Notes under the pieces: generated by a model
The model's input: only the letters and a program-made list of their open reading frames with translations
The model's database searches: none
Told to the model about the DNA's origin: nothing
Source of the DNA: Candidatus Omnitrophota bacterium
GTDB taxonomy: Bacteria > Omnitrophota > Gorgyraeia > Zapsychrales > JAHFFX01
DNA length: 64,000 bases
NCBI GenBank assembly: GCA_023247705.1
Contig: JAHFFY010000002.1
Location: 38,251 to 102,250 of the forward strand
Direction: 5' to 3'
Translations under genes and position numbers: made by a program
Part shown: positions 1 to 64,000 of the stretch, piece by piece
How positions within the stretch are numbered: position 1 is the first letter of the stretch
How the letters are laid out: each line of letters opens with the position of its first letter

Positions 1-480
1 CTGGATAAATTCGCAAAGAACGCTCCGGATATTGATGTTTACGGCGCTAATTTATACCGGGGCGATTATGGTTTTGGATCTTTTTGGGAACAAGTCGCCG
101 GTGCGACGGGCAAGCCGGCCTTTGTCACTGAATTTGGCTGTCCGTCCTATGCGCTTCATTTAACACTGGATGAAGGGGAAACGGCGCAGGCCGATTACCA
201 TCGCGGAAATTGGACTGATATTCAGGAAAATAGCGCGGGTTATAGTGAAGGGAGCGGGAATGCTCTCGGAGGTGTTATTTTCGAGTGGATGGATGAGTGG
301 TGGAAAAATTATGAGCCATTTTTTCATGATCGCAAGTCCGACGCGATTGGGCCTTTTCCGGGAGGATATTATTATGAAGAATGGTTCGGACTTTCTGGTC
401 AAGGGAATGGGAAGAAAAGTCCATTTCTGCGCCATTTACGAAAAAGTTATTATGCCTATCAGGAAATGTTGAAGGATTAG
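1..480 (+). CDS. Glycoside hydrolase, C-terminal fragment (gene runs off the 5' edge). Clan GH-A-like, with 'VTEFG' nucleophile-type and 'FEWMDEWWK' motifs.
   Basis: Frame +1 is open from nt 1 to the stop at 478-480. The TEFG motif is typical of the (beta/alpha)8 retaining-GH nucleophile strand. Confidence 0.45.
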   Translation: MDKFAKNAPDIDVYGANLYRGDYGFGSFWEQVAGATGKPAFVTEFGCPSYALHLTLDEGETAQADYHRGNWTDIQENSAGYSEGSGNALGGVIFEWMDEWWKNYEPFFHDRKSDAIGPFPGGYYYEEWFGLSGQGNGKKSPFLRHLRKSYYAYQEMLKD

Positions 481-788
481 TTAAAAGAGGGGAGGTGTAC
501 GCTTTAGAATTTGCTTATAAAAAATAACCCGGATTCTGCGAACGCAAATCCACTTGAAAGACAAAATGATTATTCGTCTGATGTGAATAGTCAAATTTAA
601 TACGGGAAAGGTGAGCATTCCCGCGGGGGATCTCCCATAAAATCTTTTGATTATATGGGGGGCTTAAAATTTTAAATGTGTTCATGGTCTTATCGCAAAC
701 ACAATGTGATTTTAAGCGAATCAAAGTTGCAAGCGTTATTAACATTAATGACAAGGAACACCTTGGGAATCAACAGGAGGAAACAAAA

Positions 789-1646
789 ATGAAAAAAGTT
801 TTATTCATCTTTGCATTACTAACGGCCTGCATTATCAGTAACCAGCCACAGTTGGTTTATGCATACAATTTTGGTGATTATCGGTCCGTGACATTAACGA
901 CAAAAGCCTGGGAGGCTTTAACCAATAATGATATCGAAGCTGTTTTGGCTTATACCAATAAATGCATTGAACTGTATGGTGAACAAGCCAAGAAAATGCA
1001 AAGCAGTTTGACGGATTATGCGACCGGAGATAATAAAGTTATTTTTAGTTATTGGGCTTTAAACGATGTCGCGACTTGTTTGTTCATTCAGGGAGAGGCC
1101 TATCGCAAGGCGAAGATGATGGATGAGGCCAAAGAGGTCTTTCAGAAATTGATTGACGAATACACCTATGGCCAATGTTGGGACCCGAAAGGTTGGTTCT
1201 GGAAACCTGCGGAAGCCGCTCAAGAAAAATTGGCGATGATTGAATCTGGTTCAGATGTGGATTTCGGCGATTATACCTCGATGACTCTCACGGTCAAGGC
1301 ATGGGATGCGCTCGCTAAAGATGATTTAGAGGGCGTTAAAACGTATACAAATAAATGCATTGATCTTTATGGCAAAAAAGCCAAAGAGATGCAAGATTCC
1401 ATGACGGAGTATGCTTGGGAATCAAAAGATAAAATTTTTTCTTACTGGGCATTGAATGACGTTGGAACTTGCTATTTCATTCTCGGTGAATCTTATCGCA
1501 AAGCGGGTAAAACCGATGAAGCCAAAGAAGCTTATAAGAAAGTCATTGATGATTATTTCTATGCTCAATGCTGGGATCCGCAAGGATGGTTCTGGAAACC
1601 TTCTGAAGGCGCCCAACAAAAGTTAGATGAGATCAACGGATCATAA
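789..1646 (+). CDS. Lipoprotein with two tandem ~140-aa TPR-like repeats (internal duplication).
   Basis: An AGGAGG RBS lies 8 nt upstream of the ATG at 789. The N-terminus is signal peptide plus an LTAC lipobox. Two near-identical halves follow: NFGDYRSVTLTTKAWEAL... and DFGDYTSMTLTVKAWDAL.... Confidence 0.6.
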   Translation: MKKVLFIFALLTACIISNQPQLVYAYNFGDYRSVTLTTKAWEALTNNDIEAVLAYTNKCIELYGEQAKKMQSSLTDYATGDNKVIFSYWALNDVATCLFIQGEAYRKAKMMDEAKEVFQKLIDEYTYGQCWDPKGWFWKPAEAAQEKLAMIESGSDVDFGDYTSMTLTVKAWDALAKDDLEGVKTYTNKCIDLYGKKAKEMQDSMTEYAWESKDKIFSYWALNDVGTCYFILGESYRKAGKTDEAKEAYKKVIDDYFYAQCWDPQGWFWKPSEGAQQKLDEINGS

Positions 1647-1849
1647 TGGTTGATTGGAAGTTGTTTTTGATTTGATCTTTGAATGAGTTTTTAGGAACCC
1701 AATATTTCGATTAAATCTCTTTGAGATTCAGTCATTTGGCCCTTCGGGCTACCGTTGCTTCCAGCATTTCCGAATAGGCTCGGTAAGGGAAGCAGCGGTG
1801 GCATACCATTGCTGTTCTTGGATTAATTTTTCGAGAAAGGTTATCTAAA

Positions 1850-2509
1850 ATGAGATATCGGTTAGGATTATTAATGGTTGTTCTGTGTTTCTTGTTTTTG
1901 GGATGCGGCAAGACTGCTTCTAGTGAAAAAATGAATTCTGGAGAAAACAGAAATTCTGGTCAGGCTTCTGCGGATGACGGGTCTGGACCGTTTCAGCCTT
2001 TCTTGATTTATGCTGATAAAGGGACGAGAAACAATCATTATGTCCCATCGGGTTTTATGCCTGATGGGAAATGCATTTTATTTGATGATACCTGGAAAGA
2101 AAATTGTCACAGCGGGAGTTCTTGCATCAAAATAGAATATGATGTCGCTTGTTCAAAACAGGGGCAAAAATGGGCGGGGATCTATTGGTTAAATCCTCCG
2201 AATAATTGGGGAACTCAAAAAGGCGGCTTTAATCTAACCGGCGCCCAGAAATTAACTTTTTGGGCTAAAGGAGAAAAAGGTTCCGAACGAATCGAAGAAT
2301 TCAAGATCGGAGGGATCACCGGGCAGTATCCTGACTCAGATACAGCGGTGATAGGGCCGGTGATTTTATCTCCTGAATGGAAAGAATATACGATCGATTT
2401 GAGAGGGAAAGATCTTACTTATATCAGTGGAGGATTTACCTGGGCGACAAACGTTGATGTTAATCCGGTCAACTGCGTTTTTTATCTTGATGATATTAAA
2501 TATGAATAA
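1850..2509 (+). CDS. Lipoprotein with a C-terminal CBM4/9-like carbohydrate-binding domain.
   Basis: Signal peptide with an FLGC lipobox. The C-terminal beta-rich domain ends ...VFYLDDIKYE. It is a paralogue of the C-terminal domain of the ORF at 20905-21714. Confidence 0.5.
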   Translation: MRYRLGLLMVVLCFLFLGCGKTASSEKMNSGENRNSGQASADDGSGPFQPFLIYADKGTRNNHYVPSGFMPDGKCILFDDTWKENCHSGSSCIKIEYDVACSKQGQKWAGIYWLNPPNNWGTQKGGFNLTGAQKLTFWAKGEKGSERIEEFKIGGITGQYPDSDTAVIGPVILSPEWKEYTIDLRGKDLTYISGGFTWATNVDVNPVNCVFYLDDIKYE

Positions 2510-2729
2510 TATTTCTAAATAATATTTCTTTTGTCGACGGGTAACTCAAAATTTCAATCAGGACAGTCCTTTGGGCCTGTCCTGTGTTTTTATGAGTATC
2601 TTTGCAGTCATTGGGAATTTATATTCGTATCTTGATTAAAAATTATGATAAAAAAATCTAAAATCCCTTGTATTCATGTTAATCCTTTGATATCATGCCT
2701 TTCAGCTTGAGGTAAGAAAAGGAGACAAG

Positions 2730-4145
2730 ATGTCCAAAGTCGCGAAATTAATCATTTTGATTTTATTCCTTCTTCTTGGAGCTAGTATTTTTGTTATTTT
2801 CTCTACGTTGTCCCAAAAACAATCGTTGGAAAAAGCCAAAAAAGATCTGGAAGACCAAGTCTTGAAAGGTGAAACTTTAGCTAAGAACCTGACAGGAGAA
2901 AAGGTATCTTTAGAGAAAGCCAAAACGGATTTGGAAGATCAGCTTAATGAAATTCAGGCGACGAAAAGCAAATTAGAAAAAGACGTTGAGAAACTCAATT
3001 CTCAGGTCAAAAGTTTTGATGTTCAGATTAAAGATTTAATGAGAGAGAAAGATGAGTGGAAGGGCCGCGTTGATTCCATTAAAAAAGAACGCGACGATTT
3101 GATGACCCGCATCCAAGATAAAGAGAAAGAATTAGCAAAGAAAAATTTAGAAATCTCAACGTTAAATCAAACCATCAGCCAACAGACAGCTCAACAACCC
3201 GCGCAAACTGGGGCATACGTTCCCGTTCCTTCTGCGGCGACTTCCGCGGCAGCGCAGACAAGTCCTTCCGGAAATCAATCGAATAATGAATCAGAGTCTT
3301 ATCTCGCGCAGGTTTTAAAAGAAAAGGCCAATCTTGAGGTACAAATAAGCGACCTGAAGAATAAATTAAATAGTAGCAGTTTAAATGTTGTCGAACTGAA
3401 AAATAAACTTGATAATGTAGAGGTGGAACTGAATGGTCTTAAGAGCGAAAAAATCGATATCGAAAATAAAGTAAAATATAACGAAGATTTAGCCAATACG
3501 CTTTCGATTGATTTAGCTCGCTCCAAGAACGATAAAAAAGGCGTCAGTGATCGGGTCGAACAGCTGCGCCTTGATAACACGGATCTCCGAGGGCAGATTA
3601 AAAATTTGACCAATACGAAAATGGCGTTGGAAAAAAGCGTTGTCCAGCTTACTGATCAAAAGAATAATATAGAAAAGAAATTAGCGGAAACGGAAAGCGT
3701 CATTCAAGGCCGCATTAATGAAATTTTGGAAATGAAAGACAGTCTAGATAAACCCGCTTTTAAAGAAAAGCTGGATGAGCTTTCCCAGCTTCAAAGCAGC
3801 ATTGCCACTAAATATAAATCGTCGGAAGATACGAAGGAAATTGAATTGCCCCCGATTGTTGTGAGCGCTGGGGGATCGTACGCCGGCAAAATGCCGCAGG
3901 CCGTTGAAGAAAATGGCGGCGCTTCGGGATTAAATGGGCGCATCGTGAGTATCAATGAGGAAAACAATTTTGCGATTGTTGATCTGGGAGAAGATAGCGG
4001 CGTCCAGATAGGCGACACGTTAAATGTTTATCGTGATACCGAAGTCATCGCGACTTTAAGCATCATCCAAGTCAGAAAAGATGTGTCGGCAGCTGATATC
4101 ATCAAACTATCGGCAAAATTAAAAGTTGGCGATACTGTTCAGTAA
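2730..4145 (+). CDS. Membrane-anchored coiled-coil protein.
   Basis: One N-terminal TM helix. A long heptad-rich region has reiterated 'LEKAK.DLEDQ' units. The C-terminal ~60 aa form a small globular domain. Confidence 0.55.
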   Translation: MSKVAKLIILILFLLLGASIFVIFSTLSQKQSLEKAKKDLEDQVLKGETLAKNLTGEKVSLEKAKTDLEDQLNEIQATKSKLEKDVEKLNSQVKSFDVQIKDLMREKDEWKGRVDSIKKERDDLMTRIQDKEKELAKKNLEISTLNQTISQQTAQQPAQTGAYVPVPSAATSAAAQTSPSGNQSNNESESYLAQVLKEKANLEVQISDLKNKLNSSSLNVVELKNKLDNVEVELNGLKSEKIDIENKVKYNEDLANTLSIDLARSKNDKKGVSDRVEQLRLDNTDLRGQIKNLTNTKMALEKSVVQLTDQKNNIEKKLAETESVIQGRINEILEMKDSLDKPAFKEKLDELSQLQSSIATKYKSSEDTKEIELPPIVVSAGGSYAGKMPQAVEENGGASGLNGRIVSINEENNFAIVDLGEDSGVQIGDTLNVYRDTEVIATLSIIQVRKDVSAADIIKLSAKLKVGDTVQ

Positions 4146-4180
4146 GTTGGAGGGTGTTTTAATCTGCTGCTTTAGAAAAA

Positions 4181-5179
4181 GTGAATAAGACAAAAATCAG
4201 TATACATGATGTAGCTCAACGCGCAGGTGTTTCTATAACGACCGTTTCCCGCGTTATCAATAACGTTCCCACCGTTAACAAAAAAAATCAAGCCAAAGTA
4301 GAAGAAGCTGTTGCATTTTTAAAGTATAAACCTAACGTGAGCGCTCAGCGCTTGGCCAAAGGTTTAAATAACGCCATGGGATTGGTTATGCCTGGTTATC
4401 CAGGGATATTCCATTCTTTTTATGCCGTGGAGCTTGTCCGCGGTGTTGGGCATGCGTGTGAAGCGTTAAGGCTGGATTTGCTTTTTCATATTACTAATGG
4501 CCAGAATCCGATCACCACCTCGAATGTGGGCGGTATTATTTTTGCTGATATCATCGAAAATCGGAAACAAGTGGAATCGACCTTGGAAGAAGGGATTCCT
4601 TGTATGGTGATCAATAATATTGTTGAAGATTTGGATATCAATTATGTGGCGATCGATAATAAGATGGGTGGTTTATTGGCGGTTGAATATTTGATTGGGT
4701 TAGGACATAAAAAAATCGCCACCGTGACCGGTAATGTGCATACGCAATCCGGGGCTCATCGTTTAGAAGGATATAAGAAAGCTTTACAGGAGAAGAATAT
4801 TTCTGTTCGTCTGGAATATATTGCGCAAGGTGATTATTCCCGTCGCAGCGCAAGAGTGGCGGTTGAAAAGATTTTAGCGCTCGAGGACCGCCCGACCGCC
4901 ATTTTTGCCGCGAGCGATGATATGGCTTTGGAAATCATAGCGTTTCTGTTGGAAAAACGGTTCAAGGTCCCTCAGGATATCTCGATTATCGGATTCGATG
5001 ATAATCCTTCCGCGATTTACGGGCCGGTCGCTTTGACGACCATTCAGCAGCCTTTGTTTCAGATGGCCGAAGAAGCGGTCAAATATTTGAACGCGATTGT
5101 TTCCGGAAAAAAGCGCGCTCCGGTCAAAGTTATTCTTCCAACCCAATTAGTGATCAGAGAATCCTGCGCCGCTCAATAA
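4181..5179 (+). CDS. LacI-family transcriptional regulator.
   Basis: GTG start. N-terminal HTH 'DVAQRAGVSITTVSRVINN'. Periplasmic-binding-protein-like C-terminal domain. Confidence 0.8.
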   Translation: MNKTKISIHDVAQRAGVSITTVSRVINNVPTVNKKNQAKVEEAVAFLKYKPNVSAQRLAKGLNNAMGLVMPGYPGIFHSFYAVELVRGVGHACEALRLDLLFHITNGQNPITTSNVGGIIFADIIENRKQVESTLEEGIPCMVINNIVEDLDINYVAIDNKMGGLLAVEYLIGLGHKKIATVTGNVHTQSGAHRLEGYKKALQEKNISVRLEYIAQGDYSRRSARVAVEKILALEDRPTAIFAASDDMALEIIAFLLEKRFKVPQDISIIGFDDNPSAIYGPVALTTIQQPLFQMAEEAVKYLNAIVSGKKRAPVKVILPTQLVIRESCAAQ

Positions 5180-5246
5180 TTTTTTTACGCCCTAACGGTA
5201 TCTTTAAGCAAAATCCTCCTCGACTCCGGTGATCCAAGAGAAGAGA

Positions 5247-5275
5247 TTGACAACGCAAGACTTTGGCTGTAATAT
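5247..5275 (+). promoter_or_regulatory. Sigma70-type promoter (TTGACA-17-TAATAT) for the small membrane-protein gene.
   Basis: TTGACA at 5247-5252, a 17-nt spacer, then TAATAT at 5270-5275. Confidence 0.45.
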
Positions 5276-5322
5276 TTAGTTCTTGTTATGGAGCTTTCCT
5301 TAAATAAATCAAAGGAGATCCA

Positions 5323-5493
5323 TTGGGTATTCTTATGACAATCATGATGTTTGCTCTCTGGATTTTTTCGATCATTGGGTTGCTGATCCTGATTTTTACA
5401 GGTTTTCAATATGCCGATTTGAATATTATCGTGGGGATCTTTATCGGCTTTACCTTATTAAACAGTTTTTTGGATGTTCACAAACGGAAATAA
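5323..5493 (+). CDS. Small hydrophobic membrane protein (52-56 aa), absent from the ORF track.
   Basis: RBS AAAGGAGA at 5311-5318. TTG at 5323 or ATG at 5335, stop TAA at 5491-5493. The product MTIMMFALWIFSIIGLLILIFTGFQYADLNIIVGIFIGFTLLNSFLDVHKRK predicts two TM helices. Confidence 0.4.
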   Translation: MGILMTIMMFALWIFSIIGLLILIFTGFQYADLNIIVGIFIGFTLLNSFLDVHKRK

Positions 5494-5522
5494 TGATCAA
5501 ATTTTAGATTAAGGTCGTTTTT

Positions 5523-7409
5523 ATGAAGGAAAATTATTTTGATTGCGTGGTGATTGGCGGAGGTCATGCGGGTGTTGAAGCCGCGTTAGCTTCCAGCCGG
5601 ATGGGTGCTAAGACGTTGATGGTGACGTTGTTCACTGACACGATTGGCCAGATGAGCTGCAATCCGGCGATCGGCGGGGTGGGCAAAGGCCAACTCGTCA
5701 AGGAAATCGATGCCCTGGGCGGTGAAATGGGAAAGGCCGCGGACGCAACCGGTATTCAGTTCCGGCAACTTAACGCCTCGAAAGGTCAGGCGGTCCGGTC
5801 TTCCCGCTGCCAATCGGACCGGCTGCGATATAAGTTATATATTCAAGCGACGGTCCGCGATCAAGCAAACCTGACCGTTCGACCGGATAAAGTCAGCGAA
5901 ATCCTTGTCGATCATCACCGCATTGTCGGCATTAAGACAGAATCCGGCGAACAGATCCATTGTAAGACAGTCGTCGTCACCACGGGAACATTTTTAAGAG
6001 GCCGAATCCATGTCGGAGAGTCGATCACTCCTGGCGGACGAGTGGGTGAACCGGCATCTTACCGGCTGGCGGATTGCCTGCAGAATTTGGGTTTTCCTCT
6101 TTTAAGCTTCAAGACCGGTACACCCCCGCGCCTCGATGGCCGGACGATTGATTTCACTCATCTCGAGCGGCAGGATTCGGATGAACGTCCCATTCCGTTT
6201 TCATTTCGGACCAAGAAGTTGCCGACGGATTTATTGCCTTGCTATATCACGCGCACCACCGAACAAACCCTCGCCATCATTAAAGATAATTTACATTTGT
6301 CCCCGATGTATTCGGGCCGGATCCAATCGACGGGTGTGCGCTATTGCCCTTCGATTGAAGACAAGATCGTCAAATTTAAAGACAAGCTGACCCATCAGGT
6401 ATTTTTGGAGCCTGAGGGTTTGGATACTTTCGAGTATTATCCTAACGGCATTTCAACGGGTTTGCCCGCTGAAGTTCAAGAAACGATGGTCCATTCGATC
6501 AAAGGACTGGAGCACGCGAAATTGATCCGTCCGGGATATTCCATTGAGCATGGCGTTGTTCCGGCCACGGAATTGACAGCGTATCTAGAAACAAAAAAAG
6601 TGAAAGGACTTTTTCTAGCCGGCCAGATCAATGGCACGACCGGCTACGAAGAAGCCGCGGCCCAGGGGATCATGGCGGGGATCAATGCGGTCTTGAGTGC
6701 CAGAAACGAAACACCTTTTGTCCTGAGACGGCATGAAGCTTACATCGGCGTTTTGATTGATGATCTGGTGACCAAGGGAACAGACGAGCCTTATCGCATG
6801 TTCACCTCGCGTGTCGAACATCGATTGATTGTTCGAGAGGACAACGCGGATAAAAGATTGGCCAAATACGGACATCAATTCGGATTAATCGCCCCGGAAG
6901 AGTTTGATCAGATCAACCAGAAATATGCGGCGATTGATCAAGAGATCGAACATCTCAAAACCACGCGTATCCCTCCGGGAACTTCGCTGGATGAAGAATT
7001 AGAAAAAATCAACAGCAGTCCGATCCGTCAGCCGGTCCTGCTCAGTGATCTCTTAAAAAGACCGGAAGTCCGATACCATACGATCGCTGCGTTCGATGGG
7101 CATTTGAAAAATTTTCCGCAGGAAGTGATTGACCAGGTTGAATACGAAATTAAATATGAAGGGTTTATCCAGCGGCAATATAAAATGGTCGATCGTTTCC
7201 GCCATATCGAGAACATCAAGATCCCCGCGAATTTCGATTATGAACAAGTCCACAGCCTTTCCAGGGAAATTAGAGAAAAACTAAAAAGATTTTCTCCTTC
7301 TTCCTTAGGCCAGGCCAACCGGATTTCTGGCGTAACCCCGGCGGCGATATCGATCTTGATGATTTATTTGCGTAAAAAAAGTCTAGAGAAGAAAGATCAG
7401 AAAATCTAA
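5523..7409 (+). CDS. mnmG: tRNA uridine-5-carboxymethylaminomethyl modification enzyme MnmG/GidA.
   Basis: FAD-binding N-terminus '[22 protein letters not shown]'. Full-length GidA family similarity throughout. Confidence 0.9.
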
Positions 7410-7434
7410 ATCCATAATCAAGGAGGAATACAAG

Positions 7435-8424
7435 ATGAACCCAACAAGCGAAATGATGAAAGAAAAGGCAGAAAAAGGGAGGACGAGTTCCATGAAGATC
7501 GCAAAAGATGTGACAGAGTTGATTGGGCATACACCTTTAGTCAGATTAAACAAGGTGACGGAAGGATGCGGGGCGGAGGTTGTGGCTAAACTGGAATTTT
7601 ATAATCCCTTGGGTTCGGTCAAGGACCGCATCGGTTTCGCGATGATTGAAGCAGCGGAAAAAGCCGGCAAGATCAAGAAAGATACGGTGATCCTGGAACC
7701 GACGTCGGGAAATACCGGAATTGCCTTGGCGTTTGTCTGCGCGGTCAAAGGATATCAATTAACGTTAACGATGCCGGAGACGATGAGCTTGGAACGCCGT
7801 GCTTTATTGAAGGCCTTAGGTGCGAATCTTGTTCTGACTCCTGGTCCGGACGGGATGCGCGGCGCGATCGCGAAGGCCAATGAATTGGCGGCTTCAGATA
7901 AGAAATATTTCATTCCGCAGCAATTCGACAATCCGGCCAACCCGGAGATCCACCGCAACACCACCGCCGAAGAGATCTGGAACGATACCGACGGCAAAGT
8001 TGATATCTTGATTTCCGGAATCGGAACCGGCGGAACCATCACCGGTGTTTCGGAAGTCATCAAGAAAAGAAAACCGTCCTTCAAAGCGATCGCGATTGAA
8101 CCCAAAGGTTCACCGGTCCTTTCCGGCGGAAAACCCGGTCCGCATAAAATCCAGGGCATCGGAGCCGGTTTCACGCCGTCTATCTTAAATACAAAGATCA
8201 TTGATGAAATCATTCAAGTCGATAACGATGAGGCGTTTGCTTATGCCAAACGGGTGATTCGTGAAGAAGGATTGCTCGTCGGAATTTCTTCCGGCGCCGC
8301 CGTTTGTGCCGCGTTGCAGGTCGCCAAAAGACCGGAAAATAAAGGGAAGTTAATTGTAGTCATTATTCCCAGCACCGGTGAGCGTTATCTCAGCACGGAC
8401 TTGTTTGCGGAGTTTAGAAGTTAA
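7435..8424 (+). CDS. cysK: Cysteine synthase A (O-acetylserine sulfhydrylase).
   Basis: AGGAGG RBS. PLP-dependent fold with 'GSVKDR' lysine-site and 'TSGNTG' motifs. Confidence 0.85.
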
Positions 8425-8503
8425 TTTAGATGTAGAAGAAACATAGAAGAGTAAACTCAGGGGACAGAGATTTATTTTCTGTCCCCTTTTTTAGGATAAA
8501 TTT

Positions 8504-9157
8504 ATGGAAAATATAAAGATTTTAAAGAACGAAAACAGTATTTCAATTATAGGATTCTCAGATGCAGCTAAAGTAATAAAAATTGATGGCCCAAAGGTAA
8601 AAAGATTAAATGATTTATTGCTTCACAGGATGGATCTTGAATTTTCCGAATATTGTTTGAATGCCATTAATAAAGTACATAAAGAAGAAAATCAATTAAG
8701 GCAATCGTTATGGAGATCTGCGATTGTTAATTATTTCAAATGTTTTGCTTCTAATAAGTCACGTTCTCAATTAAGTGAGATCAGAATATATAAAAGTGAT
8801 TCTATGGCATTAGAAATATTTACTTATTTTAAAAACCTAAGAAACAAATATTTTATTCATGATGAGAATTCTTATACTCAAAGCATTTCTGGGGCTATTC
8901 TAAATCAAGGGAATAAATCTTATAAGATTGAGAAGCTTATAACACTGGGAATACTTGGTGAAACACTAGAAGATGCTAATTTTAGTAATTTATCTCTTCT
9001 AATAAAGATAGCCCAAAGATGGGTTGATCATGAATATGATGTAATAGCCAAAGATATTACTCGTGAATTAGAGGCAATTCCATACGACGAACTTTTAAAA
9101 CGTGAAGAGGTCTCATTTAGAATTTCTGATATTTCAAAAGTTGATAAAGAGCGATAA
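8504..9157 (+). CDS. Hypothetical protein in an AT-rich islet; possible HEPN-like Abi-type protein.
   Basis: The 217-aa ORF has GC clearly below its flanks and is mostly helical. It contains 'RNKYFIH' (R-x5-H) and 'RWVDHE'. I recognise no homologue. Confidence 0.45.
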   Translation: MENIKILKNENSISIIGFSDAAKVIKIDGPKVKRLNDLLLHRMDLEFSEYCLNAINKVHKEENQLRQSLWRSAIVNYFKCFASNKSRSQLSEIRIYKSDSMALEIFTYFKNLRNKYFIHDENSYTQSISGAILNQGNKSYKIEKLITLGILGETLEDANFSNLSLLIKIAQRWVDHEYDVIAKDITRELEAIPYDELLKREEVSFRISDISKVDKER

Positions 9158-9186
9158 AAACATAAATTTTTAGGACGTTAGATTAT

Positions 9187-9768
9187 ATGTCTAATAGGCA
9201 ATTGCTTTCTCCTAATCTAAAGTTTTTCCTCCTTATTGTGTTGCTGTTTGTCTGTTGGCTTATCGGCCGCTATATCCCCTTTGACATCGAATTCTACAAA
9301 CAATTTCTAGCTCAGTATCCCCTGGCTTTGTCCGGACTGATTTTTGTCGTGGCCTATGTCATTATGACTTTCTTTGTTTGGTTTTCCAAAGACCTGTTTA
9401 GACTGGCCGCGGCGATTTTGTTCGGTGCTTATTGGAGTACCTTGTTTGTCTGGATCGCCGAGATGATCAATCTCGTTATTTTGTTTCATATAAGTCGGAA
9501 TTTAGGACGGGAATTCGTTGAACAGAAGTTTAAATTAAAACCGGTCGTAACAGCGGATGACGGACATTATTTCTGGCGGGTCTTTGCTTTGCGGATCGTG
9601 CCGATCATCGCATTCAAGTTTTTAGACCTGGGGTTCGGTTTGACCAAGATTTCTTTCCGGAAATATTTTATATCGCTGATCGCGTCTCCCTTAAGGATTT
9701 TCTGGGTGCAGTTTATTCTCGCCGGAGTGGGGGACGCGCTTTTTAAAGATCCGCTGGCGATGTTTTAG
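9187..9768 (+). CDS. TVP38/TMEM64 (DedA-related) family membrane protein.
   Basis: Multi-TM protein with the pattern typical of the family: '...RIVPIIAFKFLDLGFGLTKISFRKYF...'. Confidence 0.55.
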   Translation: MSNRQLLSPNLKFFLLIVLLFVCWLIGRYIPFDIEFYKQFLAQYPLALSGLIFVVAYVIMTFFVWFSKDLFRLAAAILFGAYWSTLFVWIAEMINLVILFHISRNLGREFVEQKFKLKPVVTADDGHYFWRVFALRIVPIIAFKFLDLGFGLTKISFRKYFISLIASPLRIFWVQFILAGVGDALFKDPLAMF

Positions 9769-10023
9769 AACTTATCCCAAAATTTCTCGTCAGGATTTTC
9801 GTGCGGGTGGCCCGGAGGCGGGTTCCCTGCCGCCCGCAGGTGATGAGGACGGCAGGGTGCCGCAGGGACAGAACCCGCAACAAATTCACAGAAGCAATTT
9901 TGGGACAAGTTCTAGTGCAGGATTATTTATTGAAGAATCAGATCGTCTATGCGTTCAGCCTGGGATATCTGGTGATTTCGATCGCGCTGGTTGTTTGGTA
10001 TAAGAAAACGAATCGAAGAAAGG

Positions 10024-10638
10024 TTAATTGATTTTGATCCCCAAGGCCAGATCCAAAACAACCTCCGCCATCATCGCGGCGCAGGCCGTGACGCGCGGCG
10101 CCATCGGCGGATGGCCTTGCGTGCTGTCGGTTGAATGGTCGCCGACGATATAAACGTTTCCTACCTTACGCAGATTCATCGGTTTTTTTTCAAGAAGTCT
10201 TGCCATTCCGTTGCCGCTGATAATCCATTTGGTTTTGTTTTGATAATATTGCACGAACTGAAATTTCCATTGGGCCTGATCGAAGGCTTCAATAATAAAC
10301 GGGCAGCTGTGAAAATAGGCGGTGCCGGTTTCCGGCGTCCATTTGACATGGTGGACCAGCACTTCAACCTCCGGATTGATCTGCAGCAGGCGTTTTTTTA
10401 AGGTCTCGACTTTGACCGCGCCGATTTCATCGGCGAAATACTGTTGCCGGTTGAGATTCGAGGCGTCGATGACGTCCTGATCGACGATCTCAAAATGCTT
10501 AAAACCCGAGCGCGTCAGGATGACGGCGACATTGGAGCCAAGTCCGCCCGCGTCGCCGATGCCGATTTTAAGAGACTGGATTTTTTTAAGCTGGTCTCCG
10601 TTTAAATAACGTACAAGACCTTCTTCGAATGCGTTCAT
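10024..10638 (-). CDS. thiF: ThiF/MoeB-type E1 adenylyltransferase, short form.
   Basis: Rossmann motif 'IGIGDAGGLGSNVAV'. It is the last gene of the thiS-G-H-F operon. Confidence 0.7.
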   Translation of the reverse strand: MNAFEEGLVRYLNGDQLKKIQSLKIGIGDAGGLGSNVAVILTRSGFKHFEIVDQDVIDASNLNRQQYFADEIGAVKVETLKKRLLQINPEVEVLVHHVKWTPETGTAYFHSCPFIIEAFDQAQWKFQFVQYYQNKTKWIISGNGMARLLEKKPMNLRKVGNVYIVGDHSTDSTQGHPPMAPRVTACAAMMAEVVLDLALGIKIN

Positions 10639-10641
10639 GAT

Positions 10642-11679
10642 TTAATGGGTTTTGATTATATTGTTCTGGATTCTCCGCCAGTCGGTAAATACCGGATCGA
10701 AATGCCGTTTCTTCAAAAGCGTGACGATGTCGGCCACGGAGCGCTGATCTTCGATGTCGAATTGGGGGTCTTGTTCCTCCCGGGATTTAAGCGTATATCC
10801 TCCGACGGAGGTGTTGGACCCGGCCGACATGCGGGTGATCCCCAGTTCCAGGGCGTGATTGCGCAGTTCACAAGATTCTCTGGTCGAGAGATTAATGCCG
10901 ACCCGCGGGAAAAGCGTTCGCGTCAAACAGACGATTTTAATAAAACAAAGATCATCCACGTGGCAGCGCATGAAATCTTCGCCTTTAATGGGTTTCAGCC
11001 GTGGAAACGAAAGACTGTATTCCACTCCGGGAAAATTTTTTTCCATTGAACGCAGATGATGGTATAAAGCGAAAAGATCAGTCGCCACATCCGAAAGCCC
11101 AAGCAAAATGCCCATGGAAATGCTCCGTAATCCCGCCCGGGCGGCGCGCTCCGGGGTCGTCACTCGGAAATCATAATCAGCCTTGATCCCGGAGAGATGG
11201 ACTTCATGATAACGTTTTCGGTCGTAGGTCTCCTGATAAACCGTGATCCCATCGGCACCGGCTGCAAATAATTCTTCGTACTCGTCTTGTTGCATCGGAT
11301 GGACTTCGAGGCTGATGTTGGGAAAATAATCTTTGGCGACACTGACCGCTTCGTTGAGATATTTAAGAGGGGTGAGCTGATAGGATTCGCCGGTCAAAAG
11401 AAGAATGTTTTCGATGCCTTGTTTCCCGACGAACGACATCTCTTGCCGCATTTCATCGGCGGTCAGCTTAAACCGTTTGATGCGATGGTGCGAATGAAAT
11501 CCGCAGTAGGTGCAATGGCTGCTGCAGTAATTGGATAAATATAAAGGGGCATAAAGCGAGATCGTGCGTCCAAAATATTGTTGCGTGAGCTGTTGGGATC
11601 GCCGGGCTAGTGTTTCCGTTGTTTCCGGATGGCGGTCGGCGAGAATATTTTTGATTTCATCGAGCGTGATCATGGTCAA
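10642..11679 (-). CDS. thiH: Radical-SAM tyrosine lyase ThiH (2-iminoacetate synthase).
   Basis: '[10 protein letters not shown]' CxxxCxxC cluster motif. Context with thiG and thiS supports the call. Confidence 0.75.
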
Positions 11680-12472
11680 AAAGAAATCCGGTTAAAGGGG
11701 AAGAGGCGTCGGCGATTGTTTTAGGATGCGGCATTCGGCTTAAATAAGCCAACCGGCCCGCGGCGACCGCCAACGAAAATGATTGCGCTAAAAGCGCGGG
11801 CGACCCGGCGGTGGCCACAGCGGTATTGGCCAGGACCGCGGCGGCGCCGATTTCCATGGCTTCCGCCGCCTGGGAAGGCGAACCTATTCCGGCGTCGACA
11901 ATGATCGGCAAATCAATTTCATTGAGCAGAATCCGGATGAATTCTTTTGTTTTAAGGCCTTGATTGCTTCCGATCATCGAACCCAGCGGCATGACGGTCG
12001 CGGCCCCGGCCTTGACTAATTCGCGGGCGACATAGAGATCGGGATACATATAAGGAAGGGCGATAAAACCGTCTTTGACGAGGAGTTCGGTTGCTTTGAT
12101 GGTTTCCTGATTATCCGGGAGAAGATATTTGCTGTCATTGATGACTTCGATTTTGATCCAATCGCCGCAGCCGGATTCCCGGGCCAGACGCGCGATGCGC
12201 AGGGCTTCCGGTGCGTTGCGGGCGCCCGAGGTGTTGGTCAGCAGCGTAACGTTTTTGGGAATATATTCGAGGATGTTTTCCTGGTGACGTTCCAAATCGA
12301 TTCGGCGTAACGCGACGGTAACGATCTCGGTCCCGGAGGCAAGGATACTTTCTTTAAGGTCCAGTTTATTTTTAAATTTCCCAGTCCCTAAAAGAAAGCG
12401 GCTTTTAAATGCTCGCCCGGCGATGATTAAGGGTGTGTCTTTGATGGTGGTTGATAGGGTGTTTGTATTCAT
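11657..12472 (-). CDS. thiG: Thiazole synthase ThiG.
   Basis: Conserved ThiG core '...[29 protein letters not shown]...'. Confidence 0.85.
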
Positions 12473-12564
12473 AATTTCAGTAAAATTCGTTTGCGGGTTA
12501 ACGGGTTTCGAGTGAACGAGTTAAAACTCGACAACTCGTTAAACCCGAAACTCGCTAACTTAAA

Positions 12565-12765
12565 TCAACCTCCCCCGACAAAATTAACCAATTCAACCGT
12601 GTCGCCGTTGGATAAATTTTTCTCCGGCCACACCTGGCTTTTGATGATCGTTCCGTTGACTTCGGCGATGACATGCTGGGAGTCTTTGCAGAATTGTTCG
12701 ATCACTTTTTTGAGATTAACCGAAGAGGTGAATTCTTTTTCTTGTCCGTTAATTGTGATTTTCAT
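12565..12765 (-). CDS. thiS: Sulfur-carrier protein ThiS.
   Basis: 66 aa, ubiquitin-like, with a C-terminal GG. Confidence 0.7.
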   Translation of the reverse strand: MKITINGQEKEFTSSVNLKKVIEQFCKDSQHVIAEVNGTIIKSQVWPEKNLSNGDTVELVNFVGGG

Positions 12766-12994
12766 GGCGAACCTCGGGATTTAAATATATTTTCTGGGGA
12801 GATTGATTCGATTTTCTTCTCGAGACAGGAGTCATCTTAAATCACTTTTTTAGAAAATGCAAATGAAATATCGTTGCCGGTTTTGTGTGTGAAATTAATC
12901 GGGAATTATTGACTTCAAGAGTCACCGATGCGATAATCAATGCGTTTTAATAAACTTTTTTCCATTGATTCTTGGTCAATCACAGGTGTGATAC

Positions 12995-13402
12995 ATGTCA
13001 AAAGAAATCACCGCGGATTTGGAAGCCTGTAAAACCTGCAAGGCCGGATCCTGCTGTTATGAAGGCGCCGAACTCACCTTAAGAGAATTGAAAATAATCA
13101 TCAAATACAATCCTCCTGTCGCCAAACCTTGGTTTCGTCTGGTGAAAAAATCCGAGAAACCCGACGGGGTTCATGATTTTTCCACGATTGTCCGCAACGG
13201 GACGTGTGTCTTCCAGGATAAAAATAATTTGTGCACCGTCTATAAAGTCCGGCCGCATTACTGCCGGGATTTTCCCTTGGAAGACGGAAAGACGGCGCCG
13301 CATTATAAAAGACTGTGCGTTTTGTTTCATGAAAAATGGGCGCACAACAGCAATACGCGCCGCGTTTACGAAGAAAGAGAGAATTCCGCAGAAAAAAAGT
13401 AG
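12995..13402 (+). CDS. YkgJ/UPF0153-like Cys-cluster (putative Zn/Fe-S) protein.
   Basis: N-terminal 'CKTCKAGSCC' plus further Cys residues. A TTGACT-17-GATAAT promoter lies at 12911-12940. Confidence 0.4.
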   Translation: MSKEITADLEACKTCKAGSCCYEGAELTLRELKIIIKYNPPVAKPWFRLVKKSEKPDGVHDFSTIVRNGTCVFQDKNNLCTVYKVRPHYCRDFPLEDGKTAPHYKRLCVLFHEKWAHNSNTRRVYEERENSAEKK

Positions 13403-13610
13403 ATTTTTTATTTGATTTGTAGTATAAGGTTGTATAATTATTTTCGAAATTCATAAATAATTCGAAAATTTCAGTTGAGGTCAGGAAACGAACGCAATGG
13501 TTTTTCTTAACTGCAGCTGAAATTTCTTAGTTTTAACCAACCCGGCAAGATACACGGGACGAAAGTGGGCAAAATGAGAGGGAAGATGCACTATCAGAAG
13601 GAGGATTCCG

Positions 13611-14102
13611 ATTAAGACGACCGAAAAAAATCAAGTTTTTGGTTATCAACTGCTTTTAGATCTTTACGATTGCAAACTAGGAGTGTGTGATGATTTGGGT
13701 CTGTGCTATCAATTCCTGGATGAGATCGTTAGTGATTTAGGAATGGAAAAACAATCTCCTCCAAGCATCTTCCGCAGCGATGCGGTCCGTTTCCCGGATA
13801 AAGCCGGTCTCTCCGGTTGGGCTCCATTAATTGAAAGTTCTGTGGTGATCCATACGTTATCGCCGAAGAATTATATCTCGATTGACGTGTACTGCTGCAA
13901 ATGTTTTAGCCTGGAGGTAGCGAAGAATGTCTGCCGTAAATTTTTTGCGCCGAAAAAAATCGATGAGCAATATATTGAGCGCGGGATGGATTACTATAAG
14001 ACCGACACGAATTATCACACGATGACCGTGAAAAAAGGAAGTGTGAAAGCGCCTGAGGTCACGATCAATAAAAAAGAGCCGCAATTGGCCTCGAGCCGTT
14101 AA
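13611..14102 (+). CDS. speH: S-adenosylmethionine decarboxylase proenzyme, SpeH-like.
   Basis: 'DLYDC' N-terminal motif and a 'PLIESSVVIHTLSP...IDVYCC' self-cleavage-site region. The conserved N-terminus lies upstream of the first GTG at 13683. An AGGAGG RBS at 13599-13604 sits 6 nt before ATT at 13611, so the start is uncertain. Confidence 0.55.
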   Translation: MKTTEKNQVFGYQLLLDLYDCKLGVCDDLGLCYQFLDEIVSDLGMEKQSPPSIFRSDAVRFPDKAGLSGWAPLIESSVVIHTLSPKNYISIDVYCCKCFSLEVAKNVCRKFFAPKKIDEQYIERGMDYYKTDTNYHTMTVKKGSVKAPEVTINKKEPQLASSR

Positions 14103-14128
14103 TCAGTTTTTTCAAATATATTGTTTAG

Positions 14129-14168
14129 GAGGGGGGGATTATATGACGCATATGACCCCCCTTTTTTT
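14129..14168 (+). terminator. Rho-independent terminator after speH.
   Basis: GGGGGGG-ATTATATGACGCATATGA-CCCCCC followed by TTTTTTT. Confidence 0.7.
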
Positions 14169-14315
14169 ATCCTTAGGTATTGAGAAAGTTAACGCGTTCG
14201 CGGGTTTGCTGGTTCAACGAGTTGGTTGTCGTGTTGTCCCGTTTAAGAACAGTCCGAATAATCCGTTAAACGCGTAAACTCGACAACCCGCAAACGATTA
14301 TAAATATTTAAACCT

Positions 14316-16802
14316 ATGCCTTACTCAACCGACGAAATCAAACGCATCGAAACCAAATGGCAGGGCATTTGGCACGACAAAAAAATTTTTAAAGTCGATG
14401 TCGACCCCAAGAAAAAGAAATACTATGTGCTCGAGATGTTTCCCTATCCTTCGGGAAAAATCCATATGGGCCATGTCCGCAATTACACGATCGCCGATGT
14501 GATCGCCCGTTTCAAGATGATGCAGGGGTATCATGTCCTTCATCCGATCGGCTACGACGCCTTCGGCCAGCCCGCTGAAAACGCCGCGATCAAACATAAA
14601 GTCGATCCCGCCGAATGGACGTACCGCTGTATCGACCAGATGCGCGAAGAGCTGAAGAAGATGGGGTTCTCCTATGATTGGGATCGTGAATTATCGACGT
14701 GTGATGCACAATATTACCGCTGGAACCAGTGGATTTTTTTAAAGATGTTCGAAAAAGGTTTGGCTTATAAAAAAGCCTCATCGGTCAATTGGTGCCCGAG
14801 CTGCGAGACGACTCTGGCGAACGAAGAAGTGATTCAGGGCGAATGCTGGCGGTGTAAGTCAACGGTCGTCCAGAAAGACCTTGAGCAATGGTATTTGAAG
14901 ATCACGCAGTACGCCGAGGATCTTTTCGAAGATTTGCAACAATTGAACCACTGGCCGCCGCGCGTCATCACGATGCAAGAAAACTGGATCGGCAAGAGCC
15001 AAGGTGTTGAGATTTATTTCAAGATTCAGAAAACCGGCGAGACGTTGACTGTGTTCACGACCCGGCCGGACACGATTTTCGGTGCGACGTATGTTGTTTT
15101 GGCCCCGGAACATCCTCTCGTTAAAAAATTGGTTGTCGGAACGTCTCACGAAAAAAATGTTTTGTCGTTTGTCGACAAGGTTGCGAAGGAAAGTAAAAGC
15201 GACCGCCTGTCCGGCGATTTGAAAAAGGAAGGGATCTTCGCCGGACAATACGCGATCAATCCCGTTAATCAGGAAACGATCCCGATCTGGATCGCTGATT
15301 ACGTCCTGATGGAATACGGGACCGGGGCCATCATGGCGGTGCCGACGCACGACCAGCGCGATTTTTTATTTGCCAAAGAACATCAGTTGCCGATGCGGAT
15401 TGTTATCCAGGATGCGGTCAATCCTCAGCAACGACCCTCAGATCTCAAAGAAGCGTATGAAGGCGACGGTCTTCAGATAAATTCCGGAATCTTTAACGGT
15501 ATATCCAATCAAGAAGGGTTAAAGAGGATCGCGGCGTGGATGGAAGGAAATAAAATGGGAAAGATCATCGTACATTGGCGTCTGCGCGACTGGTTGATTT
15601 CGCGGCAGCGTTATTGGGGGACACCGATTCCCATGATCTATTGTCAGAGTTGCGGAATTGTCCCGGTCTCGGAACAACAATTGCCTGTCGAACTCCCTAA
15701 AAATATCAAGATCTCTGGCCAGGGCGGAAGCCCATTGGCTCAATCTGCGGAATTTATCGAAACGACCTGCCCGCGCTGTCAAAAACCGGCGCGCCGCGAG
15801 ACCGATACCATGGCGACGTTTTTTGATTCGTCCTGGTACTTTTTGCGATTTGGTTCAGCCAATAATAATGAAAAAGTTTTTGATCCGAAAGAAGCCGCCT
15901 ACTGGATGCCGGTCGATCAATATATCGGCGGGATTGAGCATGCCATTCTTCATTTATTGTATTCCCGGTTTTTCACGAAATTTTTCAAGGACCTCGGGCT
16001 GATTGGATTTTCCGAACCGTTTTATCGTCTCTTGACGCAAGGGATGGTTTTAAAAGACGGTGAGGTTATGTCTAAATCACGAGGCAACACCGTTGACCCG
16101 GATCTGGTCATCGAAAAATACGGCGCGGACACATTGCGGTTGTTTATTTTGTTCGCGGCACCTCCGGAAGATCAGCTGGAATGGAATGACAACGCGATCG
16201 AAGGGTCATGGAAGTTTTTGTCCCGTGTCTGGAATTTGATTGAGAATAAATATAAAAAAGAAGATCACTTTGTCAGCAAGGGCATGACGAATGCGGCCGC
16301 GGACCAGGAAGACAAGTCGATCGAACGCGAGCGGAATCTGGCCATAAAGAAAGTTACGGAAGATATTTCGAATGGTTTTAAATTTAATACCGCGATCAGC
16401 GCAATGATGGTTTTGGTCAACAAGATTGAACGTTATCAAGTGGAAGGACATTTCAAACAAAAAACAGTCAATGACGCGATCAAAACATTGGTTTTACTGC
16501 TGGCCCCTTTTACCCCGCACGTCTGCGAGGAGTTGTGGCGGATCATGGGCGGGGCCGAAGAGAGTGTGGCCCGCGTGGCGTGGCCGTCGGTGGATGAGAA
16601 GGCCATGATCCAGGATGTCGTTTCGATCGTTGTTCAGGTGAACGGCAAGTTAAGAGGCAAGTTTGATGTCGCCCCGGACGTCGATGAAGAGCATTTAAAG
16701 AAACTGATTACCGCCGATCCCAGAATCCAGGCGCATCTGGAAGGCAAGGCGGTCAAGAAATTGATCGTGGTGCCGAACAAGTTGGTGAATATCGTCGTGT
16801 AA
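14316..16802 (+). CDS. leuS: Leucyl-tRNA synthetase.
   Basis: HMGH 'KIHMGHVRNY' and KMSKS 'VMSKSRGN' motifs. Full-length match to LeuS. Confidence 0.95.
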   Translation: MPYSTDEIKRIETKWQGIWHDKKIFKVDVDPKKKKYYVLEMFPYPSGKIHMGHVRNYTIADVIARFKMMQGYHVLHPIGYDAFGQPAENAAIKHKVDPAEWTYRCIDQMREELKKMGFSYDWDRELSTCDAQYYRWNQWIFLKMFEKGLAYKKASSVNWCPSCETTLANEEVIQGECWRCKSTVVQKDLEQWYLKITQYAEDLFEDLQQLNHWPPRVITMQENWIGKSQGVEIYFKIQKTGETLTVFTTRPDTIFGATYVVLAPEHPLVKKLVVGTSHEKNVLSFVDKVAKESKSDRLSGDLKKEGIFAGQYAINPVNQETIPIWIADYVLMEYGTGAIMAVPTHDQRDFLFAKEHQLPMRIVIQDAVNPQQRPSDLKEAYEGDGLQINSGIFNGISNQEGLKRIAAWMEGNKMGKIIVHWRLRDWLISRQRYWGTPIPMIYCQSCGIVPVSEQQLPVELPKNIKISGQGGSPLAQSAEFIETTCPRCQKPARRETDTMATFFDSSWYFLRFGSANNNEKVFDPKEAAYWMPVDQYIGGIEHAILHLLYSRFFTKFFKDLGLIGFSEPFYRLLTQGMVLKDGEVMSKSRGNTVDPDLVIEKYGADTLRLFILFAAPPEDQLEWNDNAIEGSWKFLSRVWNLIENKYKKEDHFVSKGMTNAAADQEDKSIERERNLAIKKVTEDISNGFKFNTAISAMMVLVNKIERYQVEGHFKQKTVNDAIKTLVLLLAPFTPHVCEELWRIMGGAEESVARVAWPSVDEKAMIQDVVSIVVQVNGKLRGKFDVAPDVDEEHLKKLITADPRIQAHLEGKAVKKLIVVPNKLVNIVV

Positions 16803-16891
16803 ACAATTGTTGAACATTTTTTCCCCGATCAGACTTCCCATTTTCCTTTCTTGAGACGTCGTAAGTTTTCTCTCCGGATCATTATGAGATC

Positions 16892-17230
16892 ATGAATATG
16901 TTTACCAAACAGGAAAAGATTGTTTTGATTTTTTTGATGAGCGTTTTGCTTTTTGGGACGGTTTTGCAATATTGCTTTAAGAAAAATCCTCAATGGGCGC
17001 AGAATTTTTCGGTCCTCGAAAGTCATCGGTCATACGTTAAAATTAATTTGAATACGGCAACTCCTCAAGAGCTGGAAGCACTTCCGTTTATCGGTCCAAC
17101 CCTCGCGCAGCGGATCATTGATTATCGCAAAATCCACGGGTCTTTTTTTTCGCTGGAAGAACTCAAGATGGTCCAAGGCCTGAACCAAGGGGTTTTAAAT
17201 AAAATCACTCCGTTCCTCAAGGTTGACTGA
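16892..17230 (+). CDS. comEA: Competence protein ComEA (helix-hairpin-helix DNA-binding protein).
   Basis: C-terminal 'INLNTATPQELEALPFIGPTLAQRIIDYR' (HhH)2 motif. N-terminal TM anchor. Confidence 0.7.
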   Translation: MNMFTKQEKIVLIFLMSVLLFGTVLQYCFKKNPQWAQNFSVLESHRSYVKINLNTATPQELEALPFIGPTLAQRIIDYRKIHGSFFSLEELKMVQGLNQGVLNKITPFLKVD

Positions 17231-17285
17231 TTTTGGGGATTAGTTTGGTAGATAAAAGATAGATGCTTCACACATAAGAAATATC

Positions 17286-17314
17286 TTGACTCGTTGACGG
17301 AATATACATACTAT
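17286..17314 (+). promoter_or_regulatory. Sigma70-type promoter P2 (TTGACT-17-TACTAT) upstream of the large FG-GAP gene.
   Basis: Hexamers at 17286-17291 and 17309-17314. Confidence 0.4.
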
Positions 17315-17391
17315 ACTTTCCTAAATAAGAAAGATTCTTCAAGCTGTTTAATCTCCTCCTTTTTTTATCCATCTACCTTTTGAGATCCGCC

Positions 17392-17420
17392 TTGACAGTA
17401 TTCTCCGTCAACTTTAGAAT
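17392..17420 (+). promoter_or_regulatory. Near-consensus sigma70 promoter P1 (TTGACA-17-TAGAAT), overlapped by a TTGAC-n10-GTCAA dyad.
   Basis: Hexamers at 17392-17397 and 17415-17420. A dyad TTGACAgtattctccGTCAA covers the -35 element and spacer. Confidence 0.5.
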
Positions 17421-17519
17421 AATCGGAAATTGCTTCCAATTCCATTGTCCTTTTATTCATTAAAATTTTTCAGAGAAAAAAGGTTCGTGTTGACGATCGT
17501 TTCTCCAAGGGGTGTATGA

Positions 17520-20500
17520 ATGAAGCGGTTTCTGATTCTATTGGTTTTAAATCTTTCTCTATGCTCATCAACGGTTTTCATCTGGGCTGAAGAATCCGGT
17601 CCCGGCGTTCTTTCTGCCGCGCATAACGAAACCGAATCCGCTTCCGCCGAAACCATTTTGCAGACCATCCAGGATTTGGAATCTGCACGCGATCCGAAAT
17701 GTTACGCTACGGCGACCCGGTTGGAAAATATGATCTACGGGATCCCTTTAAAAGACGAAGCCCGATTTAAGAAAATCGATCTGCAAAAGGCATTGATCCG
17801 ACGGGTTTGGCAGAACGCTTCATCGGCCGTCAAAGCCAAAGGTGTCGCCGGGGCCCGTGTGAGCAAAGAAGACCTTCAGTTGGTCGTTCAAAAGATTTTG
17901 TATTATTCCAGAACCAAAGACGAAGATTTTATAGTGGAGATCCCTTCTCAAGAGCCGCGCATCATCAAGAAGCTGCGTTTTTCCCAATACACCTCAGTGG
18001 CCTATGCCCTGCGGGCGATTTTTGCCGTACAGCAGGATGAACTATTATTGAATGACCATGATGAACTGGTGCCTTTAGATCAAGACGCGATTGCTTTTCT
18101 GAAAGAAGTGGTGGATGTTTACACGATGATCGCGCTGGATCTGGCCAGCTTTGAGGCGCGCCGGGTCGATCAGCGTTTGATTTCCGCGGAGTTGATCACG
18201 AAGGTATGGAAATCAATTTCTTGGTTAAATCCGCCGGATGCGCAACCCAACTCTCCGCAGCGATCCGTTGTCCTATCCGACCGTGTTTTAAAAAATCAAT
18301 CGGCGATTCTGCAAGAACTGATCGACCGTAAGATCACGGCCTTTGCGGCTTATAATAATACCGTGCCCCTTGAACAAAAAGACAACCTGCTTTTTAAAAT
18401 GATGAGTGAATCGTACGCGCGGGCTCCATTTCCCAAAGAAGAAAACGCCCGATGGGCGATTAAAGAGATGCTGGAAAAGATTTTGATCCAATTTGCGATG
18501 GATGTATTGTTAAAATCCCAGGAGATCGCGCAGGATCGACGTCATCCTTTGGTCACCGCCCAGGACGCTTATACCGCCAGCCAGGCGATCGCGCCTCACG
18601 TCGTTGACGATCATGAGACCGTGATTTTTTTCCCCAATCTTCACCAGGAAGATAAAATTGTTCTAGCCAATTATGATTCCGATTCTTTCCGTGATTTTGG
18701 AACACATTGGCAGGTTCTGAAAGATGTCTTCCAAAAAGATCAGGATATTCGCATCAAAACGAATCTTGACCCGTTTGCCACCGAGATCGTGACCGAAGCA
18801 ATCGCCCAGTACGGGGTGCTAGTGCTTCGTGTGGCTGGAAACAGCGTCAACCGAGAATCCAAACTCAAGAGAGGTGCTCTTGTTGTAACGCCGCGGGATC
18901 TTGAACAAGGCAAAAAATCCATCGACGCATCGGTGAAATTAAATGCGCAAACGAAAGCGGCACTGGTTGAACCGGAGAAAATTATTTCCGCTCCCGGAGA
19001 GTATAATCCTCTTGAGATTAAGGAACCGTTTTTCAGCGATATCACTCGAAAAGTGAAAATCAATTTTGAGCACCGGCTATCGGATTGGTTTGTTCAGTGG
19101 ATCAACGCACCGGATGAGAAAGGGCATGATCGTGTTCTCATCAACAGCGGGGGTGTTGCTGCTGAGGATATTAATAATGATGGTTATCCGGATATTTTGT
19201 TGGTCGGCGGTGGAGGGAACCAATTGCTGATCAATGACGGAAAGGGCCATTTTATCAACAAGACCAAACAAGCCGGGATCAATTTTGTCCGGGAAGACGG
19301 TTCCAAGGGCGAACCGCGCCAGCCGATCATCGCGGATTTCGACAACGACGGATGGCAGGACATTTTGATCACATATGTGGATGACCAGCACCGCCTTTAC
19401 CGCAACATCGACGGAGTTCACTTTGAAGATCTCTCTGCGAAGATCAATTTAGGGGGCAAGGGCATGATCGGCGGGCCGGTGACGGTTTTTGATTTCGACC
19501 AGGACGGTCTGCTCGATATTTATATCGGCTATTACGGCCGCGAGCTGGCGCCGGAACGGCGGTCTGCTTTAGCGGCGTACTTGTATCAGAAGAAGAAGAA
19601 AGGTTTAGGGGCTGCTAGAAGCCAAAGAAAAACTTCCGGCGCTCTGGGAATCGGAGACCCTGCTCAACCCAAAACCAGTTCAGATTTATTCAACACCGGT
19701 TCTTCTGCAGACCTTCCCATTGGCCCAACGCTGAATCTGGATAATAAGAATGCTGCGCCCAACGCGTTGTTGCGCAATTTGGGCGGATTTAATTTCAAGG
19801 ATGTTGCTAAAGGAAGTGGCGCCGAAAATCACCGCTGGACGACCGCGGCCGCGCACACCGATATTGACGGCGACGGTAAACAGGATATCGTTGTGTCTAA
19901 CGATTTCGGTAAAAAAACGATTCTGTTGAATAAAGGCGACGGAAGATTCAAGGACGAGGCGGACGCCCTGGGGATTACCGAGACGTATCATTCGATGAAT
20001 GTGGGGATTGCGGATTTAAACCACGATGATTTTCCGGACATTTATTTTTCAAACATTAACTCCATGTTAAAAAACGCCAAGTACACGTTTCCTAACGCCG
20101 GCACGCCGCTTGACACGACCCCCGGGAATATCGCGAAAATGATTTATAACGAAACAAGCACGTTGTATCTTTCGAAAGTTAAAGATGGCAAATTGCTCAC
20201 ATATGTCCTTTGCGATGATTTCAAGAAAGGCGCGGACGATCTGGGCTGGGCGTGGGACGCGGATTTTTTTGATTTTGATAATGACGGCGACGATGATTTG
20301 TATGTTTTAAACGGATACAATGATTATGCCCAGCGCAAGAATTTGCAATTAAGTCATAATGCCGTGGTCATGTCGGTTTTGACAAAAGTTCATCCCCTGT
20401 TAGAAGAGAATCGTGATTACAAAATTTTTTTCGTCAATCAGGACGGACAAATGGTTAATTTTTCGGATGAGAGCGGGGCGAAGCTGAAAGGGTATTCGTC

Positions 20501-20891
20501 CAGCGCCGTGTATCTGGACTTTGACCGAGACGGGGATTTGGATATGATTTTTAATAACACCAACGCCCCGGCGGTTTTTTATCAAAACAATACCGGTGGC
20601 AAAAACGGAAACCATTGGCTTGCGGTCAAATTGATCGGTGCCCCGCAGAAAAAGACCAACCGCGACGCGATCGGTGCGCGCTTGATCGCGAAGACTCCCT
20701 CGGGAAATCATATCTGGCGGGAAGTGCGCGGCGGAACAGGTTATCTGTCGATGGATCCGAAACAGCAGTATTTTGGTCTGGGGAAAGATACACAGATGGA
20801 TTTGAAAATTGATTGGCCCAACGGTGAGATCCAGAACGTGAAAGGTCTCAAGGCGGATCAGTTTTATACGATCAAACAAGGCGTTCAATAA
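17520..20891 (+). CDS. Large secreted FG-GAP/VCBS beta-propeller protein with a C-terminal ASPIC/UnbV domain.
   Basis: Signal peptide. Repeated 'D.DGD/N.D...' Ca-binding FG-GAP blades, for example 'DINNDGYPDILLVGGG' and 'DFDNDGWQDILI'. The C-terminal 'GTGYLSMDPKQQYFGLG' is UnbV-like. The N-terminal ~500 aa have unknown function. Confidence 0.75.
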   Translation: MKRFLILLVLNLSLCSSTVFIWAEESGPGVLSAAHNETESASAETILQTIQDLESARDPKCYATATRLENMIYGIPLKDEARFKKIDLQKALIRRVWQNASSAVKAKGVAGARVSKEDLQLVVQKILYYSRTKDEDFIVEIPSQEPRIIKKLRFSQYTSVAYALRAIFAVQQDELLLNDHDELVPLDQDAIAFLKEVVDVYTMIALDLASFEARRVDQRLISAELITKVWKSISWLNPPDAQPNSPQRSVVLSDRVLKNQSAILQELIDRKITAFAAYNNTVPLEQKDNLLFKMMSESYARAPFPKEENARWAIKEMLEKILIQFAMDVLLKSQEIAQDRRHPLVTAQDAYTASQAIAPHVVDDHETVIFFPNLHQEDKIVLANYDSDSFRDFGTHWQVLKDVFQKDQDIRIKTNLDPFATEIVTEAIAQYGVLVLRVAGNSVNRESKLKRGALVVTPRDLEQGKKSIDASVKLNAQTKAALVEPEKIISAPGEYNPLEIKEPFFSDITRKVKINFEHRLSDWFVQWINAPDEKGHDRVLINSGGVAAEDINNDGYPDILLVGGGGNQLLINDGKGHFINKTKQAGINFVREDGSKGEPRQPIIADFDNDGWQDILITYVDDQHRLYRNIDGVHFEDLSAKINLGGKGMIGGPVTVFDFDQDGLLDIYIGYYGRELAPERRSALAAYLYQKKKKGLGAARSQRKTSGALGIGDPAQPKTSSDLFNTGSSADLPIGPTLNLDNKNAAPNALLRNLGGFNFKDVAKGSGAENHRWTTAAAHTDIDGDGKQDIVVSNDFGKKTILLNKGDGRFKDEADALGITETYHSMNVGIADLNHDDFPDIYFSNINSMLKNAKYTFPNAGTPLDTTPGNIAKMIYNETSTLYLSKVKDGKLLTYVLCDDFKKGADDLGWAWDADFFDFDNDGDDDLYVLNGYNDYAQRKNLQLSHNAVVMSVLTKVHPLLEENRDYKIFFVNQDGQMVNFSDESGAKLKGYSSSAVYLDFDRDGDLDMIFNNTNAPAVFYQNNTGGKNGNHWLAVKLIGAPQKKTNRDAIGARLIAKTPSGNHIWREVRGGTGYLSMDPKQQYFGLGKDTQMDLKIDWPNGEIQNVKGLKADQFYTIKQGVQ

Positions 20892-20904
20892 ATTCGTCAG
20901 AACG

Positions 20905-21714
20905 ATGACTGCAAAAATACGGACATTTATTTTTATTTTTTTTGGGATCGGTCAACCGTTGTTTGCCGGCATGATCTATCAGAATTTTGAACCGAACAAT
21001 GGAACTCCCGCAAGTTATTCTGAACCGATCGGGTCTCCGCCGCAATATGGCTGGCAGTTTAATGGAACGGTAGTCGGCTTGTCTCAGGAAGGGGATCCGG
21101 TCTATTCCGGAAAATATTCCTGGCAATTGACGGTCCCAGCGGGAGAACATCTGGCCGGCGGTAGCGGGATCGCGGCCCAGGTGCAAACGTATAATATTAA
21201 TTTTGTTCCGCAATGCCACGACCGCTTGACGTTCTGGATCTGGTCGAATCCATCGAAAATCGGGGACCACACGGTGATGGTCAAATTTTTTGATCACGGC
21301 CGATATCACGCGGACGGGATCGGGATCTGGACGACCCAAAAGGCCCAATATCAGGAATGGACCCAATTGAGTTTAATGTTTAACCTTCTTCCTGTTGATT
21401 TTGATCTGGAACATGTCGATAAGATCGAATTTTTTAATTACTGGGACGGAACTTATTATTACGATGACATCGAGGTGAGATCCGATTTCCCTCCGGAAAA
21501 AGATTTAGAATGTTTGAAGAAAGAAGTTATAATTGTTTGTCCAGCGGACACAACCAGTCCAAGCCATGATGTGACTCTTAAATCAATTTTAGGCGTCTCC
21601 CAAGAATATGCTTCATGCGTGACGACGTTTGGTGAACATGGACAGATCGCGGTGGATTATCTTCGCCAGAGAAATAATCGTAACGCGGCCTTTTCAAATA
21701 GCGAAAGAAAATAG
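20905..21714 (+). CDS. Secreted protein with a CBM4/9-like domain, paralogous to the C-terminal domain of 1850-2509.
   Basis: Signal peptide. Shares 'RLTFWIW' and '...YYYDDIEV' with 'KLTFWAK' and '...FYLDDIKYE' of the earlier ORF. Confidence 0.5.
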   Translation: MTAKIRTFIFIFFGIGQPLFAGMIYQNFEPNNGTPASYSEPIGSPPQYGWQFNGTVVGLSQEGDPVYSGKYSWQLTVPAGEHLAGGSGIAAQVQTYNINFVPQCHDRLTFWIWSNPSKIGDHTVMVKFFDHGRYHADGIGIWTTQKAQYQEWTQLSLMFNLLPVDFDLEHVDKIEFFNYWDGTYYYDDIEVRSDFPPEKDLECLKKEVIIVCPADTTSPSHDVTLKSILGVSQEYASCVTTFGEHGQIAVDYLRQRNNRNAAFSNSERK

Positions 21715-21722
21715 AGCCTTCC

Positions 21723-22322
21723 ATGGACGATTTCAATTTGATTCGAAACTGTATTGCGGGCGACAAGAAATCCTGGGATCAACTTGTCGAAAAGTTCGGC
21801 CGGCTGATTTATGACTCAATCATCAGGACTTTGCGGAAATTTGGCCGTCAGGTCAGACAGGAAGATCTGGAAGATTTACACCAAAACTTTTTTACGGATC
21901 TCCTGGATAACGATCATAAAGTTTTAAAGCAATTTGAAGGCAGGAACGGCTGTTCTCTGGCCAGTTATCTGCGCGTCATTGCCGTGCGCAAAACGATCGA
22001 TTATCTCAGGGCGCTCACACCCGTGGTCTCTTTAGATGAGGTCAGCGAGCAAGACGGATCGTTTGATTATCTTTTAAAAGATCTCATTGTTTTTAATACT
22101 CAAAAGGATATTGAACAAAAAGACGCGGTCACTTTGAACGCGATCCTCTTGCAGGAATTGAAAGAAGACGAACAACGCTTGTGTAAAATGATTTTTCTTG
22201 ATCAACGGAATCCCGATTGCATCGCGGAAGACATGGGGATTTCCATCGATCATTTTTACGTCAGAAAACAGCGCATGCTGCAAAAATTGCGCAAGATCGC
22301 GATCGCAAAAAGATTGGTTTAG
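21723..22322 (+). CDS. ECF-subfamily RNA polymerase sigma factor.
   Basis: Region 2 helices 'LVEKFGRLIYDSIIRTL'. C-terminal region 4 'YVRKQRMLQKLRKI'. About 199 aa. Confidence 0.75.
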   Translation: MDDFNLIRNCIAGDKKSWDQLVEKFGRLIYDSIIRTLRKFGRQVRQEDLEDLHQNFFTDLLDNDHKVLKQFEGRNGCSLASYLRVIAVRKTIDYLRALTPVVSLDEVSEQDGSFDYLLKDLIVFNTQKDIEQKDAVTLNAILLQELKEDEQRLCKMIFLDQRNPDCIAEDMGISIDHFYVRKQRMLQKLRKIAIAKRLV

Positions 22323-22366
22323 ATTCTGGGAGGCAGTCCGTCTATTAAATTAGAAAAGATTCTTTT

Positions 22367-23038
22367 ATGATAAACCGTAATTTATTAAAAAATAAAAATT
22401 GTTTAACCGACGAACAAATGGCCTGTTACCTGGAAGGCCTGTTGTCTCCCCGGGAGAAAACCCGACTTGATCAGCATTTGACCGCCTGCGCGTCATGTCA
22501 GGAAAATTTACAAATGCAAATGGCCGTCGCTGATCAGCAGCGGCTGGAAGGCGTGGGCCCTGTTTCGCAACAGATCATTGAACGAGCGCAGAATCTGGTC
22601 AGCGAGCGGTTCGGCTTGAATATGGTCGATGTGATCATAAACTTCAGCGGACAGATTTTTGAATCGCTTAAAACATCCGGAGAAATTATCCTCGGTCCGT
22701 CAACGCCCTTGACGTATAAACTCAGAAGCAAACCGCAAGAGAACGCGAAGATGTTGGTGGTCCATAAAAAAACGAAGGCCCTTCAGTTAACCATCGAGAT
22801 CGCCCGGGAAAAAAAAGATCTTAATACGGTGATTTTAAAAATGAAAGATAGTAAAAATATTCTCGCGCTGGACGGATTGAGAGTCTCTTTGCTGGAATGC
22901 AAAACGGAAATCGAATCTCATCCGACGCAAAAAGGGAAAGTCATCTTTCAAGGCATCCAACCCGGCCGATACACGATCCAGATCTTCAAGAAAGAAAAAC
23001 CGCTCATGGAAGTTTCCCTGCAGCTGATCCAACAATGA
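22367..23038 (+). CDS. Anti-sigma factor with a ZAS-type zinc motif.
   Basis: 'HLTACASCQENL' (HxxxCxxC) lies directly downstream of the ECF sigma gene. No obvious TM segment. Confidence 0.55.
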   Translation: MINRNLLKNKNCLTDEQMACYLEGLLSPREKTRLDQHLTACASCQENLQMQMAVADQQRLEGVGPVSQQIIERAQNLVSERFGLNMVDVIINFSGQIFESLKTSGEIILGPSTPLTYKLRSKPQENAKMLVVHKKTKALQLTIEIAREKKDLNTVILKMKDSKNILALDGLRVSLLECKTEIESHPTQKGKVIFQGIQPGRYTIQIFKKEKPLMEVSLQLIQQ

Positions 23039-25272
23039 CTCGGGTCTGTTTTATTCTAGAGGTTATCCGCAGGAAAGAAAAAATAGCGGCCCGGTTTTAT
23101 GAGAGCGGCGCCGCGAGTTTCCCTTATGAAGAGTTCGCGGTTTCTTTTCCCGGGATAGATCATCATTGCGATGAAATCATAACGCTTTTGAATCAGTCCA
23201 ACCAGATCGGATCATCGAATTCCACGCTATCCGCTCAGCTCAAACGGCTGGGCGCTTTTCTTTATGCCGAGATTTTGCCGCAAGCGATTAGGACTCAATT
23301 GAAAGAATGCAGGAATGAAAACCTGCTCATCCTGATCGACGAATATTTTATCAAAGTTCCGTGGGAATTACTCCATGACGGCGACGCTTTTTTGTGCCTG
23401 CGATTCAACCTGGGGCGCAGCGTCAAAATATCCGGGAACACCAACGCCCCCCAAGAAAGAGAATACACCTTTCCGTTAAAGATGCTGGTCATCGCCGACC
23501 CGACCGGAGATTTAAATTCCTCAAGGGAGGAAGCGAAAGCGATCCAGCAGGAGTTTGATCACAAAAACCGTTTGGTGCGCGTTTCCTGTAAAGTCAAAAA
23601 TGTCGCCATTGAATATGTTCAAAAGAACGTTCACGGATACGATCTTCTGCATTACGCGGGGCATACACATTATGATTTTGACCGTCCGTCCCAGAGCGGC
23701 TGGAAGATGTCCGATGGACTTTTGACGGCCCAGGAGATCGTGAAGCTGGGCAAGGTCCTGGCGTTTCCTTCATTTGTTTTTCTTAATTCCTGTCAGTCGG
23801 CCCACGCCAAAGAATGGAAGAGCGAGAAAGGCGGTGAAGATCCGCTGTTTGGATTGGTGAACGCGTTTTTATTGTGCGGGGTCAAACATTTCATCGGGCC
23901 GTTGTGGGAGATCCCGGACGAAGGGGGCCTGCGTTTCGCCAAGAAATTTTATCAGGAGATCTCCAAAGGACAGACCGTCGGCTGCGCGATCCGGCAGGCG
24001 AGACTGAAAGCGATCGAAGATTTCGGCACGGACAAGATGGTGTGGGCCAGCTATATTTTGTACGGCAATCCGTCTTTTTATTTGTGGCCTTCCCGGATCA
24101 AAACGATCGCGACCTGGGTTAAAAAAAGGATGACGCCTCCGGTGATCGCCGCGTTGTCGATATTGTGTGTTTTGATCGCAGGCGCTGGAATTTATTCGGT
24201 ATTAAAGGCCAGACTTCCTACGATGAATCCCCGGGCGTATCAGGAGTTAAAGAAAACAGACGTTTTGTTCGCGCGGGGCAATTTCACGGCCGCGGCGCAG
24301 TTTAGCCGCAACGCCCTGCGCTATGATCCTGGTTATGCCGACGCGTATCAGCGACTAGCGCAGGCACAGGTCCGCTTAGGCCAAACAGATCCAGCCATCG
24401 AAAATTTGGTCAAGGCCAGAAACATCCTCAAAGGAAAACATAGCCGGGCAAAACAATCGGCCCAAGTGAATACCGAGCTGGCGAAACTTTTTTTGGTCAA
24501 GGGACATTACTCCTCTGCCATAGATCGTCTGCATGACGTGCTTTCCTATGAGCGTTCTAAGAATAATCCGGAGCGACTCTACAAGGTGTACCACCTTCTG
24601 GGCGATAGCCACGCGACGGCGATGTCTTATGATGAGGCGATCCGGGATTATCAGATGGCCGCGAAGGCCGCTTCAGATTTAGGCAATAAAGATTACCGTC
24701 TTCATGTGAATTTATTATTGGCCGAGAGTTTTAAAGAAAAACTTTTTTTCGTTTTGCTCTTTGGTCAGGATCAATCCAAAGTAGCCGATGATCTCTATCG
24801 ATTGGAGAATCTGTATCGTCAGTTATTGAAAGAATCAGAAATAATGCAGGGTGATCATCAGCGCAGGATCAAGCTATTTGCTTTAAGCGGTTTGGCGCAG
24901 ATTGCTCAGATGAGCGGTAACCGGAAAGCCGCCATTCTCGGTTATGAGGAAAGTTTGTCGCTCCTGGAAAAATCGCAGGATCCGATGGCGCTCGTTTCCT
25001 GGGAAGGCCTTCATTGGTATATCGATTTGGCTAATTTTTATCTCGATGATTTGAATTTTGCCAAGATGATTGCCTCGCTTGAGCGGATCAAGCCGCAGCT
25101 GGTTTCGTTACGCGATGATAACGTATCAGGTTTTCAAAACGGTCTACCGGTCTTCAAGAAAAATCTGCAATTGGTTCTCGACCACCTGGAACAGAAGGGA
25201 TATCTGAATAGCGATTTTTATCGCAAGGTGGAACGGCTTGATCAGGAATTCATGAAGCTAATAAACCATTAA
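23035..25272 (+). CDS. CHAT-domain protease with one TM helix and a C-terminal TPR array.
   Basis: The ATG at 23035 overlaps the anti-sigma TGA as ATGA. Caspase-like His/Cys dyad context 'HYAGHTH...FLNSCQSA'. TM 'VIAALSILCVLIAGAGIY'. TPR repeats fill the C-terminal half. Confidence 0.7.
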   Translation: MTRVCFILEVIRRKEKIAARFYESGAASFPYEEFAVSFPGIDHHCDEIITLLNQSNQIGSSNSTLSAQLKRLGAFLYAEILPQAIRTQLKECRNENLLILIDEYFIKVPWELLHDGDAFLCLRFNLGRSVKISGNTNAPQEREYTFPLKMLVIADPTGDLNSSREEAKAIQQEFDHKNRLVRVSCKVKNVAIEYVQKNVHGYDLLHYAGHTHYDFDRPSQSGWKMSDGLLTAQEIVKLGKVLAFPSFVFLNSCQSAHAKEWKSEKGGEDPLFGLVNAFLLCGVKHFIGPLWEIPDEGGLRFAKKFYQEISKGQTVGCAIRQARLKAIEDFGTDKMVWASYILYGNPSFYLWPSRIKTIATWVKKRMTPPVIAALSILCVLIAGAGIYSVLKARLPTMNPRAYQELKKTDVLFARGNFTAAAQFSRNALRYDPGYADAYQRLAQAQVRLGQTDPAIENLVKARNILKGKHSRAKQSAQVNTELAKLFLVKGHYSSAIDRLHDVLSYERSKNNPERLYKVYHLLGDSHATAMSYDEAIRDYQMAAKAASDLGNKDYRLHVNLLLAESFKEKLFFVLLFGQDQSKVADDLYRLENLYRQLLKESEIMQGDHQRRIKLFALSGLAQIAQMSGNRKAAILGYEESLSLLEKSQDPMALVSWEGLHWYIDLANFYLDDLNFAKMIASLERIKPQLVSLRDDNVSGFQNGLPVFKKNLQLVLDHLEQKGYLNSDFYRKVERLDQEFMKLINH

Positions 25273-25971
25273 TCGTAGATTTTCATCCAACGGGCGTTGT
25301 GTGGAGGCGTTGTTGAGCATTTCCTCCGAGAGGAGCATGAGCTTCAGGCCGCGTTGATAGGTGTTCTTCAAATGTGCGATGGCGGTTTCCGGTTTCGGCA
25401 ATCCGATTTGCTGATAAATGCGGGACGAATACATCGCTTTTAAAGTTGTCTCCGGAGCCATTGAAACGGCTCGATGAAATTCCTGCCGGGCTTTCAGGTA
25501 TTGACCTTCTCTGAAATAAATAATCCCGAGATTATAATCCGCCCAGAAAAAGTTCGGATTGAACTGCCTGGCCCTTTCGAAGGAGAGGACCGCTTCCTTG
25601 GTTTGATTTTGCGCGTCATAACACAGCCCCAGCAAAGCATAGGCTTCCGACAGAGTCGGAAAATAAGTGGTGACCTTTTGATAGTATTCGAGATACTGCG
25701 GGGATAAATGGTTTTGAGACGGACTTTCGAGAAATTGTTTTAATTCAGCAAACGAGGGGATCTGATGGTTGAGGTTGTCGAGTTTGCATTTGCGGTCGAT
25801 CCGTTTTAGATCGACTTTCAGATTAGCCAACGAAAATGCGGATGGAAAACGTTTTTGGATCCGGTGAAAATCTTGAATCGCATTGAATAAGAAAAATAAA
25901 ATCAGCCCTGCGGTCAAAGCCGATTTTCCGAGGAGAATGGATGAGGAGGATATTTTCGCGGATAGTGACAT
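25258..25971 (-). CDS. TPR-repeat protein with an N-terminal membrane anchor.
   Basis: N-terminal TM, then TPR-like 'AYALLGLCYDAQNQTKEA...' units. Confidence 0.5.
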   Translation of the reverse strand: MSLSAKISSSSILLGKSALTAGLILFFLFNAIQDFHRIQKRFPSAFSLANLKVDLKRIDRKCKLDNLNHQIPSFAELKQFLESPSQNHLSPQYLEYYQKVTTYFPTLSEAYALLGLCYDAQNQTKEAVLSFERARQFNPNFFWADYNLGIIYFREGQYLKARQEFHRAVSMAPETTLKAMYSSRIYQQIGLPKPETAIAHLKNTYQRGLKLMLLSEEMLNNASTQRPLDENLRLMVY

Positions 25972-25981
25972 ATGATTTAAA

Positions 25982-27169
25982 TCAGTAATAGATGTTCCAG
26001 CTTAATAGGTCTTCCAATGTTTTTAAACTCCGCAGAAGGAGTAACCCTCCCAAGATGATCCCGACGTTGATCAGCATCCACCGGTTATGACGGAAGATGT
26101 TCACCAAATTAAACGACAAGATGCTCATGGTCATGATTCCGATCGGCGTCAGATAGATAAACGTCCGGCTGGGAAGTTCTCCCCATTCGGTGGTGGCCCG
26201 CATTTTAATAACGAGAATGAAAAACAACGTGCTGAGCAGCATCCATATCATGAAAAAAAGATAAAGCCGGATCGTCTGATATTTTTTGTCTTCCAGGATT
26301 GAACGGTACAGGTCTTCCCGGTAAAATTTGCAGAAGGCCATCAAGAGAAGATATCCCGCCAAAAAGAACAGATCCCGAAGTGAAATATGCGCCGAAACCA
26401 ACGACGGGATGTTTAAAACATCATAACGGACGATCGGGGCGCGAAAATAATAGTCAAGGCAAATGAGCGAGGGAATCAACGTGAGCCAGAGATAAAATTT
26501 TATTCTTCTCTCGCCATGGATCCAGATCAGAATTGAAATCAAAATAATCTGGGCCATGCTCATGATGCTGGTGAGTGATAACAGCAGATGAGTGAGTACA
26601 AGAAGTTGGAAAGCCTTCCTCGCGGTTTTTTCTTCGAAGGTGATCCTGAGGAACAGCAAACTTTGAACAACCGTCAGAAAGATCCATAACGTATAAGGCC
26701 GCGCCTCCACCCAGTAAGCCCAAATTATCGGGGAGGAAAGGGTGAGGAAGAGGGCGTACGCTCCCATGGCCAGTGAATAAAAACGGCTGAAGAAATAGAA
26801 AATCAACGCGATCGCGCAGGACATGAAAATATTCGAAGGGATGCGCAAGAGGTGTTGCGATCCGGGTTCGCTTAGAACCCATTCTCCCTGCCAGGTTATG
26901 GGGAACCGGTATTGGGACAAATCGCAAAGGGCTTTTTGAATCAGATAAAAGAACGGGGCGTTGTTGCCTTCTTTTTGCTTCGCCAGGATGAGGTCCTGAT
27001 AAGAGAGGATCTCAATCACCCGCGTTTGAGAATAAATTTCATCGTTCCATAACGGTTTATGCTGACTCAAAAACGAACCGACGGCAAGACAGATGAGCCA
27101 AACACTCAAGGTCAGAAAGAGAATCCAAACAGATCTTTGTCGTCGTATATTGTTGAATGCTTTATTCAT
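25982..27169 (-). CDS. GT-C-fold membrane glycosyltransferase (ArnT/PMT_2-like).
   Basis: About 11 TM helices. 'WNDEIYS' DE-motif in the first loop. Confidence 0.45.
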   Translation of the reverse strand: MNKAFNNIRRQRSVWILFLTLSVWLICLAVGSFLSQHKPLWNDEIYSQTRVIEILSYQDLILAKQKEGNNAPFFYLIQKALCDLSQYRFPITWQGEWVLSEPGSQHLLRIPSNIFMSCAIALIFYFFSRFYSLAMGAYALFLTLSSPIIWAYWVEARPYTLWIFLTVVQSLLFLRITFEEKTARKAFQLLVLTHLLLSLTSIMSMAQIILISILIWIHGERRIKFYLWLTLIPSLICLDYYFRAPIVRYDVLNIPSLVSAHISLRDLFFLAGYLLLMAFCKFYREDLYRSILEDKKYQTIRLYLFFMIWMLLSTLFFILVIKMRATTEWGELPSRTFIYLTPIGIMTMSILSFNLVNIFRHNRWMLINVGIILGGLLLLRSLKTLEDLLSWNIYY

Positions 27170-27374
27170 AGGTTATTATTTAATCTCAATGGATGATCCG
27201 GTGATCAGGCCATTCAGGAGATCGAGGGGATCAGATGCGTCTCTGATATCCGGATTTTCCAGTCTCCTCGTCCATTGATCCTCTAGGTTCCCGGATCACC
27301 GATCAATGTGTCGATAGAAATTTATTCTAACGACAATGGTGTTTTAATACAAGTACCCCGACAGTTTTGTTTTC

Positions 27375-29138
27375 GTGCTCATTTTTTTAAAAAGAAAATG
27401 TTGTTGTTTTAAAGTGTGTATGCTAAACTTTTTTTCACTTCCTGTTTTTCTTTCCGTTTTGTCTTCCAAACAAAAATTGGCTGTGGATCATTCTTCTAAA
27501 ATCCTATCCGTTCCGATGGGTACGCATCGCCCTCTTGCGTGGGTGACGGTCTGTTTTGGTTTCGGGGTGTGGATCAATCAATGCGTAAATTTGTCCTTTA
27601 AAGTTTTTGTTTCCTTGACCGTTCTATTGCTGATTTTGAGCGTCGCGACATTGAGGCGAAAAATTTTATCGGCCGTGCTGATCTTGACGGCGATGATTGG
27701 CCTGGGCGTTGTGTATGCCAAGGCCTATCAAACTTCAAACGATCAGGATATCCGGCAGATCGCCAAGTATTATTATAAAAAATCCATTCGGATCAAAGGC
27801 GTTATCATCTTGGATATTGAGAAGAAGAATTTCGGGAAAACTAATAAGATCACTTTCATTTTGGACGTTAAAAACTGCAAAACCAGATACGGATGGAAAA
27901 AGAGATCCGGAAAAATTTTAGTCAATCTCTACCGAGAATCAGAAATTCGTTATGGCGATGAGGTGATGCTGGAAGGAAAACTGCACAAACCGTTCGAGTT
28001 TGCTTCCGACCGGACGTTTTCTTACCGGGATTATCTTGCCCGCCGGGGGATCAGTTATATTTTGAGCGTTAAGAAAGACGGACTGATCGATATTCTTCAG
28101 CCTGACCAAGGCCTTTTGATTAAAAAAAGATCGCTGGATTTTAAACATCGATTAAATCAGATCCTGGAACGGAATTTATCAAAGGAAGAAGCGAGCATCA
28201 TGCAGGCGTTGATTCTCGGGGACCGTTATAACATTCCGAAGGATCTTTATGATCTTTTCAAGATTTCCGGGGTCGCGCATATTCTGGCGATCTCCGGATT
28301 TAATATCGGGATCGTTGCTTATGTTGTTTTTTTGATTTTAAGAATTTTTCCGATCCACCGTCATGGCCAGTCTGTTCTGACGATGTTGTTTCTGGTGTTC
28401 TACGCGTTTCTGACCGGAGGGGACCCGCCGGTTGTCCGCGCCACGATCATGGTCTTGGTTTTTCTGTCCGGATTTTTGATCGAACTGGAATCCGAACCGA
28501 TCAATACGTTATCGTTGGCTGCGTTGATCATTTTATTGATTAATCCCTTTAATCTTTTTGAGGTCGGATTCCAGTTGTCGTTTGTCAGCGTTTTATCGAT
28601 TATTATTTTTTATCCGAAATTCATGCGGCTATTTTTAAAACTAGTTCCCGGGGATATCCTTTCTTCAGATGACAGAGATCTCTCACAGCGACGAAAGAAA
28701 GTTACAAAATTGATTGGTCTGATCATGGAATACTTTCTGCAGTCCATGGCGGTTTCGCTGGCGGCTTATTTAGGCGTCGTTGTTTTGATCGCGTATTATT
28801 TCCATTTGATCACGCCGGTTGTTATCCTGGCCAATCTGGTGGTGATCCCCCTGGCTTCGCTGGCCGTTTTTCTGGGGCTGGGGATCTTGGGGGCGGGATG
28901 GGTCTGTCCGGGTGTGGCGTGGATGTTTGCCAACTGCATCAAGGTTTGCCTCAACCTGATGGTGGGGAGTGTTTTATTGTTTGTTCAGATTCCAGGCGCG
29001 TACTTTCAAGTGAACGCAATTTCGATATGGATCGTCATCGCCTATTACATTTGTATGGCGGCCATTTGTTGGATTATTCCATCGTTGAAATTCCCAAAAA
29101 CCGTGCCAGGGAAGGAGCTGCACGAGAAAATCTTTTAA
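27375..29138 (+). CDS. comEC: ComEC/Rec2 DNA-internalisation channel, lacking the C-terminal metallo-beta-lactamase domain.
   Basis: DUF4131-like N-terminal region plus the competence domain 'ISGVAHILAISGFNIGIV'. No HxHxDH region follows. The exact start is uncertain. Confidence 0.7.
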   Translation: MLIFLKRKCCCFKVCMLNFFSLPVFLSVLSSKQKLAVDHSSKILSVPMGTHRPLAWVTVCFGFGVWINQCVNLSFKVFVSLTVLLLILSVATLRRKILSAVLILTAMIGLGVVYAKAYQTSNDQDIRQIAKYYYKKSIRIKGVIILDIEKKNFGKTNKITFILDVKNCKTRYGWKKRSGKILVNLYRESEIRYGDEVMLEGKLHKPFEFASDRTFSYRDYLARRGISYILSVKKDGLIDILQPDQGLLIKKRSLDFKHRLNQILERNLSKEEASIMQALILGDRYNIPKDLYDLFKISGVAHILAISGFNIGIVAYVVFLILRIFPIHRHGQSVLTMLFLVFYAFLTGGDPPVVRATIMVLVFLSGFLIELESEPINTLSLAALIILLINPFNLFEVGFQLSFVSVLSIIIFYPKFMRLFLKLVPGDILSSDDRDLSQRRKKVTKLIGLIMEYFLQSMAVSLAAYLGVVVLIAYYFHLITPVVILANLVVIPLASLAVFLGLGILGAGWVCPGVAWMFANCIKVCLNLMVGSVLLFVQIPGAYFQVNAISIWIVIAYYICMAAICWIIPSLKFPKTVPGKELHEKIF

Positions 29139-29201
29139 AAATATTTTGAGCCGCACAGAATGTTCATGGTACAATTTTGCATTTAATAACGAGGGAGATC
29201 C

Positions 29202-29774
29202 ATGGCGGCCAAATTATTAATCTCGAAGGATTCAGCAGCTACCTTTCTGGAGACCACAAAGGCGTTATTCGTGAAAATGTGCAAGGCGAACTTTTCCGAA
29301 CCCCCAACCATGGTTCGAAAAGACATCCTGGAGTATAATGGCCGGATGCGCGTTTCGGGGATGGAAAAATTTAACGGCCCGACCTATATTTCTTTCATCA
29401 ATTTTTATAAGACGACCAAAGACATGCAGGATCATAAAGCCTGCGGGGCGGTGATCCTGTATATCGAAGATTACAGTGTGGACAAAATGTTAAAGGCTTT
29501 AGGTTTTTCCGGATTTGATGACGAAGACGAGAAAGCGGTCGCGGATATCTGCGGCCAGTTTTGCAGTATGATCGGAGATGCTTTCAGGAGTGACTTGCTT
29601 TCCAAGGGATTCATCGACTTAATCATATCGCCGCCTGCCAATTATCGTAATATTGTCCCTGCGGGGGTTGAATTTTCGTTTGATCAGTATGAGAAGCATG
29701 AGTTAAGCTTTTCTTTTTGGAACCAGAAAGTGGTGGTCGTAGATTTTTCGCTGTGTCCTGTCCCAGGGATTTGA
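29202..29774 (+). CDS. Hypothetical protein, weakly CheX/CheC-like.
   Basis: 'DEKAVADICGQFCSMIGDAF...ISPP' resembles the CheC-family E-x2-N...P element, but the Asn is not conserved. Confidence 0.3.
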   Translation: MAAKLLISKDSAATFLETTKALFVKMCKANFSEPPTMVRKDILEYNGRMRVSGMEKFNGPTYISFINFYKTTKDMQDHKACGAVILYIEDYSVDKMLKALGFSGFDDEDEKAVADICGQFCSMIGDAFRSDLLSKGFIDLIISPPANYRNIVPAGVEFSFDQYEKHELSFSFWNQKVVVVDFSLCPVPGI

Positions 29775-29911
29775 GTCTCATCACGCAAAGCGATATTTTT
29801 TTCCTTCCGGCCTTCCTAAAAAGGCTGATCGTCCGGACTCTGGGGATAGGAGAGCGGATAACAGGGGGCCTAAAATTGACAAAGCATATCAACTATGCTA
29901 CAGTGAACGGC

Positions 29912-30877
29912 ATGCCTAAAAGAATTATTACAGTTATCTGTATAATTTCTATCTCTATATCTGCCAAAGCCTACCCGTTTTGGGTCTGGACGCCAGAAAC
30001 CAACAAGTGGGTCAATCCCAAATATTCCGTCAAAGAAACGCCGCAAGCCCAGTTAGAATACGCTCAGGGGTTTTATCAATCTAAGGATTATAAAAAAGCG
30101 ATTGATGAGTTTAATAAGCTTATTAATAATTATCCTAAAGCCAAGGAAGCCCCGGAAGCTCAATATTCGATCGGTTTATGTCTGGAAGATCAGGATAAGC
30201 TTTATGAAGCCTTTAAAGCGTACCAGCAGATCATCGAGAAATATCCTTTTAGCGAGCGTTCGGCGGAGGTGGTCACCAAACAATTTGGGATCGGGGAGAA
30301 AATTTTAGAAGGGGAACAGAAAAAGAGCAAATTTATCAATGCGATGACCGGAGGAAACTACGATGTGGTGGATGTCTTCCGCACGGTGATAAAAAATTCT
30401 CCGTATGGTCCAAACGCCGCGCTCACCCAGTATAAGATCGCCTTGTATCTCAAAGAAAAAGAACTTTTTCAGGAAGCGCGCGACGAGTTCGAGAAAGTGA
30501 TCAATGATTATCCCAAAAGCGAGTGGGCCAAGGGCGCGCAATATCAAATCGCGTTGGTGGACGCCCAACGGTCTTCGCACGCGCAGTACGACCAGAAAGT
30601 TACGAAGGCGGCCGTGGATGAGCTTAAGGAGTTCGTCAATCAAAATCCAGATGCCGAACTTTCTGACAAAGCCCAGAACGAGATTCAACGGTTAAAAGAA
30701 AAAGAAGCGGAAAATAAATTTCTAGTCGCTAATTTTTATGAAAAACAAAAGAATTATAAAGCGGCCAAGATATACTACTCCGTGATCGTTGATCACTACA
30801 AAAATACCGTTTGGGCCACCAAGGCCTTGGAGAAAATCCAGCAAGTCGATCAAAAAAATAGCAGTGCTAAGAAATGA
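29912..30877 (+). CDS. BamD/YfiO-like TPR protein (outer-membrane assembly factor family).
   Basis: The start is at the internal ATG at 29912, which begins a signal peptide. TPR-like repeats with 'YPKAKEAPEAQYSIGLC' and 'YPKSEWAKGAQYQIALV'. Confidence 0.45.
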   Translation: MPKRIITVICIISISISAKAYPFWVWTPETNKWVNPKYSVKETPQAQLEYAQGFYQSKDYKKAIDEFNKLINNYPKAKEAPEAQYSIGLCLEDQDKLYEAFKAYQQIIEKYPFSERSAEVVTKQFGIGEKILEGEQKKSKFINAMTGGNYDVVDVFRTVIKNSPYGPNAALTQYKIALYLKEKELFQEARDEFEKVINDYPKSEWAKGAQYQIALVDAQRSSHAQYDQKVTKAAVDELKEFVNQNPDAELSDKAQNEIQRLKEKEAENKFLVANFYEKQKNYKAAKIYYSVIVDHYKNTVWATKALEKIQQVDQKNSSAKK

Positions 30878-31404
30878 ATATAAAAAAAATTTTGGTGACA
30901 GTGTTTTTGATTTGCAGCTCGCTCACGGGATGCGGGTATTCGACGCGCTCTTTGCTGCCCGGTCATATCAAAACTATATACGTTGCTCCATTTAAAAATA
31001 ATGTCGTTTATACAACCGAATCGAGCCGCAATCTTTATTTTCCTCTCTTGGAGGTCAATGTCCGTAATGCGACCGTGGACCGTTTTTTATTTGACGGTCA
31101 TTTAAAGGTCGAGGACGGCGAAACGGCTGATATTATCCTGAAAGGTTCTCTTTTGAATTATCAGCGCGACGCCTTGCGATACACCGACAGCAACGATGTT
31201 TTGGAATATAGACTCCAGATTTTTGTTTCTTTGGAATTGCTGGATTCAAAGACGGGAGAAGTCATTTGGCAGGAACCAAATTTCGTGGGAGAAACGACCT
31301 ATTTCCCGACCGGGGCGTTGGCCAAAACAGAGGCCCAGGCGCTGCAGGACGCTTTGACCGATTTAGCGCGCCGCATCGTCGAACGGACGGTCGAAGATTG
31401 GTAA
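30874..31404 (+). CDS. lptE: LptE-like LPS-assembly lipoprotein.
   Basis: LTGC lipobox. About 175 aa. Sits next to holA, matching the conserved lptE-holA linkage. Confidence 0.45.
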   Translation: MNIKKILVTVFLICSSLTGCGYSTRSLLPGHIKTIYVAPFKNNVVYTTESSRNLYFPLLEVNVRNATVDRFLFDGHLKVEDGETADIILKGSLLNYQRDALRYTDSNDVLEYRLQIFVSLELLDSKTGEVIWQEPNFVGETTYFPTGALAKTEAQALQDALTDLARRIVERTVEDW

Positions 31405-31425
31405 GGGACAGGTTAAGCATAAACA

Positions 31426-32079
31426 ATGGTTTATCTTTTAATAGGCGAAGATCATGTTGCCAAAGACGCCAAGATCGAAGAAATCAAACAGAACGTAGAT
31501 CCTTCCGGGAAAGCCGCTTTATTCGATTATGAAGTTTTATACGGCCACAAACTTGATCAGGATGTCCTCAAAAAAGCCCTCATCAGTCTTCCGGCGATTG
31601 CCGCCAAACGCCTGGTTGTCGTCAAAGAAAGTCACCGTTTAAGCGCCGCCCATCAGGAATTGATCACTCAAACATTTCAAAATAAACTCGCCCATGTTGC
31701 GCTCATTCTGGATTTTAACGGCTCCGATGGAACGGAAGGGTTTATTAAAAAATTAAAAAATTCGGCGCAAATCATCGAATTTTTCTCGCAACAGAAATTG
31801 AATGTGTTCGATATGACGCGGGCCATCGAGCGGCAGAAGGGAAATGATGCCTTGAAAATTCTTCATTCTCTGTTAACGAATGGAGAACATCCTTTGCAGA
31901 TTTTGGGAGGGCTCGTGTGGTTCTGGGGAAAGACGCGTATTAAAATGTCGGCGGCAAGATTTGAAAAAGGCCTCTTGGCTCTGCAAGAGGCCGATTTGAA
32001 TATCAAGCGAAGTCGCCTTCAATCCGAATATGCGCTGGAATTGTTGATCGTTAAGCTATGCGTGCAAGAAGTCTGCTGA
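31426..32079 (+). CDS. holA: DNA polymerase III delta subunit, short form.
   Basis: N-terminal 'VYLLIGED' delta-like start. Linked to lptE. Confidence 0.5.
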   Translation: MVYLLIGEDHVAKDAKIEEIKQNVDPSGKAALFDYEVLYGHKLDQDVLKKALISLPAIAAKRLVVVKESHRLSAAHQELITQTFQNKLAHVALILDFNGSDGTEGFIKKLKNSAQIIEFFSQQKLNVFDMTRAIERQKGNDALKILHSLLTNGEHPLQILGGLVWFWGKTRIKMSAARFEKGLLALQEADLNIKRSRLQSEYALELLIVKLCVQEVC

Positions 32080-32314
32080 AGACAGATTTGCGTCGGGCAG
32101 CTGTATTTTTATGCAGGACATTCCGTTTAGCGGCCTTATCAAACTTTTTATACAAAATTTTTAAAGTCGCTTCGGCTTCTTTTTTATTTTTGGAAGAAAT
32201 AAGAGACCGGAATTTTTTCGTCGTTTTTTTAAGATCAGTTTTGATGTCCAGATTGCGTAACCGTCTTTTTCGAGTAATTCTTAATGCTTTTATAGCGTTT
32301 CTTCGTTGTGGCAA
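32051..32314 (-). CDS. rpsT: 30S ribosomal protein S20.
   Basis: Basic ~87-aa protein 'PQRRNAIKALRITRKRRLRN...'. The start is TTG or GTG, preceded by an AAGGGGG RBS. Confidence 0.75.
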   Translation of the reverse strand: MPQRRNAIKALRITRKRRLRNLDIKTDLKKTTKKFRSLISSKNKKEAEATLKILYKKFDKAAKRNVLHKNTAARRKSVFSRLLARIA

Positions 32315-32457
32315 AACTATCACCCCCTTCTGATGGACCTTTTTTGATTTAGTGTTATTGTGAAAGTCCCTGGCTGGCCGCCAGGAAAGTCAAGGAGGTC
32401 TCTTCCTTAGGAAAAAGACCAACAAAAAGTTCCTCATATTAACAGAGAGGTCAAAGC

Positions 32458-34035
32458 GTGTCAACTGATAAATCGACCGACAAAGATTCCCACCGTTCGA
32501 TTATTAAATCGACTTCCATCGTCTCATTTGGGACGCTGTTATCCAGGATTTTGGGGTTTTTCCGGGATGTGATCCTGGCCAAATTTTTCGGAACCGCGGC
32601 TCAGGCCGACAGCTTTTTTGTCGCGTTCCGAATCCCTAATTTATTGCGGGATTTAATGGGAGAGGGGGCGACCAATTCCGCAGTTGTCCCGGTGCTTTCC
32701 GAGTATTTGCATAAAGACAAGAAAGATCTGGCCGATTTAATGAATATCTTGTTCACCTTCTTTCTGGTTGTTTTAAGCGGTGTGACGGTCTTGGGTATTC
32801 TTTTGGCTCCGTTGGTGGTGCGTGTCGTTGCTCCGGGATTTACCTCTGATGTGCAAAAATTCGATTTAACGGTCCAATTAACGCGGATCTTATTTCCTTA
32901 TCTCATCCTGATTGGATTAACGGCTTATAGCATGGGGATCCTTTATACTCTTCGTTCGTTCTTCTGGCCTGCGTTCAGTCCCTGTTTTTTAAATATCGCC
33001 TGCATCGTTGCCGCCTTAGCCGCCTCCGCGACCATGAAAGAGCCGATCCTGGGTCTGGCCATCGGGGTTTTGATCGGAGGGATTCTTCAATTGATCGTGC
33101 AGATCGTCGCTTTACAAAGAAAAGGTGTTTATCTCGGTATAGCAAAGAAATTTAATCATCCAGGCGTTAAACAAATCAAACGCTTGCTGCTTCCGAGGCT
33201 TTTTGGTTCGGGTGTTTATCAGATCAATGTGGTCATCGATACGTTGTGCGCGTCTTTATCCAGTGTCGTTGGTCCCGGGGGGATTTCGGCGATTTATTAT
33301 GCGAACCGGATCATTCAATTTCCGCAGGGGTTGTTCGGGGTGGCGCTGGCGTCCGCGTTGTTACCAGCGATCTCAGGGCTCGCGGCGCGAAAAGAAGTGG
33401 AATCTTTAAAGAAAACGATCCAGTTCGCGTTAAGGATTATTTTTTTGATTTTATTTCCCGTCGCATTCTTTTGCATTTTCTTGTCGACGCCAATTGTCCG
33501 GATGCTTTTCGAGAGGGGGGAATTTGATACCTATTCCACGGCGATTACCTCCACCGCGTTATTATTTTTTGCCCCGGGTTTATTGAGTTATGGCGGGGTC
33601 AGGATCATGGTCACGGCCTTTTATGCCCTGCAGGATACCGTCACGCCGGTGAAGGTCGCCGGGACCTGTCTGCTGGTGAATGCTGTTTTGAATTTTGTTC
33701 TGATGGGGCCGTTGAAAATCGGCGGGATCGCCTTGGCCAGTTCTGTTGCGACCACGCTTAATTTTTTGACGCTGTTTTTTGTTCTGGACAAGAAACTGGG
33801 CGGATTAAAAAAAGGACTTAAGAAATATTTAATGAAGTTGAGCTTTGCTGGTATGATAATGGGTGTCTTTGTCTATTTTAGCTGGCAATTGATCCCCATC
33901 TCTAATGAGTGGGTCAAATTGATGCTGGTCGGCGCGTTGGGGTTGAGTGTTTTTATCCTCATTTGTTTTATCTTAAAGGTTGAAGAAATTAAGAAAGTAA
34001 GCGATGAAATTAAAAAACGATATTCCCGACATTAA
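32458..34035 (+). CDS. murJ: Lipid II flippase MurJ.
   Basis: GTG start. MurJ/MviN N-terminus 'LSRILGFFRDVILAKFFG...ADSFFVAFRIPNLLR'. 14 TM helices. Confidence 0.85.
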   Translation: MSTDKSTDKDSHRSIIKSTSIVSFGTLLSRILGFFRDVILAKFFGTAAQADSFFVAFRIPNLLRDLMGEGATNSAVVPVLSEYLHKDKKDLADLMNILFTFFLVVLSGVTVLGILLAPLVVRVVAPGFTSDVQKFDLTVQLTRILFPYLILIGLTAYSMGILYTLRSFFWPAFSPCFLNIACIVAALAASATMKEPILGLAIGVLIGGILQLIVQIVALQRKGVYLGIAKKFNHPGVKQIKRLLLPRLFGSGVYQINVVIDTLCASLSSVVGPGGISAIYYANRIIQFPQGLFGVALASALLPAISGLAARKEVESLKKTIQFALRIIFLILFPVAFFCIFLSTPIVRMLFERGEFDTYSTAITSTALLFFAPGLLSYGGVRIMVTAFYALQDTVTPVKVAGTCLLVNAVLNFVLMGPLKIGGIALASSVATTLNFLTLFFVLDKKLGGLKKGLKKYLMKLSFAGMIMGVFVYFSWQLIPISNEWVKLMLVGALGLSVFILICFILKVEEIKKVSDEIKKRYSRH

Positions 34036-35293
34036 TCGGAAGATCAATCAATTTCCTCTGACCAGCGGCGTTTATTTGATGCAAGACCGCGCCGGGAGCG
34101 TGATCTATGTGGGCAAGGCCGTGTGCCTGCGTAAACGCGTACAATCTTATTTCGGGAAAAGAAAACAGGTGTTGTCTAAAACCGATATTCTTGTTGCGAA
34201 TGTGTGGGACATTGACTATGTCTTGACTGCGAGCGAAGCAGAGGCGTTGATCCTGGAGGCCAGCCTGATCAAAGAATATCAGCCCAGGTTTAATATCGAG
34301 TTACGAGATGACAAAAGTTATCCTTATATCCAAATCTCCGATGAAGAATTTCCCCGCGTGTCGGTCGTCCGCCCCCGGCAGAAGCGGAAAAAGACAGCGC
34401 CGCATGAGGCTATGATCCAGGAACAGGGGCAATTCTACGGTCCGTATGTGAACCCTAAATTGATCCGTGAAGCGTTGGACATCATCAGAAAAATTTTTCA
34501 TTTCCGTACCTGCCATCCTTTTCCAAAAAAAGCCTGCCTGGATTTTCATATCGGTTTATGCGACGCCCCGTGCATTGCGAACGTGAGCAAAGAGGACTAC
34601 GACAAGATCATCCAAAATGTCTGTTTGATCCTTGAGGGAAAAAAAGATGAATTGTATCATAACTTAAGGTTCGCAATGGAATCGCTGGCCAAAGCCAAAC
34701 GGTTTGAAGAGGCGGCGAAAGTCCGCGACCAGATCCGCGCGATCGGAGCGCTTTATTCGGGGACCAAAGACATCAATTGTTTCAAGGAGGCTGAACAGCT
34801 TCAGCGTGTTTTGTCTCTCCCGCGATTGCCGGAGCGCATCGAAGCCTTCGATATTTCAAACATTCTGGGCAACCAGGCGGTGGGGTCCATGGTCTCGTTT
34901 TTCAACGGCAAACCGGACAAATCAAACTACCGCCGCTTTCGCATCCGCGAGGTGGAAGGGATCGATGATTTCAGGATGATGGCGGAGATCGTTAAGCGCC
35001 GTTACCGCCGCTTGAAAAATGAACAGGCGGTCTTCCCGGATTTGATTGTGATCGACGGCGGGAAGGGGCAGTTGTCGGCGGCGGTTGAACAGCTTAAATT
35101 GTTGAAACTGGAAGTACCGATCATTTCTCTGGCCAAAAGACAGGAAGAAATTTTTTTACCGAACCGCAGAGCCCCGGTTCTTTTATCCCGCGAATCATTG
35201 GGATTGAAATTGTTGCAGCGGGTCCGCGATGAGGCCCATCGTTTCGCGGTGTTTTATCATCGGCATTTAAGAGGAAAACAGAGCTTATCTTAA
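34004..35293 (+). CDS. uvrC: Excinuclease ABC subunit C, lacking the C-terminal (HhH)2 domain.
   Basis: GIY-YIG 'GVYLMQDRAGSVIYVGKA'. The Cys-rich, UVR and RNase-H-like endonuclease domains are present. The ORF ends at '...DEAHRFAVFYHRHLRGKQ', immediately before the IS200 left end. Confidence 0.7.
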   Translation: MKLKNDIPDINRKINQFPLTSGVYLMQDRAGSVIYVGKAVCLRKRVQSYFGKRKQVLSKTDILVANVWDIDYVLTASEAEALILEASLIKEYQPRFNIELRDDKSYPYIQISDEEFPRVSVVRPRQKRKKTAPHEAMIQEQGQFYGPYVNPKLIREALDIIRKIFHFRTCHPFPKKACLDFHIGLCDAPCIANVSKEDYDKIIQNVCLILEGKKDELYHNLRFAMESLAKAKRFEEAAKVRDQIRAIGALYSGTKDINCFKEAEQLQRVLSLPRLPERIEAFDISNILGNQAVGSMVSFFNGKPDKSNYRRFRIREVEGIDDFRMMAEIVKRRYRRLKNEQAVFPDLIVIDGGKGQLSAAVEQLKLLKLEVPIISLAKRQEEIFLPNRRAPVLLSRESLGLKLLQRVRDEAHRFAVFYHRHLRGKQSLS

Positions 35294-35299
35294 TTCAGC

Positions 35300-35870
35300 C
35301 TGATTAAACCACCTGCTAAGCAGGTGGTGATGGACTGATGGCTTCGCCAAAATAAAGATGATGAGTTAGAATGGCGGGATGGGACGATTTAAGAAATTAT
35401 CACATGCGGTATATGATTGTAAATATCACATAGTGTGGTGTCCGAAGTATCGGTATCGAGTGTTATTGGAAGGGAAAGGGAAGTTTGTGGATACGAGTGT
35501 GAGGATGTTGTGTGAGTGGAAGGAATTGGGAATTGAAGCATTGAATGTTCAAAAGGATCATGTGCATGTGATATTGGGAATTCCGCCGAAATATTCAGTG
35601 TCAGAAGTGATGGGGATGCTGAAAGGAAAGACGGCGATCAAAATGTTCCAGAATTATCCTGAGATGAAGAAGAAACCGTATTGGAGGAATCATTTTTGGG
35701 CGAGAGGATATTGTGTGAGCACGATTGGGCTGGATGAAGAGAAGATCAAGAAATATGTGCAATCCCAGGAAGAACAGGAACGACAGGAAGAATCTCAACA
35801 GCAGGAATTCGGCTTTTATCCGAGGTTTTTCAGGTCACCGCCTCTGGCGGTGGTAATTGACTTAAAATTA
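35300..35870 (+). mobile_element. IS200/IS605-family insertion sequence (tnpA only).
   Basis: Left-end hairpin CCACCTGCttAGCAGGTGG at 35309-35327. Right-end hairpin CACCGCCtctGGCGGTG at ~35828-35844. HuH TnpA ORF inside. Confidence 0.65.
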
Positions 35871-35891
35871 TGTTCAGGAGAACCCAGATGA
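35379..35891 (+). CDS. tnpA: IS200/IS605 HuH Y1 transposase TnpA; the ORF tail reads through the element's right end.
   Basis: 'HVHVILGIPPKYSVSEV' HuH motif and 'WARGYCVSTIG' catalytic Tyr. The C-terminal ~40 aa are low-complexity read-through. Confidence 0.8.
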   Translation: MGRFKKLSHAVYDCKYHIVWCPKYRYRVLLEGKGKFVDTSVRMLCEWKELGIEALNVQKDHVHVILGIPPKYSVSEVMGMLKGKTAIKMFQNYPEMKKKPYWRNHFWARGYCVSTIGLDEEKIKKYVQSQEEQERQEESQQQEFGFYPRFFRSPPLAVVIDLKLCSGEPR

Positions 35892-36193
35892 TCCCTCAAA
35901 CAAAGATTACGGATTTTGAATGGCAGGTTTATGAGATCACTCTGTCCATCCCGATGGGACAAACCTTGTCTTATAAGGAAGTAGCGCAAAAGATCGGCCG
36001 TCCTCTGGCATCCCGCGCGGTCGGCCAGGCTTTAAAGAAAAATCCTTTTGCCCCGGTGATTCCTTGCCATCGGGTGGTGAGAAGCGACGGTTCCCTCGGT
36101 GGGTATCAGGGGACGAAAGGATTGACCAGGAAACAAATTTTATTGGATCAGGAAAAAGAGATATCGACTATTCTTGATGAGCAAAAAAGGTAG
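35888..36193 (+). CDS. ogt: MGMT-family (O6-alkylguanine-DNA alkyltransferase) DNA-binding domain protein.
   Basis: Active-site 'PCHRVV'. About 100 aa, stand-alone. The ATG overlaps the tnpA stop as ATGA. Confidence 0.65.
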   Translation: MIPQTKITDFEWQVYEITLSIPMGQTLSYKEVAQKIGRPLASRAVGQALKKNPFAPVIPCHRVVRSDGSLGGYQGTKGLTRKQILLDQEKEISTILDEQKR

Positions 36194-36436
36194 AGACTTC
36201 AAGGCTTGATCGCTCTATAGGATAAATTCGCAACATTTTTTTAGCAAAGTTTGAAATTACAAATTCCAATGTACAAATCACAACCAATACCGAAATTCCA
36301 ATCCACAAACTTCGGTTTTGAGATTGTTTATTAGGAATTGGGATTTGTTTGTAATTTGAAATTTGTGTATTGTAAATTGGTTGCGGCTTCGCTGCGCTAT
36401 GTTATACAAAAGATAAAATAAACTTACGGAGGGAAG

Positions 36437-37516
36437 ATGAGAATCACTCAATTATTCGCTCAGATGGTGGCCCGCGAGGCATCGGATTTATTTTTAAGCA
36501 TTTATACCGCTCCCCGGGCAAGGATTCACGGAAAAGTCGAAATCATTGATCCGCAGGTCATCTCCAAAGAAGAAATGCAGGAGATTACGGAATTTTTGTT
36601 AGGGTCGGAAGACCGCAAAATTCTTTTTAACAAAAACCATGACCTGGATTTTATCCATCAGGAACCCGGGATCGGTCGTTTCAGGGTCAATGTTTTTAAA
36701 CAGCGCGGTTCTCCGGCGGTGGTGGCCAGGCATGTTTATAGTTCGACAAGGTCGTTTGAAGAACTCAATCTGCCCACGGATCTTTTTAAAAGATTTTGTG
36801 ACGAGTCGAAGGGTCTCTTGCTGATCTGCGGGCCCGCCGGGAGCGGAAAATCTTCGGCGATCGCGAGCATGGTCGATTATATCAATGCGAATTTAGAGAA
36901 ACATATCGTGACCATTGAAGACCCGATCGAATTTTTGTTCCAGAATAAAAAGAGCATTATCAACCAGCGGGAATTAGGGATTGATGTTTTTTCGTATCCG
37001 GTCGCCTTGCGCCATGTAACCCAGCAGAGCCCCGATATCATCTTTATCGGCGTGACCCGTGATGAAGCAACGATGCGTGCTTTGATCTCGGCCACCGAAT
37101 TAGGGGCCTTTGTCATCACGACTTTTCATACGGTCAACGCCATCCAGACGATCCACCGGATCATTAATTTTTTTCCGCCCCATCTGCACGATGAGGTTCG
37201 ATTGCAGTTATCGTTAATTCTTAAAGGAATCATTTCCCTGAGATTGATGCCCCGCAAGGACGGCAACGGACGAATCCCGGCGTATGAAACCATGGTCGTC
37301 ACCCCCACCATCGCCCGTTTGATCCGGGAAGGCCAAACCAAGGATATCCAGTCTTTTATTGATGAAGGAGAGCTCTTTGGGATGAGATCGTTTAAGCAAA
37401 GTCTGGTTAAGCTGGTGAAAGAAAACCTGGTCCATGAAGACGACGCCCGCAGGATCGCGGACAGCAAGGATGAGTTTAACCTGGAGTTGAAGGGGATCAA
37501 GAGGAATCAGTTTTGA
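36437..37516 (+). CDS. pilT: Type IV pilus retraction ATPase PilT.
   Basis: Walker A 'GPAGSGKSS'. PilT/PilU family similarity throughout. Confidence 0.85.
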   Translation: MRITQLFAQMVAREASDLFLSIYTAPRARIHGKVEIIDPQVISKEEMQEITEFLLGSEDRKILFNKNHDLDFIHQEPGIGRFRVNVFKQRGSPAVVARHVYSSTRSFEELNLPTDLFKRFCDESKGLLLICGPAGSGKSSAIASMVDYINANLEKHIVTIEDPIEFLFQNKKSIINQRELGIDVFSYPVALRHVTQQSPDIIFIGVTRDEATMRALISATELGAFVITTFHTVNAIQTIHRIINFFPPHLHDEVRLQLSLILKGIISLRLMPRKDGNGRIPAYETMVVTPTIARLIREGQTKDIQSFIDEGELFGMRSFKQSLVKLVKENLVHEDDARRIADSKDEFNLELKGIKRNQF

Positions 37517-37667
37517 TCTTTTCGTTTTTTGTTAATTTTGTTTTGATCGTTGATTTCCTGCCGATGGGATTCTCTTTCAGACAAAACCTTCATTGAGATT
37601 GATCAGGGAAAACGCCGTCGAAAATCAATCAGTGTAAAAAAATACTGTATCTGAAGATGAGATCAAG

Positions 37668-38645
37668 ATGTTTCCTATCGTATTTATTCTAAAAGTCGCC
37701 TTTATTTTTTATTCTGTCTTTGTTGCCGTTTTGCTTTTTATCCTGCGGCTGGTGGAGAAATATTTTAAACGCAATGGAGATAAAGATTCCTATGTGTTGT
37801 GCCGGCGTATCGGGTTTTTGCTGGGGATGTCGGTCATCTTGGGGATTGTCATCTGGATTGATGCCTTCGTGATTGAACCCAATTGGATCCAGGTGACCCG
37901 TCTGGAAATCAAATCGCCGCATTTTAACGAGCAACTCAAAGATATTAAAATCGTCCAGATCACGGATCTTCATATCGAACAGATCGGTCTCCGGGAAAAA
38001 AGCATGATCCGTCTGATCAATAACCTAAAACCGGATGTCATTTTGACAAACGGCGATTTTATAAATTCCAAAGAGGGATGGCAGCCGGCTTTGGGGGTTT
38101 TAAGCCAGTTACGGGCTAAAACCGAAATTTATACGATCCTGGGGAATACGGATTATTATTTTCCTTTGGAGGAGGGAGGAAGATTTACTGAACTTGAACG
38201 GACCGGAGTCCATATTCTTTTTCATGAGAACCTCCGGCTTGATTTTGGCGAACGGGGATATTTCTGGCTGGCCGGCTTGTCGGATAAATTTGGTCTTAAA
38301 GCCCAGTATGGAGAAACGAAATATATCGACCAGGCCTTTGAAGGGATTCCAATGGATGAGCCGAAAGTCCTGCTTGTCCATGATCCCCAACACGCGCTGG
38401 TGAAACAGATATCGACGTATAAACCCGATTTGATTCTCGCCGGAGACACCCACGGCGGTCAGGTTGGTATTTCTTTTCTTCGTCAATTTTCGGACTATGC
38501 TAACCGCGGCGATTATATGGCCGGGTTATTTCACATCCATCGGAATATCCCGCTTTATGTCAACCGGGGCATCGGGATGAAAACTATAAATATCCGCTTG
38601 CTTTGCCGTCCGGAAATCACAGTTATAAAACTGATCAAAGGATGA
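37668..38645 (+). CDS. Membrane-anchored calcineurin-like metallophosphoesterase.
   Basis: 'ITDLHI', 'GDF' and 'GDTHGGQV' MPP motifs. N-terminal TM helices. Confidence 0.7.
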   Translation: MFPIVFILKVAFIFYSVFVAVLLFILRLVEKYFKRNGDKDSYVLCRRIGFLLGMSVILGIVIWIDAFVIEPNWIQVTRLEIKSPHFNEQLKDIKIVQITDLHIEQIGLREKSMIRLINNLKPDVILTNGDFINSKEGWQPALGVLSQLRAKTEIYTILGNTDYYFPLEEGGRFTELERTGVHILFHENLRLDFGERGYFWLAGLSDKFGLKAQYGETKYIDQAFEGIPMDEPKVLLVHDPQHALVKQISTYKPDLILAGDTHGGQVGISFLRQFSDYANRGDYMAGLFHIHRNIPLYVNRGIGMKTINIRLLCRPEITVIKLIKG

Positions 38646-38686
38646 CCAGCGGTTTTTTAAATGAAGAAGTCTCTTGACTATAATAA

Positions 38687-40279
38687 ATGACATTACGTGC
38701 GATTTTAAAATCGGTTCTTTGGTTCTTTGCGATTGTTCAGGCCATTGTTTTGGTATGTCTGACATTGACCGCGTATTGGCCTGAACCCTGCTGGTGGTTG
38801 GCGAATTTTTTACAAATTATGCCTGTATGGATTTTGGGGATACCGCTCTTCCTATCTTTTTTGATCGCTTTATGCCTTCTGGATATTCAACTCATTTTTT
38901 TTCATTGTTTTCTTTTCATTCTATTTGTTCTAGGCGTTTTGGGATATCAGATCCATTGGTTTGGTCGGCAAATTGTACGGGCACCGGATGTTTTAAGAAT
39001 TATTTCCTATAATATAGGAGAAGGCGTGCGGTTAGATGCCCTCAGCGAACTGATCCAGGAATTACAGCCGGATATTGTTGTCTTGCAGGAATGTGAAAAA
39101 GAACAGGCGAGTGCTTTGAATGCCCGCTTGGAGGATCCGCATTGGCAATGGTCAGTCCTCGATCAGTTGGGTTTGTTCAGCCGCTTGCCCATCTTGAACG
39201 GAGAACTTAAAAATTCTGATACCGTGAAAGAGCTAGAAGGGATGATGGCGCGTTATACATTAAAGACATCGGCAGGATTGATTTCTTTGCTCACTGTCCA
39301 TCTGGAAACCCCGCGTAAAGGGATACAGAAAATGCTATTAAAAGATCAGGGGCTGGCTGATTCGATGAGAAATTTTACGCAAACACAACAGAACGAATCT
39401 ATGATTGCCTCCCGGTGGGCGGCCAAACGCTCTCCTTTGATCGTGGCCGGAGATTTTAATATGAGCGTTAAAAATCCGAATTACCGAAAATATTGGTCCT
39501 ATCTGACGAACGCATTTTCATCCGCCGGACAAGGGTTGGGTTATACTAAATTTACAAAATATTTTGGTGCACGCATTGATCACATCCTGGTTGATCACCA
39601 CTGGCAGGTGAAGCAGGCATGGGTAGGTCCAAGTCTGGGAGGAGATCACCGTCCCATGATTGCGGATTTTATTTTGACTCAATCCGATGGGACCATCATA
39701 TTAGTCCCGGCCGAAACGACTCAAGGGGCACAATCCTCTGAAATAAATCCATCGCTGTTACCATCAGCCAATCGTGCCCCGCAACATCCGGAGGCCTTTG
39801 TTTTTGATCCTTTTGAGACGTCGCTGGGGAATTTTACATCTTCGAATGGAGCTGAGTTGATGCTTGATGCTTCCTCCAGTCATTCGGGAAATAGGTCCAT
39901 GCAGATATCGGCGAGGTCGTCTTCAGAGGCGGTTTCCGTTGAGACCAGCCAAAAAGACTGGAACATGAATGAATATCCATCGGTTAGTTTTGCCTACCGG
40001 ATCCCTGCGGGGACATCGGTCACCATGAGCGTGAAAACAATCTTCGGTGACTGGATCTGTCTGGGAAAAACAAAAGAGGCCAAATGCCAGGAGGCTGAAA
40101 GTCCTTCCAGCCTTCTGCTGACGGATGATGATCAGTGGCATGAAGTTAATATGGATGTGCGTTCCATCGTTAAGAGTGTTGTCTCGGCCGTCGAATTGCT
40201 TCAAGAATGGCAATGGAGGCTTTGGCCGACCGGCCAAGAGGAAAATTCTGTTTGGTTTGATGATTTTATAATCCGTTAG
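38687..40279 (+). CDS. Membrane-anchored endonuclease/exonuclease/phosphatase (EEP) family protein with an extra C-terminal domain.
   Basis: 'RIISYNIGEG...DIVVLQE' and 'GDFN' EEP motifs. The ~190-aa C-terminal domain has unknown function. Confidence 0.65.
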   Translation: MTLRAILKSVLWFFAIVQAIVLVCLTLTAYWPEPCWWLANFLQIMPVWILGIPLFLSFLIALCLLDIQLIFFHCFLFILFVLGVLGYQIHWFGRQIVRAPDVLRIISYNIGEGVRLDALSELIQELQPDIVVLQECEKEQASALNARLEDPHWQWSVLDQLGLFSRLPILNGELKNSDTVKELEGMMARYTLKTSAGLISLLTVHLETPRKGIQKMLLKDQGLADSMRNFTQTQQNESMIASRWAAKRSPLIVAGDFNMSVKNPNYRKYWSYLTNAFSSAGQGLGYTKFTKYFGARIDHILVDHHWQVKQAWVGPSLGGDHRPMIADFILTQSDGTIILVPAETTQGAQSSEINPSLLPSANRAPQHPEAFVFDPFETSLGNFTSSNGAELMLDASSSHSGNRSMQISARSSSEAVSVETSQKDWNMNEYPSVSFAYRIPAGTSVTMSVKTIFGDWICLGKTKEAKCQEAESPSSLLLTDDDQWHEVNMDVRSIVKSVVSAVELLQEWQWRLWPTGQEENSVWFDDFIIR

Positions 40280-40429
40280 CTCATCACCTGAGGGATGCAT
40301 TAATTTTAGCAAAGTCAGCCAGCATTTTGGAATAGAACAATCAAGAGGCAAGGCGTTTTTGTTTATTTTGACTTCCTTTTATATCAAAGTATAATATCTG
40401 CCAATAAGAAACAGGAAAGAGGAGATTTT

Positions 40430-40693
40430 ATGTCGTTATTTACTGAAGAAAATATTCGTAAACTTTTTGGTCATGAAGCAGCTGAAGATGAAGATATTGA
40501 TAGGCTTAAAGAATACTATTTTAAAAACGATACTTATGCGCAAGTTGCTACTGACCTTCCATTTCGGATTTTAGTTGGGCATAAAGGGATTGGTAAATCT
40601 GCTTTGTTTCAAATCGCTATGGCAGAAGATAAAGAGGCTGTAAATGTTACCCGGGAATCTAACAAGAACAATGAAAAGAGTTTAGAATTCTAG
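40430..40693 (+). pseudogene. N-terminal fragment of a P-loop (STAND/AAA_16-like) NTPase in an AT-rich, decayed region.
   Basis: 87-aa ORF with Walker A 'VGHKGIGKSALF'. It terminates prematurely and is followed by ~300 nt of stop-rich AT-rich sequence. Confidence 0.35.
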
Positions 40694-40994
40694 ACAATCA
40701 ATACGTTATTTTCTGACGGGACATAAATAAGTATCATTGATATAAACGTTTAAAATTATGAGTATTACCGCAATTCTACGGCTTTTTGTTGGCATTTAAT
40801 GGTCGACGTGTAGAGTAACATATTTTTGAGGCACAGCTTCGAGATTTTTTAGATTCGGGTAACATTATTTATGAGGCAACTCGCGTATAGAAGGAACATT
40901 GTTTTTATCGCCGACTGTGTTATAATATCCCCCTGCTGCCTATAAGAAAATTGAGGCAGATTTTTTTCAATACAACTGACCATTCCAGAAATTA

Positions 40995-42090
40995 ATGATT
41001 GAAGAGATAAAAAAAAAGTTGCAAGATCTAGATGAAAAGTTAAATCATCTTCGGGGGTTTCTTTGACCTGCCTCAGAAATTAAAAACCATTCATTCGATT
41101 CAAGAAAAGATGAACGATTCTGCCTTCTGGGACAACGCGGCTCAGGCCAACAGGATCATGCGGGAGTTGAAAGTTTTGAAGTCGACCGTTGATCCATTCG
41201 AAAAATCAGTCAAAAAGTTGTCTGATTTAAAGGAACTGACGGACATCTCTGATGAAGATGCCGAATTTTTAGTCCAGATTCAGAAGGATTTGAATGCGTT
41301 AACAAAAGAAATAGACCACCTAGAGATTCAAGCGATTTTGGGCGGGCCGTTTGATTCGAACAACGCGATTTTAAGCATCAATGCCGGTGCCGGCGGCACG
41401 GAATCCTGCGACTGGGCGCAAATGCTTTTACGGATGTATACGCGCTGGAGCGATCATAAGGAATATAAAATCAGCACGCTGGATATCCTGGCCGGAGAAG
41501 AGGCCGGAATCAAGAATGTGACTTTGCGCATTGAAGGAGAAATGGCGTACGGTCTTTTAAAAAGCGAAAAAGGCGTGCATCGTTTGGTGAGGGTTTCTCC
41601 TTTCGATGCCAATAAAAGACGACACACCTCTTTCGCTTCGGTCGATGTCATTCCTGAAATAGAAGATGATATCGAGGTGGAGATTAATCCGGATGATTTG
41701 CGCGTTGATGTTTTCCGTTCATCCGGTCCCGGCGGACAAAGCGTTAATACAACGGATTCGGCGGTAAGAATCACTCATCTGCCCAGCGGGATTGTCGTAC
41801 AGTGCCAGAACGAGCGTTCACAGCTTCAGAACCGGCAGACGTGCATGAAAATCCTGCGTGCCAAACTGTATGAATTAAAACGCAAGGAACAAGAAGACCG
41901 AATGGCCTCAGAGTACGGGGAAAAGCAGAAGATTGAATGGGGTAGTCAGATCCGTTCTTATGTCATGCATCCCTATTCTATGGTCAAAGATCACCGCACG
42001 GATGAAGAAACCGCTCAGGTCCAAAAGGTCATGGATGGGGAGATCGATCAGTTCATAGAATCTTTTCTCAAGATGAAACCTGTTCCTTAA
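40995..42090 (+). CDS. prfB: Peptide chain release factor 2 with a programmed +1 ribosomal frameshift.
   Basis: Frame-0 ORF from ATG 40995 to in-frame TGA at 41064-41066, inside 'GGGGG TTT CTT TGA C', the canonical RF2 shift site with an SD-like run. The +1 frame from 41065 continues to 42090 and contains the GGQ motif 'SGPGGQSVN'. Product = join(40995..41063,41065..42090). Confidence 0.85.
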
Positions 42091-42126
42091 ATGATTAACA
42101 AACTTAGGAAGGAGGGCATCAAGGAT

Positions 42127-42654
42127 ATGAAAAAGAATCTTATTTTATTGTTCGTCGTGGCCATCGTATTACAAACATCTTTATCGTTTGGGGCGGAGAC
42201 CAATGGTTTTAAGAGGATTAAGAATCATAGAAACCGTTTCGTTAAATTGCTGGAACAACAATATGACAAATATCTAAAAGCGTCTACGCAAGGGGATGCC
42301 GAGGCTTATAAACAGATCATGACGAACGAAACTGTCTCTAGGATGGAGGAATACATCAAGATGCAGAAGCTGGCGAATGATTTGTCGTCGTTTTTAAAGG
42401 ATTTCGCTAAGAATAATCCCGATTATCGGCAATTCAAATTTGCCTTTTGCGATCAGGGAGAACAGCTTTCCAGAGTCGCTTATCAGCGCCTGGGAACAGA
42501 AAACCCGGCGACTAAAAAAAAGCCATTAGAGTTTTTTGTTATGTTTTTTCAATTTGAAAATAATGAATGGAAGATGAGTTATAACGTGCAAAGCTGGATC
42601 CCGGAAACTAACGAAGATGGATCAAAGGCTAGCGTTGAGCAAGTCTTAAAGTAA
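42127..42654 (+). CDS. Secreted hypothetical protein (NTF2/SnoaL-like fold suspected).
   Basis: GGAAGGAGG RBS. Signal peptide 'MKKNLILLFVVAIVLQTSLSFGA'. Confidence 0.4.
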   Translation: MKKNLILLFVVAIVLQTSLSFGAETNGFKRIKNHRNRFVKLLEQQYDKYLKASTQGDAEAYKQIMTNETVSRMEEYIKMQKLANDLSSFLKDFAKNNPDYRQFKFAFCDQGEQLSRVAYQRLGTENPATKKKPLEFFVMFFQFENNEWKMSYNVQSWIPETNEDGSKASVEQVLK

Positions 42655-42680
42655 GGAAATAATCGTTATCAAGTAAAATT

Positions 42681-45656
42681 ATGTTCGATTTTATTGTTCG
42701 TCGTCCTATAATTCAATCCGCGCAGAATTTTATCGATCAATTGAATCCCAAAATTCAAGTGCATATCCCCCAAGACCTCCCTTTGCCATCGGTGAGTGTC
42801 ATCAAAAAGGTGTGCGCTCTCGTCTCGCAAATCAATGCCTTAGAGTCCCGAGTCAGTCAATGTACGGACGACCAATTAAAAGCCAAAACCGCAGAGTTTA
42901 AATCAAAGATCAACGAAGCGATGAAAAGTTCTGAAGAAGAGTTGCGGCGGGTCCAATCCGTTGTGAATGATTCTGCTCCCGAGATGAACCAGGAAGAATT
43001 GCTGCAGATGATTTCTACGGCCAAAGATGATTTGAAAAAGAAGCGGCAGGCCATTCTTGACGAGATCTTGCCGGACGCCTTCGCGATTGTGCGGGAAGTC
43101 GGACGGCGTATTCTGTCGATGCGTCATTTCGATATCCAACTGGTTGGAGGGATTGTTCTGCATAAAGGAAATATCTCAGAGATGATGACCGGGGAAGGAA
43201 AAACCTTGGTGGCGACCCTTCCGGCGTATCTTAACGCGTTAACCGGGCAAGGCGTCCATGTGGTGACGGTCAACGATTACCTGGCCAAGCGCGATCGCGA
43301 ATGGATGGGACCGATTTACGAATTTTTGGGATTGACAGTCGGTGTCATTCAGCATGACATGAATCCGAATGAACGGCAGAAGGCGTATCAGTGTGACATC
43401 ACCTACGGGACCAATAATGAATTCGGGTTCGATTATCTCCGGGACAATATGATCAACTATAAAGAAGAGATGGTTCAGCGCGGGCACCATTTCGCGATCG
43501 TCGATGAGGTGGACAGCATTTTGATCGACGAAGCCCGGACCCCGTTGATCATTTCCGGTCCTGCGGAAGAATCAACGGACAAATATTACCGGGCCAACGA
43601 AATTGCCAAACAATTGCGCGGACGACGGATCACGGAAAAAGAAGAGATTGAAGCGAAATATAAAAATGAGGATTTATACAAGGGTCATGATTATGTCGCG
43701 GATGAGAAAGGCCGGTCCATTTCTTTAAGCGAGGACGGCGAACGGAAGGCCGCCCGGGCTTTTGGTGTTGAAAACCTGCATGAAATGGAAACGATCGAGT
43801 ACCGCCATCATATATTGCAGTCTCTGAAGGCCAAGGAATTTTTTAATCTGGATGTCGATTATGTGATCCGGGACGGGAAAGTTATAATTGTCGATGAATT
43901 TACCGGACGCATGATGCCGGGCCGCCGCTGGTCCGACGGTTTGCACCAGGCGGTCGAGGCCAAGGAAGGCATCCGCATCGAGCGAGAAAATCAGACGTTA
44001 GCCACCATTACCCTGCAGAATTATTTCAGAATGTATGAGAAGCTTTCCGGGATGACCGGTACGGCCTATACCGAGGCCAATGAATTCAAGCAGATTTATA
44101 ATCTGGACTGTGTGGTGATTCCGCCGAACCGTATCCTGCGCCGGACGAATTACGCGGATTGTATTTATCGCAGCACCCGGGAAAAATTTCAAGCGGTCGT
44201 GGAAGAGATCGCGGAACTCCACAAAAAAGGACAACCTGTCTTGGTGGGGACAATCTCCATCGAGAAATCCGAATTGGTTTCAAAATTGTTAAAGGCCCGG
44301 GGCATTCCGCACCAGGTGCTCAACGCCAAATATCATGATTTGGAAGCGCATATCATCGCGCAGGCCGGACGTTATAAAGCCGTGACGATCGCCACCAATA
44401 TGGCCGGACGCGGAACCGACATTGTCCTGGGCGGTAACGCCGAACATCTCGCCAAAAGCCTTTTAGAACAAAAGATGAAAGAATCTCAGGATGAAACTTC
44501 GGCCAATGAGTTATTGGCTAAATTTTTGAAACAGTTTAAAGGTCAGGTCGAGGAAGAACACAAGAAGGTCGTTGAGTTGGGCGGTCTGCACGTCCTCGGG
44601 ACGGAGCGCCACGAATCCCGCCGCATCGACAACCAGCTGCGCGGACGTTCCGGTCGCCAGGGCGATCCGGGCGCTTCCCGGTTTTATGTTTCTCTGGAAG
44701 ACGATTTGATGCGGCTTTTTGCCTCGGACCGGATGGTCAATATTATGGACAAGCTGGGGATGGAGGAAGGCCAGGTCATTGAACATCCTCTGGTCAGCCG
44801 GGCGATTGAAGTCGCGCAAAAGCGTGTGGAGACCCATAATTTTGAAATCCGCAAACAATTGATCGAATATGATAACGTCATGAATAAACAGCGGGAGGCG
44901 ATCTATTCGTTGCGTCAGCGGGTCCTAGAATCGGAGAATGTCAAGAAAGAGGTTATTGAGGCGCTGGAAGATACTGTCTTTAAAATGGTCGCGCAGCATG
45001 TTGCTTTGGTCCAGGAGAACGGCGGATGGGATATCGAAGGACTTTTGGCTTATCTGACGGGAAAATTCGGACTTGATCTATCCGCACAGCGCAATGAATT
45101 TGTCGTAATGTCCAAGGAAGATCTGCAGGACTTCCTTGCGAAGCGTATCGTCGATCTTTATGAATTAAAAGAAAAGGAACTCTCCCCGGAAGAATTACGT
45201 CAACTGGAAAAATTCGTCATGCTGCACACGATCGATTCGAAATGGAAGGATCATCTCTACGCCATGGACCAATTGAAAGATGGTGTAGGCTTAAGGTCTT
45301 TTGCCAGCCGCGATCCGTTAATCGAATATAAGCGCGAAGGATTTTTTCTCTTTTCGATGATGTATGAATCCATCAATCAGGAGGTCGCGGAGACGATCTT
45401 TAATGTTCAGCCGATCAAACAGGAACGAATGTTAAAAGGGGTTTTTAGTTCTTTGCCGCAGAATTTGGTCCATAATGATTTTTCGAGTCTTGCGCACAGA
45501 GAGTCTCCTCTCCCGGCGTCCTCAACTCCCGAACCCAATCAATCCGCCGAACCCGTCGCGACCGCTCCTTATCAGAAAGAAGGACCCAAGGTCGGCCGCA
45601 ACGCCCCTTGTCCCTGCGGGAGCGGCAAAAAATATAAAAAATGCTGCGGAGCCTAG
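42681..45656 (+). CDS. secA: Preprotein translocase ATPase SecA.
   Basis: DEAD-like motor domains. C-terminal zinc finger 'CPCGSGKKYKKCCG'. The N-terminus may start slightly downstream of 42681. Confidence 0.9.
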   Translation: MFDFIVRRPIIQSAQNFIDQLNPKIQVHIPQDLPLPSVSVIKKVCALVSQINALESRVSQCTDDQLKAKTAEFKSKINEAMKSSEEELRRVQSVVNDSAPEMNQEELLQMISTAKDDLKKKRQAILDEILPDAFAIVREVGRRILSMRHFDIQLVGGIVLHKGNISEMMTGEGKTLVATLPAYLNALTGQGVHVVTVNDYLAKRDREWMGPIYEFLGLTVGVIQHDMNPNERQKAYQCDITYGTNNEFGFDYLRDNMINYKEEMVQRGHHFAIVDEVDSILIDEARTPLIISGPAEESTDKYYRANEIAKQLRGRRITEKEEIEAKYKNEDLYKGHDYVADEKGRSISLSEDGERKAARAFGVENLHEMETIEYRHHILQSLKAKEFFNLDVDYVIRDGKVIIVDEFTGRMMPGRRWSDGLHQAVEAKEGIRIERENQTLATITLQNYFRMYEKLSGMTGTAYTEANEFKQIYNLDCVVIPPNRILRRTNYADCIYRSTREKFQAVVEEIAELHKKGQPVLVGTISIEKSELVSKLLKARGIPHQVLNAKYHDLEAHIIAQAGRYKAVTIATNMAGRGTDIVLGGNAEHLAKSLLEQKMKESQDETSANELLAKFLKQFKGQVEEEHKKVVELGGLHVLGTERHESRRIDNQLRGRSGRQGDPGASRFYVSLEDDLMRLFASDRMVNIMDKLGMEEGQVIEHPLVSRAIEVAQKRVETHNFEIRKQLIEYDNVMNKQREAIYSLRQRVLESENVKKEVIEALEDTVFKMVAQHVALVQENGGWDIEGLLAYLTGKFGLDLSAQRNEFVVMSKEDLQDFLAKRIVDLYELKEKELSPEELRQLEKFVMLHTIDSKWKDHLYAMDQLKDGVGLRSFASRDPLIEYKREGFFLFSMMYESINQEVAETIFNVQPIKQERMLKGVFSSLPQNLVHNDFSSLAHRESPLPASSTPEPNQSAEPVATAPYQKEGPKVGRNAPCPCGSGKKYKKCCGA

Positions 45657-47224
45657 TTTCTTCCTCGCGAACAGTATTTAAAGATTTTATTCTGATCGTT
45701 TTATCCTGCCTGTTATTAAGGTTGTCTTTTCCTCCCTGGGATTTTTTCTTTTTATCGTGGTTCTGTTTTGTTCCATTCTTATTGGTCCTTGACCGGAAAA
45801 AACCGTGGGGTGCCTTCGGGGCCGGTTATCTGATGGGGATTCTTTTTTTCAGCACGACGCTGTATTGGTTTATTCACGTTACTTTGCCCGGGGTGATCCT
45901 GATTATTCTTTATCTCTCTTTGTATTTCGCTTTGTTCGCGTTGGCTTATGCGTTATTGATCCCTTATACGCCCCAAAAAATCGTCGGTGCAAAAAAGCAG
46001 ATCAATCCTCAACGAAGTTTCTGGTTTGAATTGATTTTAATTCCGAGCCTATGGGTTGGGCTGGAATATATCCGCGGTCATCTTTTCACTGGATTCGGTT
46101 GGGTGTGCTTAGGCCATTCACAATATAAAAATTTGTGGATCAGCCAGGTGGCAGACATCACCGGTGTCGGTGGAGTATCGTTTTTTATCATGCTGGTGAA
46201 TCGCGTGATCACGCAGTGGGTCGTCGTTTGCATGATCCCAAAAAGCAAAGCCCGGCCAAGTCTTCGCCATGAGTCGTTGGCCATCGGCATATTAATTTGT
46301 CTGGTGTTGGGTTATGGTTTGTTCCGTCAACAGCAGACCGATCACGAGCCGGAAATTTCGGTGGCTGTGGTTCAGGCCAACATTCCGCAAGAGGAAAAAT
46401 GGGTGCGTTCGAACTGGCCGCGCATCATGCAGAAATATTTTGATCTCACGACCCGAGTGTCTGCACTGCAGCCTCGACCCGAATTGATCCTTTGGCCGGA
46501 GACAGCATTCCCGGGTTTCATCTGGGAAGCGCCGGATCTCTTTGTTGATCTCAAGGACCTGGTCATTGACATCAAGACGCCGCTTCTTTTAGGGGCCGTC
46601 ACACAGAGGCAGGAACAATATTATAATTCGGCCCTGATGATTTCGACGCAAGGGCAGGTCAGCGAACAGTATGACAAACTGCATCTGGTCCCGTTCGGAG
46701 AATATGTGCCGTTGCGCAACGTCTTTCCGTTTCTGGCGGACATTATTCCCATTGGGGACTTTACCCCCGGAGACCAGTATACAATTTTTTTTCTTCCCAA
46801 ATCGCGGGAGATCCGTTATTCATTCTCGACGATGATTTGTTTCGAAGATACGCTTCCGTGGATTGCGAGGGGATTCGTGCAGCGCGGAGCGCAGTTTCTG
46901 ATTAACATCACCAATGACGCGTGGTTTTTAGACACGGTTGCGCCGTGGTTGCACCTGCAGGCCTCGGTTTTCCGGGCGATCGAAAACCATCGCACCCTCA
47001 TCCGCGCGGCCAATACCGGGGTGAGTTGTTTTATCGACCCTTTGGGACGAATTTACAAAACGCTTACGAATGATCGTGATAAAGCAACGTTTATTGAAGG
47101 CATCGCGGCCGCGAAGATCCTTTTGAGTTCCCAAAAAACGATCTACACAAAAATAGGAGATCTTTTTACACATTTATGTTTTGGATGTATACTATGTGGG
47201 GTTTTGTGTAAGAAGAGGGATTAA
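45641..47224 (+). CDS. lnt: Apolipoprotein N-acyltransferase.
   Basis: N-terminal multi-TM region. CN-hydrolase domain with 'LILWPETAF' and 'ICFEDTLP'. Overlaps the secA 3' end. Confidence 0.8.
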   Translation: MLRSLVSSSRTVFKDFILIVLSCLLLRLSFPPWDFFFLSWFCFVPFLLVLDRKKPWGAFGAGYLMGILFFSTTLYWFIHVTLPGVILIILYLSLYFALFALAYALLIPYTPQKIVGAKKQINPQRSFWFELILIPSLWVGLEYIRGHLFTGFGWVCLGHSQYKNLWISQVADITGVGGVSFFIMLVNRVITQWVVVCMIPKSKARPSLRHESLAIGILICLVLGYGLFRQQQTDHEPEISVAVVQANIPQEEKWVRSNWPRIMQKYFDLTTRVSALQPRPELILWPETAFPGFIWEAPDLFVDLKDLVIDIKTPLLLGAVTQRQEQYYNSALMISTQGQVSEQYDKLHLVPFGEYVPLRNVFPFLADIIPIGDFTPGDQYTIFFLPKSREIRYSFSTMICFEDTLPWIARGFVQRGAQFLINITNDAWFLDTVAPWLHLQASVFRAIENHRTLIRAANTGVSCFIDPLGRIYKTLTNDRDKATFIEGIAAAKILLSSQKTIYTKIGDLFTHLCFGCILCGVLCKKRD

Positions 47225-47379
47225 GGATACAAAGAGTATTTGTATAGATAAACTGATCTCGGAATGAATGAAAAAGATTCATCCAAGATTTTACGCGTGT
47301 GTCTCGACGTGTCATAAAGGACGTTTTTTCAATCGAGCGCATCCGCGTCAATCCTACAACCACAACGGAGGAATCAGGA

Positions 47380-48117
47380 ATGGAGGATGAAAAGGAATTG
47401 AAATTAAGACGCAACATCATGACTGTCCTGACATGTTTATGGCTTGTGGCCTACCTCTTTACCCTCGGGATGGATCACTTTATGTCGGTGTATGAATATC
47501 CTTTTGTCTCGTTCTTTTTATTGTTATGGCTCATCGGGATGATTGTTGTTTCCAGAAATAAGGAGTGGGGAAGAAAACTGATCGTGGTCACCAGCGTGTT
47601 CATGTGTTTTTATCTCATGGCGGACATGGCGGCCTTTGATGTTTATTCGATCGCGTTGATTTTGATTTTTGTCGTGATCATTGTTTTTTATATCCTGCCC
47701 AAGACCAAAGCCCAATTCCAAGTCAACGACGGAATTTTATCCAAAGGACACAACAGGAAAATTCTGGTTGTCGATGACGATAAGGGGCTTTTAAAAATGA
47801 TCCGGTCCCAGTTAATGTACAACGGGTTCGATGTGATCACCGCGGATACCGGAGAAAAAGGTTTGAGTCTGGCCAAGACCAAGAAACCGGATTTAATTAT
47901 CCTGGATGTGATTCTTCCCGGGATGAAAGGCCGGCAGGTATGTGCTCAGCTTAAACGGGATTCCGACACCAAAAATATTCCGGTCTTGTTTTTGACCGCC
48001 AAAGATTCCCCGGATGACGTGAAAGCGGAATTGGAAGCGGGGGCCGTCACCCATCTGACCAAGCCGGTTGATTTAAAGAAATTGTTGACCGAGGTCATCA
48101 GAATTCTGGCGTTATAA
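47380..48117 (+). CDS. Membrane-anchored response-regulator receiver protein (4 TM + REC, no output domain).
   Basis: GGAGGA RBS. REC domain 'KILVVDDDKGLLK...DLIILDVILPGMKG...LTKP'. Paralogue of the next gene. Confidence 0.65.
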   Translation: MEDEKELKLRRNIMTVLTCLWLVAYLFTLGMDHFMSVYEYPFVSFFLLLWLIGMIVVSRNKEWGRKLIVVTSVFMCFYLMADMAAFDVYSIALILIFVVIIVFYILPKTKAQFQVNDGILSKGHNRKILVVDDDKGLLKMIRSQLMYNGFDVITADTGEKGLSLAKTKKPDLIILDVILPGMKGRQVCAQLKRDSDTKNIPVLFLTAKDSPDDVKAELEAGAVTHLTKPVDLKKLLTEVIRILAL

Positions 48118-48171
48118 TTTTGCAGAAGATCAGGAAAGAGATTAAATACCGAAGGACTAGGACATGAAACA

Positions 48172-48549
48172 ATGAAAAATTCTAAGAAATGCATTCTCGT
48201 CGTGGATGATGATCGGGCACTTCTGAAAATGGTCCGTTCGGGATTAATGTATCAAGGGTATGATGTGCATACCGCCTCCAGCGGAGAGAAGGGTTTAAGA
48301 ACAGCCCAACAAAAAAAACCGGATTTGATTATTCTGGATGTTCTTCTTCCGGGGATCAAGGGACGAGAGGTCTGTTCGCGTTTAAAAGAAGATAATGAAA
48401 CCAAAGACATCCCGATTGTTTTTTTGACCGCCAAGAATTCTCCGGACGATGTGCGGGCCGAGTTGGAAGCGGGCGCGATCGCCCATTTGACCAAACCGGT
48501 CAGCATTCAAGGCTTGGTTAATGAGATCCAAAAAATTTTAGGCGTATAA
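48172..48549 (+). CDS. Stand-alone CheY-like response-regulator receiver protein.
   Basis: REC domain with the conserved phospho-acceptor Asp 'DLIILDVLLPGIKG'. About 65% identical to the REC domain of the upstream gene. Confidence 0.75.
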   Translation: MKNSKKCILVVDDDRALLKMVRSGLMYQGYDVHTASSGEKGLRTAQQKKPDLIILDVLLPGIKGREVCSRLKEDNETKDIPIVFLTAKNSPDDVRAELEAGAIAHLTKPVSIQGLVNEIQKILGV

Positions 48550-48655
48550 TTGTTGATCCCGCGTGAAGCGGTTATATGGGAATTTCCGGCAGCTGTTGTG
48601 ATGGAAAGTTACTTCAAGCCGTTGACGCAGCGGCGGTTTTTCTAGAATTTTAAGC

Positions 48656-48685
48656 TCCCCTTCAGAAATTAAAAGGGGATTTTTA
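48656..48685 (+). terminator. Rho-independent terminator.
   Basis: TCCCCTT-cagaaattaa-AAGGGGA followed by TTTTT. Confidence 0.55.
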
Positions 48686-48704
48686 ATTAAAGACATGGGA
48701 AATT

Positions 48705-49622
48705 ATGGCGAAAAAAGAAGCCAAGGAATTTAAAAGGACGCTGGCCCGCAATAGTCTGTATTTTTTTTCCGGGCTCTTTAATGCGTTGCCCTATTCAGTC
48801 GTCCGTGCATTGACGCGTTTTTTCATTGAGATCGGGTTTCGCTGCACGAAACATCAGCGTAAAATCGCGAAGGAAAGTTTGCAGATCGCTTTCGGTCAGG
48901 AAAAAAACGAAGGCGAAATTAACAAGATCATCCGCGAGTGTTTTGAGAATTTCGGTCAGGGGATGATTGACTTAATCTATTTCATGGGGCATCCTAAGAT
49001 GATCGAGGAGCATGTTTTTTTTGAAGGGCAGGAACATTTAGATCAGGCGTTAAAGGAAGGCCGCGGTGTCATTGCGGTCAGTGCCCATTTCGGAAATTTT
49101 CCATTAATGCTTCTGCGTTTCGCGCGATCCGGTTATAAGACCAACGCGATCATCCGCCAGACGCGCGATCTGGAGGTGGAGGAATATTTCTTAAATCAGC
49201 GCAGGAAGATGGGGCTCAATACGATTTATAGCCATCCTCGTCAGGAATGTGTCGAGTCATCGATCAAGGCCTTGCGGAATAATGAAATTGTTTTTGTCCT
49301 GCTGGATCAAAATTTCGGCAGCGGGCGCGGGGTGTTCGTGGATTTCTTTGGGCAAAAGGCCGCCACGGCGACCGGGCCGGTTATTTTCGCCATGCGGACC
49401 AAATCGGTCATTCTTCCGATCTTTGTCGTCCGGCAGAAAGACAGCCGGCATAAGGTGATGATTGATCCTCCATTCATCCTGGAGGACAGAGCGGATGAAA
49501 AAGAGATGGTGCAGGTCAATATCACCAGAATTACTCAGATCATTGAACAATATATCCGTCGGTATCCTGAGCAATGGGGATGGATGCACCGGCGGTGGAA
49601 AACGAGGCCGCAAGATGATTAA
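48705..49622 (+). CDS. lpxL: Lipid A biosynthesis lauroyl/myristoyl acyltransferase (LpxL/HtrB family).
   Basis: Lip_A_acyltrans fold with 'AVSAHFGNFPL'. Confidence 0.65.
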   Translation: MAKKEAKEFKRTLARNSLYFFSGLFNALPYSVVRALTRFFIEIGFRCTKHQRKIAKESLQIAFGQEKNEGEINKIIRECFENFGQGMIDLIYFMGHPKMIEEHVFFEGQEHLDQALKEGRGVIAVSAHFGNFPLMLLRFARSGYKTNAIIRQTRDLEVEEYFLNQRRKMGLNTIYSHPRQECVESSIKALRNNEIVFVLLDQNFGSGRGVFVDFFGQKAATATGPVIFAMRTKSVILPIFVVRQKDSRHKVMIDPPFILEDRADEKEMVQVNITRITQIIEQYIRRYPEQWGWMHRRWKTRPQDD

Positions 49623-49776
49623 AAAATTTTTGATTATGCTCATCGGAGTTTGCCTGCTGGTCACGGGGATTTCATTGATTTTAATTCACTGGGCTTCTTT
49701 GGTCGTGGTTTTTAAAGGCGTGATCGGGATGATTCTAGCCCTGGCCGGGCTGCTGGTGTTGATGTTGATAAAATGA
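49615..49776 (+). CDS. Small two-TM membrane protein (53 aa), translationally coupled on both sides.
   Basis: ATGA overlap with the lpxL stop at 49615-49622 and with the HAD gene start at 49773-49776. Product 'MIKKFLIMLIGVCLLVTGISLILIHWASLVVVFKGVIGMILALAGLLVLMLIK'. Confidence 0.4.
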   Translation: MIKKFLIMLIGVCLLVTGISLILIHWASLVVVFKGVIGMILALAGLLVLMLIK

Positions 49777-50423
49777 AACGAAAGATTAAGTTAGTTATTT
49801 TTGATCTCGATGGAACACTGGTGAATGCTTATGCGGCCGTTGTGGCGAGCATTAATTTCACACTCAGGACATTAGGCTTACCGTTGCGGGACCGTAATTT
49901 GATCCGCCGGTCGGTGGGGTGGGGCGACACGAAACTTTTGAAACGGTTCGTTGGAGAAGATGCGATCCAAAAAGCGCTGACCATTTACCGCCGTCATCAC
50001 GCGGGCGCTTTAAAGCACGGGACCAAATTTCTTCCCGGAGCGTATCCGCTTTTACAGGATTTAAAAAAGCAGAAATATCAATTGGCGATCGCGAGCAACC
50101 GTCCGACTAGATTTTCGCTCATCATTCTAAGATATCTTAAAATCAGAAAATTGTTTAATGTCGTTCTTTGCGCCGACAAATTGAAAAGAGGCAAACCGGA
50201 CCCGCGGATCCTGAAGGTGATTTTAAAAAAAATGAAAGTCAAACCTCAGGAAGCACTGTATGTCGGTGACATGACGATTGATGTTGAGACCGGGAAGCGC
50301 GCCGACGTCAAAACCGTGGCGGTCTTGACCGGGTCAAGCACGAAGCGGGAGGTGGAGGCATTGAGACCGTCTCGGGTGATTCGAAAGATTTCAGATCTGC
50401 GGATGATTTTAAAGGAAGAATAA
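49773..50423 (+). CDS. HAD-superfamily phosphatase (phosphoglycolate-phosphatase-like).
   Basis: Motif I 'VIFDLDGTLV'. Motif II/III context 'AIASNRP' and 'VGDMTIDV'. Confidence 0.7.
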   Translation: MKRKIKLVIFDLDGTLVNAYAAVVASINFTLRTLGLPLRDRNLIRRSVGWGDTKLLKRFVGEDAIQKALTIYRRHHAGALKHGTKFLPGAYPLLQDLKKQKYQLAIASNRPTRFSLIILRYLKIRKLFNVVLCADKLKRGKPDPRILKVILKKMKVKPQEALYVGDMTIDVETGKRADVKTVAVLTGSSTKREVEALRPSRVIRKISDLRMILKEE

Positions 50424-50543
50424 GAAGGATAAAAGGCTGTTGGACTTTTTCTTTGATTTAAGATTTTGATTGATTATTGTGGGGATATTGGATATAAGGG
50501 GAACTGGCAGGGAGTTTAAGTTTTTTTTAGAAAGGAGCAATTC

Positions 50544-50624
50544 ATGAGTAAGAGAAAACGAAGAGGGAAATTGAATTGGCGTTCCAAGAAAGCCAATCAC
50601 GGTAAAGCTCCGGCCCGGGGGTAG
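50544..50624 (+). CDS. Tiny basic protein (26 aa) resembling ribosomal protein bTHX; not in the ORF track.
   Basis: AAAGGAG RBS 6 nt upstream. Product 'MSKRKRRGKLNWRSKKANHGKAPARG'. Compare the Thx-like 'RRGKIWRG..GK' pattern. Confidence 0.35.
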   Translation: MSKRKRRGKLNWRSKKANHGKAPARG

Positions 50625-50682
50625 GCTGTTTGTTCGGGGGCGGGATGAAGTAGATCTTTTTTAACGGGAGGAATAAAGGTCT

Positions 50683-51084
50683 ATGCGTCGGTTAATGATC
50701 CGGAAGGAATTGTTGGGGTTGATGTTTTTGTTGTGGGCCAGCGTGAGTTTTGGCGGGTGCGTTTATTTGGTGATCGGCAGTGTGGGGGCGCTCGGTGGTT
50801 ACGCGATCAGCACGGACACGGTGCAGGGCACGCTCGAACGCGAAAAGGACGATCTGTGGGAAGCGTCGCTGTCGGTGGTGAACATCATGGGCAGACTGAC
50901 GCGGCAGGATGAAAGTGAGGGGAAGATCGAGGCGATCGTGAACGGCGCCCGGGTCACGGTCACCATTGACCAGTTTACCTCCAACCTCGTCCGGTTAACG
51001 GTGAAGGCGAGAAAATCGTTTTTCCCCAGCATCGCGACCGCCCAGGATGTCTACATCAAGATTATCAACGAGATGGGCAAATAA
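50683..51084 (+). CDS. Hypothetical small lipoprotein/membrane protein (DUF3568-like).
   Basis: N-terminal hydrophobic segment with 'FGGC'. Glycine-zipper 'GSVGALGGYAI'. Confidence 0.45.
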   Translation: MRRLMIRKELLGLMFLLWASVSFGGCVYLVIGSVGALGGYAISTDTVQGTLEREKDDLWEASLSVVNIMGRLTRQDESEGKIEAIVNGARVTVTIDQFTSNLVRLTVKARKSFFPSIATAQDVYIKIINEMGK

Positions 51085-51108
51085 GCGTCACGCCATTGAA
51101 TAATATAT

Positions 51109-51136
51109 TTGACATTTTACGGACGGTTAGTATACA
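51109..51136 (+). promoter_or_regulatory. Sigma70-type promoter of the tRNA operon (TTGACA-16-TATACA).
   Basis: Hexamers at 51109-51114 and 51131-51136. Confidence 0.45.
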
Positions 51137-51196
51137 ATGGCTTCCTCCCATGAGACAAAATTTTTTGTAGTTGTGTTCCTTCGCAAGATTTTTGTT

Positions 51197-51269
51197 GCCG
51201 AGATAGCTCAGGTAGTAGAGCGCAGGCCTGAAAAGCCTGGCGTCCCCAGTGCAAGTCTGGGTCTCGGCA
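51197..51269 (+). tRNA. tRNA-Phe (anticodon GAA); CCA not encoded.
   Basis: Acceptor GCCGAGA/TCTCGGC. D-stem GCTC/GAGC. Anticodon stem CAGGC/GCCTG with loop CTGAAAA. T-stem CCCAG/CTGGG with T-loop TGCAAGT. A at position 18, G at 55. Confidence 0.85.
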
Positions 51270-51456
51270 TTCTACTTCGCCCCTTGCCATTAAAACAAGG
51301 ATAGGGCTTCGTGGAATTTTTAAATTCTACGAAGCTCAAACACGGAAATATTTGAGCGAAGTAGAACTCTACTTTACCATTCGAAAATAAAAATAACCGC
51401 AGGGCTTTATCGTCGTTTCGAAGATTTTGCGCCGCAGAACAATTTATTTTAAAGAT

Positions 51457-51529
51457 GCTGGCGTAGCTCAGTTAGTAGAGCAGCGGTTTCGTAAACCGCG
51501 GGCCGTAGGTGCAATTCCTATCGCCAGCT
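51457..51529 (+). tRNA. tRNA-Thr (anticodon CGT); CCA not encoded.
   Basis: Acceptor GCTGGCG/CGCCAGC. Anticodon loop TTCGTAA. T-loop TGCAATT. Near-identical to E. coli tRNA-Thr(CGU) except A18 and G55. Confidence 0.85.
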
Positions 51530-51544
51530 TTTTTCTTTTGAAAG

Positions 51545-51600
51545 CCGTAAAGCTGTTCGCGGCCAACGCGGGGCGCCCCAGCGACGGATTTTTTCGTTTT
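51545..51600 (+). terminator. GC-rich hairpin plus U-tract terminator after the tRNA operon.
   Basis: CCGtaaaGCTGttCGCGgccaaCGCGgGGCGCCccaGCgaCGG followed by ATTTTTTCGTTTT. Confidence 0.5.
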
Positions 51601-51803
51601 AGCCCGTTTGTTTTTGTTTGAGATTCAAAAACGAGGGACCCCGGGTTCAATTCACTGCGCCAGCCTTCGCCGGGGCGTAAAGGCCTGAACGGTTTCAAAA
51701 TCTAAAATTTTCTTCGCGAACTTTCCTTCCCAGCGTTGCGGCATTCTTGTGAAAATTTTCGGTTTAATCTTCCGCAGATCCGTTTTCGCAAGTAAAATAA
51801 GCC

Positions 51804-53654
51804 ATGAAAAAGTTGGGCGTTCTTAATTCCCTGCCCGGGATATTTTTGATCCTGGCCGCGTTGACTTTCCTGCTTTACTCGTTTGTCCTGCAAAGCGATT
51901 TCAAAACGATGGACGATCAGGTTTCGATCGTCGACAACGAACACATCAAAAGCTTCGGGCACATCGACAAGATTTTTACGACGTCCTTTTTCGGCGGCAA
52001 TGCCTACTACCGGCCGCTCGTTTCGTTAAGCTTCATGCTGGAATATCATTTCTTCGGTTTGAATCCCTTGTTTTATTATCTGACGAATATTTTCATTCAC
52101 GCGCTGGCGGCGTTTTTTGGATTCTTGATCATGGAGGCGATTTTCGCTCAGGTGTCCGGCTTCAGCGCGGCGTCGCGCAGGCTCGCGTTTTTGATCGCTT
52201 TGTTGTTTGCCGTTCACCCTGTTCACTGGGAGGCGGTGTCCAACATCCCCGGACGGGCGATTTTGTTGTGCGGTCTTTTTAATCTGATCGCCTTTTATTG
52301 TTTTTGTCTGTACCGCAGCCGTGGTCGGGACAAACGGTTTCTCTTTTTGTCTTTGGCGTGTTTTGCTTCGAGTTTGTTGTCGAAAGAATCCGGAATCGTC
52401 CTGCCCTTGACGTTAGCGGCGTATCTGTGTTGGGGGGAGAAAGAATCGATCCGTTCTTTGCGGATCCTGACGTGCGTGATCATTCCCTACGCGTTTGTCG
52501 CCGCGGGATATCTGACGGTCAGACATTACCTGGACATCACGCATCTTTTTTACTGGCGGTCGGTGGGGGAATCTCTCCTCGGCCTGTTGGCATTTTTGCG
52601 CAGCGTGATCACGCATCTGCGGATTTTTGTTTGTCCGCTTGATCTGCATTTTGACCGGATGCGGCCGGTGTTCTTGAGTTTTACGGACATCGAATTGATC
52701 TTGACGGTGATGTTCTTTGCGGCCTTGGGCCGGATATTTTTTCTGCTGAGCCAAAAATGCCCGCGGGTCATCTGGTTCTTCGCGGCGTGGTTTTGGATTG
52801 AGCTGTTGCCGGTCTCCCAGTTTCTGGTTTCGATCGGAGTGCAGCCCGGGTACATTTCGACCGCCGAACATTTCCTCTACATGCCCTCCTGGGGAATGTT
52901 CGCTTTGATGGTTCTGGGGATTGAGATTGTTTACGAAAAAAACAAAACCCGCCGCTGGATTTCTCTTCTGGTTTTTCAATCGTTCGTCGTTGCGTTCTAC
53001 ATCTTCCTGGCCGTGATGACGATTGTGCAGAATATTTATTCTGCCAACGAATGGGCGATGTTCGAGCGGACCCTGCGGTTTAATCCCAAAAACACCCGTA
53101 TCCGCACTTCACTTGGCCTTAGTTACGCCCGTTACCATTTGTTCCCGGAGGCGCAGAAACAATTCCGTGAGGTCTTGGCCGTCGACCCGCTGAATACACG
53201 CGCCCGGATCGGCCTGGGCAAATCTCTGTGTGACCAAGGCCATTTCTGGGAGGGGATCCAGGAATACGAAAAAATCCAAGACCCGGGAAATCAGAAAGAA
53301 TTGCTAGAGAAAAACCTCAAGTTAACTTACAATATTTTGGTTTTGAAATATCAGGACACCATTAAACGTGAACCGGCCAATGCCAAGGCTTATTACAGTC
53401 TAGGCGTGATTTATTCTAAAGAAAACGACATCACCTCGGCGATCGCGCAATATGAAAAATCCGTCGGGCTCGATCCGAATTTCCGGGAAGCACTGTTTAA
53501 TCTGGCTTCGAGCCTGGAGGTCACCGACCGCAGGAAGGAAGCCCCGGCGTATTATGAACGCATGCTGGCTCTTCCCGCGGCAGATGATCATTTAACCGAA
53601 TACGCGCGCGTTCATTTGTTAGATATCCGCCGGAAATTAGGCGGTACGCAGTAA
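51804..53654 (+). CDS. GT-C-like multi-TM protein with a C-terminal TPR domain (TMTC-like).
   Basis: N-terminal ~12 TM helices with 'FKTMDDQVSIVDNEHI' in the first loop. C-terminal TPR repeats. Confidence 0.55.
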   Translation: MKKLGVLNSLPGIFLILAALTFLLYSFVLQSDFKTMDDQVSIVDNEHIKSFGHIDKIFTTSFFGGNAYYRPLVSLSFMLEYHFFGLNPLFYYLTNIFIHALAAFFGFLIMEAIFAQVSGFSAASRRLAFLIALLFAVHPVHWEAVSNIPGRAILLCGLFNLIAFYCFCLYRSRGRDKRFLFLSLACFASSLLSKESGIVLPLTLAAYLCWGEKESIRSLRILTCVIIPYAFVAAGYLTVRHYLDITHLFYWRSVGESLLGLLAFLRSVITHLRIFVCPLDLHFDRMRPVFLSFTDIELILTVMFFAALGRIFFLLSQKCPRVIWFFAAWFWIELLPVSQFLVSIGVQPGYISTAEHFLYMPSWGMFALMVLGIEIVYEKNKTRRWISLLVFQSFVVAFYIFLAVMTIVQNIYSANEWAMFERTLRFNPKNTRIRTSLGLSYARYHLFPEAQKQFREVLAVDPLNTRARIGLGKSLCDQGHFWEGIQEYEKIQDPGNQKELLEKNLKLTYNILVLKYQDTIKREPANAKAYYSLGVIYSKENDITSAIAQYEKSVGLDPNFREALFNLASSLEVTDRRKEAPAYYERMLALPAADDHLTEYARVHLLDIRRKLGGTQ

Positions 53655-54099
53655 TTAGAGAAAACGACGAAGGCAAATTTTCCAGAGAAGACGCTTTCGC
53701 AGGGATCCCATGCTCAAACAGTTCGCGCGATGCGCTCAAACTCGCATGGTGATCCCTGGGAAAGCGTTTGGTGGAAAAAATTTGCCCCACACCGGAATCA
53801 GAGAAGAAACCGATGAAGACAAATTTTCCGAAGATGGCACTTTCGAAGGTTAATGAACTTTGCGAGTCATCGTGTATGAAGAATTGGACTTCCTTGCGAT
53901 TTTTCTCTGATCATTTTTATAGCGCAGTGCAAAAGTTTTGCAACACAGTTTGGGGAAGTATCTCCTTGAGAAAATATTCAAAAATGTTGCAGAATTTTTG
54001 CACCAGGCTATATGTAGGGAAATGGTGGACAAAAATCACAGCAATGAGGGGGAAGAATTTTTACGAAAAAATCAAACAATAAAAAATATAAAACGCCCC

Positions 54100-55380
54100 A
54101 TGAATAAATTCCTGCAAAATTTTAAGAATAAAGATTTCTTCTTCCTCTGGCTTGCCCAGATTATCTCCCAGTTCGGGGACCGGATGAACCAGATGGCCCT
54201 GATCGGTCTCATTGCCCATCGCATGCCGGGTTCGGCCGTGGGGTTAGCCAAGTTGTTATCGTTTACGATCATTCCGGTTTTTCTCGTCGGCCCGATCGCC
54301 GGCGTGTACGTTGACCGCTGGGACCGCCGGGTGACGTTGATTATCTGCGATGTGTTAAGAGGGTTGCTGGTGTTCACGATCCCTTTTGTGTTTATGGCGC
54401 AGGATTCGATGATCCCGATTTATCTCGTTGTCTTTCTCGCTTTTTGCCTGAGCCGGTTTTATGTTCCGGCCAAGATGTCGATTGTGCCTGACCTCGTGGA
54501 CAAAGAGGATCTGTTGATCGTGAATTCGTTGCTGTCGGTCACGGGCATGATCGCCTTTGTGTTCGGCTGTGCCTTCGGCGGATTCTTGGTGGAACGCATC
54601 GGCGCCCGGGGAGGATTTATCATCGATGCCGTTACATTTTTTGTCTCGGCGTTTTTGGTTTTGTTCATCCGTCCGCGGGTCAAATTGTCGTTGAGCCGAA
54701 GGCGAATGATTTCCACCAGCCGGGAAATGATTTCAATCTTTAAAAAATCGGTCATCGAAGAAATGAAAGATGGCGTCGCCTATCTTTTTAGGCAAAAAGA
54801 GATCCGGTTTACGATCAGCATGTTATTTATTTTGTTCTCGGCGGCCGGGGCCATTTATGTGGTGATCATTGTGTTTATCCAGCAGTCCTTCGGCAGCGTC
54901 ACGAAGGATTTGGGTGTGCTGGCGGTGTGTCTGGGGGTGGGATTATTTCTCGGCGCCATTTCTTACGGGCGCTGGGGGGAGAAGATCAGTGCGTTCCGGA
55001 TGATTTTTATTTCGCTTATCCTGGGAGGGATCGCCTTGATTCTTTTCGCGTTGACTGTCGAGAAAACAAAAAATTTATTCACCGCCCTCGCCCTGGCCTG
55101 GCTCATCGGTTTGATCATCGGGCCGATTTTCATTGCCTCCAACACGATCGTACATCAGGTCAGCGACCATCAGATGCGCGGAAAAGTTTTCAGCGGCCTG
55201 GAGATGGTGATCCATTTCGCGTTCCTGATCGCGATGCTCGTCAGTTCGTATTTGTCGGACTATATTAACCGGTTCTGGATTTTGATGGCGATCGGCATCA
55301 TTTTCGCGGTCGTTGGGCTGGGTGGTTTATCGAGAGAAGAGATCAAAGACCGAAGAGTGCGGCCGCAGACGGTTCTGTAA
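54100..55380 (+). CDS. MFS transporter.
   Basis: Start at the internal ATG at 54100. 12 TM helices. MFS signature 'GPIAGVYVDRWDRR'. Confidence 0.75.
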   Translation: MNKFLQNFKNKDFFFLWLAQIISQFGDRMNQMALIGLIAHRMPGSAVGLAKLLSFTIIPVFLVGPIAGVYVDRWDRRVTLIICDVLRGLLVFTIPFVFMAQDSMIPIYLVVFLAFCLSRFYVPAKMSIVPDLVDKEDLLIVNSLLSVTGMIAFVFGCAFGGFLVERIGARGGFIIDAVTFFVSAFLVLFIRPRVKLSLSRRRMISTSREMISIFKKSVIEEMKDGVAYLFRQKEIRFTISMLFILFSAAGAIYVVIIVFIQQSFGSVTKDLGVLAVCLGVGLFLGAISYGRWGEKISAFRMIFISLILGGIALILFALTVEKTKNLFTALALAWLIGLIIGPIFIASNTIVHQVSDHQMRGKVFSGLEMVIHFAFLIAMLVSSYLSDYINRFWILMAIGIIFAVVGLGGLSREEIKDRRVRPQTVL

Positions 55381-55516
55381 ACGTCATAACCCGTCATTGC
55401 GAACATCGTGGTTTTATTGGGACGAAGTTCAATCATCACGATGGCGCGATGAAATTTTGAGAGAGCTGTGGTATACTATAACCGTCATACGGAAACATGA
55501 TCGATAGGAGGTTAGT

Positions 55517-55723
55517 ATGATTACTGTCAAAATTTCTCCCAAGTTTCAGGTGGTGATCCCTCGGGAAGTCCGTAAATCATTTGATATCCTTCCGGGAGGA
55601 AAGCTGCAAATTCTATCTTACCAAAATCGAATAGAATTAATTCCAGTCAAAAAAATGAAGAAGATGAGAGGTTTTCTTAAAGGAATAGATCACAGTGTAG
55701 AGCGTGAAAAAGATCGGCTATGA
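55517..55723 (+). CDS. vapB: AbrB/MazE-fold antitoxin (VapB-like).
   Basis: 'MITVKISPKFQVVIPREVRKSFDILPGGKL' swapped-hairpin fold. GGAGG RBS. Confidence 0.65.
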   Translation: MITVKISPKFQVVIPREVRKSFDILPGGKLQILSYQNRIELIPVKKMKKMRGFLKGIDHSVEREKDRL

Positions 55724-55980
55724 ACCTTGTCGACTCTTCCGGCTGGCTGGAATATTTATCCGATGGCCCCCAAGCGGATTCTTTTGCTTCTCCTTTAGAA
55801 AATGTCCATAATCTTCTTGTCCCTTCGATCTGCATCTTCGAAATATTTAAACGAGTTCTGTCTCAGAGAGGCGAAGATAAGGCTCTTCAGGCTGTCTCTC
55901 TGATGCATCATGGCCGGGTCATTCCGTTAGATACTGTTTTATTTCTTCGTGCGGCGAGATTAGAGGAGAACATCGCATGA
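55720..55980 (+). pseudogene. vapC: PIN-domain toxin VapC, C-terminally truncated (86 aa).
   Basis: N-terminal 'LVDSSGWLEYL' (Asp-5) and 'IFEIF' (Glu) are present, but the two C-terminal catalytic Asp regions are missing. It overlaps the vapB stop (ATGA) and runs into the purN start. Confidence 0.4.
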
Positions 55981-56576
55981 ACTTCGCCGTCTTCGCCTCA
56001 GGCCACGGTTCCAATCTGCAGGCCATCATTGATGCTTTGAAAAAGAAAAAAATCAAAACGCGCTTGGCGTTGGTTGTTTGCGATCGTAAGGACGCCCGCG
56101 CTCTGCAGCGCGCCGCGAAAGCTAAAATCCCATCGGTCTTGATCGACCCGCAGTCATTTCCCAACCGGGAACTGTTTGACCGGGAAGCGGTGAAACACCT
56201 GGAGGCCGCTCGGATCGATTTCATCGTCCTCGCCGGATTCATGCGGATTTTAAGTCCGTATTTCATCAAAGCGTATGAAGGAAAGATCCTCAACATCCAT
56301 CCATCGCTCTTGCCCGCCTTTAAAGGCGCCCATGCCATCCGCGATGCCTTCGCGCACGCGGTCAAAGTGACCGGCGTCACGGTCCATTTTGTGACGGAAG
56401 AACTCGACCACGGTCCGATCATCCTGCAGGAATCCCTCGCGGTCAGCTCCCAAGACACCTTGGCATCGCTTGAAAAGAAAATTCATGGCCTTGAACACAA
56501 ACTCTATCCGAAGGCGATTGATCTTTTCGCCCGCGGGCGTTTGTCGTTCGCCGGCCGCAAGGTCGTTATTCGCTGA
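55977..56576 (+). CDS. purN: Phosphoribosylglycinamide formyltransferase.
   Basis: 'VFASGHGSNLQAI' and 'NIHPSLLPAFKG' motifs. Confidence 0.85.
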   Translation: MNFAVFASGHGSNLQAIIDALKKKKIKTRLALVVCDRKDARALQRAAKAKIPSVLIDPQSFPNRELFDREAVKHLEAARIDFIVLAGFMRILSPYFIKAYEGKILNIHPSLLPAFKGAHAIRDAFAHAVKVTGVTVHFVTEELDHGPIILQESLAVSSQDTLASLEKKIHGLEHKLYPKAIDLFARGRLSFAGRKVVIR

Positions 56577-57936
56577 ATGTTTTTAACTGGGATTTGTTGA
56601 AGAGATATTCTTTATCCTGGCGCAGATTATGGAGTTTGATCGTGGTGAAATCCTCGAAATGATAGCCGCTCGTCACTTCCCCGACGGCCTTTAGAATCTC
56701 ATCCTCATCATCTTCTCCCGGTGGGAAATCGCTTTGCCGGTATTTGAACCGGATGCGCGTCATGATCTGCTGGGTGAGAAATTCCGGCATCTGGATCTCT
56801 TTGTAGTCGAGATGGTGCCCCTGCATATCGCCGATAAAAAATTTATCGCCCCGGGACTCGGAGGTGTAACGTTTGATGAACTCATCGTAGGGAATGGCCT
56901 GCGACATGTAACGCTTGAAGTCTTCGAAATAAAACGTCGCCTGGGTCTCGATGCCTTTAGCGATGTCCGTAATAACGATCACGAAAAAATCAGGAAAGTC
57001 CGGGGTCCGTTCTACTTCAAAGAATGTCCGGGAGATCGCCGTAAAAATGCCGTTCTGGGCCTGGATATATTCGGGCGTGTAATTGTTCCCGATCCCGGGA
57101 TCTTTCTCGGAGCGTAATGTTTTCACGATATCATATTCGAAGCTGAAGGTTTTGTCCTTAAAGTCTCCCTCGAGATACATGATGGAGGGTTTGGGCTTGA
57201 GTTTCTGCAGGGCCCGCATCATTCCCATCCGGCCGAAGCCCAGCGGATTGGTGGCCTTGGCCTCAAAATCAAATACCGGATGTTCCAGCGCCAGATAAAT
57301 CCATAAAGTTTTTTTCAATGGCTTGACAAAAAGATGATAGGCGAAGCGTTTCTGCAGGGCGTAGGGATAAAGGTCCTGCAGGATATAATGGTTGAGCCAT
57401 TTGACCGATAATTTTTCTTCGTCGCCCAGAGAGGCTGTCTCTTTGCCGAAGAAGGTCAATTGATTGCGGAAGGTCTTTGTTTTCTCGCTTAAATGACTGT
57501 CGAGAGTCTCTGGGTTGCCGTAATATTGACGGAGCTGTTGATACAGATCGTAATTGACGAGGATTTTGTTTAAATCATCGACCCAGGCCTTTTGATCGTA
57601 TTCCCGCAGCTGCGGATTTTTTGTAAACTCCGTGATAAAAGTTTTGTTTTGTTCAGAGAGGTTTTTATAAACCGGATGGTTCGGATTTTCCTTAAGGCGC
57701 AGGAGGAGGGCGGGCATGTCAAGGATGTCGCCCCAGGAGAGGAAGGAGTTTTGCCAGATGTCGGTGGCATACTGCTCGAAATTTTCCCGGAACTTGACGA
57801 CAAAATCCTTGCTCGCTTCATCGAGGGTCAGTGATTTTTCGGGTTTCGGCGCGGGGCCGCACCCGGCGATCAGCACAATAAGACAAGCGATGCCAATCAA
57901 TATCCGATGGAAGGTATCTTTTTTTAACATTAACAT
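56566..57936 (-). CDS. Hypothetical 456-aa lipoprotein, co-oriented immediately downstream of the FtsH-like gene.
   Basis: Signal peptide plus IAGC lipobox. I recognise no domain. Confidence 0.5.
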   Translation of the reverse strand: MLMLKKDTFHRILIGIACLIVLIAGCGPAPKPEKSLTLDEASKDFVVKFRENFEQYATDIWQNSFLSWGDILDMPALLLRLKENPNHPVYKNLSEQNKTFITEFTKNPQLREYDQKAWVDDLNKILVNYDLYQQLRQYYGNPETLDSHLSEKTKTFRNQLTFFGKETASLGDEEKLSVKWLNHYILQDLYPYALQKRFAYHLFVKPLKKTLWIYLALEHPVFDFEAKATNPLGFGRMGMMRALQKLKPKPSIMYLEGDFKDKTFSFEYDIVKTLRSEKDPGIGNNYTPEYIQAQNGIFTAISRTFFEVERTPDFPDFFVIVITDIAKGIETQATFYFEDFKRYMSQAIPYDEFIKRYTSESRGDKFFIGDMQGHHLDYKEIQMPEFLTQQIMTRIRFKYRQSDFPPGEDDEDEILKAVGEVTSGYHFEDFTTIKLHNLRQDKEYLFNKSQLKTFSE

Positions 57937-57941
57937 TTAAA

Positions 57942-59627
57942 TTAAATGGTTAACGGCGGCCGGCCCGAAAGAGGCTTGACGTTAAATTTGTCGAAGATCG
58001 CCTGGATTTCTTCGTATTCGAGTTCTTCTTTCTTGAACAATTCCTGGGAGAAATGTTCGAAAAGCTCTTTATGCGCCGTCAGGACCTCGGTCACTTCCTT
58101 AAGACAGGTCTGCAAAATGTCCTGAACGTCTTCATCGAGGGTTTCCCGGGTTTTGCTGGAGACCATAAATCCTTGTTTCTCGTAACCGCGCCAGCGGTAA
58201 TCCCCGAGCAGTCCGGATTTGCCCATCCCGTAGCTCCAGACCATGTCCTGAGCAATGCTCAAAGCCGTATTGAAATCGCTCCCCGGTCCGCCCCCGACGC
58301 CACTGCTGGTGGAACCGAAGCGGATCCGCTCTGCGGCGTAGCTGGCCAGACAAATCTTGATGCGGGCCAGATAATATTCTTTGTTATACGAATAGGATTC
58401 TTCCGTCGGGCGGTGTGAAACAAATCCCAAGGCGCCCTTGCGCGGGATAATCGTTGCTTTCACCACATCGTCTTTGGGATGGATCATATACGCCAGAATG
58501 GCGTGACCGGCTTCGTGATAAGCGGTCCAGAGTTTGTCTTCCTGGGTCATGATGATATTCGATTTGTCGCCGAAGGTCACGCGGTCGTAGGCCTCGGAAA
58601 GATCTTTCATATTGATGACGGTGCGTTTGTCGCGCAGCGCGATGAGCCCGGCTTCGCGTACCATGGCATCCACGTCAGAGGGGGTAAACCAGAGCGCTCG
58701 GCGGGCAAGGATGGAGGAATTAACGGTCGGATCCGCCTGAACCCTTTTCAAATAAAAATCAAACAGGTCTTTGCGTTCTTTCAGATTCGGCCGGGTCACG
58801 TAGATCTTGCGGTCAAACCGTCCGGCGCGCATGATGGCGGAATCGAGTTCCCATTCCGAGGCGTTGGTGGCGGCGATGACGACGATATTGCTTTCGTGCT
58901 GTCTTAGACCATCGAGTTCGGTCAAAAATTGGTTGATCGTCGCGTTGTGGCTGACCGATCCTCCCCAGCCGCTGTCGGCCATGCGGGGACGCGCGAAGGA
59001 ATCGATCTCATCGATAAAGATGATGCAGCCACCCTCGATCTTGGCCAAGGCCCGGGCCTGTTTAAAAAGGGTTTTCATCTGGGCGGCGCCCTGCCCGACG
59101 AAGATTCCGACAAAATCACTCCCGACCGCCGATAACAACGGCAGGTCGCATTCGGTGGCGATCGCTTTGGCTAAATAAGTCTTTCCGCAGCCCGGTGGCC
59201 CGATCATTAACGTCCCTTTGATGATTTTGCCACCGATGATCTTAAGGAGGTGACGGTCCTTGAGGAGCTTGACGATTTCCCAGGCCTCTTTTTTGGCGCT
59301 GTCCATGCCAATGACCTCGTCCCATTTCACATTGACCTTGGCCTTGGATAATTTTTCCCGTCCGATCCGTCCCAATCCGCCGCCCTGCATGAAATAATAA
59401 TGCATCCCGAAATACAAAGGCAATTGCACAAAGGCCGTAAAAATTCCGATGACCAAAAAGAACCCCATGTAGGCGGAGATCTGTTTGCGACTGAAGGATT
59501 CCAGGGAAAAGAAATTGGTTGCCGCGGACTGCAAAAAGAAGATGATCGCGATGAATACACCGGCAAAGACGGTAATAATCAGAATCTTCAGCCAGTTCAA
59601 ATGAAGGTAGATGAGAAATCTTTTCAT
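57942..59627 (-). CDS. FtsH-family AAA+ zinc metalloprotease paralogue with a minimal periplasmic loop.
   Basis: Walker A 'GPPGCGKT'. Walker B 'IIFIDEIDS'. SRH 'ATNASEWELDSAIMRAGRFDRKI'. HEAGH zinc site 'AYHEAGHAIL'. Two N-terminal TM helices are separated by only ~20 aa. Confidence 0.8.
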   Translation of the reverse strand: MKRFLIYLHLNWLKILIITVFAGVFIAIIFFLQSAATNFFSLESFSRKQISAYMGFFLVIGIFTAFVQLPLYFGMHYYFMQGGGLGRIGREKLSKAKVNVKWDEVIGMDSAKKEAWEIVKLLKDRHLLKIIGGKIIKGTLMIGPPGCGKTYLAKAIATECDLPLLSAVGSDFVGIFVGQGAAQMKTLFKQARALAKIEGGCIIFIDEIDSFARPRMADSGWGGSVSHNATINQFLTELDGLRQHESNIVVIAATNASEWELDSAIMRAGRFDRKIYVTRPNLKERKDLFDFYLKRVQADPTVNSSILARRALWFTPSDVDAMVREAGLIALRDKRTVINMKDLSEAYDRVTFGDKSNIIMTQEDKLWTAYHEAGHAILAYMIHPKDDVVKATIIPRKGALGFVSHRPTEESYSYNKEYYLARIKICLASYAAERIRFGSTSSGVGGGPGSDFNTALSIAQDMVWSYGMGKSGLLGDYRWRGYEKQGFMVSSKTRETLDEDVQDILQTCLKEVTEVLTAHKELFEHFSQELFKKEELEYEEIQAIFDKFNVKPLSGRPPLTI

Positions 59628-60069
59628 GTGTTTTTTTCCGTTAAAAGGTTGTGTTTAATGTGATGTTCGGGCGTCAATGTCCCTGATTTCCAAATTTCCC
59701 CGGGATTGATCCCGGATGATAGACCAATGGTTGTAAGAATTTATCATAGACGAGGGAGAGGAAAATTGGATTTACTAGGCTATCACAGGATCAGGGAGAA
59801 GTAAACGAGAAATTTTGATTCGTTGGCCGGGCAGGGACATCAGCGCGACGGCTGAAGGCATCCTCTCGATGGCGACGCCGAACGCTTGGTCGGCGGTGTT
59901 ATCGCATAACCCCGCCGCTTTTCATCCCCAGAAGTGTTGGGTGAAAAATAGATGTTTTTGGCTTACGTGACGTTTGATTATTTCGATTTTATCCTTTAGA
60001 ATAAACAATCGATCTTCAAGCATCAACAGTCAACCATAGGAGGAGTAACTGCAGAGAGGAGCATTTGAC

Positions 60070-60351
60070 GTGGTCAAGGTTAACGAATATTTTGATGGGA
60101 AAGTAAAATCGTTGGTGGTCAACTCCAATGAAGGCAAAAAAACCGTCGGGGTGATGGAGCCGGGCGAGTATGAATTTGATACCGACACCCGGGAGACGAT
60201 GTCGGTCCTCGCGGGCGCGATGTCGGTGTATCTGGCTGAATACGATGAATGGGAAGAGTTCGGGCCGGGTTCTTCCTTCGACGTTCCCGCGAAGTCAAAA
60301 TTTAAAATTAAGATCGCGATGGATACCGCGTATCTTTGTGAATACAAGTAG
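60070..60351 (+). CDS. ppnP: Pyrimidine/purine nucleoside phosphorylase PpnP (DUF1255, cupin).
   Basis: GTG start. 'NEYFDGKVKS...GVMEPGEYEF...YLCEY' closely resembles E. coli YaiE/PpnP. Confidence 0.8.
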   Translation: MVKVNEYFDGKVKSLVVNSNEGKKTVGVMEPGEYEFDTDTRETMSVLAGAMSVYLAEYDEWEEFGPGSSFDVPAKSKFKIKIAMDTAYLCEYK

Positions 60352-60415
60352 GAGCCGACCTCCTCAACATTGGGTGTTGAGGAGGTTGTATTTTTGTATA
60401 TGGAGCATTTGATTT

Positions 60416-61069
60416 ATGGAAAAAAGACGAAAATACGAAACTTCAGGATTGATTGAAGATCAGTATGAGTCTGGCTCTGAAGGACGTGTTTTAAGAAATC
60501 TCTTGAAGATCAAAAGCAAGCGGGAAATGGATCGTAGAGAAGCGCAGGAGCAGTTGAGAACGTTTGAGGATGTTTCTCGACTATTTGCTGAGAATCATCG
60601 CTTTACAGCGGAAGATATTTGTCAGATTCACAAAATTTGGTTAGGTTCGATCTATCCATGGGCGGGAAAATATCGAGAGGTTAATATCAGTAAAGGCGGA
60701 TTTTCTTTTACGGCCGCCCAACAAGTGCCTGTTTTAATAGAAGATTTTGAGAAAAATGTTCTTCAGAAATTCACCCCATGCCGCTTTCAATCCGTTGAGG
60801 AAATCATTGCTGCTTTAGCGATTGTCCATACTGCATTGATTTTGATTCATCCATTTAGAGAAGGAAATGGAAGGCTGGCACGCATATTGTCGATTTTGAT
60901 GTGTTGGCAGGCGCAATTACCAACTTTGGATTTTGGTGGTATTGTTGGTCGCAGGAAAAAAGAATATTTTGCTGCGGTTCAAGCAGGAATGGCGAAAAAT
61001 TATAAACCGATGGAAGAAATTTTTAAAGCCGTTCTGAGAAGAACGTTAAAAGGCGCAACGAAAAGATAA
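60416..61069 (+). CDS. fic: Fic-family protein (AMPylase type).
   Basis: Core motif 'HPFREGNGRLARIL'. Confidence 0.8.
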   Translation: MEKRRKYETSGLIEDQYESGSEGRVLRNLLKIKSKREMDRREAQEQLRTFEDVSRLFAENHRFTAEDICQIHKIWLGSIYPWAGKYREVNISKGGFSFTAAQQVPVLIEDFEKNVLQKFTPCRFQSVEEIIAALAIVHTALILIHPFREGNGRLARILSILMCWQAQLPTLDFGGIVGRRKKEYFAAVQAGMAKNYKPMEEIFKAVLRRTLKGATKR

Positions 61070-61274
61070 TTTTATTTGCGCTTGAGGGATTTGGACGATT
61101 TTTTGATCTCTGTTCGGGAAAGAGTAACGCCCTCAATAGAAGTAGAGGAAAGAACACCCGTTACAAACTGGAGATTCCGTTCTTTAGGATCACGTAGATG
61201 AGGATTGGATTTGATTAAAGGCTTATCGGATTTATGAATCATGATTAAGTATACCATGAATCTGTTAGAGAAAA

Positions 61275-62375
61275 TTGAAAGTTTTGATTTTTTTCCCTCT
61301 CATCCACCGACATAATTTACCCATGCCTAAAAGAATAATATCATCGGTAACGACCTTCACAATTTCAACCCTTGCCTACACCCGATTCCTCACCGACCTT
61401 CGCCGCGATATGGCGCAGAGTGTCAAGACCGTCGAAGAACTTCTAGAACGCCAGAAGGTCTTGTCGTATTGGTCGATCGGACGCAAGATCAATCATTACC
61501 TCACCGCCAACGAACAGCCGCGCGGGGCGATTGGGATTTTTTATGCGAGGCTTTCGCGGGATTTGCAGGTGAATGGACGCACCCTGCAGCAGTGCGAGCA
61601 GTTTTTCCGTTATTTCCCCCAATGGAAATGGGATAAAGACCTCAAGTGGTCGCATTACCGGTTTTTGTTGACCGAACCCGACGCGGCCAAGCGCGAGCGG
61701 TGGATCGCACGGATCAAAAAAGACCGGATCCCCACCGATGAGTTACACTTGGCCCTTTTGCCTGCGATGGCCAAGAAGGATGAGGCGTCGGTGAATCTCA
61801 AAGAACCCGTTCGCGGACGGCTGTATACCTACCGCCTTTTACGCGCGGAGGACATCGAGCATTTTGACGTGCCGTGGTTTATCGATCTCGGGTTTGCCGC
61901 CCGCAAAGAAGCGCCGGACGCAAGGGGAGAGTTGAATAACAAGAATCTTTATATCTCTGAAAAGATTGAGGAGTCTTATCGTTTAAAGATCGCCGCCGAT
62001 ACTCATGCCGATCAGCTTTTTACCTTCCGCGCCAAACTCCGCCGGGTCATTGACGGCGATACGCTTTTGGTTGTCATCGATCAAGGCTTCAGTTACTGGA
62101 ACGAACAACGCCTGCGCTTAAACGCGATCGACGCCCCCGAACTCGACACCTTGCCCGGCGAACGTGCGCGCAAATGGCTCCAGGATGAACTGAAAGGTTC
62201 ACCGGACATTGTGGTGAAGACCTACAAAAGCGATCAGTGGGATCGCTATCTGGTGGATGTCTTTTATATAGAGAAGGAAACCGATATGCACCGCGTCGCC
62301 GCCAAAGGCGTGTGGCTCAACGGCCGGATGGTAGAAGAAGGGCTCGCGCGGTTGTGGAAGCGTCCGCACCAATAA
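61275..62375 (+). CDS. Putative nuclease: DUF1016/YhcG-type N-terminal domain fused to a staphylococcal-nuclease (SNase)-like C-terminal domain.
   Basis: N-terminal 'VLSYWSIGRKI...GIFYARLSRDL...CEQFFRYFP' is DUF1016_N-like. C-terminal 'VIDGDTLLV...RLNAIDAPE...DQWDRYLVDVF...LNGRMVEEGLA' carries SNase signatures. The true start may be the internal ATG at 61323 or 61410. Confidence 0.5.
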   Translation: MKVLIFFPLIHRHNLPMPKRIISSVTTFTISTLAYTRFLTDLRRDMAQSVKTVEELLERQKVLSYWSIGRKINHYLTANEQPRGAIGIFYARLSRDLQVNGRTLQQCEQFFRYFPQWKWDKDLKWSHYRFLLTEPDAAKRERWIARIKKDRIPTDELHLALLPAMAKKDEASVNLKEPVRGRLYTYRLLRAEDIEHFDVPWFIDLGFAARKEAPDARGELNNKNLYISEKIEESYRLKIAADTHADQLFTFRAKLRRVIDGDTLLVVIDQGFSYWNEQRLRLNAIDAPELDTLPGERARKWLQDELKGSPDIVVKTYKSDQWDRYLVDVFYIEKETDMHRVAAKGVWLNGRMVEEGLARLWKRPHQ

Positions 62376-63011
62376 ATTTTTCACAAAATCATCTTTTCAG
62401 GTTATAGTCATTTCGCATCGTAGGGGCAAATATGAGTAGAGGGGAATGGCCTCCTGCCGTTTCTATTTCAAGGTAAAAAATAATTTTTATATCTTTCAGA
62501 AAGATGGTAAGGAAATCAACTATTAGAAACAAAATTGACAAAAATGGCCTTTTTAAGGGTTTGGTTTGTGTTAATGTTGTTAAGTGGAGTGATTTATACT
62601 AATATAATGGTTTATGTGTCTAATATGTGGAGTGAAAATTGTAATATAATAGATTATTGTGATTTAATTTCCCATTTAATGTCGTTATTTTGAAACTGTT
62701 TTTTGAGCCATTTTTCCTAAAAATACACTTTTTGGCTAAAAATGGATCTGATCGGCGCTCTAAACGCATACGGCTTTGATAGTGTTATTTGATATCCAGG
62801 CGTTTTTATGATCCAAATTTTCATCCGGGATTCTTCCTTAATATATATCAAACCAATCAAATCTTTCAGCTTGCCCTTGGCCCGCGAACACTTTATAAAG
62901 ACTGCGAGATTTGATGTCCCATGAAATCTCATTGACTTTAAAATTAAACTATGTTAACTTGTCCTCTATCTTTTTAATCCGAAGCTAACTCATTTAATAT
63001 TAAAATTATAA

Positions 63012-64000
<989 letters not shown>

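Follow-up and report, generated by a model that had tools for sequence, protein, structure and literature searches.

A conserved ECF sigma factor, soluble anti-sigma factor and putative single-pass CHAT receptor protease cassette in Omnitrophota and other bacteria

Sigma factors of the extracytoplasmic function (ECF) type can be held by anti-sigma factors, and how such a sigma factor could be set free by a CHAT (caspase-like) protease is the question raised by a locus in a 64,000-nt stretch of a Candidatus Omnitrophota genome (hereafter the window). A preliminary description of this locus had listed five co-oriented genes, and all five open reading frames were found on the + strand with the identities described: an FG-GAP/UnbV_ASPIC protein (17520-20891, 1123 aa), a CBM-like secreted protein (20905-21714, 269 aa), an ECF sigma factor (21723-22322, 199 aa), a soluble ZAS anti-sigma factor (22367-23038, 223 aa), and a CHAT-TM-TPR protein (23035-25272, 745 aa). 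The reported gaps of 8-9 nt were incorrect; the intergenic distances are 13, 8, and 44 nt, followed by -4 nt. The 44-nt gap is counted from Met1 of the anti-sigma factor, an N-terminus that is conserved among orthologues, and public gene calls begin at Met18. The 4-nt ATGA overlap of the anti-sigma and CHAT genes (23035-23038) was read directly in the sequence.

The sigma/anti-sigma/CHAT triad was recovered from all three starting points. It was found in 10/10 CHAT-anchored look-ups spanning Omnitrophota, the cultured Desulfonema magnum (CP061800.1), Nitrospirota, and MAGs, in 7/7 distinct genomes reached through the 269-aa protein, and in 13 sigma-anchored metagenome loci, counting those with enough flanking DNA. 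The total is 27 non-redundant triads across several phyla, with the same gene order, so the association suggested earlier is strongly conserved. That the anti-sigma and CHAT genes are translationally coupled was likewise borne out: 21/27 triads offer a start codon whose overlap with the anti-sigma stop is 1-17 nt. This count leans towards overlap because the CHAT start was taken as the in-frame ATG, GTG, or TTG nearest to the anti-sigma stop. Both CHAT genes and ECF genes occur commonly in bacteria, and an unrelated CHAT gene might in principle lie beside an ECF sigma/anti-sigma pair by chance. That explanation has no other support and was rejected as extremely improbable, given 27 loci in the same order, three independent anchors (CHAT, sigma, and CBM-like), and an overlapping start codon in most loci. 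The core of the locus is a conserved cassette of an ECF sigma factor, a soluble two-domain anti-sigma factor, and a single-pass receptor protease. Elsewhere, the genes that recur beside it encode GH5/CBM, CsgG-like, and Toluene_X envelope proteins; one relative (L024) adjoins ThsB_TIR and HTH_17 genes.

The FG-GAP/UnbV_ASPIC gene had been counted as a member of this module, but it lies outside the conserved unit and was seen in this window only. It was absent from the orthologous Omnitrophota loci (7/10 inspected; L004, L006-L010), and in the inspected loci 160-460 nt of intergenic DNA precede the 269-aa gene. The FG-GAP gene, an addition specific to this window, lies 13 nt upstream of the conserved cassette, with which it is probably co-transcribed as cargo or output. 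The encoded protein is secreted and CRTAC1-like, with a signal-peptide-like N-terminus and profile matches to FG-GAP_3 (2e-35) and UnbV_ASPIC (3.4e-15). Its best FG-GAP stretches begin near residue 775, and roughly its N-terminal half is without a Pfam match, in agreement with the unassigned N-terminal part noted before.

Two tandem sigma70 promoters had been described upstream of this gene. Both sites are present as sigma-70-like matches on the + strand, TTGACT-17-TACTAT at 17286..17314 (9/12, a consensus match only), in the 289-nt intergenic region 5' of the FG-GAP gene, and TTGACA-17-TAGAAT at 17392..17420 (11/12, the best of the region). The region as a whole has 18 promoter-like matches, a number not above what chance gives (11.8 +/- 4.0 in shuffles). 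The TTGAC...GTCAA dyad, formed by the -35 box and spacer of the site at 17392..17420, is real and belongs to a larger imperfect inverted repeat (17293..17412, no strand assigned). Its 15-nt arms, GTTGACGGAATATAC (17293-17307) and GTATTCTCCGTCAAC (17398-17412), are 87% complementary and 90 nt apart, and the repeat joins both promoter-like sites. Three of the five GTTGACKRA sites of the window fall within 17222-17412. The repeat is possibly a window-specific operator; its motif was not conserved upstream of the other loci.

In the Omnitrophota version of the cassette, the first gene encodes the 269-aa protein, which is an Omnitrophota accessory to the module. It carries a signal peptide and matches no Pfam family; a CBM-like beta-sandwich spans residues 22-192, and a helical tail that contains Cys comes after it. 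We propose that it is a periplasmic ligand-binding co-sensor. In tandem copies, the CBM-like domain heads GH5-TIG enzymes (L012, L028), and a tandem-copy gene lies just downstream of CHAT in L003, L004, L006, L007, and L028, the GH5 domain being confirmed for L028; in L003 the next gene is a separate Cellulase. A giant Laminin_G_3-GH5 protein is encoded downstream in L025 and a CBM30 protein upstream in L063. The idea of carbohydrate sensing gains circumstantial support from the fold of the CBM-like protein and from the occurrence of its domain on GH5 cellulases that adjoin the module in relatives. The CBM-like protein is confined to an Omnitrophota subclade, so a glycan input cannot be general for the family, and the protein might belong to the output side instead of the input side.

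By its sequence, the 199-aa protein is an ECF (group IV) sigma factor, scoring 52.6 bits on TIGR02937 (cutoff 42.9), with Pfam r2 and r4 matches below their cutoffs; the family signature is FEGRNGC. Its second-best NCBIfam match is the type III-E CASP-sigma model (46 bits, cutoff 100). The 223-aa anti-sigma factor consists of an N-terminal ZAS-type domain (H37-x3-C41-x2-C44; zf-HC2 30.9 bits, cutoff 22.2), a variable linker with an invariant Arg120 (codon 22724-22726, motif L-R-S), and a C-terminal CarboxypepD_reg/NOMO-like beta-sandwich. As described earlier, it is soluble: its maximum 19-residue hydropathy is 0.90, which indicates that the window protein has no TM helix, and none was found in the anti-sigma factor of any triad. 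At a membership threshold of E <= 1e-3, the family comprises 499 representatives (about 500 clusters), nearly all of 205-250 aa. The best PDB sequence matches of its profile are marginal and include the DdvA N-terminal domain (E 0.011).

The linker Arg is kept in 27/27 triads and 147/148 representatives, the remaining one having Lys, in the context [LVI]-R-[GSA] (P2 L/V/F/M; P1' S/G/A/N/D). With a conservation of 99%, against 92-94% for the zinc ligands, it is the most conserved column of the anti-sigma factor. The H-x3-C-x2-C motif is present in 135/148 representatives; the ZAS cysteines are absent in 8/27 triads and, on this distribution, are dispensable. Because the most conserved residue lies in an otherwise variable interdomain linker, the Arg is likely the scissile site, although it could instead be structural or contact the sigma factor. 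Separase and gingipain R cleave after Arg; the eukaryotic separase requires Arg at P1 (ExxR), and a partner protein bound to it controls its activity. Separase is, however, a soluble eukaryotic cell-cycle protease with different substrates, and the anti-sigma factor has no acidic P4 residue equivalent to that of ExxR.

The putative protease comprises a predicted cytoplasmic, separase-like CHAT domain (23035..24084, +, aa 1-350), a single TM helix (24142..24216, +, aa 370-394), and a C-terminal all-alpha TPR superhelix (24229..25272, +, aa 399-745) with a conserved C-terminal NSxFY motif. The CHAT profile matches at 1.5e-37 across aa 72-345, and TPR matches begin at aa 405. The AF2 model (pLDDT 87.9) has a separase-like fold; at the sequence level, similarity of the domain to solved CHAT proteases is marginal (E 0.002-0.17). 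The His/Cys dyad, singled out for checking in the preliminary description, is invariant on alignment (catalytic His210, codon 23662-23664; catalytic Cys253, codon 23791-23793), as are H206, G209, N251, and S255 among the CHAT homologues. A hydrophobic segment before the catalytic Cys was found in 0/114 homologues and one TM helix <=260 aa after it in 111/114. At the N-terminus of relatives stands a Guanylate_cyc domain, dependent on cytoplasmic NTP, and at their C-terminus LpoB/CsgG-like, F5/8 type C, or DUF4384 domains take the place of the TPR. For the window protein, the positive-inside rule gives an ambiguous answer, with about +5 on either side of the TM helix. In the proposed topology, the CHAT domain would be cytoplasmic, anchored by one TM helix, with a variable C-terminal domain outside; in the window this is the TPR superhelix, for which a periplasmic location and a role in sensing or docking are predicted.

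Our model, which we hold to be slightly more probable than not, is that a signal-activated CHAT receptor cleaves the anti-sigma factor and thereby frees the sigma factor. We infer this cleavage and its site, how the partners dock, what the signal is, and the regulon as follows. The anti-sigma factor would grip the sigma factor via its N-terminal ZAS-type domain and would probably dock on the CHAT protein, the two together behaving like a split transmembrane anti-sigma factor. A periplasmic signal reaching the outer domain of the CHAT protein, in Omnitrophota probably a glycan or else the 269-aa CBM-like protein, loaded with glycan and bound to the TPR array, would activate the cytoplasmic CHAT domain, which would cleave the anti-sigma factor after the invariant linker Arg (L-R120 / S). 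The sigma-binding fragment would then be lost and the sigma factor released. It would drive transcription of the operon and of neighbouring genes that encode secreted glycan-related proteins, these outputs being the FG-GAP/ASPIC protein here and GH5 cellulases with the same CBM-like domain in relatives. In the regions upstream of the cassettes, no ECF-type promoter motif was found to be shared, which leaves both autoregulation and the regulon unsupported.

A stoichiometric complex would account for the conserved linker motif and for the translational coupling just as well as a substrate would. The anti-sigma factor might bind CHAT through its Arg linker as a pseudosubstrate or inhibitor, in a non-proteolytic partner switch or securin-like inhibition; CHAT would sequester the anti-sigma factor and so release the sigma factor, or the anti-sigma factor would keep CHAT off, remaining uncleaved while the true substrate of CHAT is another protein. 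We regard this as unlikely, since an invariant catalytic dyad in >100 homologues speaks for catalysis being in use, the sigma inhibitor is cleaved in the one CHAT/sigma system that has been tested (PMC10028731), and the triad holds no other conserved candidate substrate. An ordinary soluble ZAS redox switch, in which zinc-cysteine oxidation frees the sigma factor as in RsrA or ChrR, appears quite improbable. The CHAT-TPR protein would here be a co-transcribed regulon member, e.g., an envelope-quality protease, rather than a regulator. Eight of the 27 triads have lost the ZAS ligands yet keep a CHAT gene with the start/stop overlap as well as the linker Arg, which is more conserved than the zinc ligands, and a transmembrane partner with a variable outside domain is always present, as expected for extracytoplasmic input. 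These observations outweigh the zf-HC2 match, the widespread zinc motif, and the solubility of the anti-sigma factor, a property of ZAS anti-sigma factors that typically sense cytoplasmic redox stress (PMC8999054).

The characterised CHAT/sigma systems are all linked to defence (PMC11506125, PMC10028731), and the cassette might likewise be an anti-phage module that senses a phage-associated periplasmic protein, rather than glycans, and switches on defence genes. The ThsB_TIR and HTH_17 neighbours of L024 and the 46 bits of the sigma factor on the CASP-sigma model favour such a role. That score is far below the cutoff of 100, however; no convincing match to PADLOC defence families was obtained, the window holds no CRISPR array or cas-sized gene, its neighbouring genes are housekeeping (LeuRS, ComEA, ComEC, MurJ, SecA, Lnt, FtsH), and the recurrent neighbours elsewhere are the GH5/CBM and envelope proteins named above. 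We therefore consider a defence role very improbable.

The proposed cleavage had been called an undescribed route, which is too strong. In craspase, Csx29 (TPR-CHAT) cleaves Csx30 away from its sigma-binding part, relieving inhibition of CASP-sigma (RpoE) (PMC10028731), and CalpL-CalpT-CalpS operates similarly to Csx29-Csx30-CASP-sigma (cited in 10.1101/2023.06.23.546230). Craspase and the window module share a cytoplasmic CHAT protease genetically linked to an ECF-type sigma factor and to a soluble inhibitor made of two parts, the N-terminal one of which binds sigma. In contrast to craspase, no Cas7-11, crRNA, or CRISPR array was found at the window; activation cannot be RNA-guided; the protease is a receptor in the membrane that has one domain outside, in the order CHAT-TM-TPR rather than TPR-CHAT; the inhibitor is a ZAS-type anti-sigma factor with no homology to Csx30 in the searches run; and the sigma factor falls below the CASP-sigma cutoff. 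For DdvA-DdvS of Myxococcus xanthus, CHAT was proposed as a signal-activated protease starting sigma release, and DdvA-like fusions have been reported only in Myxococcota and one Comamonas species (PMC11506125, PMC6061681), whereas the triad is far more widespread. There too, an ECF sigma factor is under a ZAS-type anti-sigma domain tied functionally to TPR and CHAT across the membrane. DdvA, however, is a single ZAS-TM-TPR-CHAT polypeptide with a periplasmic CHAT, a hypothetical site-1 autoprotease ahead of RseP; the window anti-sigma factor is separate and soluble, CHAT is predicted to be cytoplasmic with the TPR array outside, and no intramembrane step is needed.

As in the RseA/DegS/RseP and RsgI/SigI systems, an extracytoplasmic signal would lead to proteolytic inactivation of an anti-sigma factor and free an alternative sigma factor. 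In the RsgI/SigI biomass sensors of Clostridium thermocellum, a carbohydrate-binding module senses and glycoside hydrolases are the output (PMC10328401, PMC4711584), which the CBM-like protein and GH5 neighbours of the window and its relatives resemble. The window anti-sigma factor has no TM helix and site-1/site-2 cleavage therefore cannot apply; the protease is a clan-CD CHAT rather than DegS, RseP, or a SEAL-type autoprotease, the CBM-like element is secreted as a protein of its own, and the sigma factor, unlike SigI, is of the ECF type (group IV). An earlier bioinformatic note of CHAT genes conserved beside an ECF sigma factor, perhaps regulating by proteolysis, concerns ECF54. According to PMC8999054, citing PMC7826278, CHAT, carboxypeptidase, or subtilase genes occur in its context, no anti-sigma factor is present, and the peptidase is proposed to degrade the sigma factor itself, in a putative, Actinobacteria-specific system; the window sigma factor, in contrast, belongs to an unnamed clade that occurs with a dedicated anti-sigma family. 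Given the precedents of craspase-Csx30-CASP-sigma, DdvA, and ECF54, the principle is not wholly new. If true, the cleavage model would place the cassette on a signalling route so far known only from CRISPR-linked and Myxococcus defence systems.

Five ORFs lie in the same direction on the + strand of the window, spanning 17520-25272. The first (17520-20891, +) encodes a 1123-aa protein with a signal peptide and FG-GAP_3 and UnbV_ASPIC matches; its sole solved relative is cartilage acidic protein 1, and no Pfam match was reported for approximately its N-terminal half. It is followed by genes for a secreted 269-aa protein without a Pfam family (20905-21714, +), a 199-aa ECF sigma factor (21723-22322, +; TIGR02937, 52.6 bits against a cutoff of 42.9), a 223-aa anti-sigma factor with a zf-HC2 match (22367-23038, +) and a 745-aa CHAT protein (23035-25272, +; PF12770), in which a hydrophobic helix at aa 370-394 is followed by TPR repeats. 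Gene calls and domain matches confirmed the five genes of the preliminary description with minor corrections: its intergenic gaps of 8-9 nt were only roughly right, the measured distances being 13, 8 and 44 nt, and its 4-nt ATGA overlap between the anti-sigma and CHAT genes was found as described. Public gene calls place the anti-sigma start at Met18 (206 aa), which affects the stretch 22367-22417. The 223-aa form starting at Met1 (22367) is the most likely one judging from the alignments, because the 17 residues before Met18 are kept in orthologues as MINxN...L(T/S)DE (M1, N3, L13, D15 and E16).

The genes around the cassette are of the housekeeping type (MnmG, LeuRS, ComEA, ComEC, MurJ, SecA, Lnt and FtsH). 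A comEA-like gene (HHH_3, 16892-17230) and comEC (Competence/DUF4131, 27375-29138) are kept apart by the whole cassette and two reverse-strand genes, which looks like an insertion of the cassette between the two competence genes. The first reverse-strand gene (25258-25971, -) is convergent with the CHAT gene, sharing 15 nt with its 3' end, and encodes a 237-aa TPR protein whose N-terminus contains a hydrophobic segment; the second (25982-27169, -) is a 395-aa ORF that matched nothing in Pfam. Two other window ORFs, at 2730-4145 (+, 471 aa) and 56566-57936 (-, 456 aa), had no Pfam match at E ≤ 1e-6.

To determine which of these genes travel together, the locus was approached from three independent anchors, namely the CHAT protein, the 269-aa protein and the sigma factor. 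All ten CHAT homologues examined (27-100% identity in full-length alignments, some of them 40-49% over the CHAT-domain segment alone) are encoded directly behind a ~200-aa sigma factor and a ~220-240-aa anti-sigma factor of the same family. Their hosts include further MAGs of Omnitrophota and "Candidatus Gygaella", together with a Nitrospirae assembly, a contig from groundwater and the cultured Desulfonema magnum (CP061800.1, homologue at 598277-608997). When 185,579 species genomes were scanned with the 269-aa protein, a single-domain orthologue turned up in seven distinct genomes, in each of which the sigma, anti-sigma and CHAT genes come next (7/7). The sigma anchor gave 34 loci in a metagenome scan, with the full triad in 13 that had enough downstream DNA, and four further loci stop inside a family-type anti-sigma. 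At one locus (L036, 2080-2664, -), an integrase-like gene follows the sigma gene in place of the anti-sigma and CHAT genes, and this sigma copy is probably disrupted.

In total, 27 non-redundant triads were obtained, and the link between the CHAT gene and the sigma/anti-sigma pair is thus conserved in relatives. The anti-sigma gene lies directly downstream of the sigma gene in all 27 loci. A CHAT start codon overlapping the anti-sigma stop by 1-17 nt is available in 21 of them, a count that leans towards overlap since, of the in-frame start codons, the one closest to that stop was taken as the CHAT start; the exact ATG at -4 occurs in 11, and gaps of 5-19 nt in four. The FG-GAP protein, originally described as part of the unit, was found in the window only and is missing from the other loci inspected, and it was dropped as a member of the conserved module; 160-460 nt of intergenic DNA precede the 269-aa gene in the seven loci inspected among ten other Omnitrophota loci. 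The 269-aa gene is itself confined to an Omnitrophota subclade, and the universal core therefore consists of the sigma, anti-sigma and CHAT genes. The triad of 'Ca. Gygaella' (L024, with a CHAT-TPR protein of 1251 aa) adjoins ThsB_TIR and HTH_17 genes (L024 1364-1807), a possible defence context.

The TIGR02937 match covers aa 18-191 of the window sigma, and the same model was matched by 10/10 members of the sigma family. Profile comparison with solved ECF sigmas (SigH/AlgU-like, SigW and RpoE) gave values of 1e-9 to 1e-14, and the Pfam region 2 and region 4 matches each fell below cutoff. With a length of ~200 aa, sigma2 and sigma4 only and an ECF profile match, the protein is assigned by sequence to the ECF (group IV) sigmas. 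About nine more distant sigmas (≤32% identity; L043, L049-L052, L054, L055, L057 and L059) have no CHAT gene; the gene that follows them encodes a zf-HC2 anti-sigma of 430-550 aa, which includes a YhdP/DUF748-like membrane part. Wired in the canonical way, this sister clade is the conventional counterpart to the triad.

When 1.84 billion representatives were searched exhaustively by phmmer with the anti-sigma, 499 matched at E ≤ 1e-3 and 166 at E ≤ 1e-10. Nearly all were 205-250 aa long and aligned end to end, indicating a uniform family. The window protein matches zf-HC2 with 30.9 bits (cutoff 22.2), and its zinc motif H-x3-C-x2-C reads HLTACASC; the motif is present in 19/27 triads and 135/148 representatives. 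The domain structure, read from alignments and weak PDB profile matches (RslA, the DdvA N-terminus, RsiW and ChrR; E 0.009-0.46), comprises an N-terminal ZAS-type domain, predicted to bind and inhibit the partner sigma, and a C-terminal part resembling CarboxypepD_reg/NOMO-type beta-sandwiches. No TM helix was detected in the triad members: the maximum 19-residue Kyte-Doolittle value of the window protein is 0.90, all 11 aligned orthologues stay below 1.6, and only 5/148 representatives exceed this value.

The best-conserved column of the family is an Arg (R120 in the window protein) in an otherwise variable linker. It is present in 27/27 triads and in 147/148 representatives, the remaining one having Lys, and is preceded by L, V, F or M and followed by S, G, A, N or D. 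Separase and gingipain R cut after Arg. Because of this specificity and the conservation of the residue, [LVI]-R|[GSA] is the obvious candidate for a scissile site in the anti-sigma.

The window CHAT protein matches PF12770 with 130.1 bits (cutoff 24). Alignments of 11 and of 27 homologues show no variation at H206, G209, H210, N251, C253 and S255 (window numbering), and the His/Cys dyad (H210 and C253) is accordingly intact. D155, likewise invariant, may be the acidic residue of the S1 pocket. The AlphaFold2 model (pLDDT 87.9) contains two confident parts, an alpha/beta CHAT domain (aa 1-345) and an all-alpha superhelix (aa 399-744), with the TM region modelled at low confidence. At the sequence level the match to solved CHAT proteases was marginal, and the tie was established by the modelled fold, which is caspase/separase-like and has separase and gingipain R as structural neighbours. 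Profile, dyad and model together place the protein among the CHAT peptidases (clan CD), with predicted endopeptidase activity.

Of the 114 homologues that carry the catalytic Cys motif, 111 have exactly one hydrophobic segment within 260 residues after it, and in none of the 114 does such a segment precede it. In many relatives an adenylate/guanylate cyclase domain is fused N-terminally to CHAT (e.g. proteins P0039, P0045 and P0065 of loci L038, L048 and L064), and the C-terminal parts vary between TPR, LpoB/CsgG-like, F5/8 type C and DUF4384 domains. Because a nucleotide cyclase is necessarily cytoplasmic and the C-terminal domains are typical of the envelope, the CHAT domain is predicted to be cytoplasmic and the variable C-terminal domain to lie outside. 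The charge around the window TM helix does not by itself settle the topology. The cyclase-CHAT fusions suggest a second output or input for the same receptor, based on cyclic nucleotides.

On balance, we favour a reading in which the CHAT protein is a receptor protease that crosses the membrane once and has the soluble anti-sigma as its substrate. An outside signal would act on the C-terminal domain of the CHAT protein, the cytoplasmic CHAT domain would become active and cut the anti-sigma at the linker Arg, and the sigma would be set free to transcribe the operon and neighbouring envelope or glycan genes; in the window, this output probably includes the co-transcribed FG-GAP/ASPIC protein. 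The linker Arg could be structural instead, and a securin-like complex in which the anti-sigma stays uncleaved is the most probable, though still unlikely, competitor. Somewhat less probable is a simple redox switch of the ZAS type, in which CHAT would be cargo. The ZAS motif is lost in 8/27 triads (L006, L008, L010, L025, L029, L030, L053 and L064) that keep both the linker Arg and the CHAT partner, and the family can therefore do without zinc or redox sensing. We consider a role in phage defence improbable, as neither PADLOC, which matched no defence family convincingly, nor the window context supports it, and the likelihood of a chance adjacency is negligible given a triad recovered from three anchors.

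Direct precedents for cleavage by the CHAT receptor come, by analogy, from three systems: Csx29 cuts Csx30 and thereby relieves the inhibition of CASP-sigma (PMC10028731), CalpL cuts CalpT and releases CalpS (as cited in 10.1101/2023.06.23.546230), and the CHAT domain of DdvA has been proposed to serve as its own site-1 protease (PMC11506125). The window module differs from the type III-E craspase (Cas7-11/Csx29/Csx30/CASP-sigma). The 64-kb window contains no tandem repeat (CRISPR) array and no Cas7-11-like gene (the longest ORF has 1123 aa, and cas-like domains were not found), and the window sigma scores 46.4 bits with the CASP-sigma model NF041236, far below the cutoff of 100. DdvA is a fused ZAS-TM-TPR-CHAT protein with a periplasmic CHAT domain C-terminal to the TPR array. 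In the triad, by contrast, two separate genes are used, the order is CHAT-TM-TPR, an N-terminal signal or TM segment is lacking and the topology is inverted, the relatives' CHAT domain being placed in the cytoplasm because of the cyclase fusions; a DdvA-type fusion was rejected for these reasons. Likewise, processing of a membrane anti-sigma by site-1/site-2 proteases, as for RseA, does not suit an anti-sigma without a TM helix. ECF54, characterised in PMC8999054 as actinobacterial and without an anti-sigma, does not apply either, since every triad locus has a dedicated anti-sigma and the hosts are Omnitrophota, Desulfobacterota and Nitrospirota.

The preliminary description had called CHAT-dependent control of the anti-sigma an undescribed route. 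This was too strong, as Csx29-Csx30-CASP-sigma already establishes the principle that a CHAT protease can control an ECF sigma by way of its inhibitor. In the searchable literature, CHAT goes unmentioned in the main text of the ECF re-classification paper, and there was no paper that brings together CHAT, a sigma factor and adenylate cyclase. What appears not to have been described before is this receptor-type architecture, which is widespread, independent of defence and served by a dedicated family of soluble anti-sigmas.

A shared ECF-type promoter was sought by enumerating bipartite motifs (5-mer, 14-19 nt spacer, 4-mer) in 23 upstream regions. None rose above chance: the best motif was present in 6 sequences, and shuffled regions reached a maximum of 4-6. 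K-mer tallies upstream of the cassettes gave AT-rich words only. In the window itself, the two upstream sigma-70-like sites, initially described as strong tandem promoters, are genuine consensus matches (11/12 and 9/12), but the regional total of such matches is not above that in shuffles. Both sites are connected by an imperfect 15-nt inverted repeat, the arms of which are two copies of GTTGAC(G/T)(G/A)A. Three copies of this word within 190 nt (17222-17412) make up 3/5 of its window matches, with 1.8 expected over the whole 64 kb, and a near-copy, GTTGACGAT, lies at 17489-17497, 31 nt before the FG-GAP start. The GTTGACGGA cluster 5' of the FG-GAP gene looked like an operator or -35 box. It is not kept upstream of other cassettes, where GTTGAC was seen in 5 of ~25, and is best regarded from these comparisons as a window-specific feature. 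Rfam gave nothing credible for a riboswitch or sRNA in the 289-nt leader.

The family of the 269-aa protein comprises 42 proteins, all hypothetical and without a Pfam match; a source organism is named for three of them, Omnitrophota each time. Its confident model (pLDDT 86.9) shows a beta-sandwich with a Cys-containing helical tail; the fold is a beta-jelly-roll of the kind found in known CBM families, and by sequence no Pfam CBM family was matched. Tandem copies of the domain form the N-termini of GH5 (PF00150; Cellulase)-TIG enzymes in two Omnitrophota loci (L012, 6968-10426; L028, 9365-12574), where it is thus a non-catalytic module appended to carbohydrate-active enzymes. A gene with tandem copies lies immediately downstream of CHAT in L003, L004, L006, L007 and L028; among these genes GH5 was confirmed in L028, and L003 has a separate Cellulase gene next. 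The tandem pair also occurs without the sigma module in 13 further loci (range L011-L023). The domain looks like an unannotated CBM-like family with predicted glycan binding.

Other cassettes have comparable neighbours, such as a giant Laminin_G_3-GH5 protein downstream in L025 and a CBM30 protein upstream in L063. Cassettes from outside Omnitrophota have envelope proteins of the CsgG-like, Toluene_X and CarboxypepD_reg types next to them. These findings support a link between Omnitrophota cassettes and polysaccharide-active surface proteins, and with the tandem domains on GH5 enzymes they make the suggested carbohydrate connection plausible. The CBM-like protein may serve as input, by docking on the TPR domain in the role of a co-sensor, or may be an output; the evidence for the link fits either.

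Taken together, we tentatively propose, at somewhat lower confidence than the cleavage itself, that the triad represents a previously unrecognised, widespread class of transmembrane signalling. In this class, a receptor separase would carry interchangeable outside sensors (TPR, LpoB/CsgG-like, discoidin or DUF4384), joined in Omnitrophota by a free CBM-like co-sensor. The sensors would activate CHAT allosterically, the anti-sigma would be cut after the invariant Arg, and the ECF sigma would be freed without site-1/site-2 proteolysis. Csx29-Csx30-CASP-sigma and the fused DdvA would then be specialised offshoots of an older housekeeping module.

ECF sigmas are among the largest bacterial signalling families, and for many groups the signal route to the sigma is unknown. 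The proposed cassette would be a simple alternative to regulated intramembrane proteolysis, in which a receptor brings its own cytoplasmic caspase-family protease and the switch is a soluble anti-sigma cut at one conserved Arg. It would connect the CRISPR craspase-sigma switch and DdvA with a wider family outside defence, provide a bacterial context for separase-like proteases and draw attention to a CBM-like domain family that lacks annotation and occurs with GH5 enzymes. With its modular design of sensor, protease, anti-sigma and sigma, it could also serve as an orthogonal switch in synthetic biology, and the module is experimentally accessible because the cultured Desulfonema magnum has it. 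With an anti-sigma family of ~500 clusters at 50% identity, its reach extends over several poorly studied phyla, including Omnitrophota, for which few regulators have, to our knowledge, been characterised.

Follow-up and report, generated by a model that had tools for sequence, protein, structure and literature searches.

The window analyzed in this study, that is, the whole stretch of 64,000 nucleotides (64 kb) from a Candidatus Omnitrophota bacterium, contains uvrC, a short mgmt gene downstream of it, and an insertion sequence (IS) between the two. The features of the locus are as follows, with positions counted from the first letter of the window.

34004-35293, + strand: uvrC, 429 aa, compact and naturally HhH-less; stop codon TAA at 35291-35293
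35290-35293, + strand: target and left cleavage tetranucleotide TTAA; host DNA, unduplicated, holding the uvrC stop codon
35294-35862, + strand (top strand of the element = + strand of the window): IS200-group insertion sequence, tnpA only, 569 bp; ends taken from 10 sibling copies at unrelated sites
35304-35307, + strand: putative left guide tetranucleotide TTAA, directly 5' of the hairpin foot
35308-35328, + strand: left subterminal hairpin (IPL), ACCACCTGCT a AGCAGGTGGT, 10 bp with one unpaired base between the arms
35344-35372, + strand: promoter-like site TCGCCA-17-TAGAAT, with its end 6 nt upstream of the ATG of tnpA; putative function
35379-35891, + strand: tnpA ORF, 170 aa; ancestral 146-aa TnpA at 35379-35816, 24-codon extension to 35888, TGA at 35889-35891
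35809-35823, + strand: remnant of a conserved stop-spanning hairpin, TCGGCT ttt AGCCGA in siblings, broken by the stop-loss mutation
35817-35819, + strand: former tnpA stop codon, TAG in 10/10 siblings, TAT here through G>T at 35819
35835-35853, + strand: right subterminal hairpin (IPR), CACCGCC tct GGCGGTG, with a 7-bp stem at 35836-35852
35853-35862, + strand: right terminal 10 nt, GTAATTGACT; flanks diverge directly after ...GACT in all copies, which marks the right cleavage site
35863-35887, + strand: original uvrC-mgmt spacer, 25 nt, as read from the sequence; mgmt Shine-Dalgarno AGGAG at 35876-35880
35888-36193, + strand: mgmt (short MGMT/Ogt-type gene), 101 aa; PF01035, E = 5e-32; no N-terminal domain

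A sequence-only reading of this DNA had placed an IS200-type element exactly at the junction of uvrC and mgmt. Our analysis agreed with this placement, since the element occupies 35294-35862 and uvrC ends at 35293. The length of the element was corrected from 570 to 569 bp, and that of the mgmt product from 102 to 101 aa. The mgmt product possesses the active-site motif PCHRV with the acceptor Cys (IPCHRVV in the translation) and scored 101 bits against TIGR00589, of which the cutoff is 46. Its match to the full-length models was confined to their C-terminal 80-85 residues, and the N-terminal domain of full-length Ogt/Ada is absent.

Domain structure of UvrC and the IS-free loci

In the Pfam search, the window UvrC matched GIY-YIG, UVR, and UvrC RNase H, and no HhH was found in it. 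Its score against the NCBIfam equivalog TIGR00194 was 430 bits (cutoff, 285). Judged by the domains, the GIY-YIG 3' nuclease, the UvrB-binding UVR motif, and the RNase H-like 5' nuclease are all present. When the protein was compared with canonical UvrC (E. coli, T. maritima, and D. radiodurans), the two were alike in GIY-YIG, the Cys-rich motif, the UVR/UvrB-binding motif, and an active RNase H domain carrying DxxN...DGG...DEAHRF, but the window UvrC lacks the C-terminal (HhH)2, and ~130 aa are missing between its UVR motif and its active RNase H domain. The alignment with T. maritima UvrC-C (2NRT, 220 aa) covered chain residues 9-166 and ended at the start of the linker to (HhH)2.

The sequence-only reading had offered two explanations for this short protein. 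One was that the (HhH)2 tail was removed or displaced by the IS, and we considered with it a deletion linked to the insertion. This explanation is suggested by the facts that UvrC ends where (HhH)2 begins in the T. maritima and D. radiodurans proteins (PMC10085695) and that the IS starts directly past the uvrC stop codon. However, the best 120 UvrC homologues were without HhH in all cases (120/120) and were 392-444 aa long. Furthermore, the order murJ-uvrC-mgmt with no IS, no tnpA, and the same UvrC C-terminus was found in 6/6 related Omnitrophota loci, the UvrC of these genomes being at most 74% identical to that of the window. The tail shared by these IS-free loci is ...DEAHRFAxxYHRxLRxK plus 4-15 aa, and mgmt lies directly 3' of uvrC in all six. 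An orphan HhH-coding remnant, for which a search had been proposed, was sought in the 64-kb window and none was found. In addition, the uvrC stop codon lies within the host-side TTAA, and no loss of host sequence was seen at the insertion sites of the siblings. The IS-free loci with the same C-terminus rule out an IS-truncated UvrC, and we give the removal of the tail practically no probability.

The other explanation, that UvrC is short by nature and the IS lies at the operon junction, is borne out by the HhH-less homologues and the IS-free loci. (HhH)2 was absent from the window UvrC and from every Omnitrophota homologue examined. These comparisons show the absence of (HhH)2 to be a lineage trait of Omnitrophota UvrC and not damage, and UvrC was left intact by the IS. 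When D. radiodurans UvrC was engineered to be without (HhH)2, dual incision persisted and the 5' incision was weaker (PMC10085695), and a natural HhH-less UvrC is therefore plausible. The small mgmt with its own Shine-Dalgarno is likewise the usual downstream neighbour of uvrC.

Compact UvrC without (HhH)2 was observed in Omnitrophota and also in sampled Planctomycetota, in one CPR locus, and in one Vampirovibrio locus. The central region of ~130 aa is also missing from Omnitrophota and PVC UvrCs.

Family, ends, and hairpins of the element

The TnpA of the window matched Pfam Y1_Tnp (PF01797) at aa 11-130 with E = 2.6e-38, covering 120/121 profile positions, and scored 144.5 bits against the NCBIfam IS200 equivalog NF033573 (cutoff, 55). 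Its HUH motif is H61-V-H63, and the Tyr with the metal-binding Gln four residues on is Y126-VQS-Q130. The solved TnpA structures are distant from the window TnpA (E = 1e-19 to 1e-24), with HUH and Y126-x3-Q130 aligned. Y126 corresponds to Y132 of ISDra2 TnpA (2XM3), which we take to be the catalytic Tyr. tnpA is the sole gene-sized top-strand ORF of the 569-bp element; no tnpB was found, and there is no room for it. Terminal inverted repeats are absent, and the hairpins are subterminal at both ends.

The ends of the element were defined by 10 sibling copies (loci L081, L093-L100, and L102; proteins P0121-P0129) that come from MAGs of Omnitrophota and from groundwater metagenomes. Siblings of full length measure 567-568 bp, and they share with the window copy the same left and right ends, the promoter-like box, and the hairpins. 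They differ from it in having TAG after 146 codons, an intact stop-spanning hairpin, an 8-bp right stem, and other genomic sites. In the sibling alignment, the element follows TTAA in the window, L081, L093, and L095, and TTTA in L098 and L099; L094 and L096 are two ambiguous cases with no clean TTAA at the left end. The sequence shared by the siblings begins only just 3' of this tetranucleotide, and the TT after the target is common to all copies, which leaves an ambiguity of 1-2 nt in the left boundary. The right end is ...TAATTGACT. Target duplication is absent, and the right flanks were unrelated to the left flanks in every copy compared. Thus, the assignment of the element to the IS200 type is supported by the Y1_Tnp match, the subterminal hairpins, and the sibling-defined ends. 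The element is a tnpA-only member of the IS200/IS605 family, IS200 group, and an ordinary new member of this known family.

The left hairpin that had been described is present, with its CCACC beginning 15 nt past the uvrC stop; one loop base had been misquoted, and the true sequence is CCACCTGCTAAGCAGGTGG. Its stem is unchanged in 8 copies, and the loop base is A, G, or T. An 8th C-G pair, present in the right hairpin of siblings, is missing from the window copy because of C>T at 35835. The right stem of L081 and L102 shows a compensatory change (CACCGGC...GCCGGTG). That is, the stems of both hairpins are conserved in the other copies. Compared with shuffled sequences, the ssDNA fold gave z = -3.8 for the left end (0/200 as good) and z = -2.6 for the right end (3/200 as good), and each full hairpin pattern occurred once in the window versus 0 expected. 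By analogy with IS608 and ISDra2, both hairpins would be bound by TnpA.

The putative guide 5' of the left hairpin is TTAA in the copies with the TTAA target and TAAA in L098 and L099 with the TTTA target, as an IS608-style guide/target rule would predict. This covariation comes from one lineage at two sites (6:0 versus 0:2; Fisher p about 0.04 by our own calculation). The guide/target principle has been described for IS608 (PMC3201880, PMC5934647), and we infer a putative pairing register for the present element from it.

Comparing the element with the IS200 group (tnpA only, e.g., Salmonella IS200) and with the mechanistic paradigms IS608 and ISDra2, the likenesses are a Y1 HUH transposase of ~146 aa, subterminal hairpins without terminal inverted repeats, and insertion 3' of a specific tetranucleotide without target duplication. 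The putative 4-nt guide 5' of the left hairpin foot, which matches the target, would be a further likeness. With respect to the foot of the right hairpin, the right cleavage site is ~10 nt to the 3' side in the window element, and IS608 likewise is cleaved 10 nt past the foot of its IPR (PMC3201880). In contrast, the target is TTAA (TTTA in the variant) as compared to TTAC in IS608, and the distance from the left cleavage site to the hairpin foot is 14 nt as compared to 19 nt. The element also differs from IS608 and ISDra2 in lacking tnpB and in having Omnitrophota as hosts, and the window copy differs in being stop-less (170-aa ORF) with a weakened right hairpin.

L098 and L099 are identical at 568/568 positions and lie at two different sites. 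From such identical copies and the unrelated flanks, that is, from the siblings and not from the window copy, the element family is considered to be mobile. A domesticated, immobile host gene (RAYT-like or other) outside any mobile element might be proposed for tnpA, since the 64-kb window holds only one copy and the sibling encoding P0125 occupies one same site in 10/10 contigs among the matches listed. However, siblings lie at unrelated sites in different genomes, including the identical pair, the full IS200 architecture exists at both ends, and the gene is absent from the uvrC-mgmt locus in 6/6 related genomes. The score against the RAYT model NF047646 was 29.9 bits, below the cutoff of 80, whereas the IS200 model passes; when REP arrays were tested, no hairpin repeats were found elsewhere in the 64-kb window. 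Domestication thus seems very improbable to us.

A misplacement of the IS by mis-assembly of a metagenome bin must also be considered. The source is apparently a metagenome-assembled genome because its relatives are all MAGs, and repeats often cause chimeric joins. Against this, the junctions are base-precise, lying 3' of the family target TTAA and at the family right end, and removal of the element restores the conserved uvrC-mgmt neighbourhood with the 25-nt spacer. Moreover, a 113-kb contig on record encodes a UvrC protein (P0001) identical to that of the window. We regard an artefact as having only a very slight chance.

Loss of the tnpA stop codon and the state of the window copy

The tnpA frame crosses the right hairpin and closes with a TGA (35889-35891) that overlaps the mgmt ATG (35888-35890). 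The read-through and the ATGA overlap described by the sequence-only reading were thus confirmed by the ORF at 35379-35891. In the protein database, the nearest nine relatives of TnpA all have 146 aa and a C-terminal F, eight of them finishing with EFGF and one with EFLF. The ORF of the window leaves the element as a 170-aa frame because TAG after codon 146 became TAT and one T was inserted, the extra T being located in the T-run at 35826-35830. The same G>T change broke the stop-spanning hairpin, of which the ancestral sequence is TCGGCTTTTAGCCGA; its RNA fold was -3.6 kcal/mol in the window copy, as compared to -8.9 to -11.5 kcal/mol in siblings.

It is conceivable that this stop loss was adaptive. 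That is, the G>T change would destroy both the tnpA stop and a terminator-like hairpin, translation would end on the mgmt ATG with the help of the extra T, and polarity of the IS on mgmt would be relieved, as a first stage in the uptake of the IS by the operon. If this were true, transcription and translation would again flow into mgmt from uvrC or from the IS promoter, and the IS would be caught being absorbed into a DNA-repair operon. The hairpin over the stop is conserved in 10 siblings, with a T-run after several of them, and is weakened in the window; the ATGA overlap needs both private changes, and 3 of the 16 private changes lie within the last 44 nt. However, these 3 changes compare with about 1.2 expected, which is not significant, and 24 codons free of stops are nothing unusual by chance. 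The hairpin itself is short, and in L093 it is not followed by a T-run. Furthermore, mgmt possesses an AGGAG of its own, 7 nt before its ATG, and the intact L081 lies in an equally tight, co-oriented peptidase M17/Band_7 junction without the mutation. We therefore think that an adaptive stop loss is unlikely. In comparison with the siblings, the over-long tnpA is a private defect of the window copy and not a design feature.

The window copy has 16 private changes, which is not in excess of the 3-33 in other copies. They include the right hairpin foot, the conserved residues G103 and Y129, and the -35-like box, where siblings have TTGCCA or TTGCCT and the window has T>C at 35345. By our own reading of codon positions, 4 private coding changes are non-synonymous and 7 are synonymous, suggesting that, through most of its history, TnpA was subject to purifying selection and that the window TnpA may still be active. 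The element had been called fresh and single-copy-looking. The latter holds within the 64-kb window, which is the scope of that count. As for the former, the nucleotide identity to six full-length siblings is 82-89% over the element, and because of this identity of at most 89% to any copy found and the private defects (the lost stop codon and other changes in conserved features), the copy is not demonstrably fresh. It is best read as drifting toward inactivity.

Taken comprehensively, we have high confidence that a 569-bp IS200 element inserted past the stop of a naturally short UvrC, that the read-through is a private stop loss, and that the copy is probably decaying. Throughout the window the GC skew is positive, and the + strand carries 30 of the 37 large ORFs, indicating that the top strand of the element is on the lagging-strand template, as has been reported for the IS200/IS605 family (PMC5027513). 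The insertion most likely occurred by single-strand "peel and paste" into this template. The element would have landed directly 3' of the TTAA holding the uvrC stop, in the 25-nt spacer of a conserved murJ-uvrC-mgmt-pilT-like row, with host sequence presumably neither lost nor duplicated. mgmt is probably still expressed through read-through transcription from the operon or an IS promoter.

The present result is mainly a correction: there is no IS-truncated repair gene here, because the element did not damage UvrC. A single stop loss can make a transposase ORF look fused into a host operon, and annotators should recognise this trap. The sibling set offers a natural co-variation of putative guide and target (TTAA/TTAA versus TAAA/TTTA), in line with IS608 engineering, and the compact UvrC without (HhH)2 in Omnitrophota and the other sampled loci is worth noting for NER biochemistry.

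Identity of the element between uvrC and mgmt

The genes around the element are arranged as follows (window coordinates).

32458-34035, + strand: murJ
34004-35293, + strand: uvrC, 429 aa
35294-35862, + strand: IS element, 569 bp
25 nt between the element and mgmt: spacer containing AGGAG
35888-36193, + strand: MGMT-domain gene (mgmt), 101 aa
36437-37516, + strand: PilT/T2SSE-type ATPase gene

The sequence-only reading described an IS200-type element with terminal hairpins and a TnpA possessing the HUH motif and a Tyr, and the Pfam, NCBIfam and folding results confirmed this description. Residues 11-130 of the 170-aa TnpA ORF matched Pfam Y1_Tnp (E = 2.6e-38), and the protein scored 144.5 bits against the NCBIfam IS200 equivalog, the cutoff of which is 55. 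H61-V-H63 and Y126-x3-Q130 aligned with solved TnpA proteins, and Y126 was aligned to Y132, the catalytic Tyr of ISDra2 TnpA. The nearest TnpA proteins showed 73-91% identity, and every one of them is 146 aa long. Hairpins of 10 bp (35308-35328) and 7 bp (35836-35852) lie within the element, and the single-stranded DNA folding of both ends surpassed that of shuffled sequence (z = -3.8 for the left end and -2.6 for the right end). Judged by its sequence, the element belongs to the IS200 group (tnpA only) within the IS200/IS605 family, since the defining features that a sequence can reveal are present, the guide tetranucleotide among them being putative. Identity as a RAYT was rejected (29.9 bits against a cutoff of 80), and a BLAST search of the element against plasmids gave weak partial tnpA matches only (67-74% identical, covering 15-39% of the query). 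No Rfam family matched the region. In smaller matters the features that had been described were present, but one loop base was misquoted, and the MGMT protein and the element are 101 aa and 569 bp rather than 102 aa and 570 bp. The term "single-copy" holds within the 64-kb window, which is its scope.

Between mgmt and the pilT-like gene, the AT-rich spacer contains a 17-nt inverted repeat at 36247-36364, the arms of which are 88% complementary and separated by 84 nt; an 11-nt pair is nested in it. Two pairs of diverged direct repeats, at 47761-48492 and 1041-1624 of the window (300 nt at 71% and 191 nt at 73% identity), are, as a guess, internal repeats of coding sequences.

Ends, target and mobility of the element

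The contigs of the nearest TnpAs and a metagenome scan yielded ten siblings of the element as DNA, located at unrelated sites. In their alignment, the similarity begins at TTCAG... (35294) and finishes at ...GGTGGTAATTGACT (35862), the flanks diverge directly outside, and no target duplication was found at the element ends. The hairpin stems were invariant and the left loop was variable among the siblings; a compensatory change in the right stem (CACCGGC...GCCGGTG) was seen in L081 and L102.

On the 5' side of the element, the adjoining 4 nt read TTAA in four copies (the window, L081, L093, L095) and TTTA in two (L098, L099); they are ambiguous in L094 and L096. The TAA of this target is the stop codon of uvrC in the window and that of a peptidase M17 gene in L081. 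Stop-codon targeting as a general rule was rejected, because only 2 of 8 copies directly follow the stop of a long gene. Copies that target TTAA also have TTAA as the 4 nt on the 5' side of the left hairpin foot; L098 and L099, which are sited after TTTA, have TAAA there. This change alongside the target change is consistent with the guide/target rule of the IS608 type (PMC3201880, PMC5934647), which would predict it; the case consists of one lineage at two sites, with a left boundary of +/-1-2 nt. The rule was not confirmed in a more distant multi-copy relative (L106-L114), in which the element boundary has an ambiguity of 1-2 nt. The distance from the right hairpin to the end in IS608 matches the 10 nt of the element, whereas the left spacing is 19 nt in IS608 and 14 nt in the element (PMC3201880). 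The GC skew stays positive along all of the window, and the + strand carries 30 of the 37 large ORFs. The top strand of the element therefore lies on the lagging-strand template, which is the orientation reported for the family (PMC5027513).

L098 and L099 are identical at 568 of 568 positions and occupy two different sites, so the family must be mobile now or have been so recently. Two other siblings, L094 (258-825) and L100 (1-421), show no difference in a comparison of 420 nt, both have an in-frame TAG at tnpA codon 55 and differ in their right flanks, which suggests that this nonsense-mutant copy still moved, perhaps in trans. In L091 (926-1036) and L092, tnpA and the right end are intact and unrelated sequence replaces the left hairpin; this copy has lost its left end and is presumably immobile. 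A related IS (TnpA identity 56%) is present in several copies in sample Ga0207420 (L107-L114), and in L109 and L114 its left end directly follows a right end (...GGTGGTTTAATTCAATTTAAAAATCC), which points either to copies in tandem or to a circle junction that was assembled. The element in the window is a further copy of the IS200 group, resident in Omnitrophota and targeting TTAA, and its kind is already known.

The read-through tnpA frame and transcription across the junction

The claim that the tnpA frame passes the right hairpin and reaches a TGA overlapping the ATG of mgmt was borne out in the sequence. The codon after codon 146 is TAG in 10 of 10 siblings and TAT in the window (G>T at 35819), and the window copy has one extra T in the T-run following the former stop. 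Were the extra T missing, the frame would terminate at the TAA in GGTAATTG; as it stands, the frame crosses the right hairpin, exits the element and meets its first stop at the mgmt ATG. Because the siblings all possess TAG and lack the extra T, the read-through is a stop-loss plus a frameshift private to the window copy (that is, found in it alone) and not a property of the IS.

A stop-spanning hairpin, TCGGCT ttt AGCCGA, is also disrupted by this G>T; it is present in all siblings, the ancestral form of which with the following T-run is TCGGCTTTTAGCCGA(G)GTTTT. Folded as RNA, it reaches -8.9 to -11.5 kcal/mol in the siblings and -3.6 kcal/mol in the window. Further private changes are a C>T at the right hairpin foot (35835), the right-end single-stranded DNA fold being -8.7 kcal/mol compared with -12.2 kcal/mol in L081; a T>C at 35345 in a conserved TTGCCA-17-TAGAAT box just 5' of the tnpA ATG; and G103R and Y129S in TnpA. 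The window copy may therefore be impaired. With its stop lost, private changes in conserved features and 82-89% identity to the other copies compared, its description as "fresh" is not supported. A picture of simple decay is opposed by the same identity values, by the number of private changes (16, within the sibling range of 3-33) and by the 4 non-synonymous and 7 synonymous private coding changes in our reading of codon positions.

The TTGCCA-17-TAGAAT/TAAAAT box is found in all siblings (window 35344-35372) and ends 6 nt 5' of the tnpA ATG, and a Shine-Dalgarno sequence is absent, which suggests that the tnpA mRNA would be leaderless or near-leaderless. Promoter-like matches in the region number 5, compared with 3.9 expected from shuffles, and are not above chance; the box is the one match kept in all siblings, and we regard it as the predicted IS promoter. 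An antisense match, TTTACA-16-GATAAT with a TG extension, lies across the tnpA start (35396-35423, - strand), in a region where such counts are at chance level. IS200 of Salmonella has an antisense RNA at a similar position. The left hairpin is unsupported as an intrinsic terminator, since no T-run follows it and it is absent from the results of the terminator scan.

The element points in the same direction as the operon, so transcription probably still reaches mgmt, either from upstream or from the predicted IS promoter. It is possible, if weakly supported, that the loss of the tnpA stop and its hairpin was adaptive by relieving polarity on mgmt. However, mgmt has its own ribosome-binding site, L081 carries an intact sibling in an equally tight co-oriented junction, and the 3 private changes in the last 44 nt do not differ significantly from the roughly 1.2 expected.

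The UvrC C-terminus and the uvrC-mgmt pair

The sequence-only reading left two alternatives, namely that the IS removed or displaced the HhH tail of UvrC, or that UvrC is naturally short and the IS sits at the operon junction. Pfam found GIY-YIG, UVR and UvrC RNase H domains in the window UvrC and no HhH domain, and against T. maritima UvrC-C (2NRT) the protein aligned to chain residues 9-166 of 220, ending before the (HhH)2 part. Among UvrC homologues in the protein database, the top 120 have lengths of 392-444 aa and none has an HhH domain; the named ones are from Omnitrophota. In 6 of 6 Omnitrophota loci of the genome collection (L001-L006, 63-72% identity), mgmt directly follows uvrC, tnpA is absent, and UvrC terminates 4-15 residues beyond the common motif DEAHRFAxxYHRxLRxK. 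When the tails of eight long UvrCs served as tblastn queries, no (HhH)2 remnant, orphan or otherwise, was detected in the window. The best match (17060-17215, + strand, E = 0.04) was weak; it presumably reflects an HhH repeat of the ComEA type, encoded in an unrelated frame, and is not a UvrC remnant. Truncation by the IS is ruled out, because IS-free Omnitrophota relatives share the UvrC C-terminus, an outcome that the reading itself had named as contrary to it, and the window holds no HhH remnant. The second alternative is the right one, the homologues and L001-L006 all being HhH-less.

When 35294-35862 is taken out, the uvrC TAA is followed by the 25 nt of spacer that include AGGAG and then by the ATG of mgmt, and the empty site reads ...GCTTATCTTAA|TAAAATTATGTTCAGG. 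Relatives have uvrC-mgmt distances between a 20-nt overlap and about 190 nt at most, and murJ upstream and a pilT-like gene downstream were also seen in 4 of the 6 loci.

The HhH tail is kept in Verrucomicrobia and Lentisphaerae relatives; (HhH)2 is also absent in three Planctomycetota loci (L013, L015, L016), one Vampirovibrio locus and one CPR locus. Comparison of window 34004-35293 with L001-L016, L062 and L072 revealed that the Omnitrophota and PVC UvrCs are compact, with about 130 aa missing between the UVR motif and the active RNase H domain relative to long UvrCs. We take this to be the region named the RNase H1 platform in D. radiodurans UvrC (PMC10085695). Since an engineered D. radiodurans UvrC without (HhH)2 retains dual incision, with weaker 5' incision (PMC10085695), a natural HhH-less UvrC enzyme is plausible by analogy.

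The MGMT-domain gene on the 3' side of uvrC in L001-L006 keeps the active-site Cys, and it overlaps uvrC in some of these loci. The adjacency of uvrC and mgmt may reflect a link of alkyl-lesion recognition with nucleotide excision repair.

Follow-up and report, generated by a model that had tools for sequence, protein, structure and literature searches.

The window, by which we mean the whole 64-kb stretch of DNA analyzed, encodes a tRNA-Phe(GAA) and a tRNA-Thr(CGU) from which the G18/U55 tertiary pair is absent, with A18/G55 in its place. We regard the two genes, with a probability of roughly 0.78, as vertically inherited tRNA genes in which G18-U55 was replaced by a covarying A18-G55 pair, the replacement having arisen in each gene on its own account. 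Pseudouridine-55 and G18 are textbook “universal” features of tRNA. A full-text literature search of open-access papers turned up no account of A18-G55 tRNAs as a natural class. In themselves, the two genes encode ordinary orthologous tRNAs, and the interest lies in the alternative elbow pair, which is a recurrent natural alternative present in essential tRNAs of several bacterial phyla and in whole phage sets.

Two tRNAs with A18 and G55

The window was searched for tRNAs with ARAGORN and with the Rfam model RF00005 (gathering score of 29). Both recovered exactly two, tRNA-Phe(GAA) and tRNA-Thr(CGU) (Table 1), and each covers positions 1 to 71 of the 71 in the Rfam model and forms a complete cloverleaf in the ARAGORN structures. 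Stem lengths are normal, the T-loops have 7 nt and the D-loops 8 nt, and the anticodon loops carry U33 and A37. The canonical framework is present in both molecules, namely U8-A14, G15-C48, G19-C56, U54-A58, a purine at position 57, and a pyrimidine at position 60. The D-loop of tRNA-Phe reads A14 G15 G16 U17 A18 G19 U20 A21 and its T-loop U54 G55 C56 A57 A58 G59 U60, and the corresponding loops of tRNA-Thr are AGUUAGUA and UGCAAUU. ARAGORN, the Rfam alignment, and direct counting agree in confirming A18 and G55 in both tRNAs, as the earlier note had claimed. That note had also named the realignment that could undo its claim, one giving a canonical TTC in the T-loop; none exists for either tRNA under any alternative alignment. 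We also considered whether the GG at positions 15 and 16 in the D-loop of tRNA-Phe (AGGUAGUA) could be a slipped G18G19. This reading was rejected, since R15 would be lost, and it is also ruled out by the unambiguous alignment of this gene with its orthologue in a relative (L126) and with tRNA-Thr.

Table 1. Features of the tRNA locus, in window coordinates
Feature	Position	Strand	Description
Sigma-70-like promoter, TTGACA-18-TACAAT (predicted)	51109-51138	+	Strong match, at 11 of 12 consensus positions; lies about 58 nt ahead of tRNA-Phe
tRNA-Phe(GAA)	51197-51269	+	73 nt, no encoded CCA; ARAGORN; Rfam RF00005, 61.2 bits; orthologues in 11 relatives
A18 of tRNA-Phe	51214		Rfam structural alignment and direct counting
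G55 of tRNA-Phe	51251		Rfam structural alignment and direct counting
Spacer between tRNA-Phe and tRNA-Thr	51270-51456		187 nt, with inverted repeat ggcttcgtggaattttt/aaattctacgaagc
tRNA-Thr(CGU)	51457-51529	+	73 nt, no encoded CCA; ARAGORN; Rfam RF00005, 65.2 bits
A18 of tRNA-Thr	51474		Rfam structural alignment and direct counting
G55 of tRNA-Thr	51511		Rfam structural alignment and direct counting
Decayed 3' fragment of tRNA-Thr, GGGTTCAATTC...CGCCAGC	51636-51665	+	Read directly; canonical U55, T-loop GGTTCAATTC

The comparison of covariance scores gave 61 to 65 bits for the A18/G55 versions vs 70.5 to 72.6 bits for canonical orthologues. The two tRNAs are therefore 7 to 10 bits under their canonical counterparts but far above the gathering score, and a drop of this size for A18/G55 tRNAs matters for annotation. 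The resemblance of tRNA-Thr to its E. coli counterpart, described before as almost base for base, had been overstated: 53 of 73 positions (73%), counted from the alignment, are identical to E. coli thrW, and only the D-arm, the anticodon loop, and the T-stem coincide. A BLAST search of the window tRNA-Thr against E. coli genomes gave no match at E ≤ 1e−5.

Identical tRNA sequences recur in independent assemblies, in the ENA metagenome contig L001 and also in L002. The related species L200 carries A18/G55 in both genes, and its tRNA-Thr has two other differences. The independent contig L001 and the two genes of L200 exclude a sequencing error.

Genomic context of the tRNA genes

The window is bacterial chromosome, with genes for LeuRS, MnmG, SecA, Lnt, MurJ, an LpxL-like lipid A acyltransferase, and FtsH. 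Around the tRNAs the order is SecA, Lnt, a response regulator, the LpxL-like protein, a HAD hydrolase, a DUF3568 protein, tRNA-Phe, tRNA-Thr, a TPR protein, an MFS transporter, a formyltransferase, and FtsH. This order is kept in Omnitrophota relatives, which we found via the neighboring HAD hydrolase, a protein whose homologues are annotated as Candidatus Omnitrophota. L200, a GTDB metagenome-assembled genome (MAG), has the gene order of the window, and its flanking genes are about 70% identical to those of the window at the nucleotide level. The MAGs L200 and L138 are labeled “uncultured Planctomycetales bacterium” (binchicken assemblies), yet they carry the Omnitrophota-type tRNA-Phe, and the submitted label probably does not reflect their true affiliation.

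The predicted promoter upstream of the pair (Table 1) probably drives tRNA-Phe and perhaps tRNA-Thr too. Directly ahead of tRNA-Thr, no promoter-like site was found in the window, and the pair may therefore be cotranscribed. The spacer between them is of variable length, with 47 nt in L129, 96 nt in L127, and 233 nt in L123.

Downstream of tRNA-Thr lies the decayed 3' fragment of a second tRNA-Thr. Better-preserved partial copies occur in the same place in L170 (positions 5721 to 5787) and L123 (about 14575 to 14650). These partial 3' copies sit about 105 to 220 nt downstream of the intact tRNA-Thr and have the acceptor strand CGCCAGC, and the spacer in L170 and L123 is rich in inverted repeats. 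The fragment is probably a relic, left by a partial tandem duplication of the tRNA gene or by an insertion into it.

Covariation of positions 18 and 55

Other tRNAs of this type were searched for with a pattern made of one common D-arm with A18 and a GUGCAA T-loop, which confines the search to tRNAs that have A57 and one particular D-stem sequence. There were at least 120 matches in IMG/VR viral contigs and at least 120 in GTDB species genomes. Covariation was counted on the neighboring tRNAs that the pattern had not selected, among the matches listed. On viral contigs, these comprised 393 G18/U55, 96 A18/G55, 1 G18/G55, and 6 A18/U55 tRNAs (Fisher test; P = 4e−94; among the matches listed). 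The counts for GTDB genomes, again among the matches listed, were 154 G18/U55, 28 A18/G55, and none of either mixed type. When both sets of nonselected tRNAs are pooled, the matches listed give 547 G18/U55, 124 A18/G55, and 7 mixed tRNAs. This pattern is a true covariation of the tertiary pair, between G:U and A:G, and it bears out the earlier suggestion that the two changes are concerted. With one fixed D-arm, the viral collection held 23 loci with A18/G55, 5 real tRNAs with A18/U55, and 2 to 3 with G18/G55. The rest of the elbow is alike in both classes, save for a modest enrichment in A57 (46% vs 25%). With this class, nature provides a clean test of covariation in a tertiary pair of tRNA.

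In phage tRNAs, covariation seems to extend to the neighboring tertiary pair, 19:56. The tRNA-Ile(GAU) of phage T5 (L250, positions 3211 to 3287) has the D-loop AGCGAUCUA and the T-loop UUUAAAU, with A19 and U56, and several tRNAs of L114 combine GA in the D-loop with a T-loop that has UUU or UCU.

Distribution of A18/G55 tRNAs

According to the record titles, the 120 GTDB matches listed included about 63 from CPR/Patescibacteria, 14 from Proteobacteria, 10 from Elusimicrobiota, and 7 of Omnitrophota type, the remaining ones being scattered, with a few DPANN-labeled contigs; this breakdown, counted among the matches listed and biased by the pattern, is indicative only. Among the matches listed, A18/G55 tRNAs were mixed with canonical ones in 89 of the 93 genome loci where at least two tRNAs were classified. 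Some tRNAs of the class have to work in translation. One of them is the tRNA-Ile(GAU) from the 16S-23S spacer of rRNA operons, for which A18/G55 was seen in Endomicrobium, on an Endomicrobiaceae chromosome, and on chromosomes of Gammaproteobacteria. Several CPR genomes have A18/G55 initiator tRNAs, recognizable by the 1-72 mismatch and by an anticodon stem with three G-C pairs. Judging from these sequences, the swap is independent in CPR, Elusimicrobiota, Proteobacteria, and phages, and the tRNAs that carry it form a widespread recurrent class.

On viral contigs, at least 19 isotypes were found with A18/G55. Some phage arrays are nearly all of this type, with 28 of 32 tRNAs in IMGVR_UViG_3300033233_000006 (positions 38564 to 51570; L117 and L029) and 17 of 18 in L056. 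Further arrays with 9 to 10 A18/G55 tRNAs out of 11 were seen in L086 and in two Opitutaceae MAGs (L195 and L239), and those of the Opitutaceae adjoin an HNH endonuclease. Pfam scans of the open reading frames flanking two all-A18/G55 arrays identified a helicase, NUDIX, and HNH, and gave no mechanistic clue. Phage T5, Cronobacter phage CR9, and Synechococcus phage S-RIM8 were considered as cultured carriers and rejected, since they have only canonical residues at 18 and 55 and their BLAST similarity was generic.

In three unrelated CPR loci, ARAGORN reported a tRNA-Asp(GUC) with the odd T-loop GTCAGCA (L145, positions 3772 to 3844; L203, 1544 to 1616; L223, 5127 to 5202). This is either a further noncanonical type or a misfold.

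How the alternative elbow would work

In canonical tRNA, position 2 of the T-loop motif is residue 55, with which residue 18, inserted between residues 57 and 58, forms a bond (PMC4810234). In the window tRNAs, A18 would still intercalate between 57 and 58, and G55 would take over position 2 from U55, presenting O6 and N1-H where U has O4 and N3-H. The bigger purine at 55 would be matched by an adenine at 18, without the N2 amino group of G. The outer G19-C56 face is left untouched. This flat face is the one read by the ribosome, by RNase P, and by T-boxes. The outcome would be a “U-G-N-R-A T-loop plus intercalated adenine,” as in the structures of the FMN and TPP riboswitches. In the FMN riboswitch, loops L2 and L5 both read UGAAA and each hold an adenine between their fourth and fifth residues (PMC3764141); in the TPP riboswitch, where the loop is U39-G40-A41-G42-A43, the adenine-like aminopyrimidine stacks between G42 and A43 and forms a direct bond to G40 (PMC2018614). 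By analogy with these structures, A18-G55 would be a substitute for G18-U55 that is matched in size and in hydrogen bond donors and acceptors, and it offers a design rule for engineered tRNAs.

The yeast suppressor SUP4oc loses its function through single mutations at G18-U55 (PMC4117946), which fits a concerted change and the rarity of mixed states. A duplicate tRNA-Thr could have helped to cross the deleterious single-mutant state.

Both window tRNAs are very probably active in translation, to judge from the promoter-like site, the purifying selection on their stems over 12 species (see below), and the presence of the same elbow in essential tRNAs elsewhere. Lacking U55 and G18, neither of them can carry pseudouridine-55 or Gm18, and the TruB target is absent from these two tRNAs, as the earlier note had predicted. 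In genomes that mix the two types, the other tRNAs can receive pseudouridine-55 and Gm18, and a loss of truB in the lineage would be neither needed nor indicated by the sequences compared. Being unfit by sequence as substrates of TruB and TrmH, tRNAs of this kind would be useful to separate the catalytic and chaperone roles of these enzymes.

The recurrence of the swap may result from neutral compensatory evolution or from selection, either for independence from TruB and TrmH or for evasion of a factor that reads the elbow; the phage sets made up of A18/G55 tRNAs hint at the latter. In its strong form, selection would have made A18-G55 a “modification-independent” or “evasive” elbow, free of TruB and TrmH or resistant to a nuclease or toxin that reads the inner elbow. 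We consider this form doubtful, and entertain it as a tentative idea for what it would explain: the phages that build whole tRNA sets with A18/G55, the concentration of the class in ultrasmall or host-associated lineages (CPR, Omnitrophota, and Elusimicrobiota), and the repeated independent origins despite deleterious single-mutant intermediates. The class may also give a handle on phage-host conflicts over tRNA.

Orthologues in Omnitrophota and alternative explanations

We compared gene-order-matched loci in twelve Omnitrophota-type species, the window included. The tabulation of positions 18 and 55 in relatives, which the earlier note had proposed, gave a different result for each gene. For tRNA-Phe, A18/G55 was found in 11 of the 12 species (the window, L123, L127, L129, L138, L170, L200, L211, L230, L236, and L241), and L126 alone had the canonical loops (AGUUGGUA and UUCAAUU). 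For tRNA-Thr(CGU), A18/G55 was found, among the species compared, only in the window and L200. Seven relatives (L123, L127, L129, L170, L230, L236, and L241) have a canonical tRNA-Thr(CGU), with AGUUGGUA and UUCAAUU or similar loops, and in all seven it directly adjoins an A18/G55 tRNA-Phe. Within the elbow, positions 18 and 55 are the sole differences between the window tRNA-Thr and its canonical relatives; the acceptor, D, and anticodon arms of the window gene are common to the canonical orthologue of L129, and its T-stem is identical in that of L127. Similarly, tRNA-Phe is close to its canonical orthologue in L126 except at the elbow positions and at one compensated pair. Its T-stem, CCCAG/CUGGG, is identical in L126, from which it follows that the EF-Tu determinants are unchanged, as far as sequences rather than binding are compared. 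The A18/G55 orthologues of tRNA-Phe show compensatory substitutions in the acceptor and anticodon stems, indicating that this gene has long been under purifying selection.

The presence of A18/G55 tRNA-Phe next to canonical tRNA-Thr in relatives, and of a canonical tRNA-Phe in L126, means that the swap was separate for each gene. On this comparison, it dates from early in the clade for tRNA-Phe, whereas in tRNA-Thr it is recent and goes back to the ancestor that the window species shares with L200. The description of the change as a lineage-specific remodeling of the elbow is not supported by these data: the relatives just mentioned retain canonical genes on one side or the other of the pair, and the same swap appears independently in CPR, Elusimicrobiota, Proteobacteria, and phages. 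The earlier note had said that canonical G18/U55 in other tRNAs of the genome would refute a rule, and in relatives this is the outcome, with both elbow types standing side by side.

A more radical version, in which all elbows of the lineage were converted to A18/G55 and pseudouridine-55 made by TruB was dispensed with, is very unlikely. It would account for the fact that the visible tRNAs are of this type in both the window (2 of 2) and its nearest relative, L200 (2 of 2), and nearly complete phage arrays indicate that whole sets can exist. The genome of the window is, however, sampled by these two genes, and the seven relatives with a canonical tRNA-Thr(CGU) beside the A18/G55 tRNA-Phe, together with the one whose tRNA-Phe is canonical, contradict a conversion of the whole lineage. 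So do the genome loci elsewhere, most of which mix both types among the matches listed, and the decayed tRNA-Thr fragment in the window, which keeps a canonical T-loop.

It is also highly improbable that the two tRNAs work outside the ribosome, donating Phe and Thr to a transferase while canonical isoacceptors serve translation. The model for this possibility is the NP-tRNAGly of staphylococci, which has TGC or TGT in place of TTC and lacks G18-G19 and U55 (PMC7826273; PMC13443448). The window genes, however, fill the gene-order-matched slot of their canonical orthologues, which they replace rather than supplement, and they keep G19-C56. The T-stem that tRNA-Phe shares with L126 suggests unchanged EF-Tu determinants, and elsewhere the same elbow occurs in initiator tRNAs and in the tRNA-Ile of rRNA operons. 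The neighboring genes examined included no Fem-like or L/F-transferase gene.

The abundance of A18/G55 tRNAs on viral contigs raises the question of whether the elbow is a phage trait, brought in by tRNAs of phages or other mobile elements that replaced the native genes. The partial tRNA-Thr copies of the window, L170, and L123 do suggest a past insertion or duplication at this site. Yet the acceptor, D, and anticodon arms of tRNA-Thr match those of the canonical gene in L129, and tRNA-Phe is nearly identical to the canonical gene in L126; these alignments suggest that both tRNAs nest with the canonical orthologues of Omnitrophota. The locus has no phage genes nearby and its housekeeping gene order is conserved, and a BLAST search of the window tRNA-Phe against 50,697 phage records gave no match. 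We find horizontal acquisition extremely unlikely. As for decaying pseudogenes or assembly artifacts, the lower Rfam scores would fit them, but their probability is close to nil given the same sequences in independent assemblies (the window, L001, and L002), the conservation of the genes over at least 11 species, among which stem substitutions are compensatory, the other invariant positions, which are intact, and the promoter-like site upstream.

Comparison with known systems

Replacement of the tertiary pair in vertically inherited genes, which is the reading we prefer, sets the window tRNAs apart from each known system in a different way. With the canonical elongator tRNAs described by RF00005 they share the cloverleaf, the framework, the loop sizes, and the chromosomal slot. 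They differ in having A18 and G55, which leaves no possibility of Gm18 or pseudouridine-55, whereas canonical tRNAs have G18 and pseudouridine-55, the latter being called universally conserved in reviews (PMC4810234; PMC7912444).

The closest precedent that we found is the nonproteogenic tRNAGly of staphylococci. The tRNAGly(UCC) NP1 to NP3, which donate glycine for the pentaglycine of the cell wall, have a UGC T-loop with G55 and no pseudouridine-55, like the window tRNAs (PMC7826273; PMC13443448). They have lost both G18 and G19, whereas the window tRNAs keep G19-C56. Moreover, their EF-Tu determinants are weak and their anticodon loop is shortened, in contrast to the window tRNAs, which keep the T-stem of a canonical orthologue. 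Finally, the staphylococcal tRNAs are additional to proteogenic isoacceptors, whereas those of the window take the canonical gene's place at its locus.

The T-loops of riboswitches (L2 and L5 of the FMN riboswitch, with UGAAA, and J3-2 of the TPP riboswitch) follow the same U-G-N-R-A formula as U54-G55-C56-A57-A58 with A18. These are riboswitch domains with solved structures, to which the geometry of A18-G55 in tRNA would be comparable. Phage tRNA arrays have many A18/G55 members, and some consist almost wholly of them, whereas the genes of the window are chromosomal orthologues in a housekeeping neighborhood.
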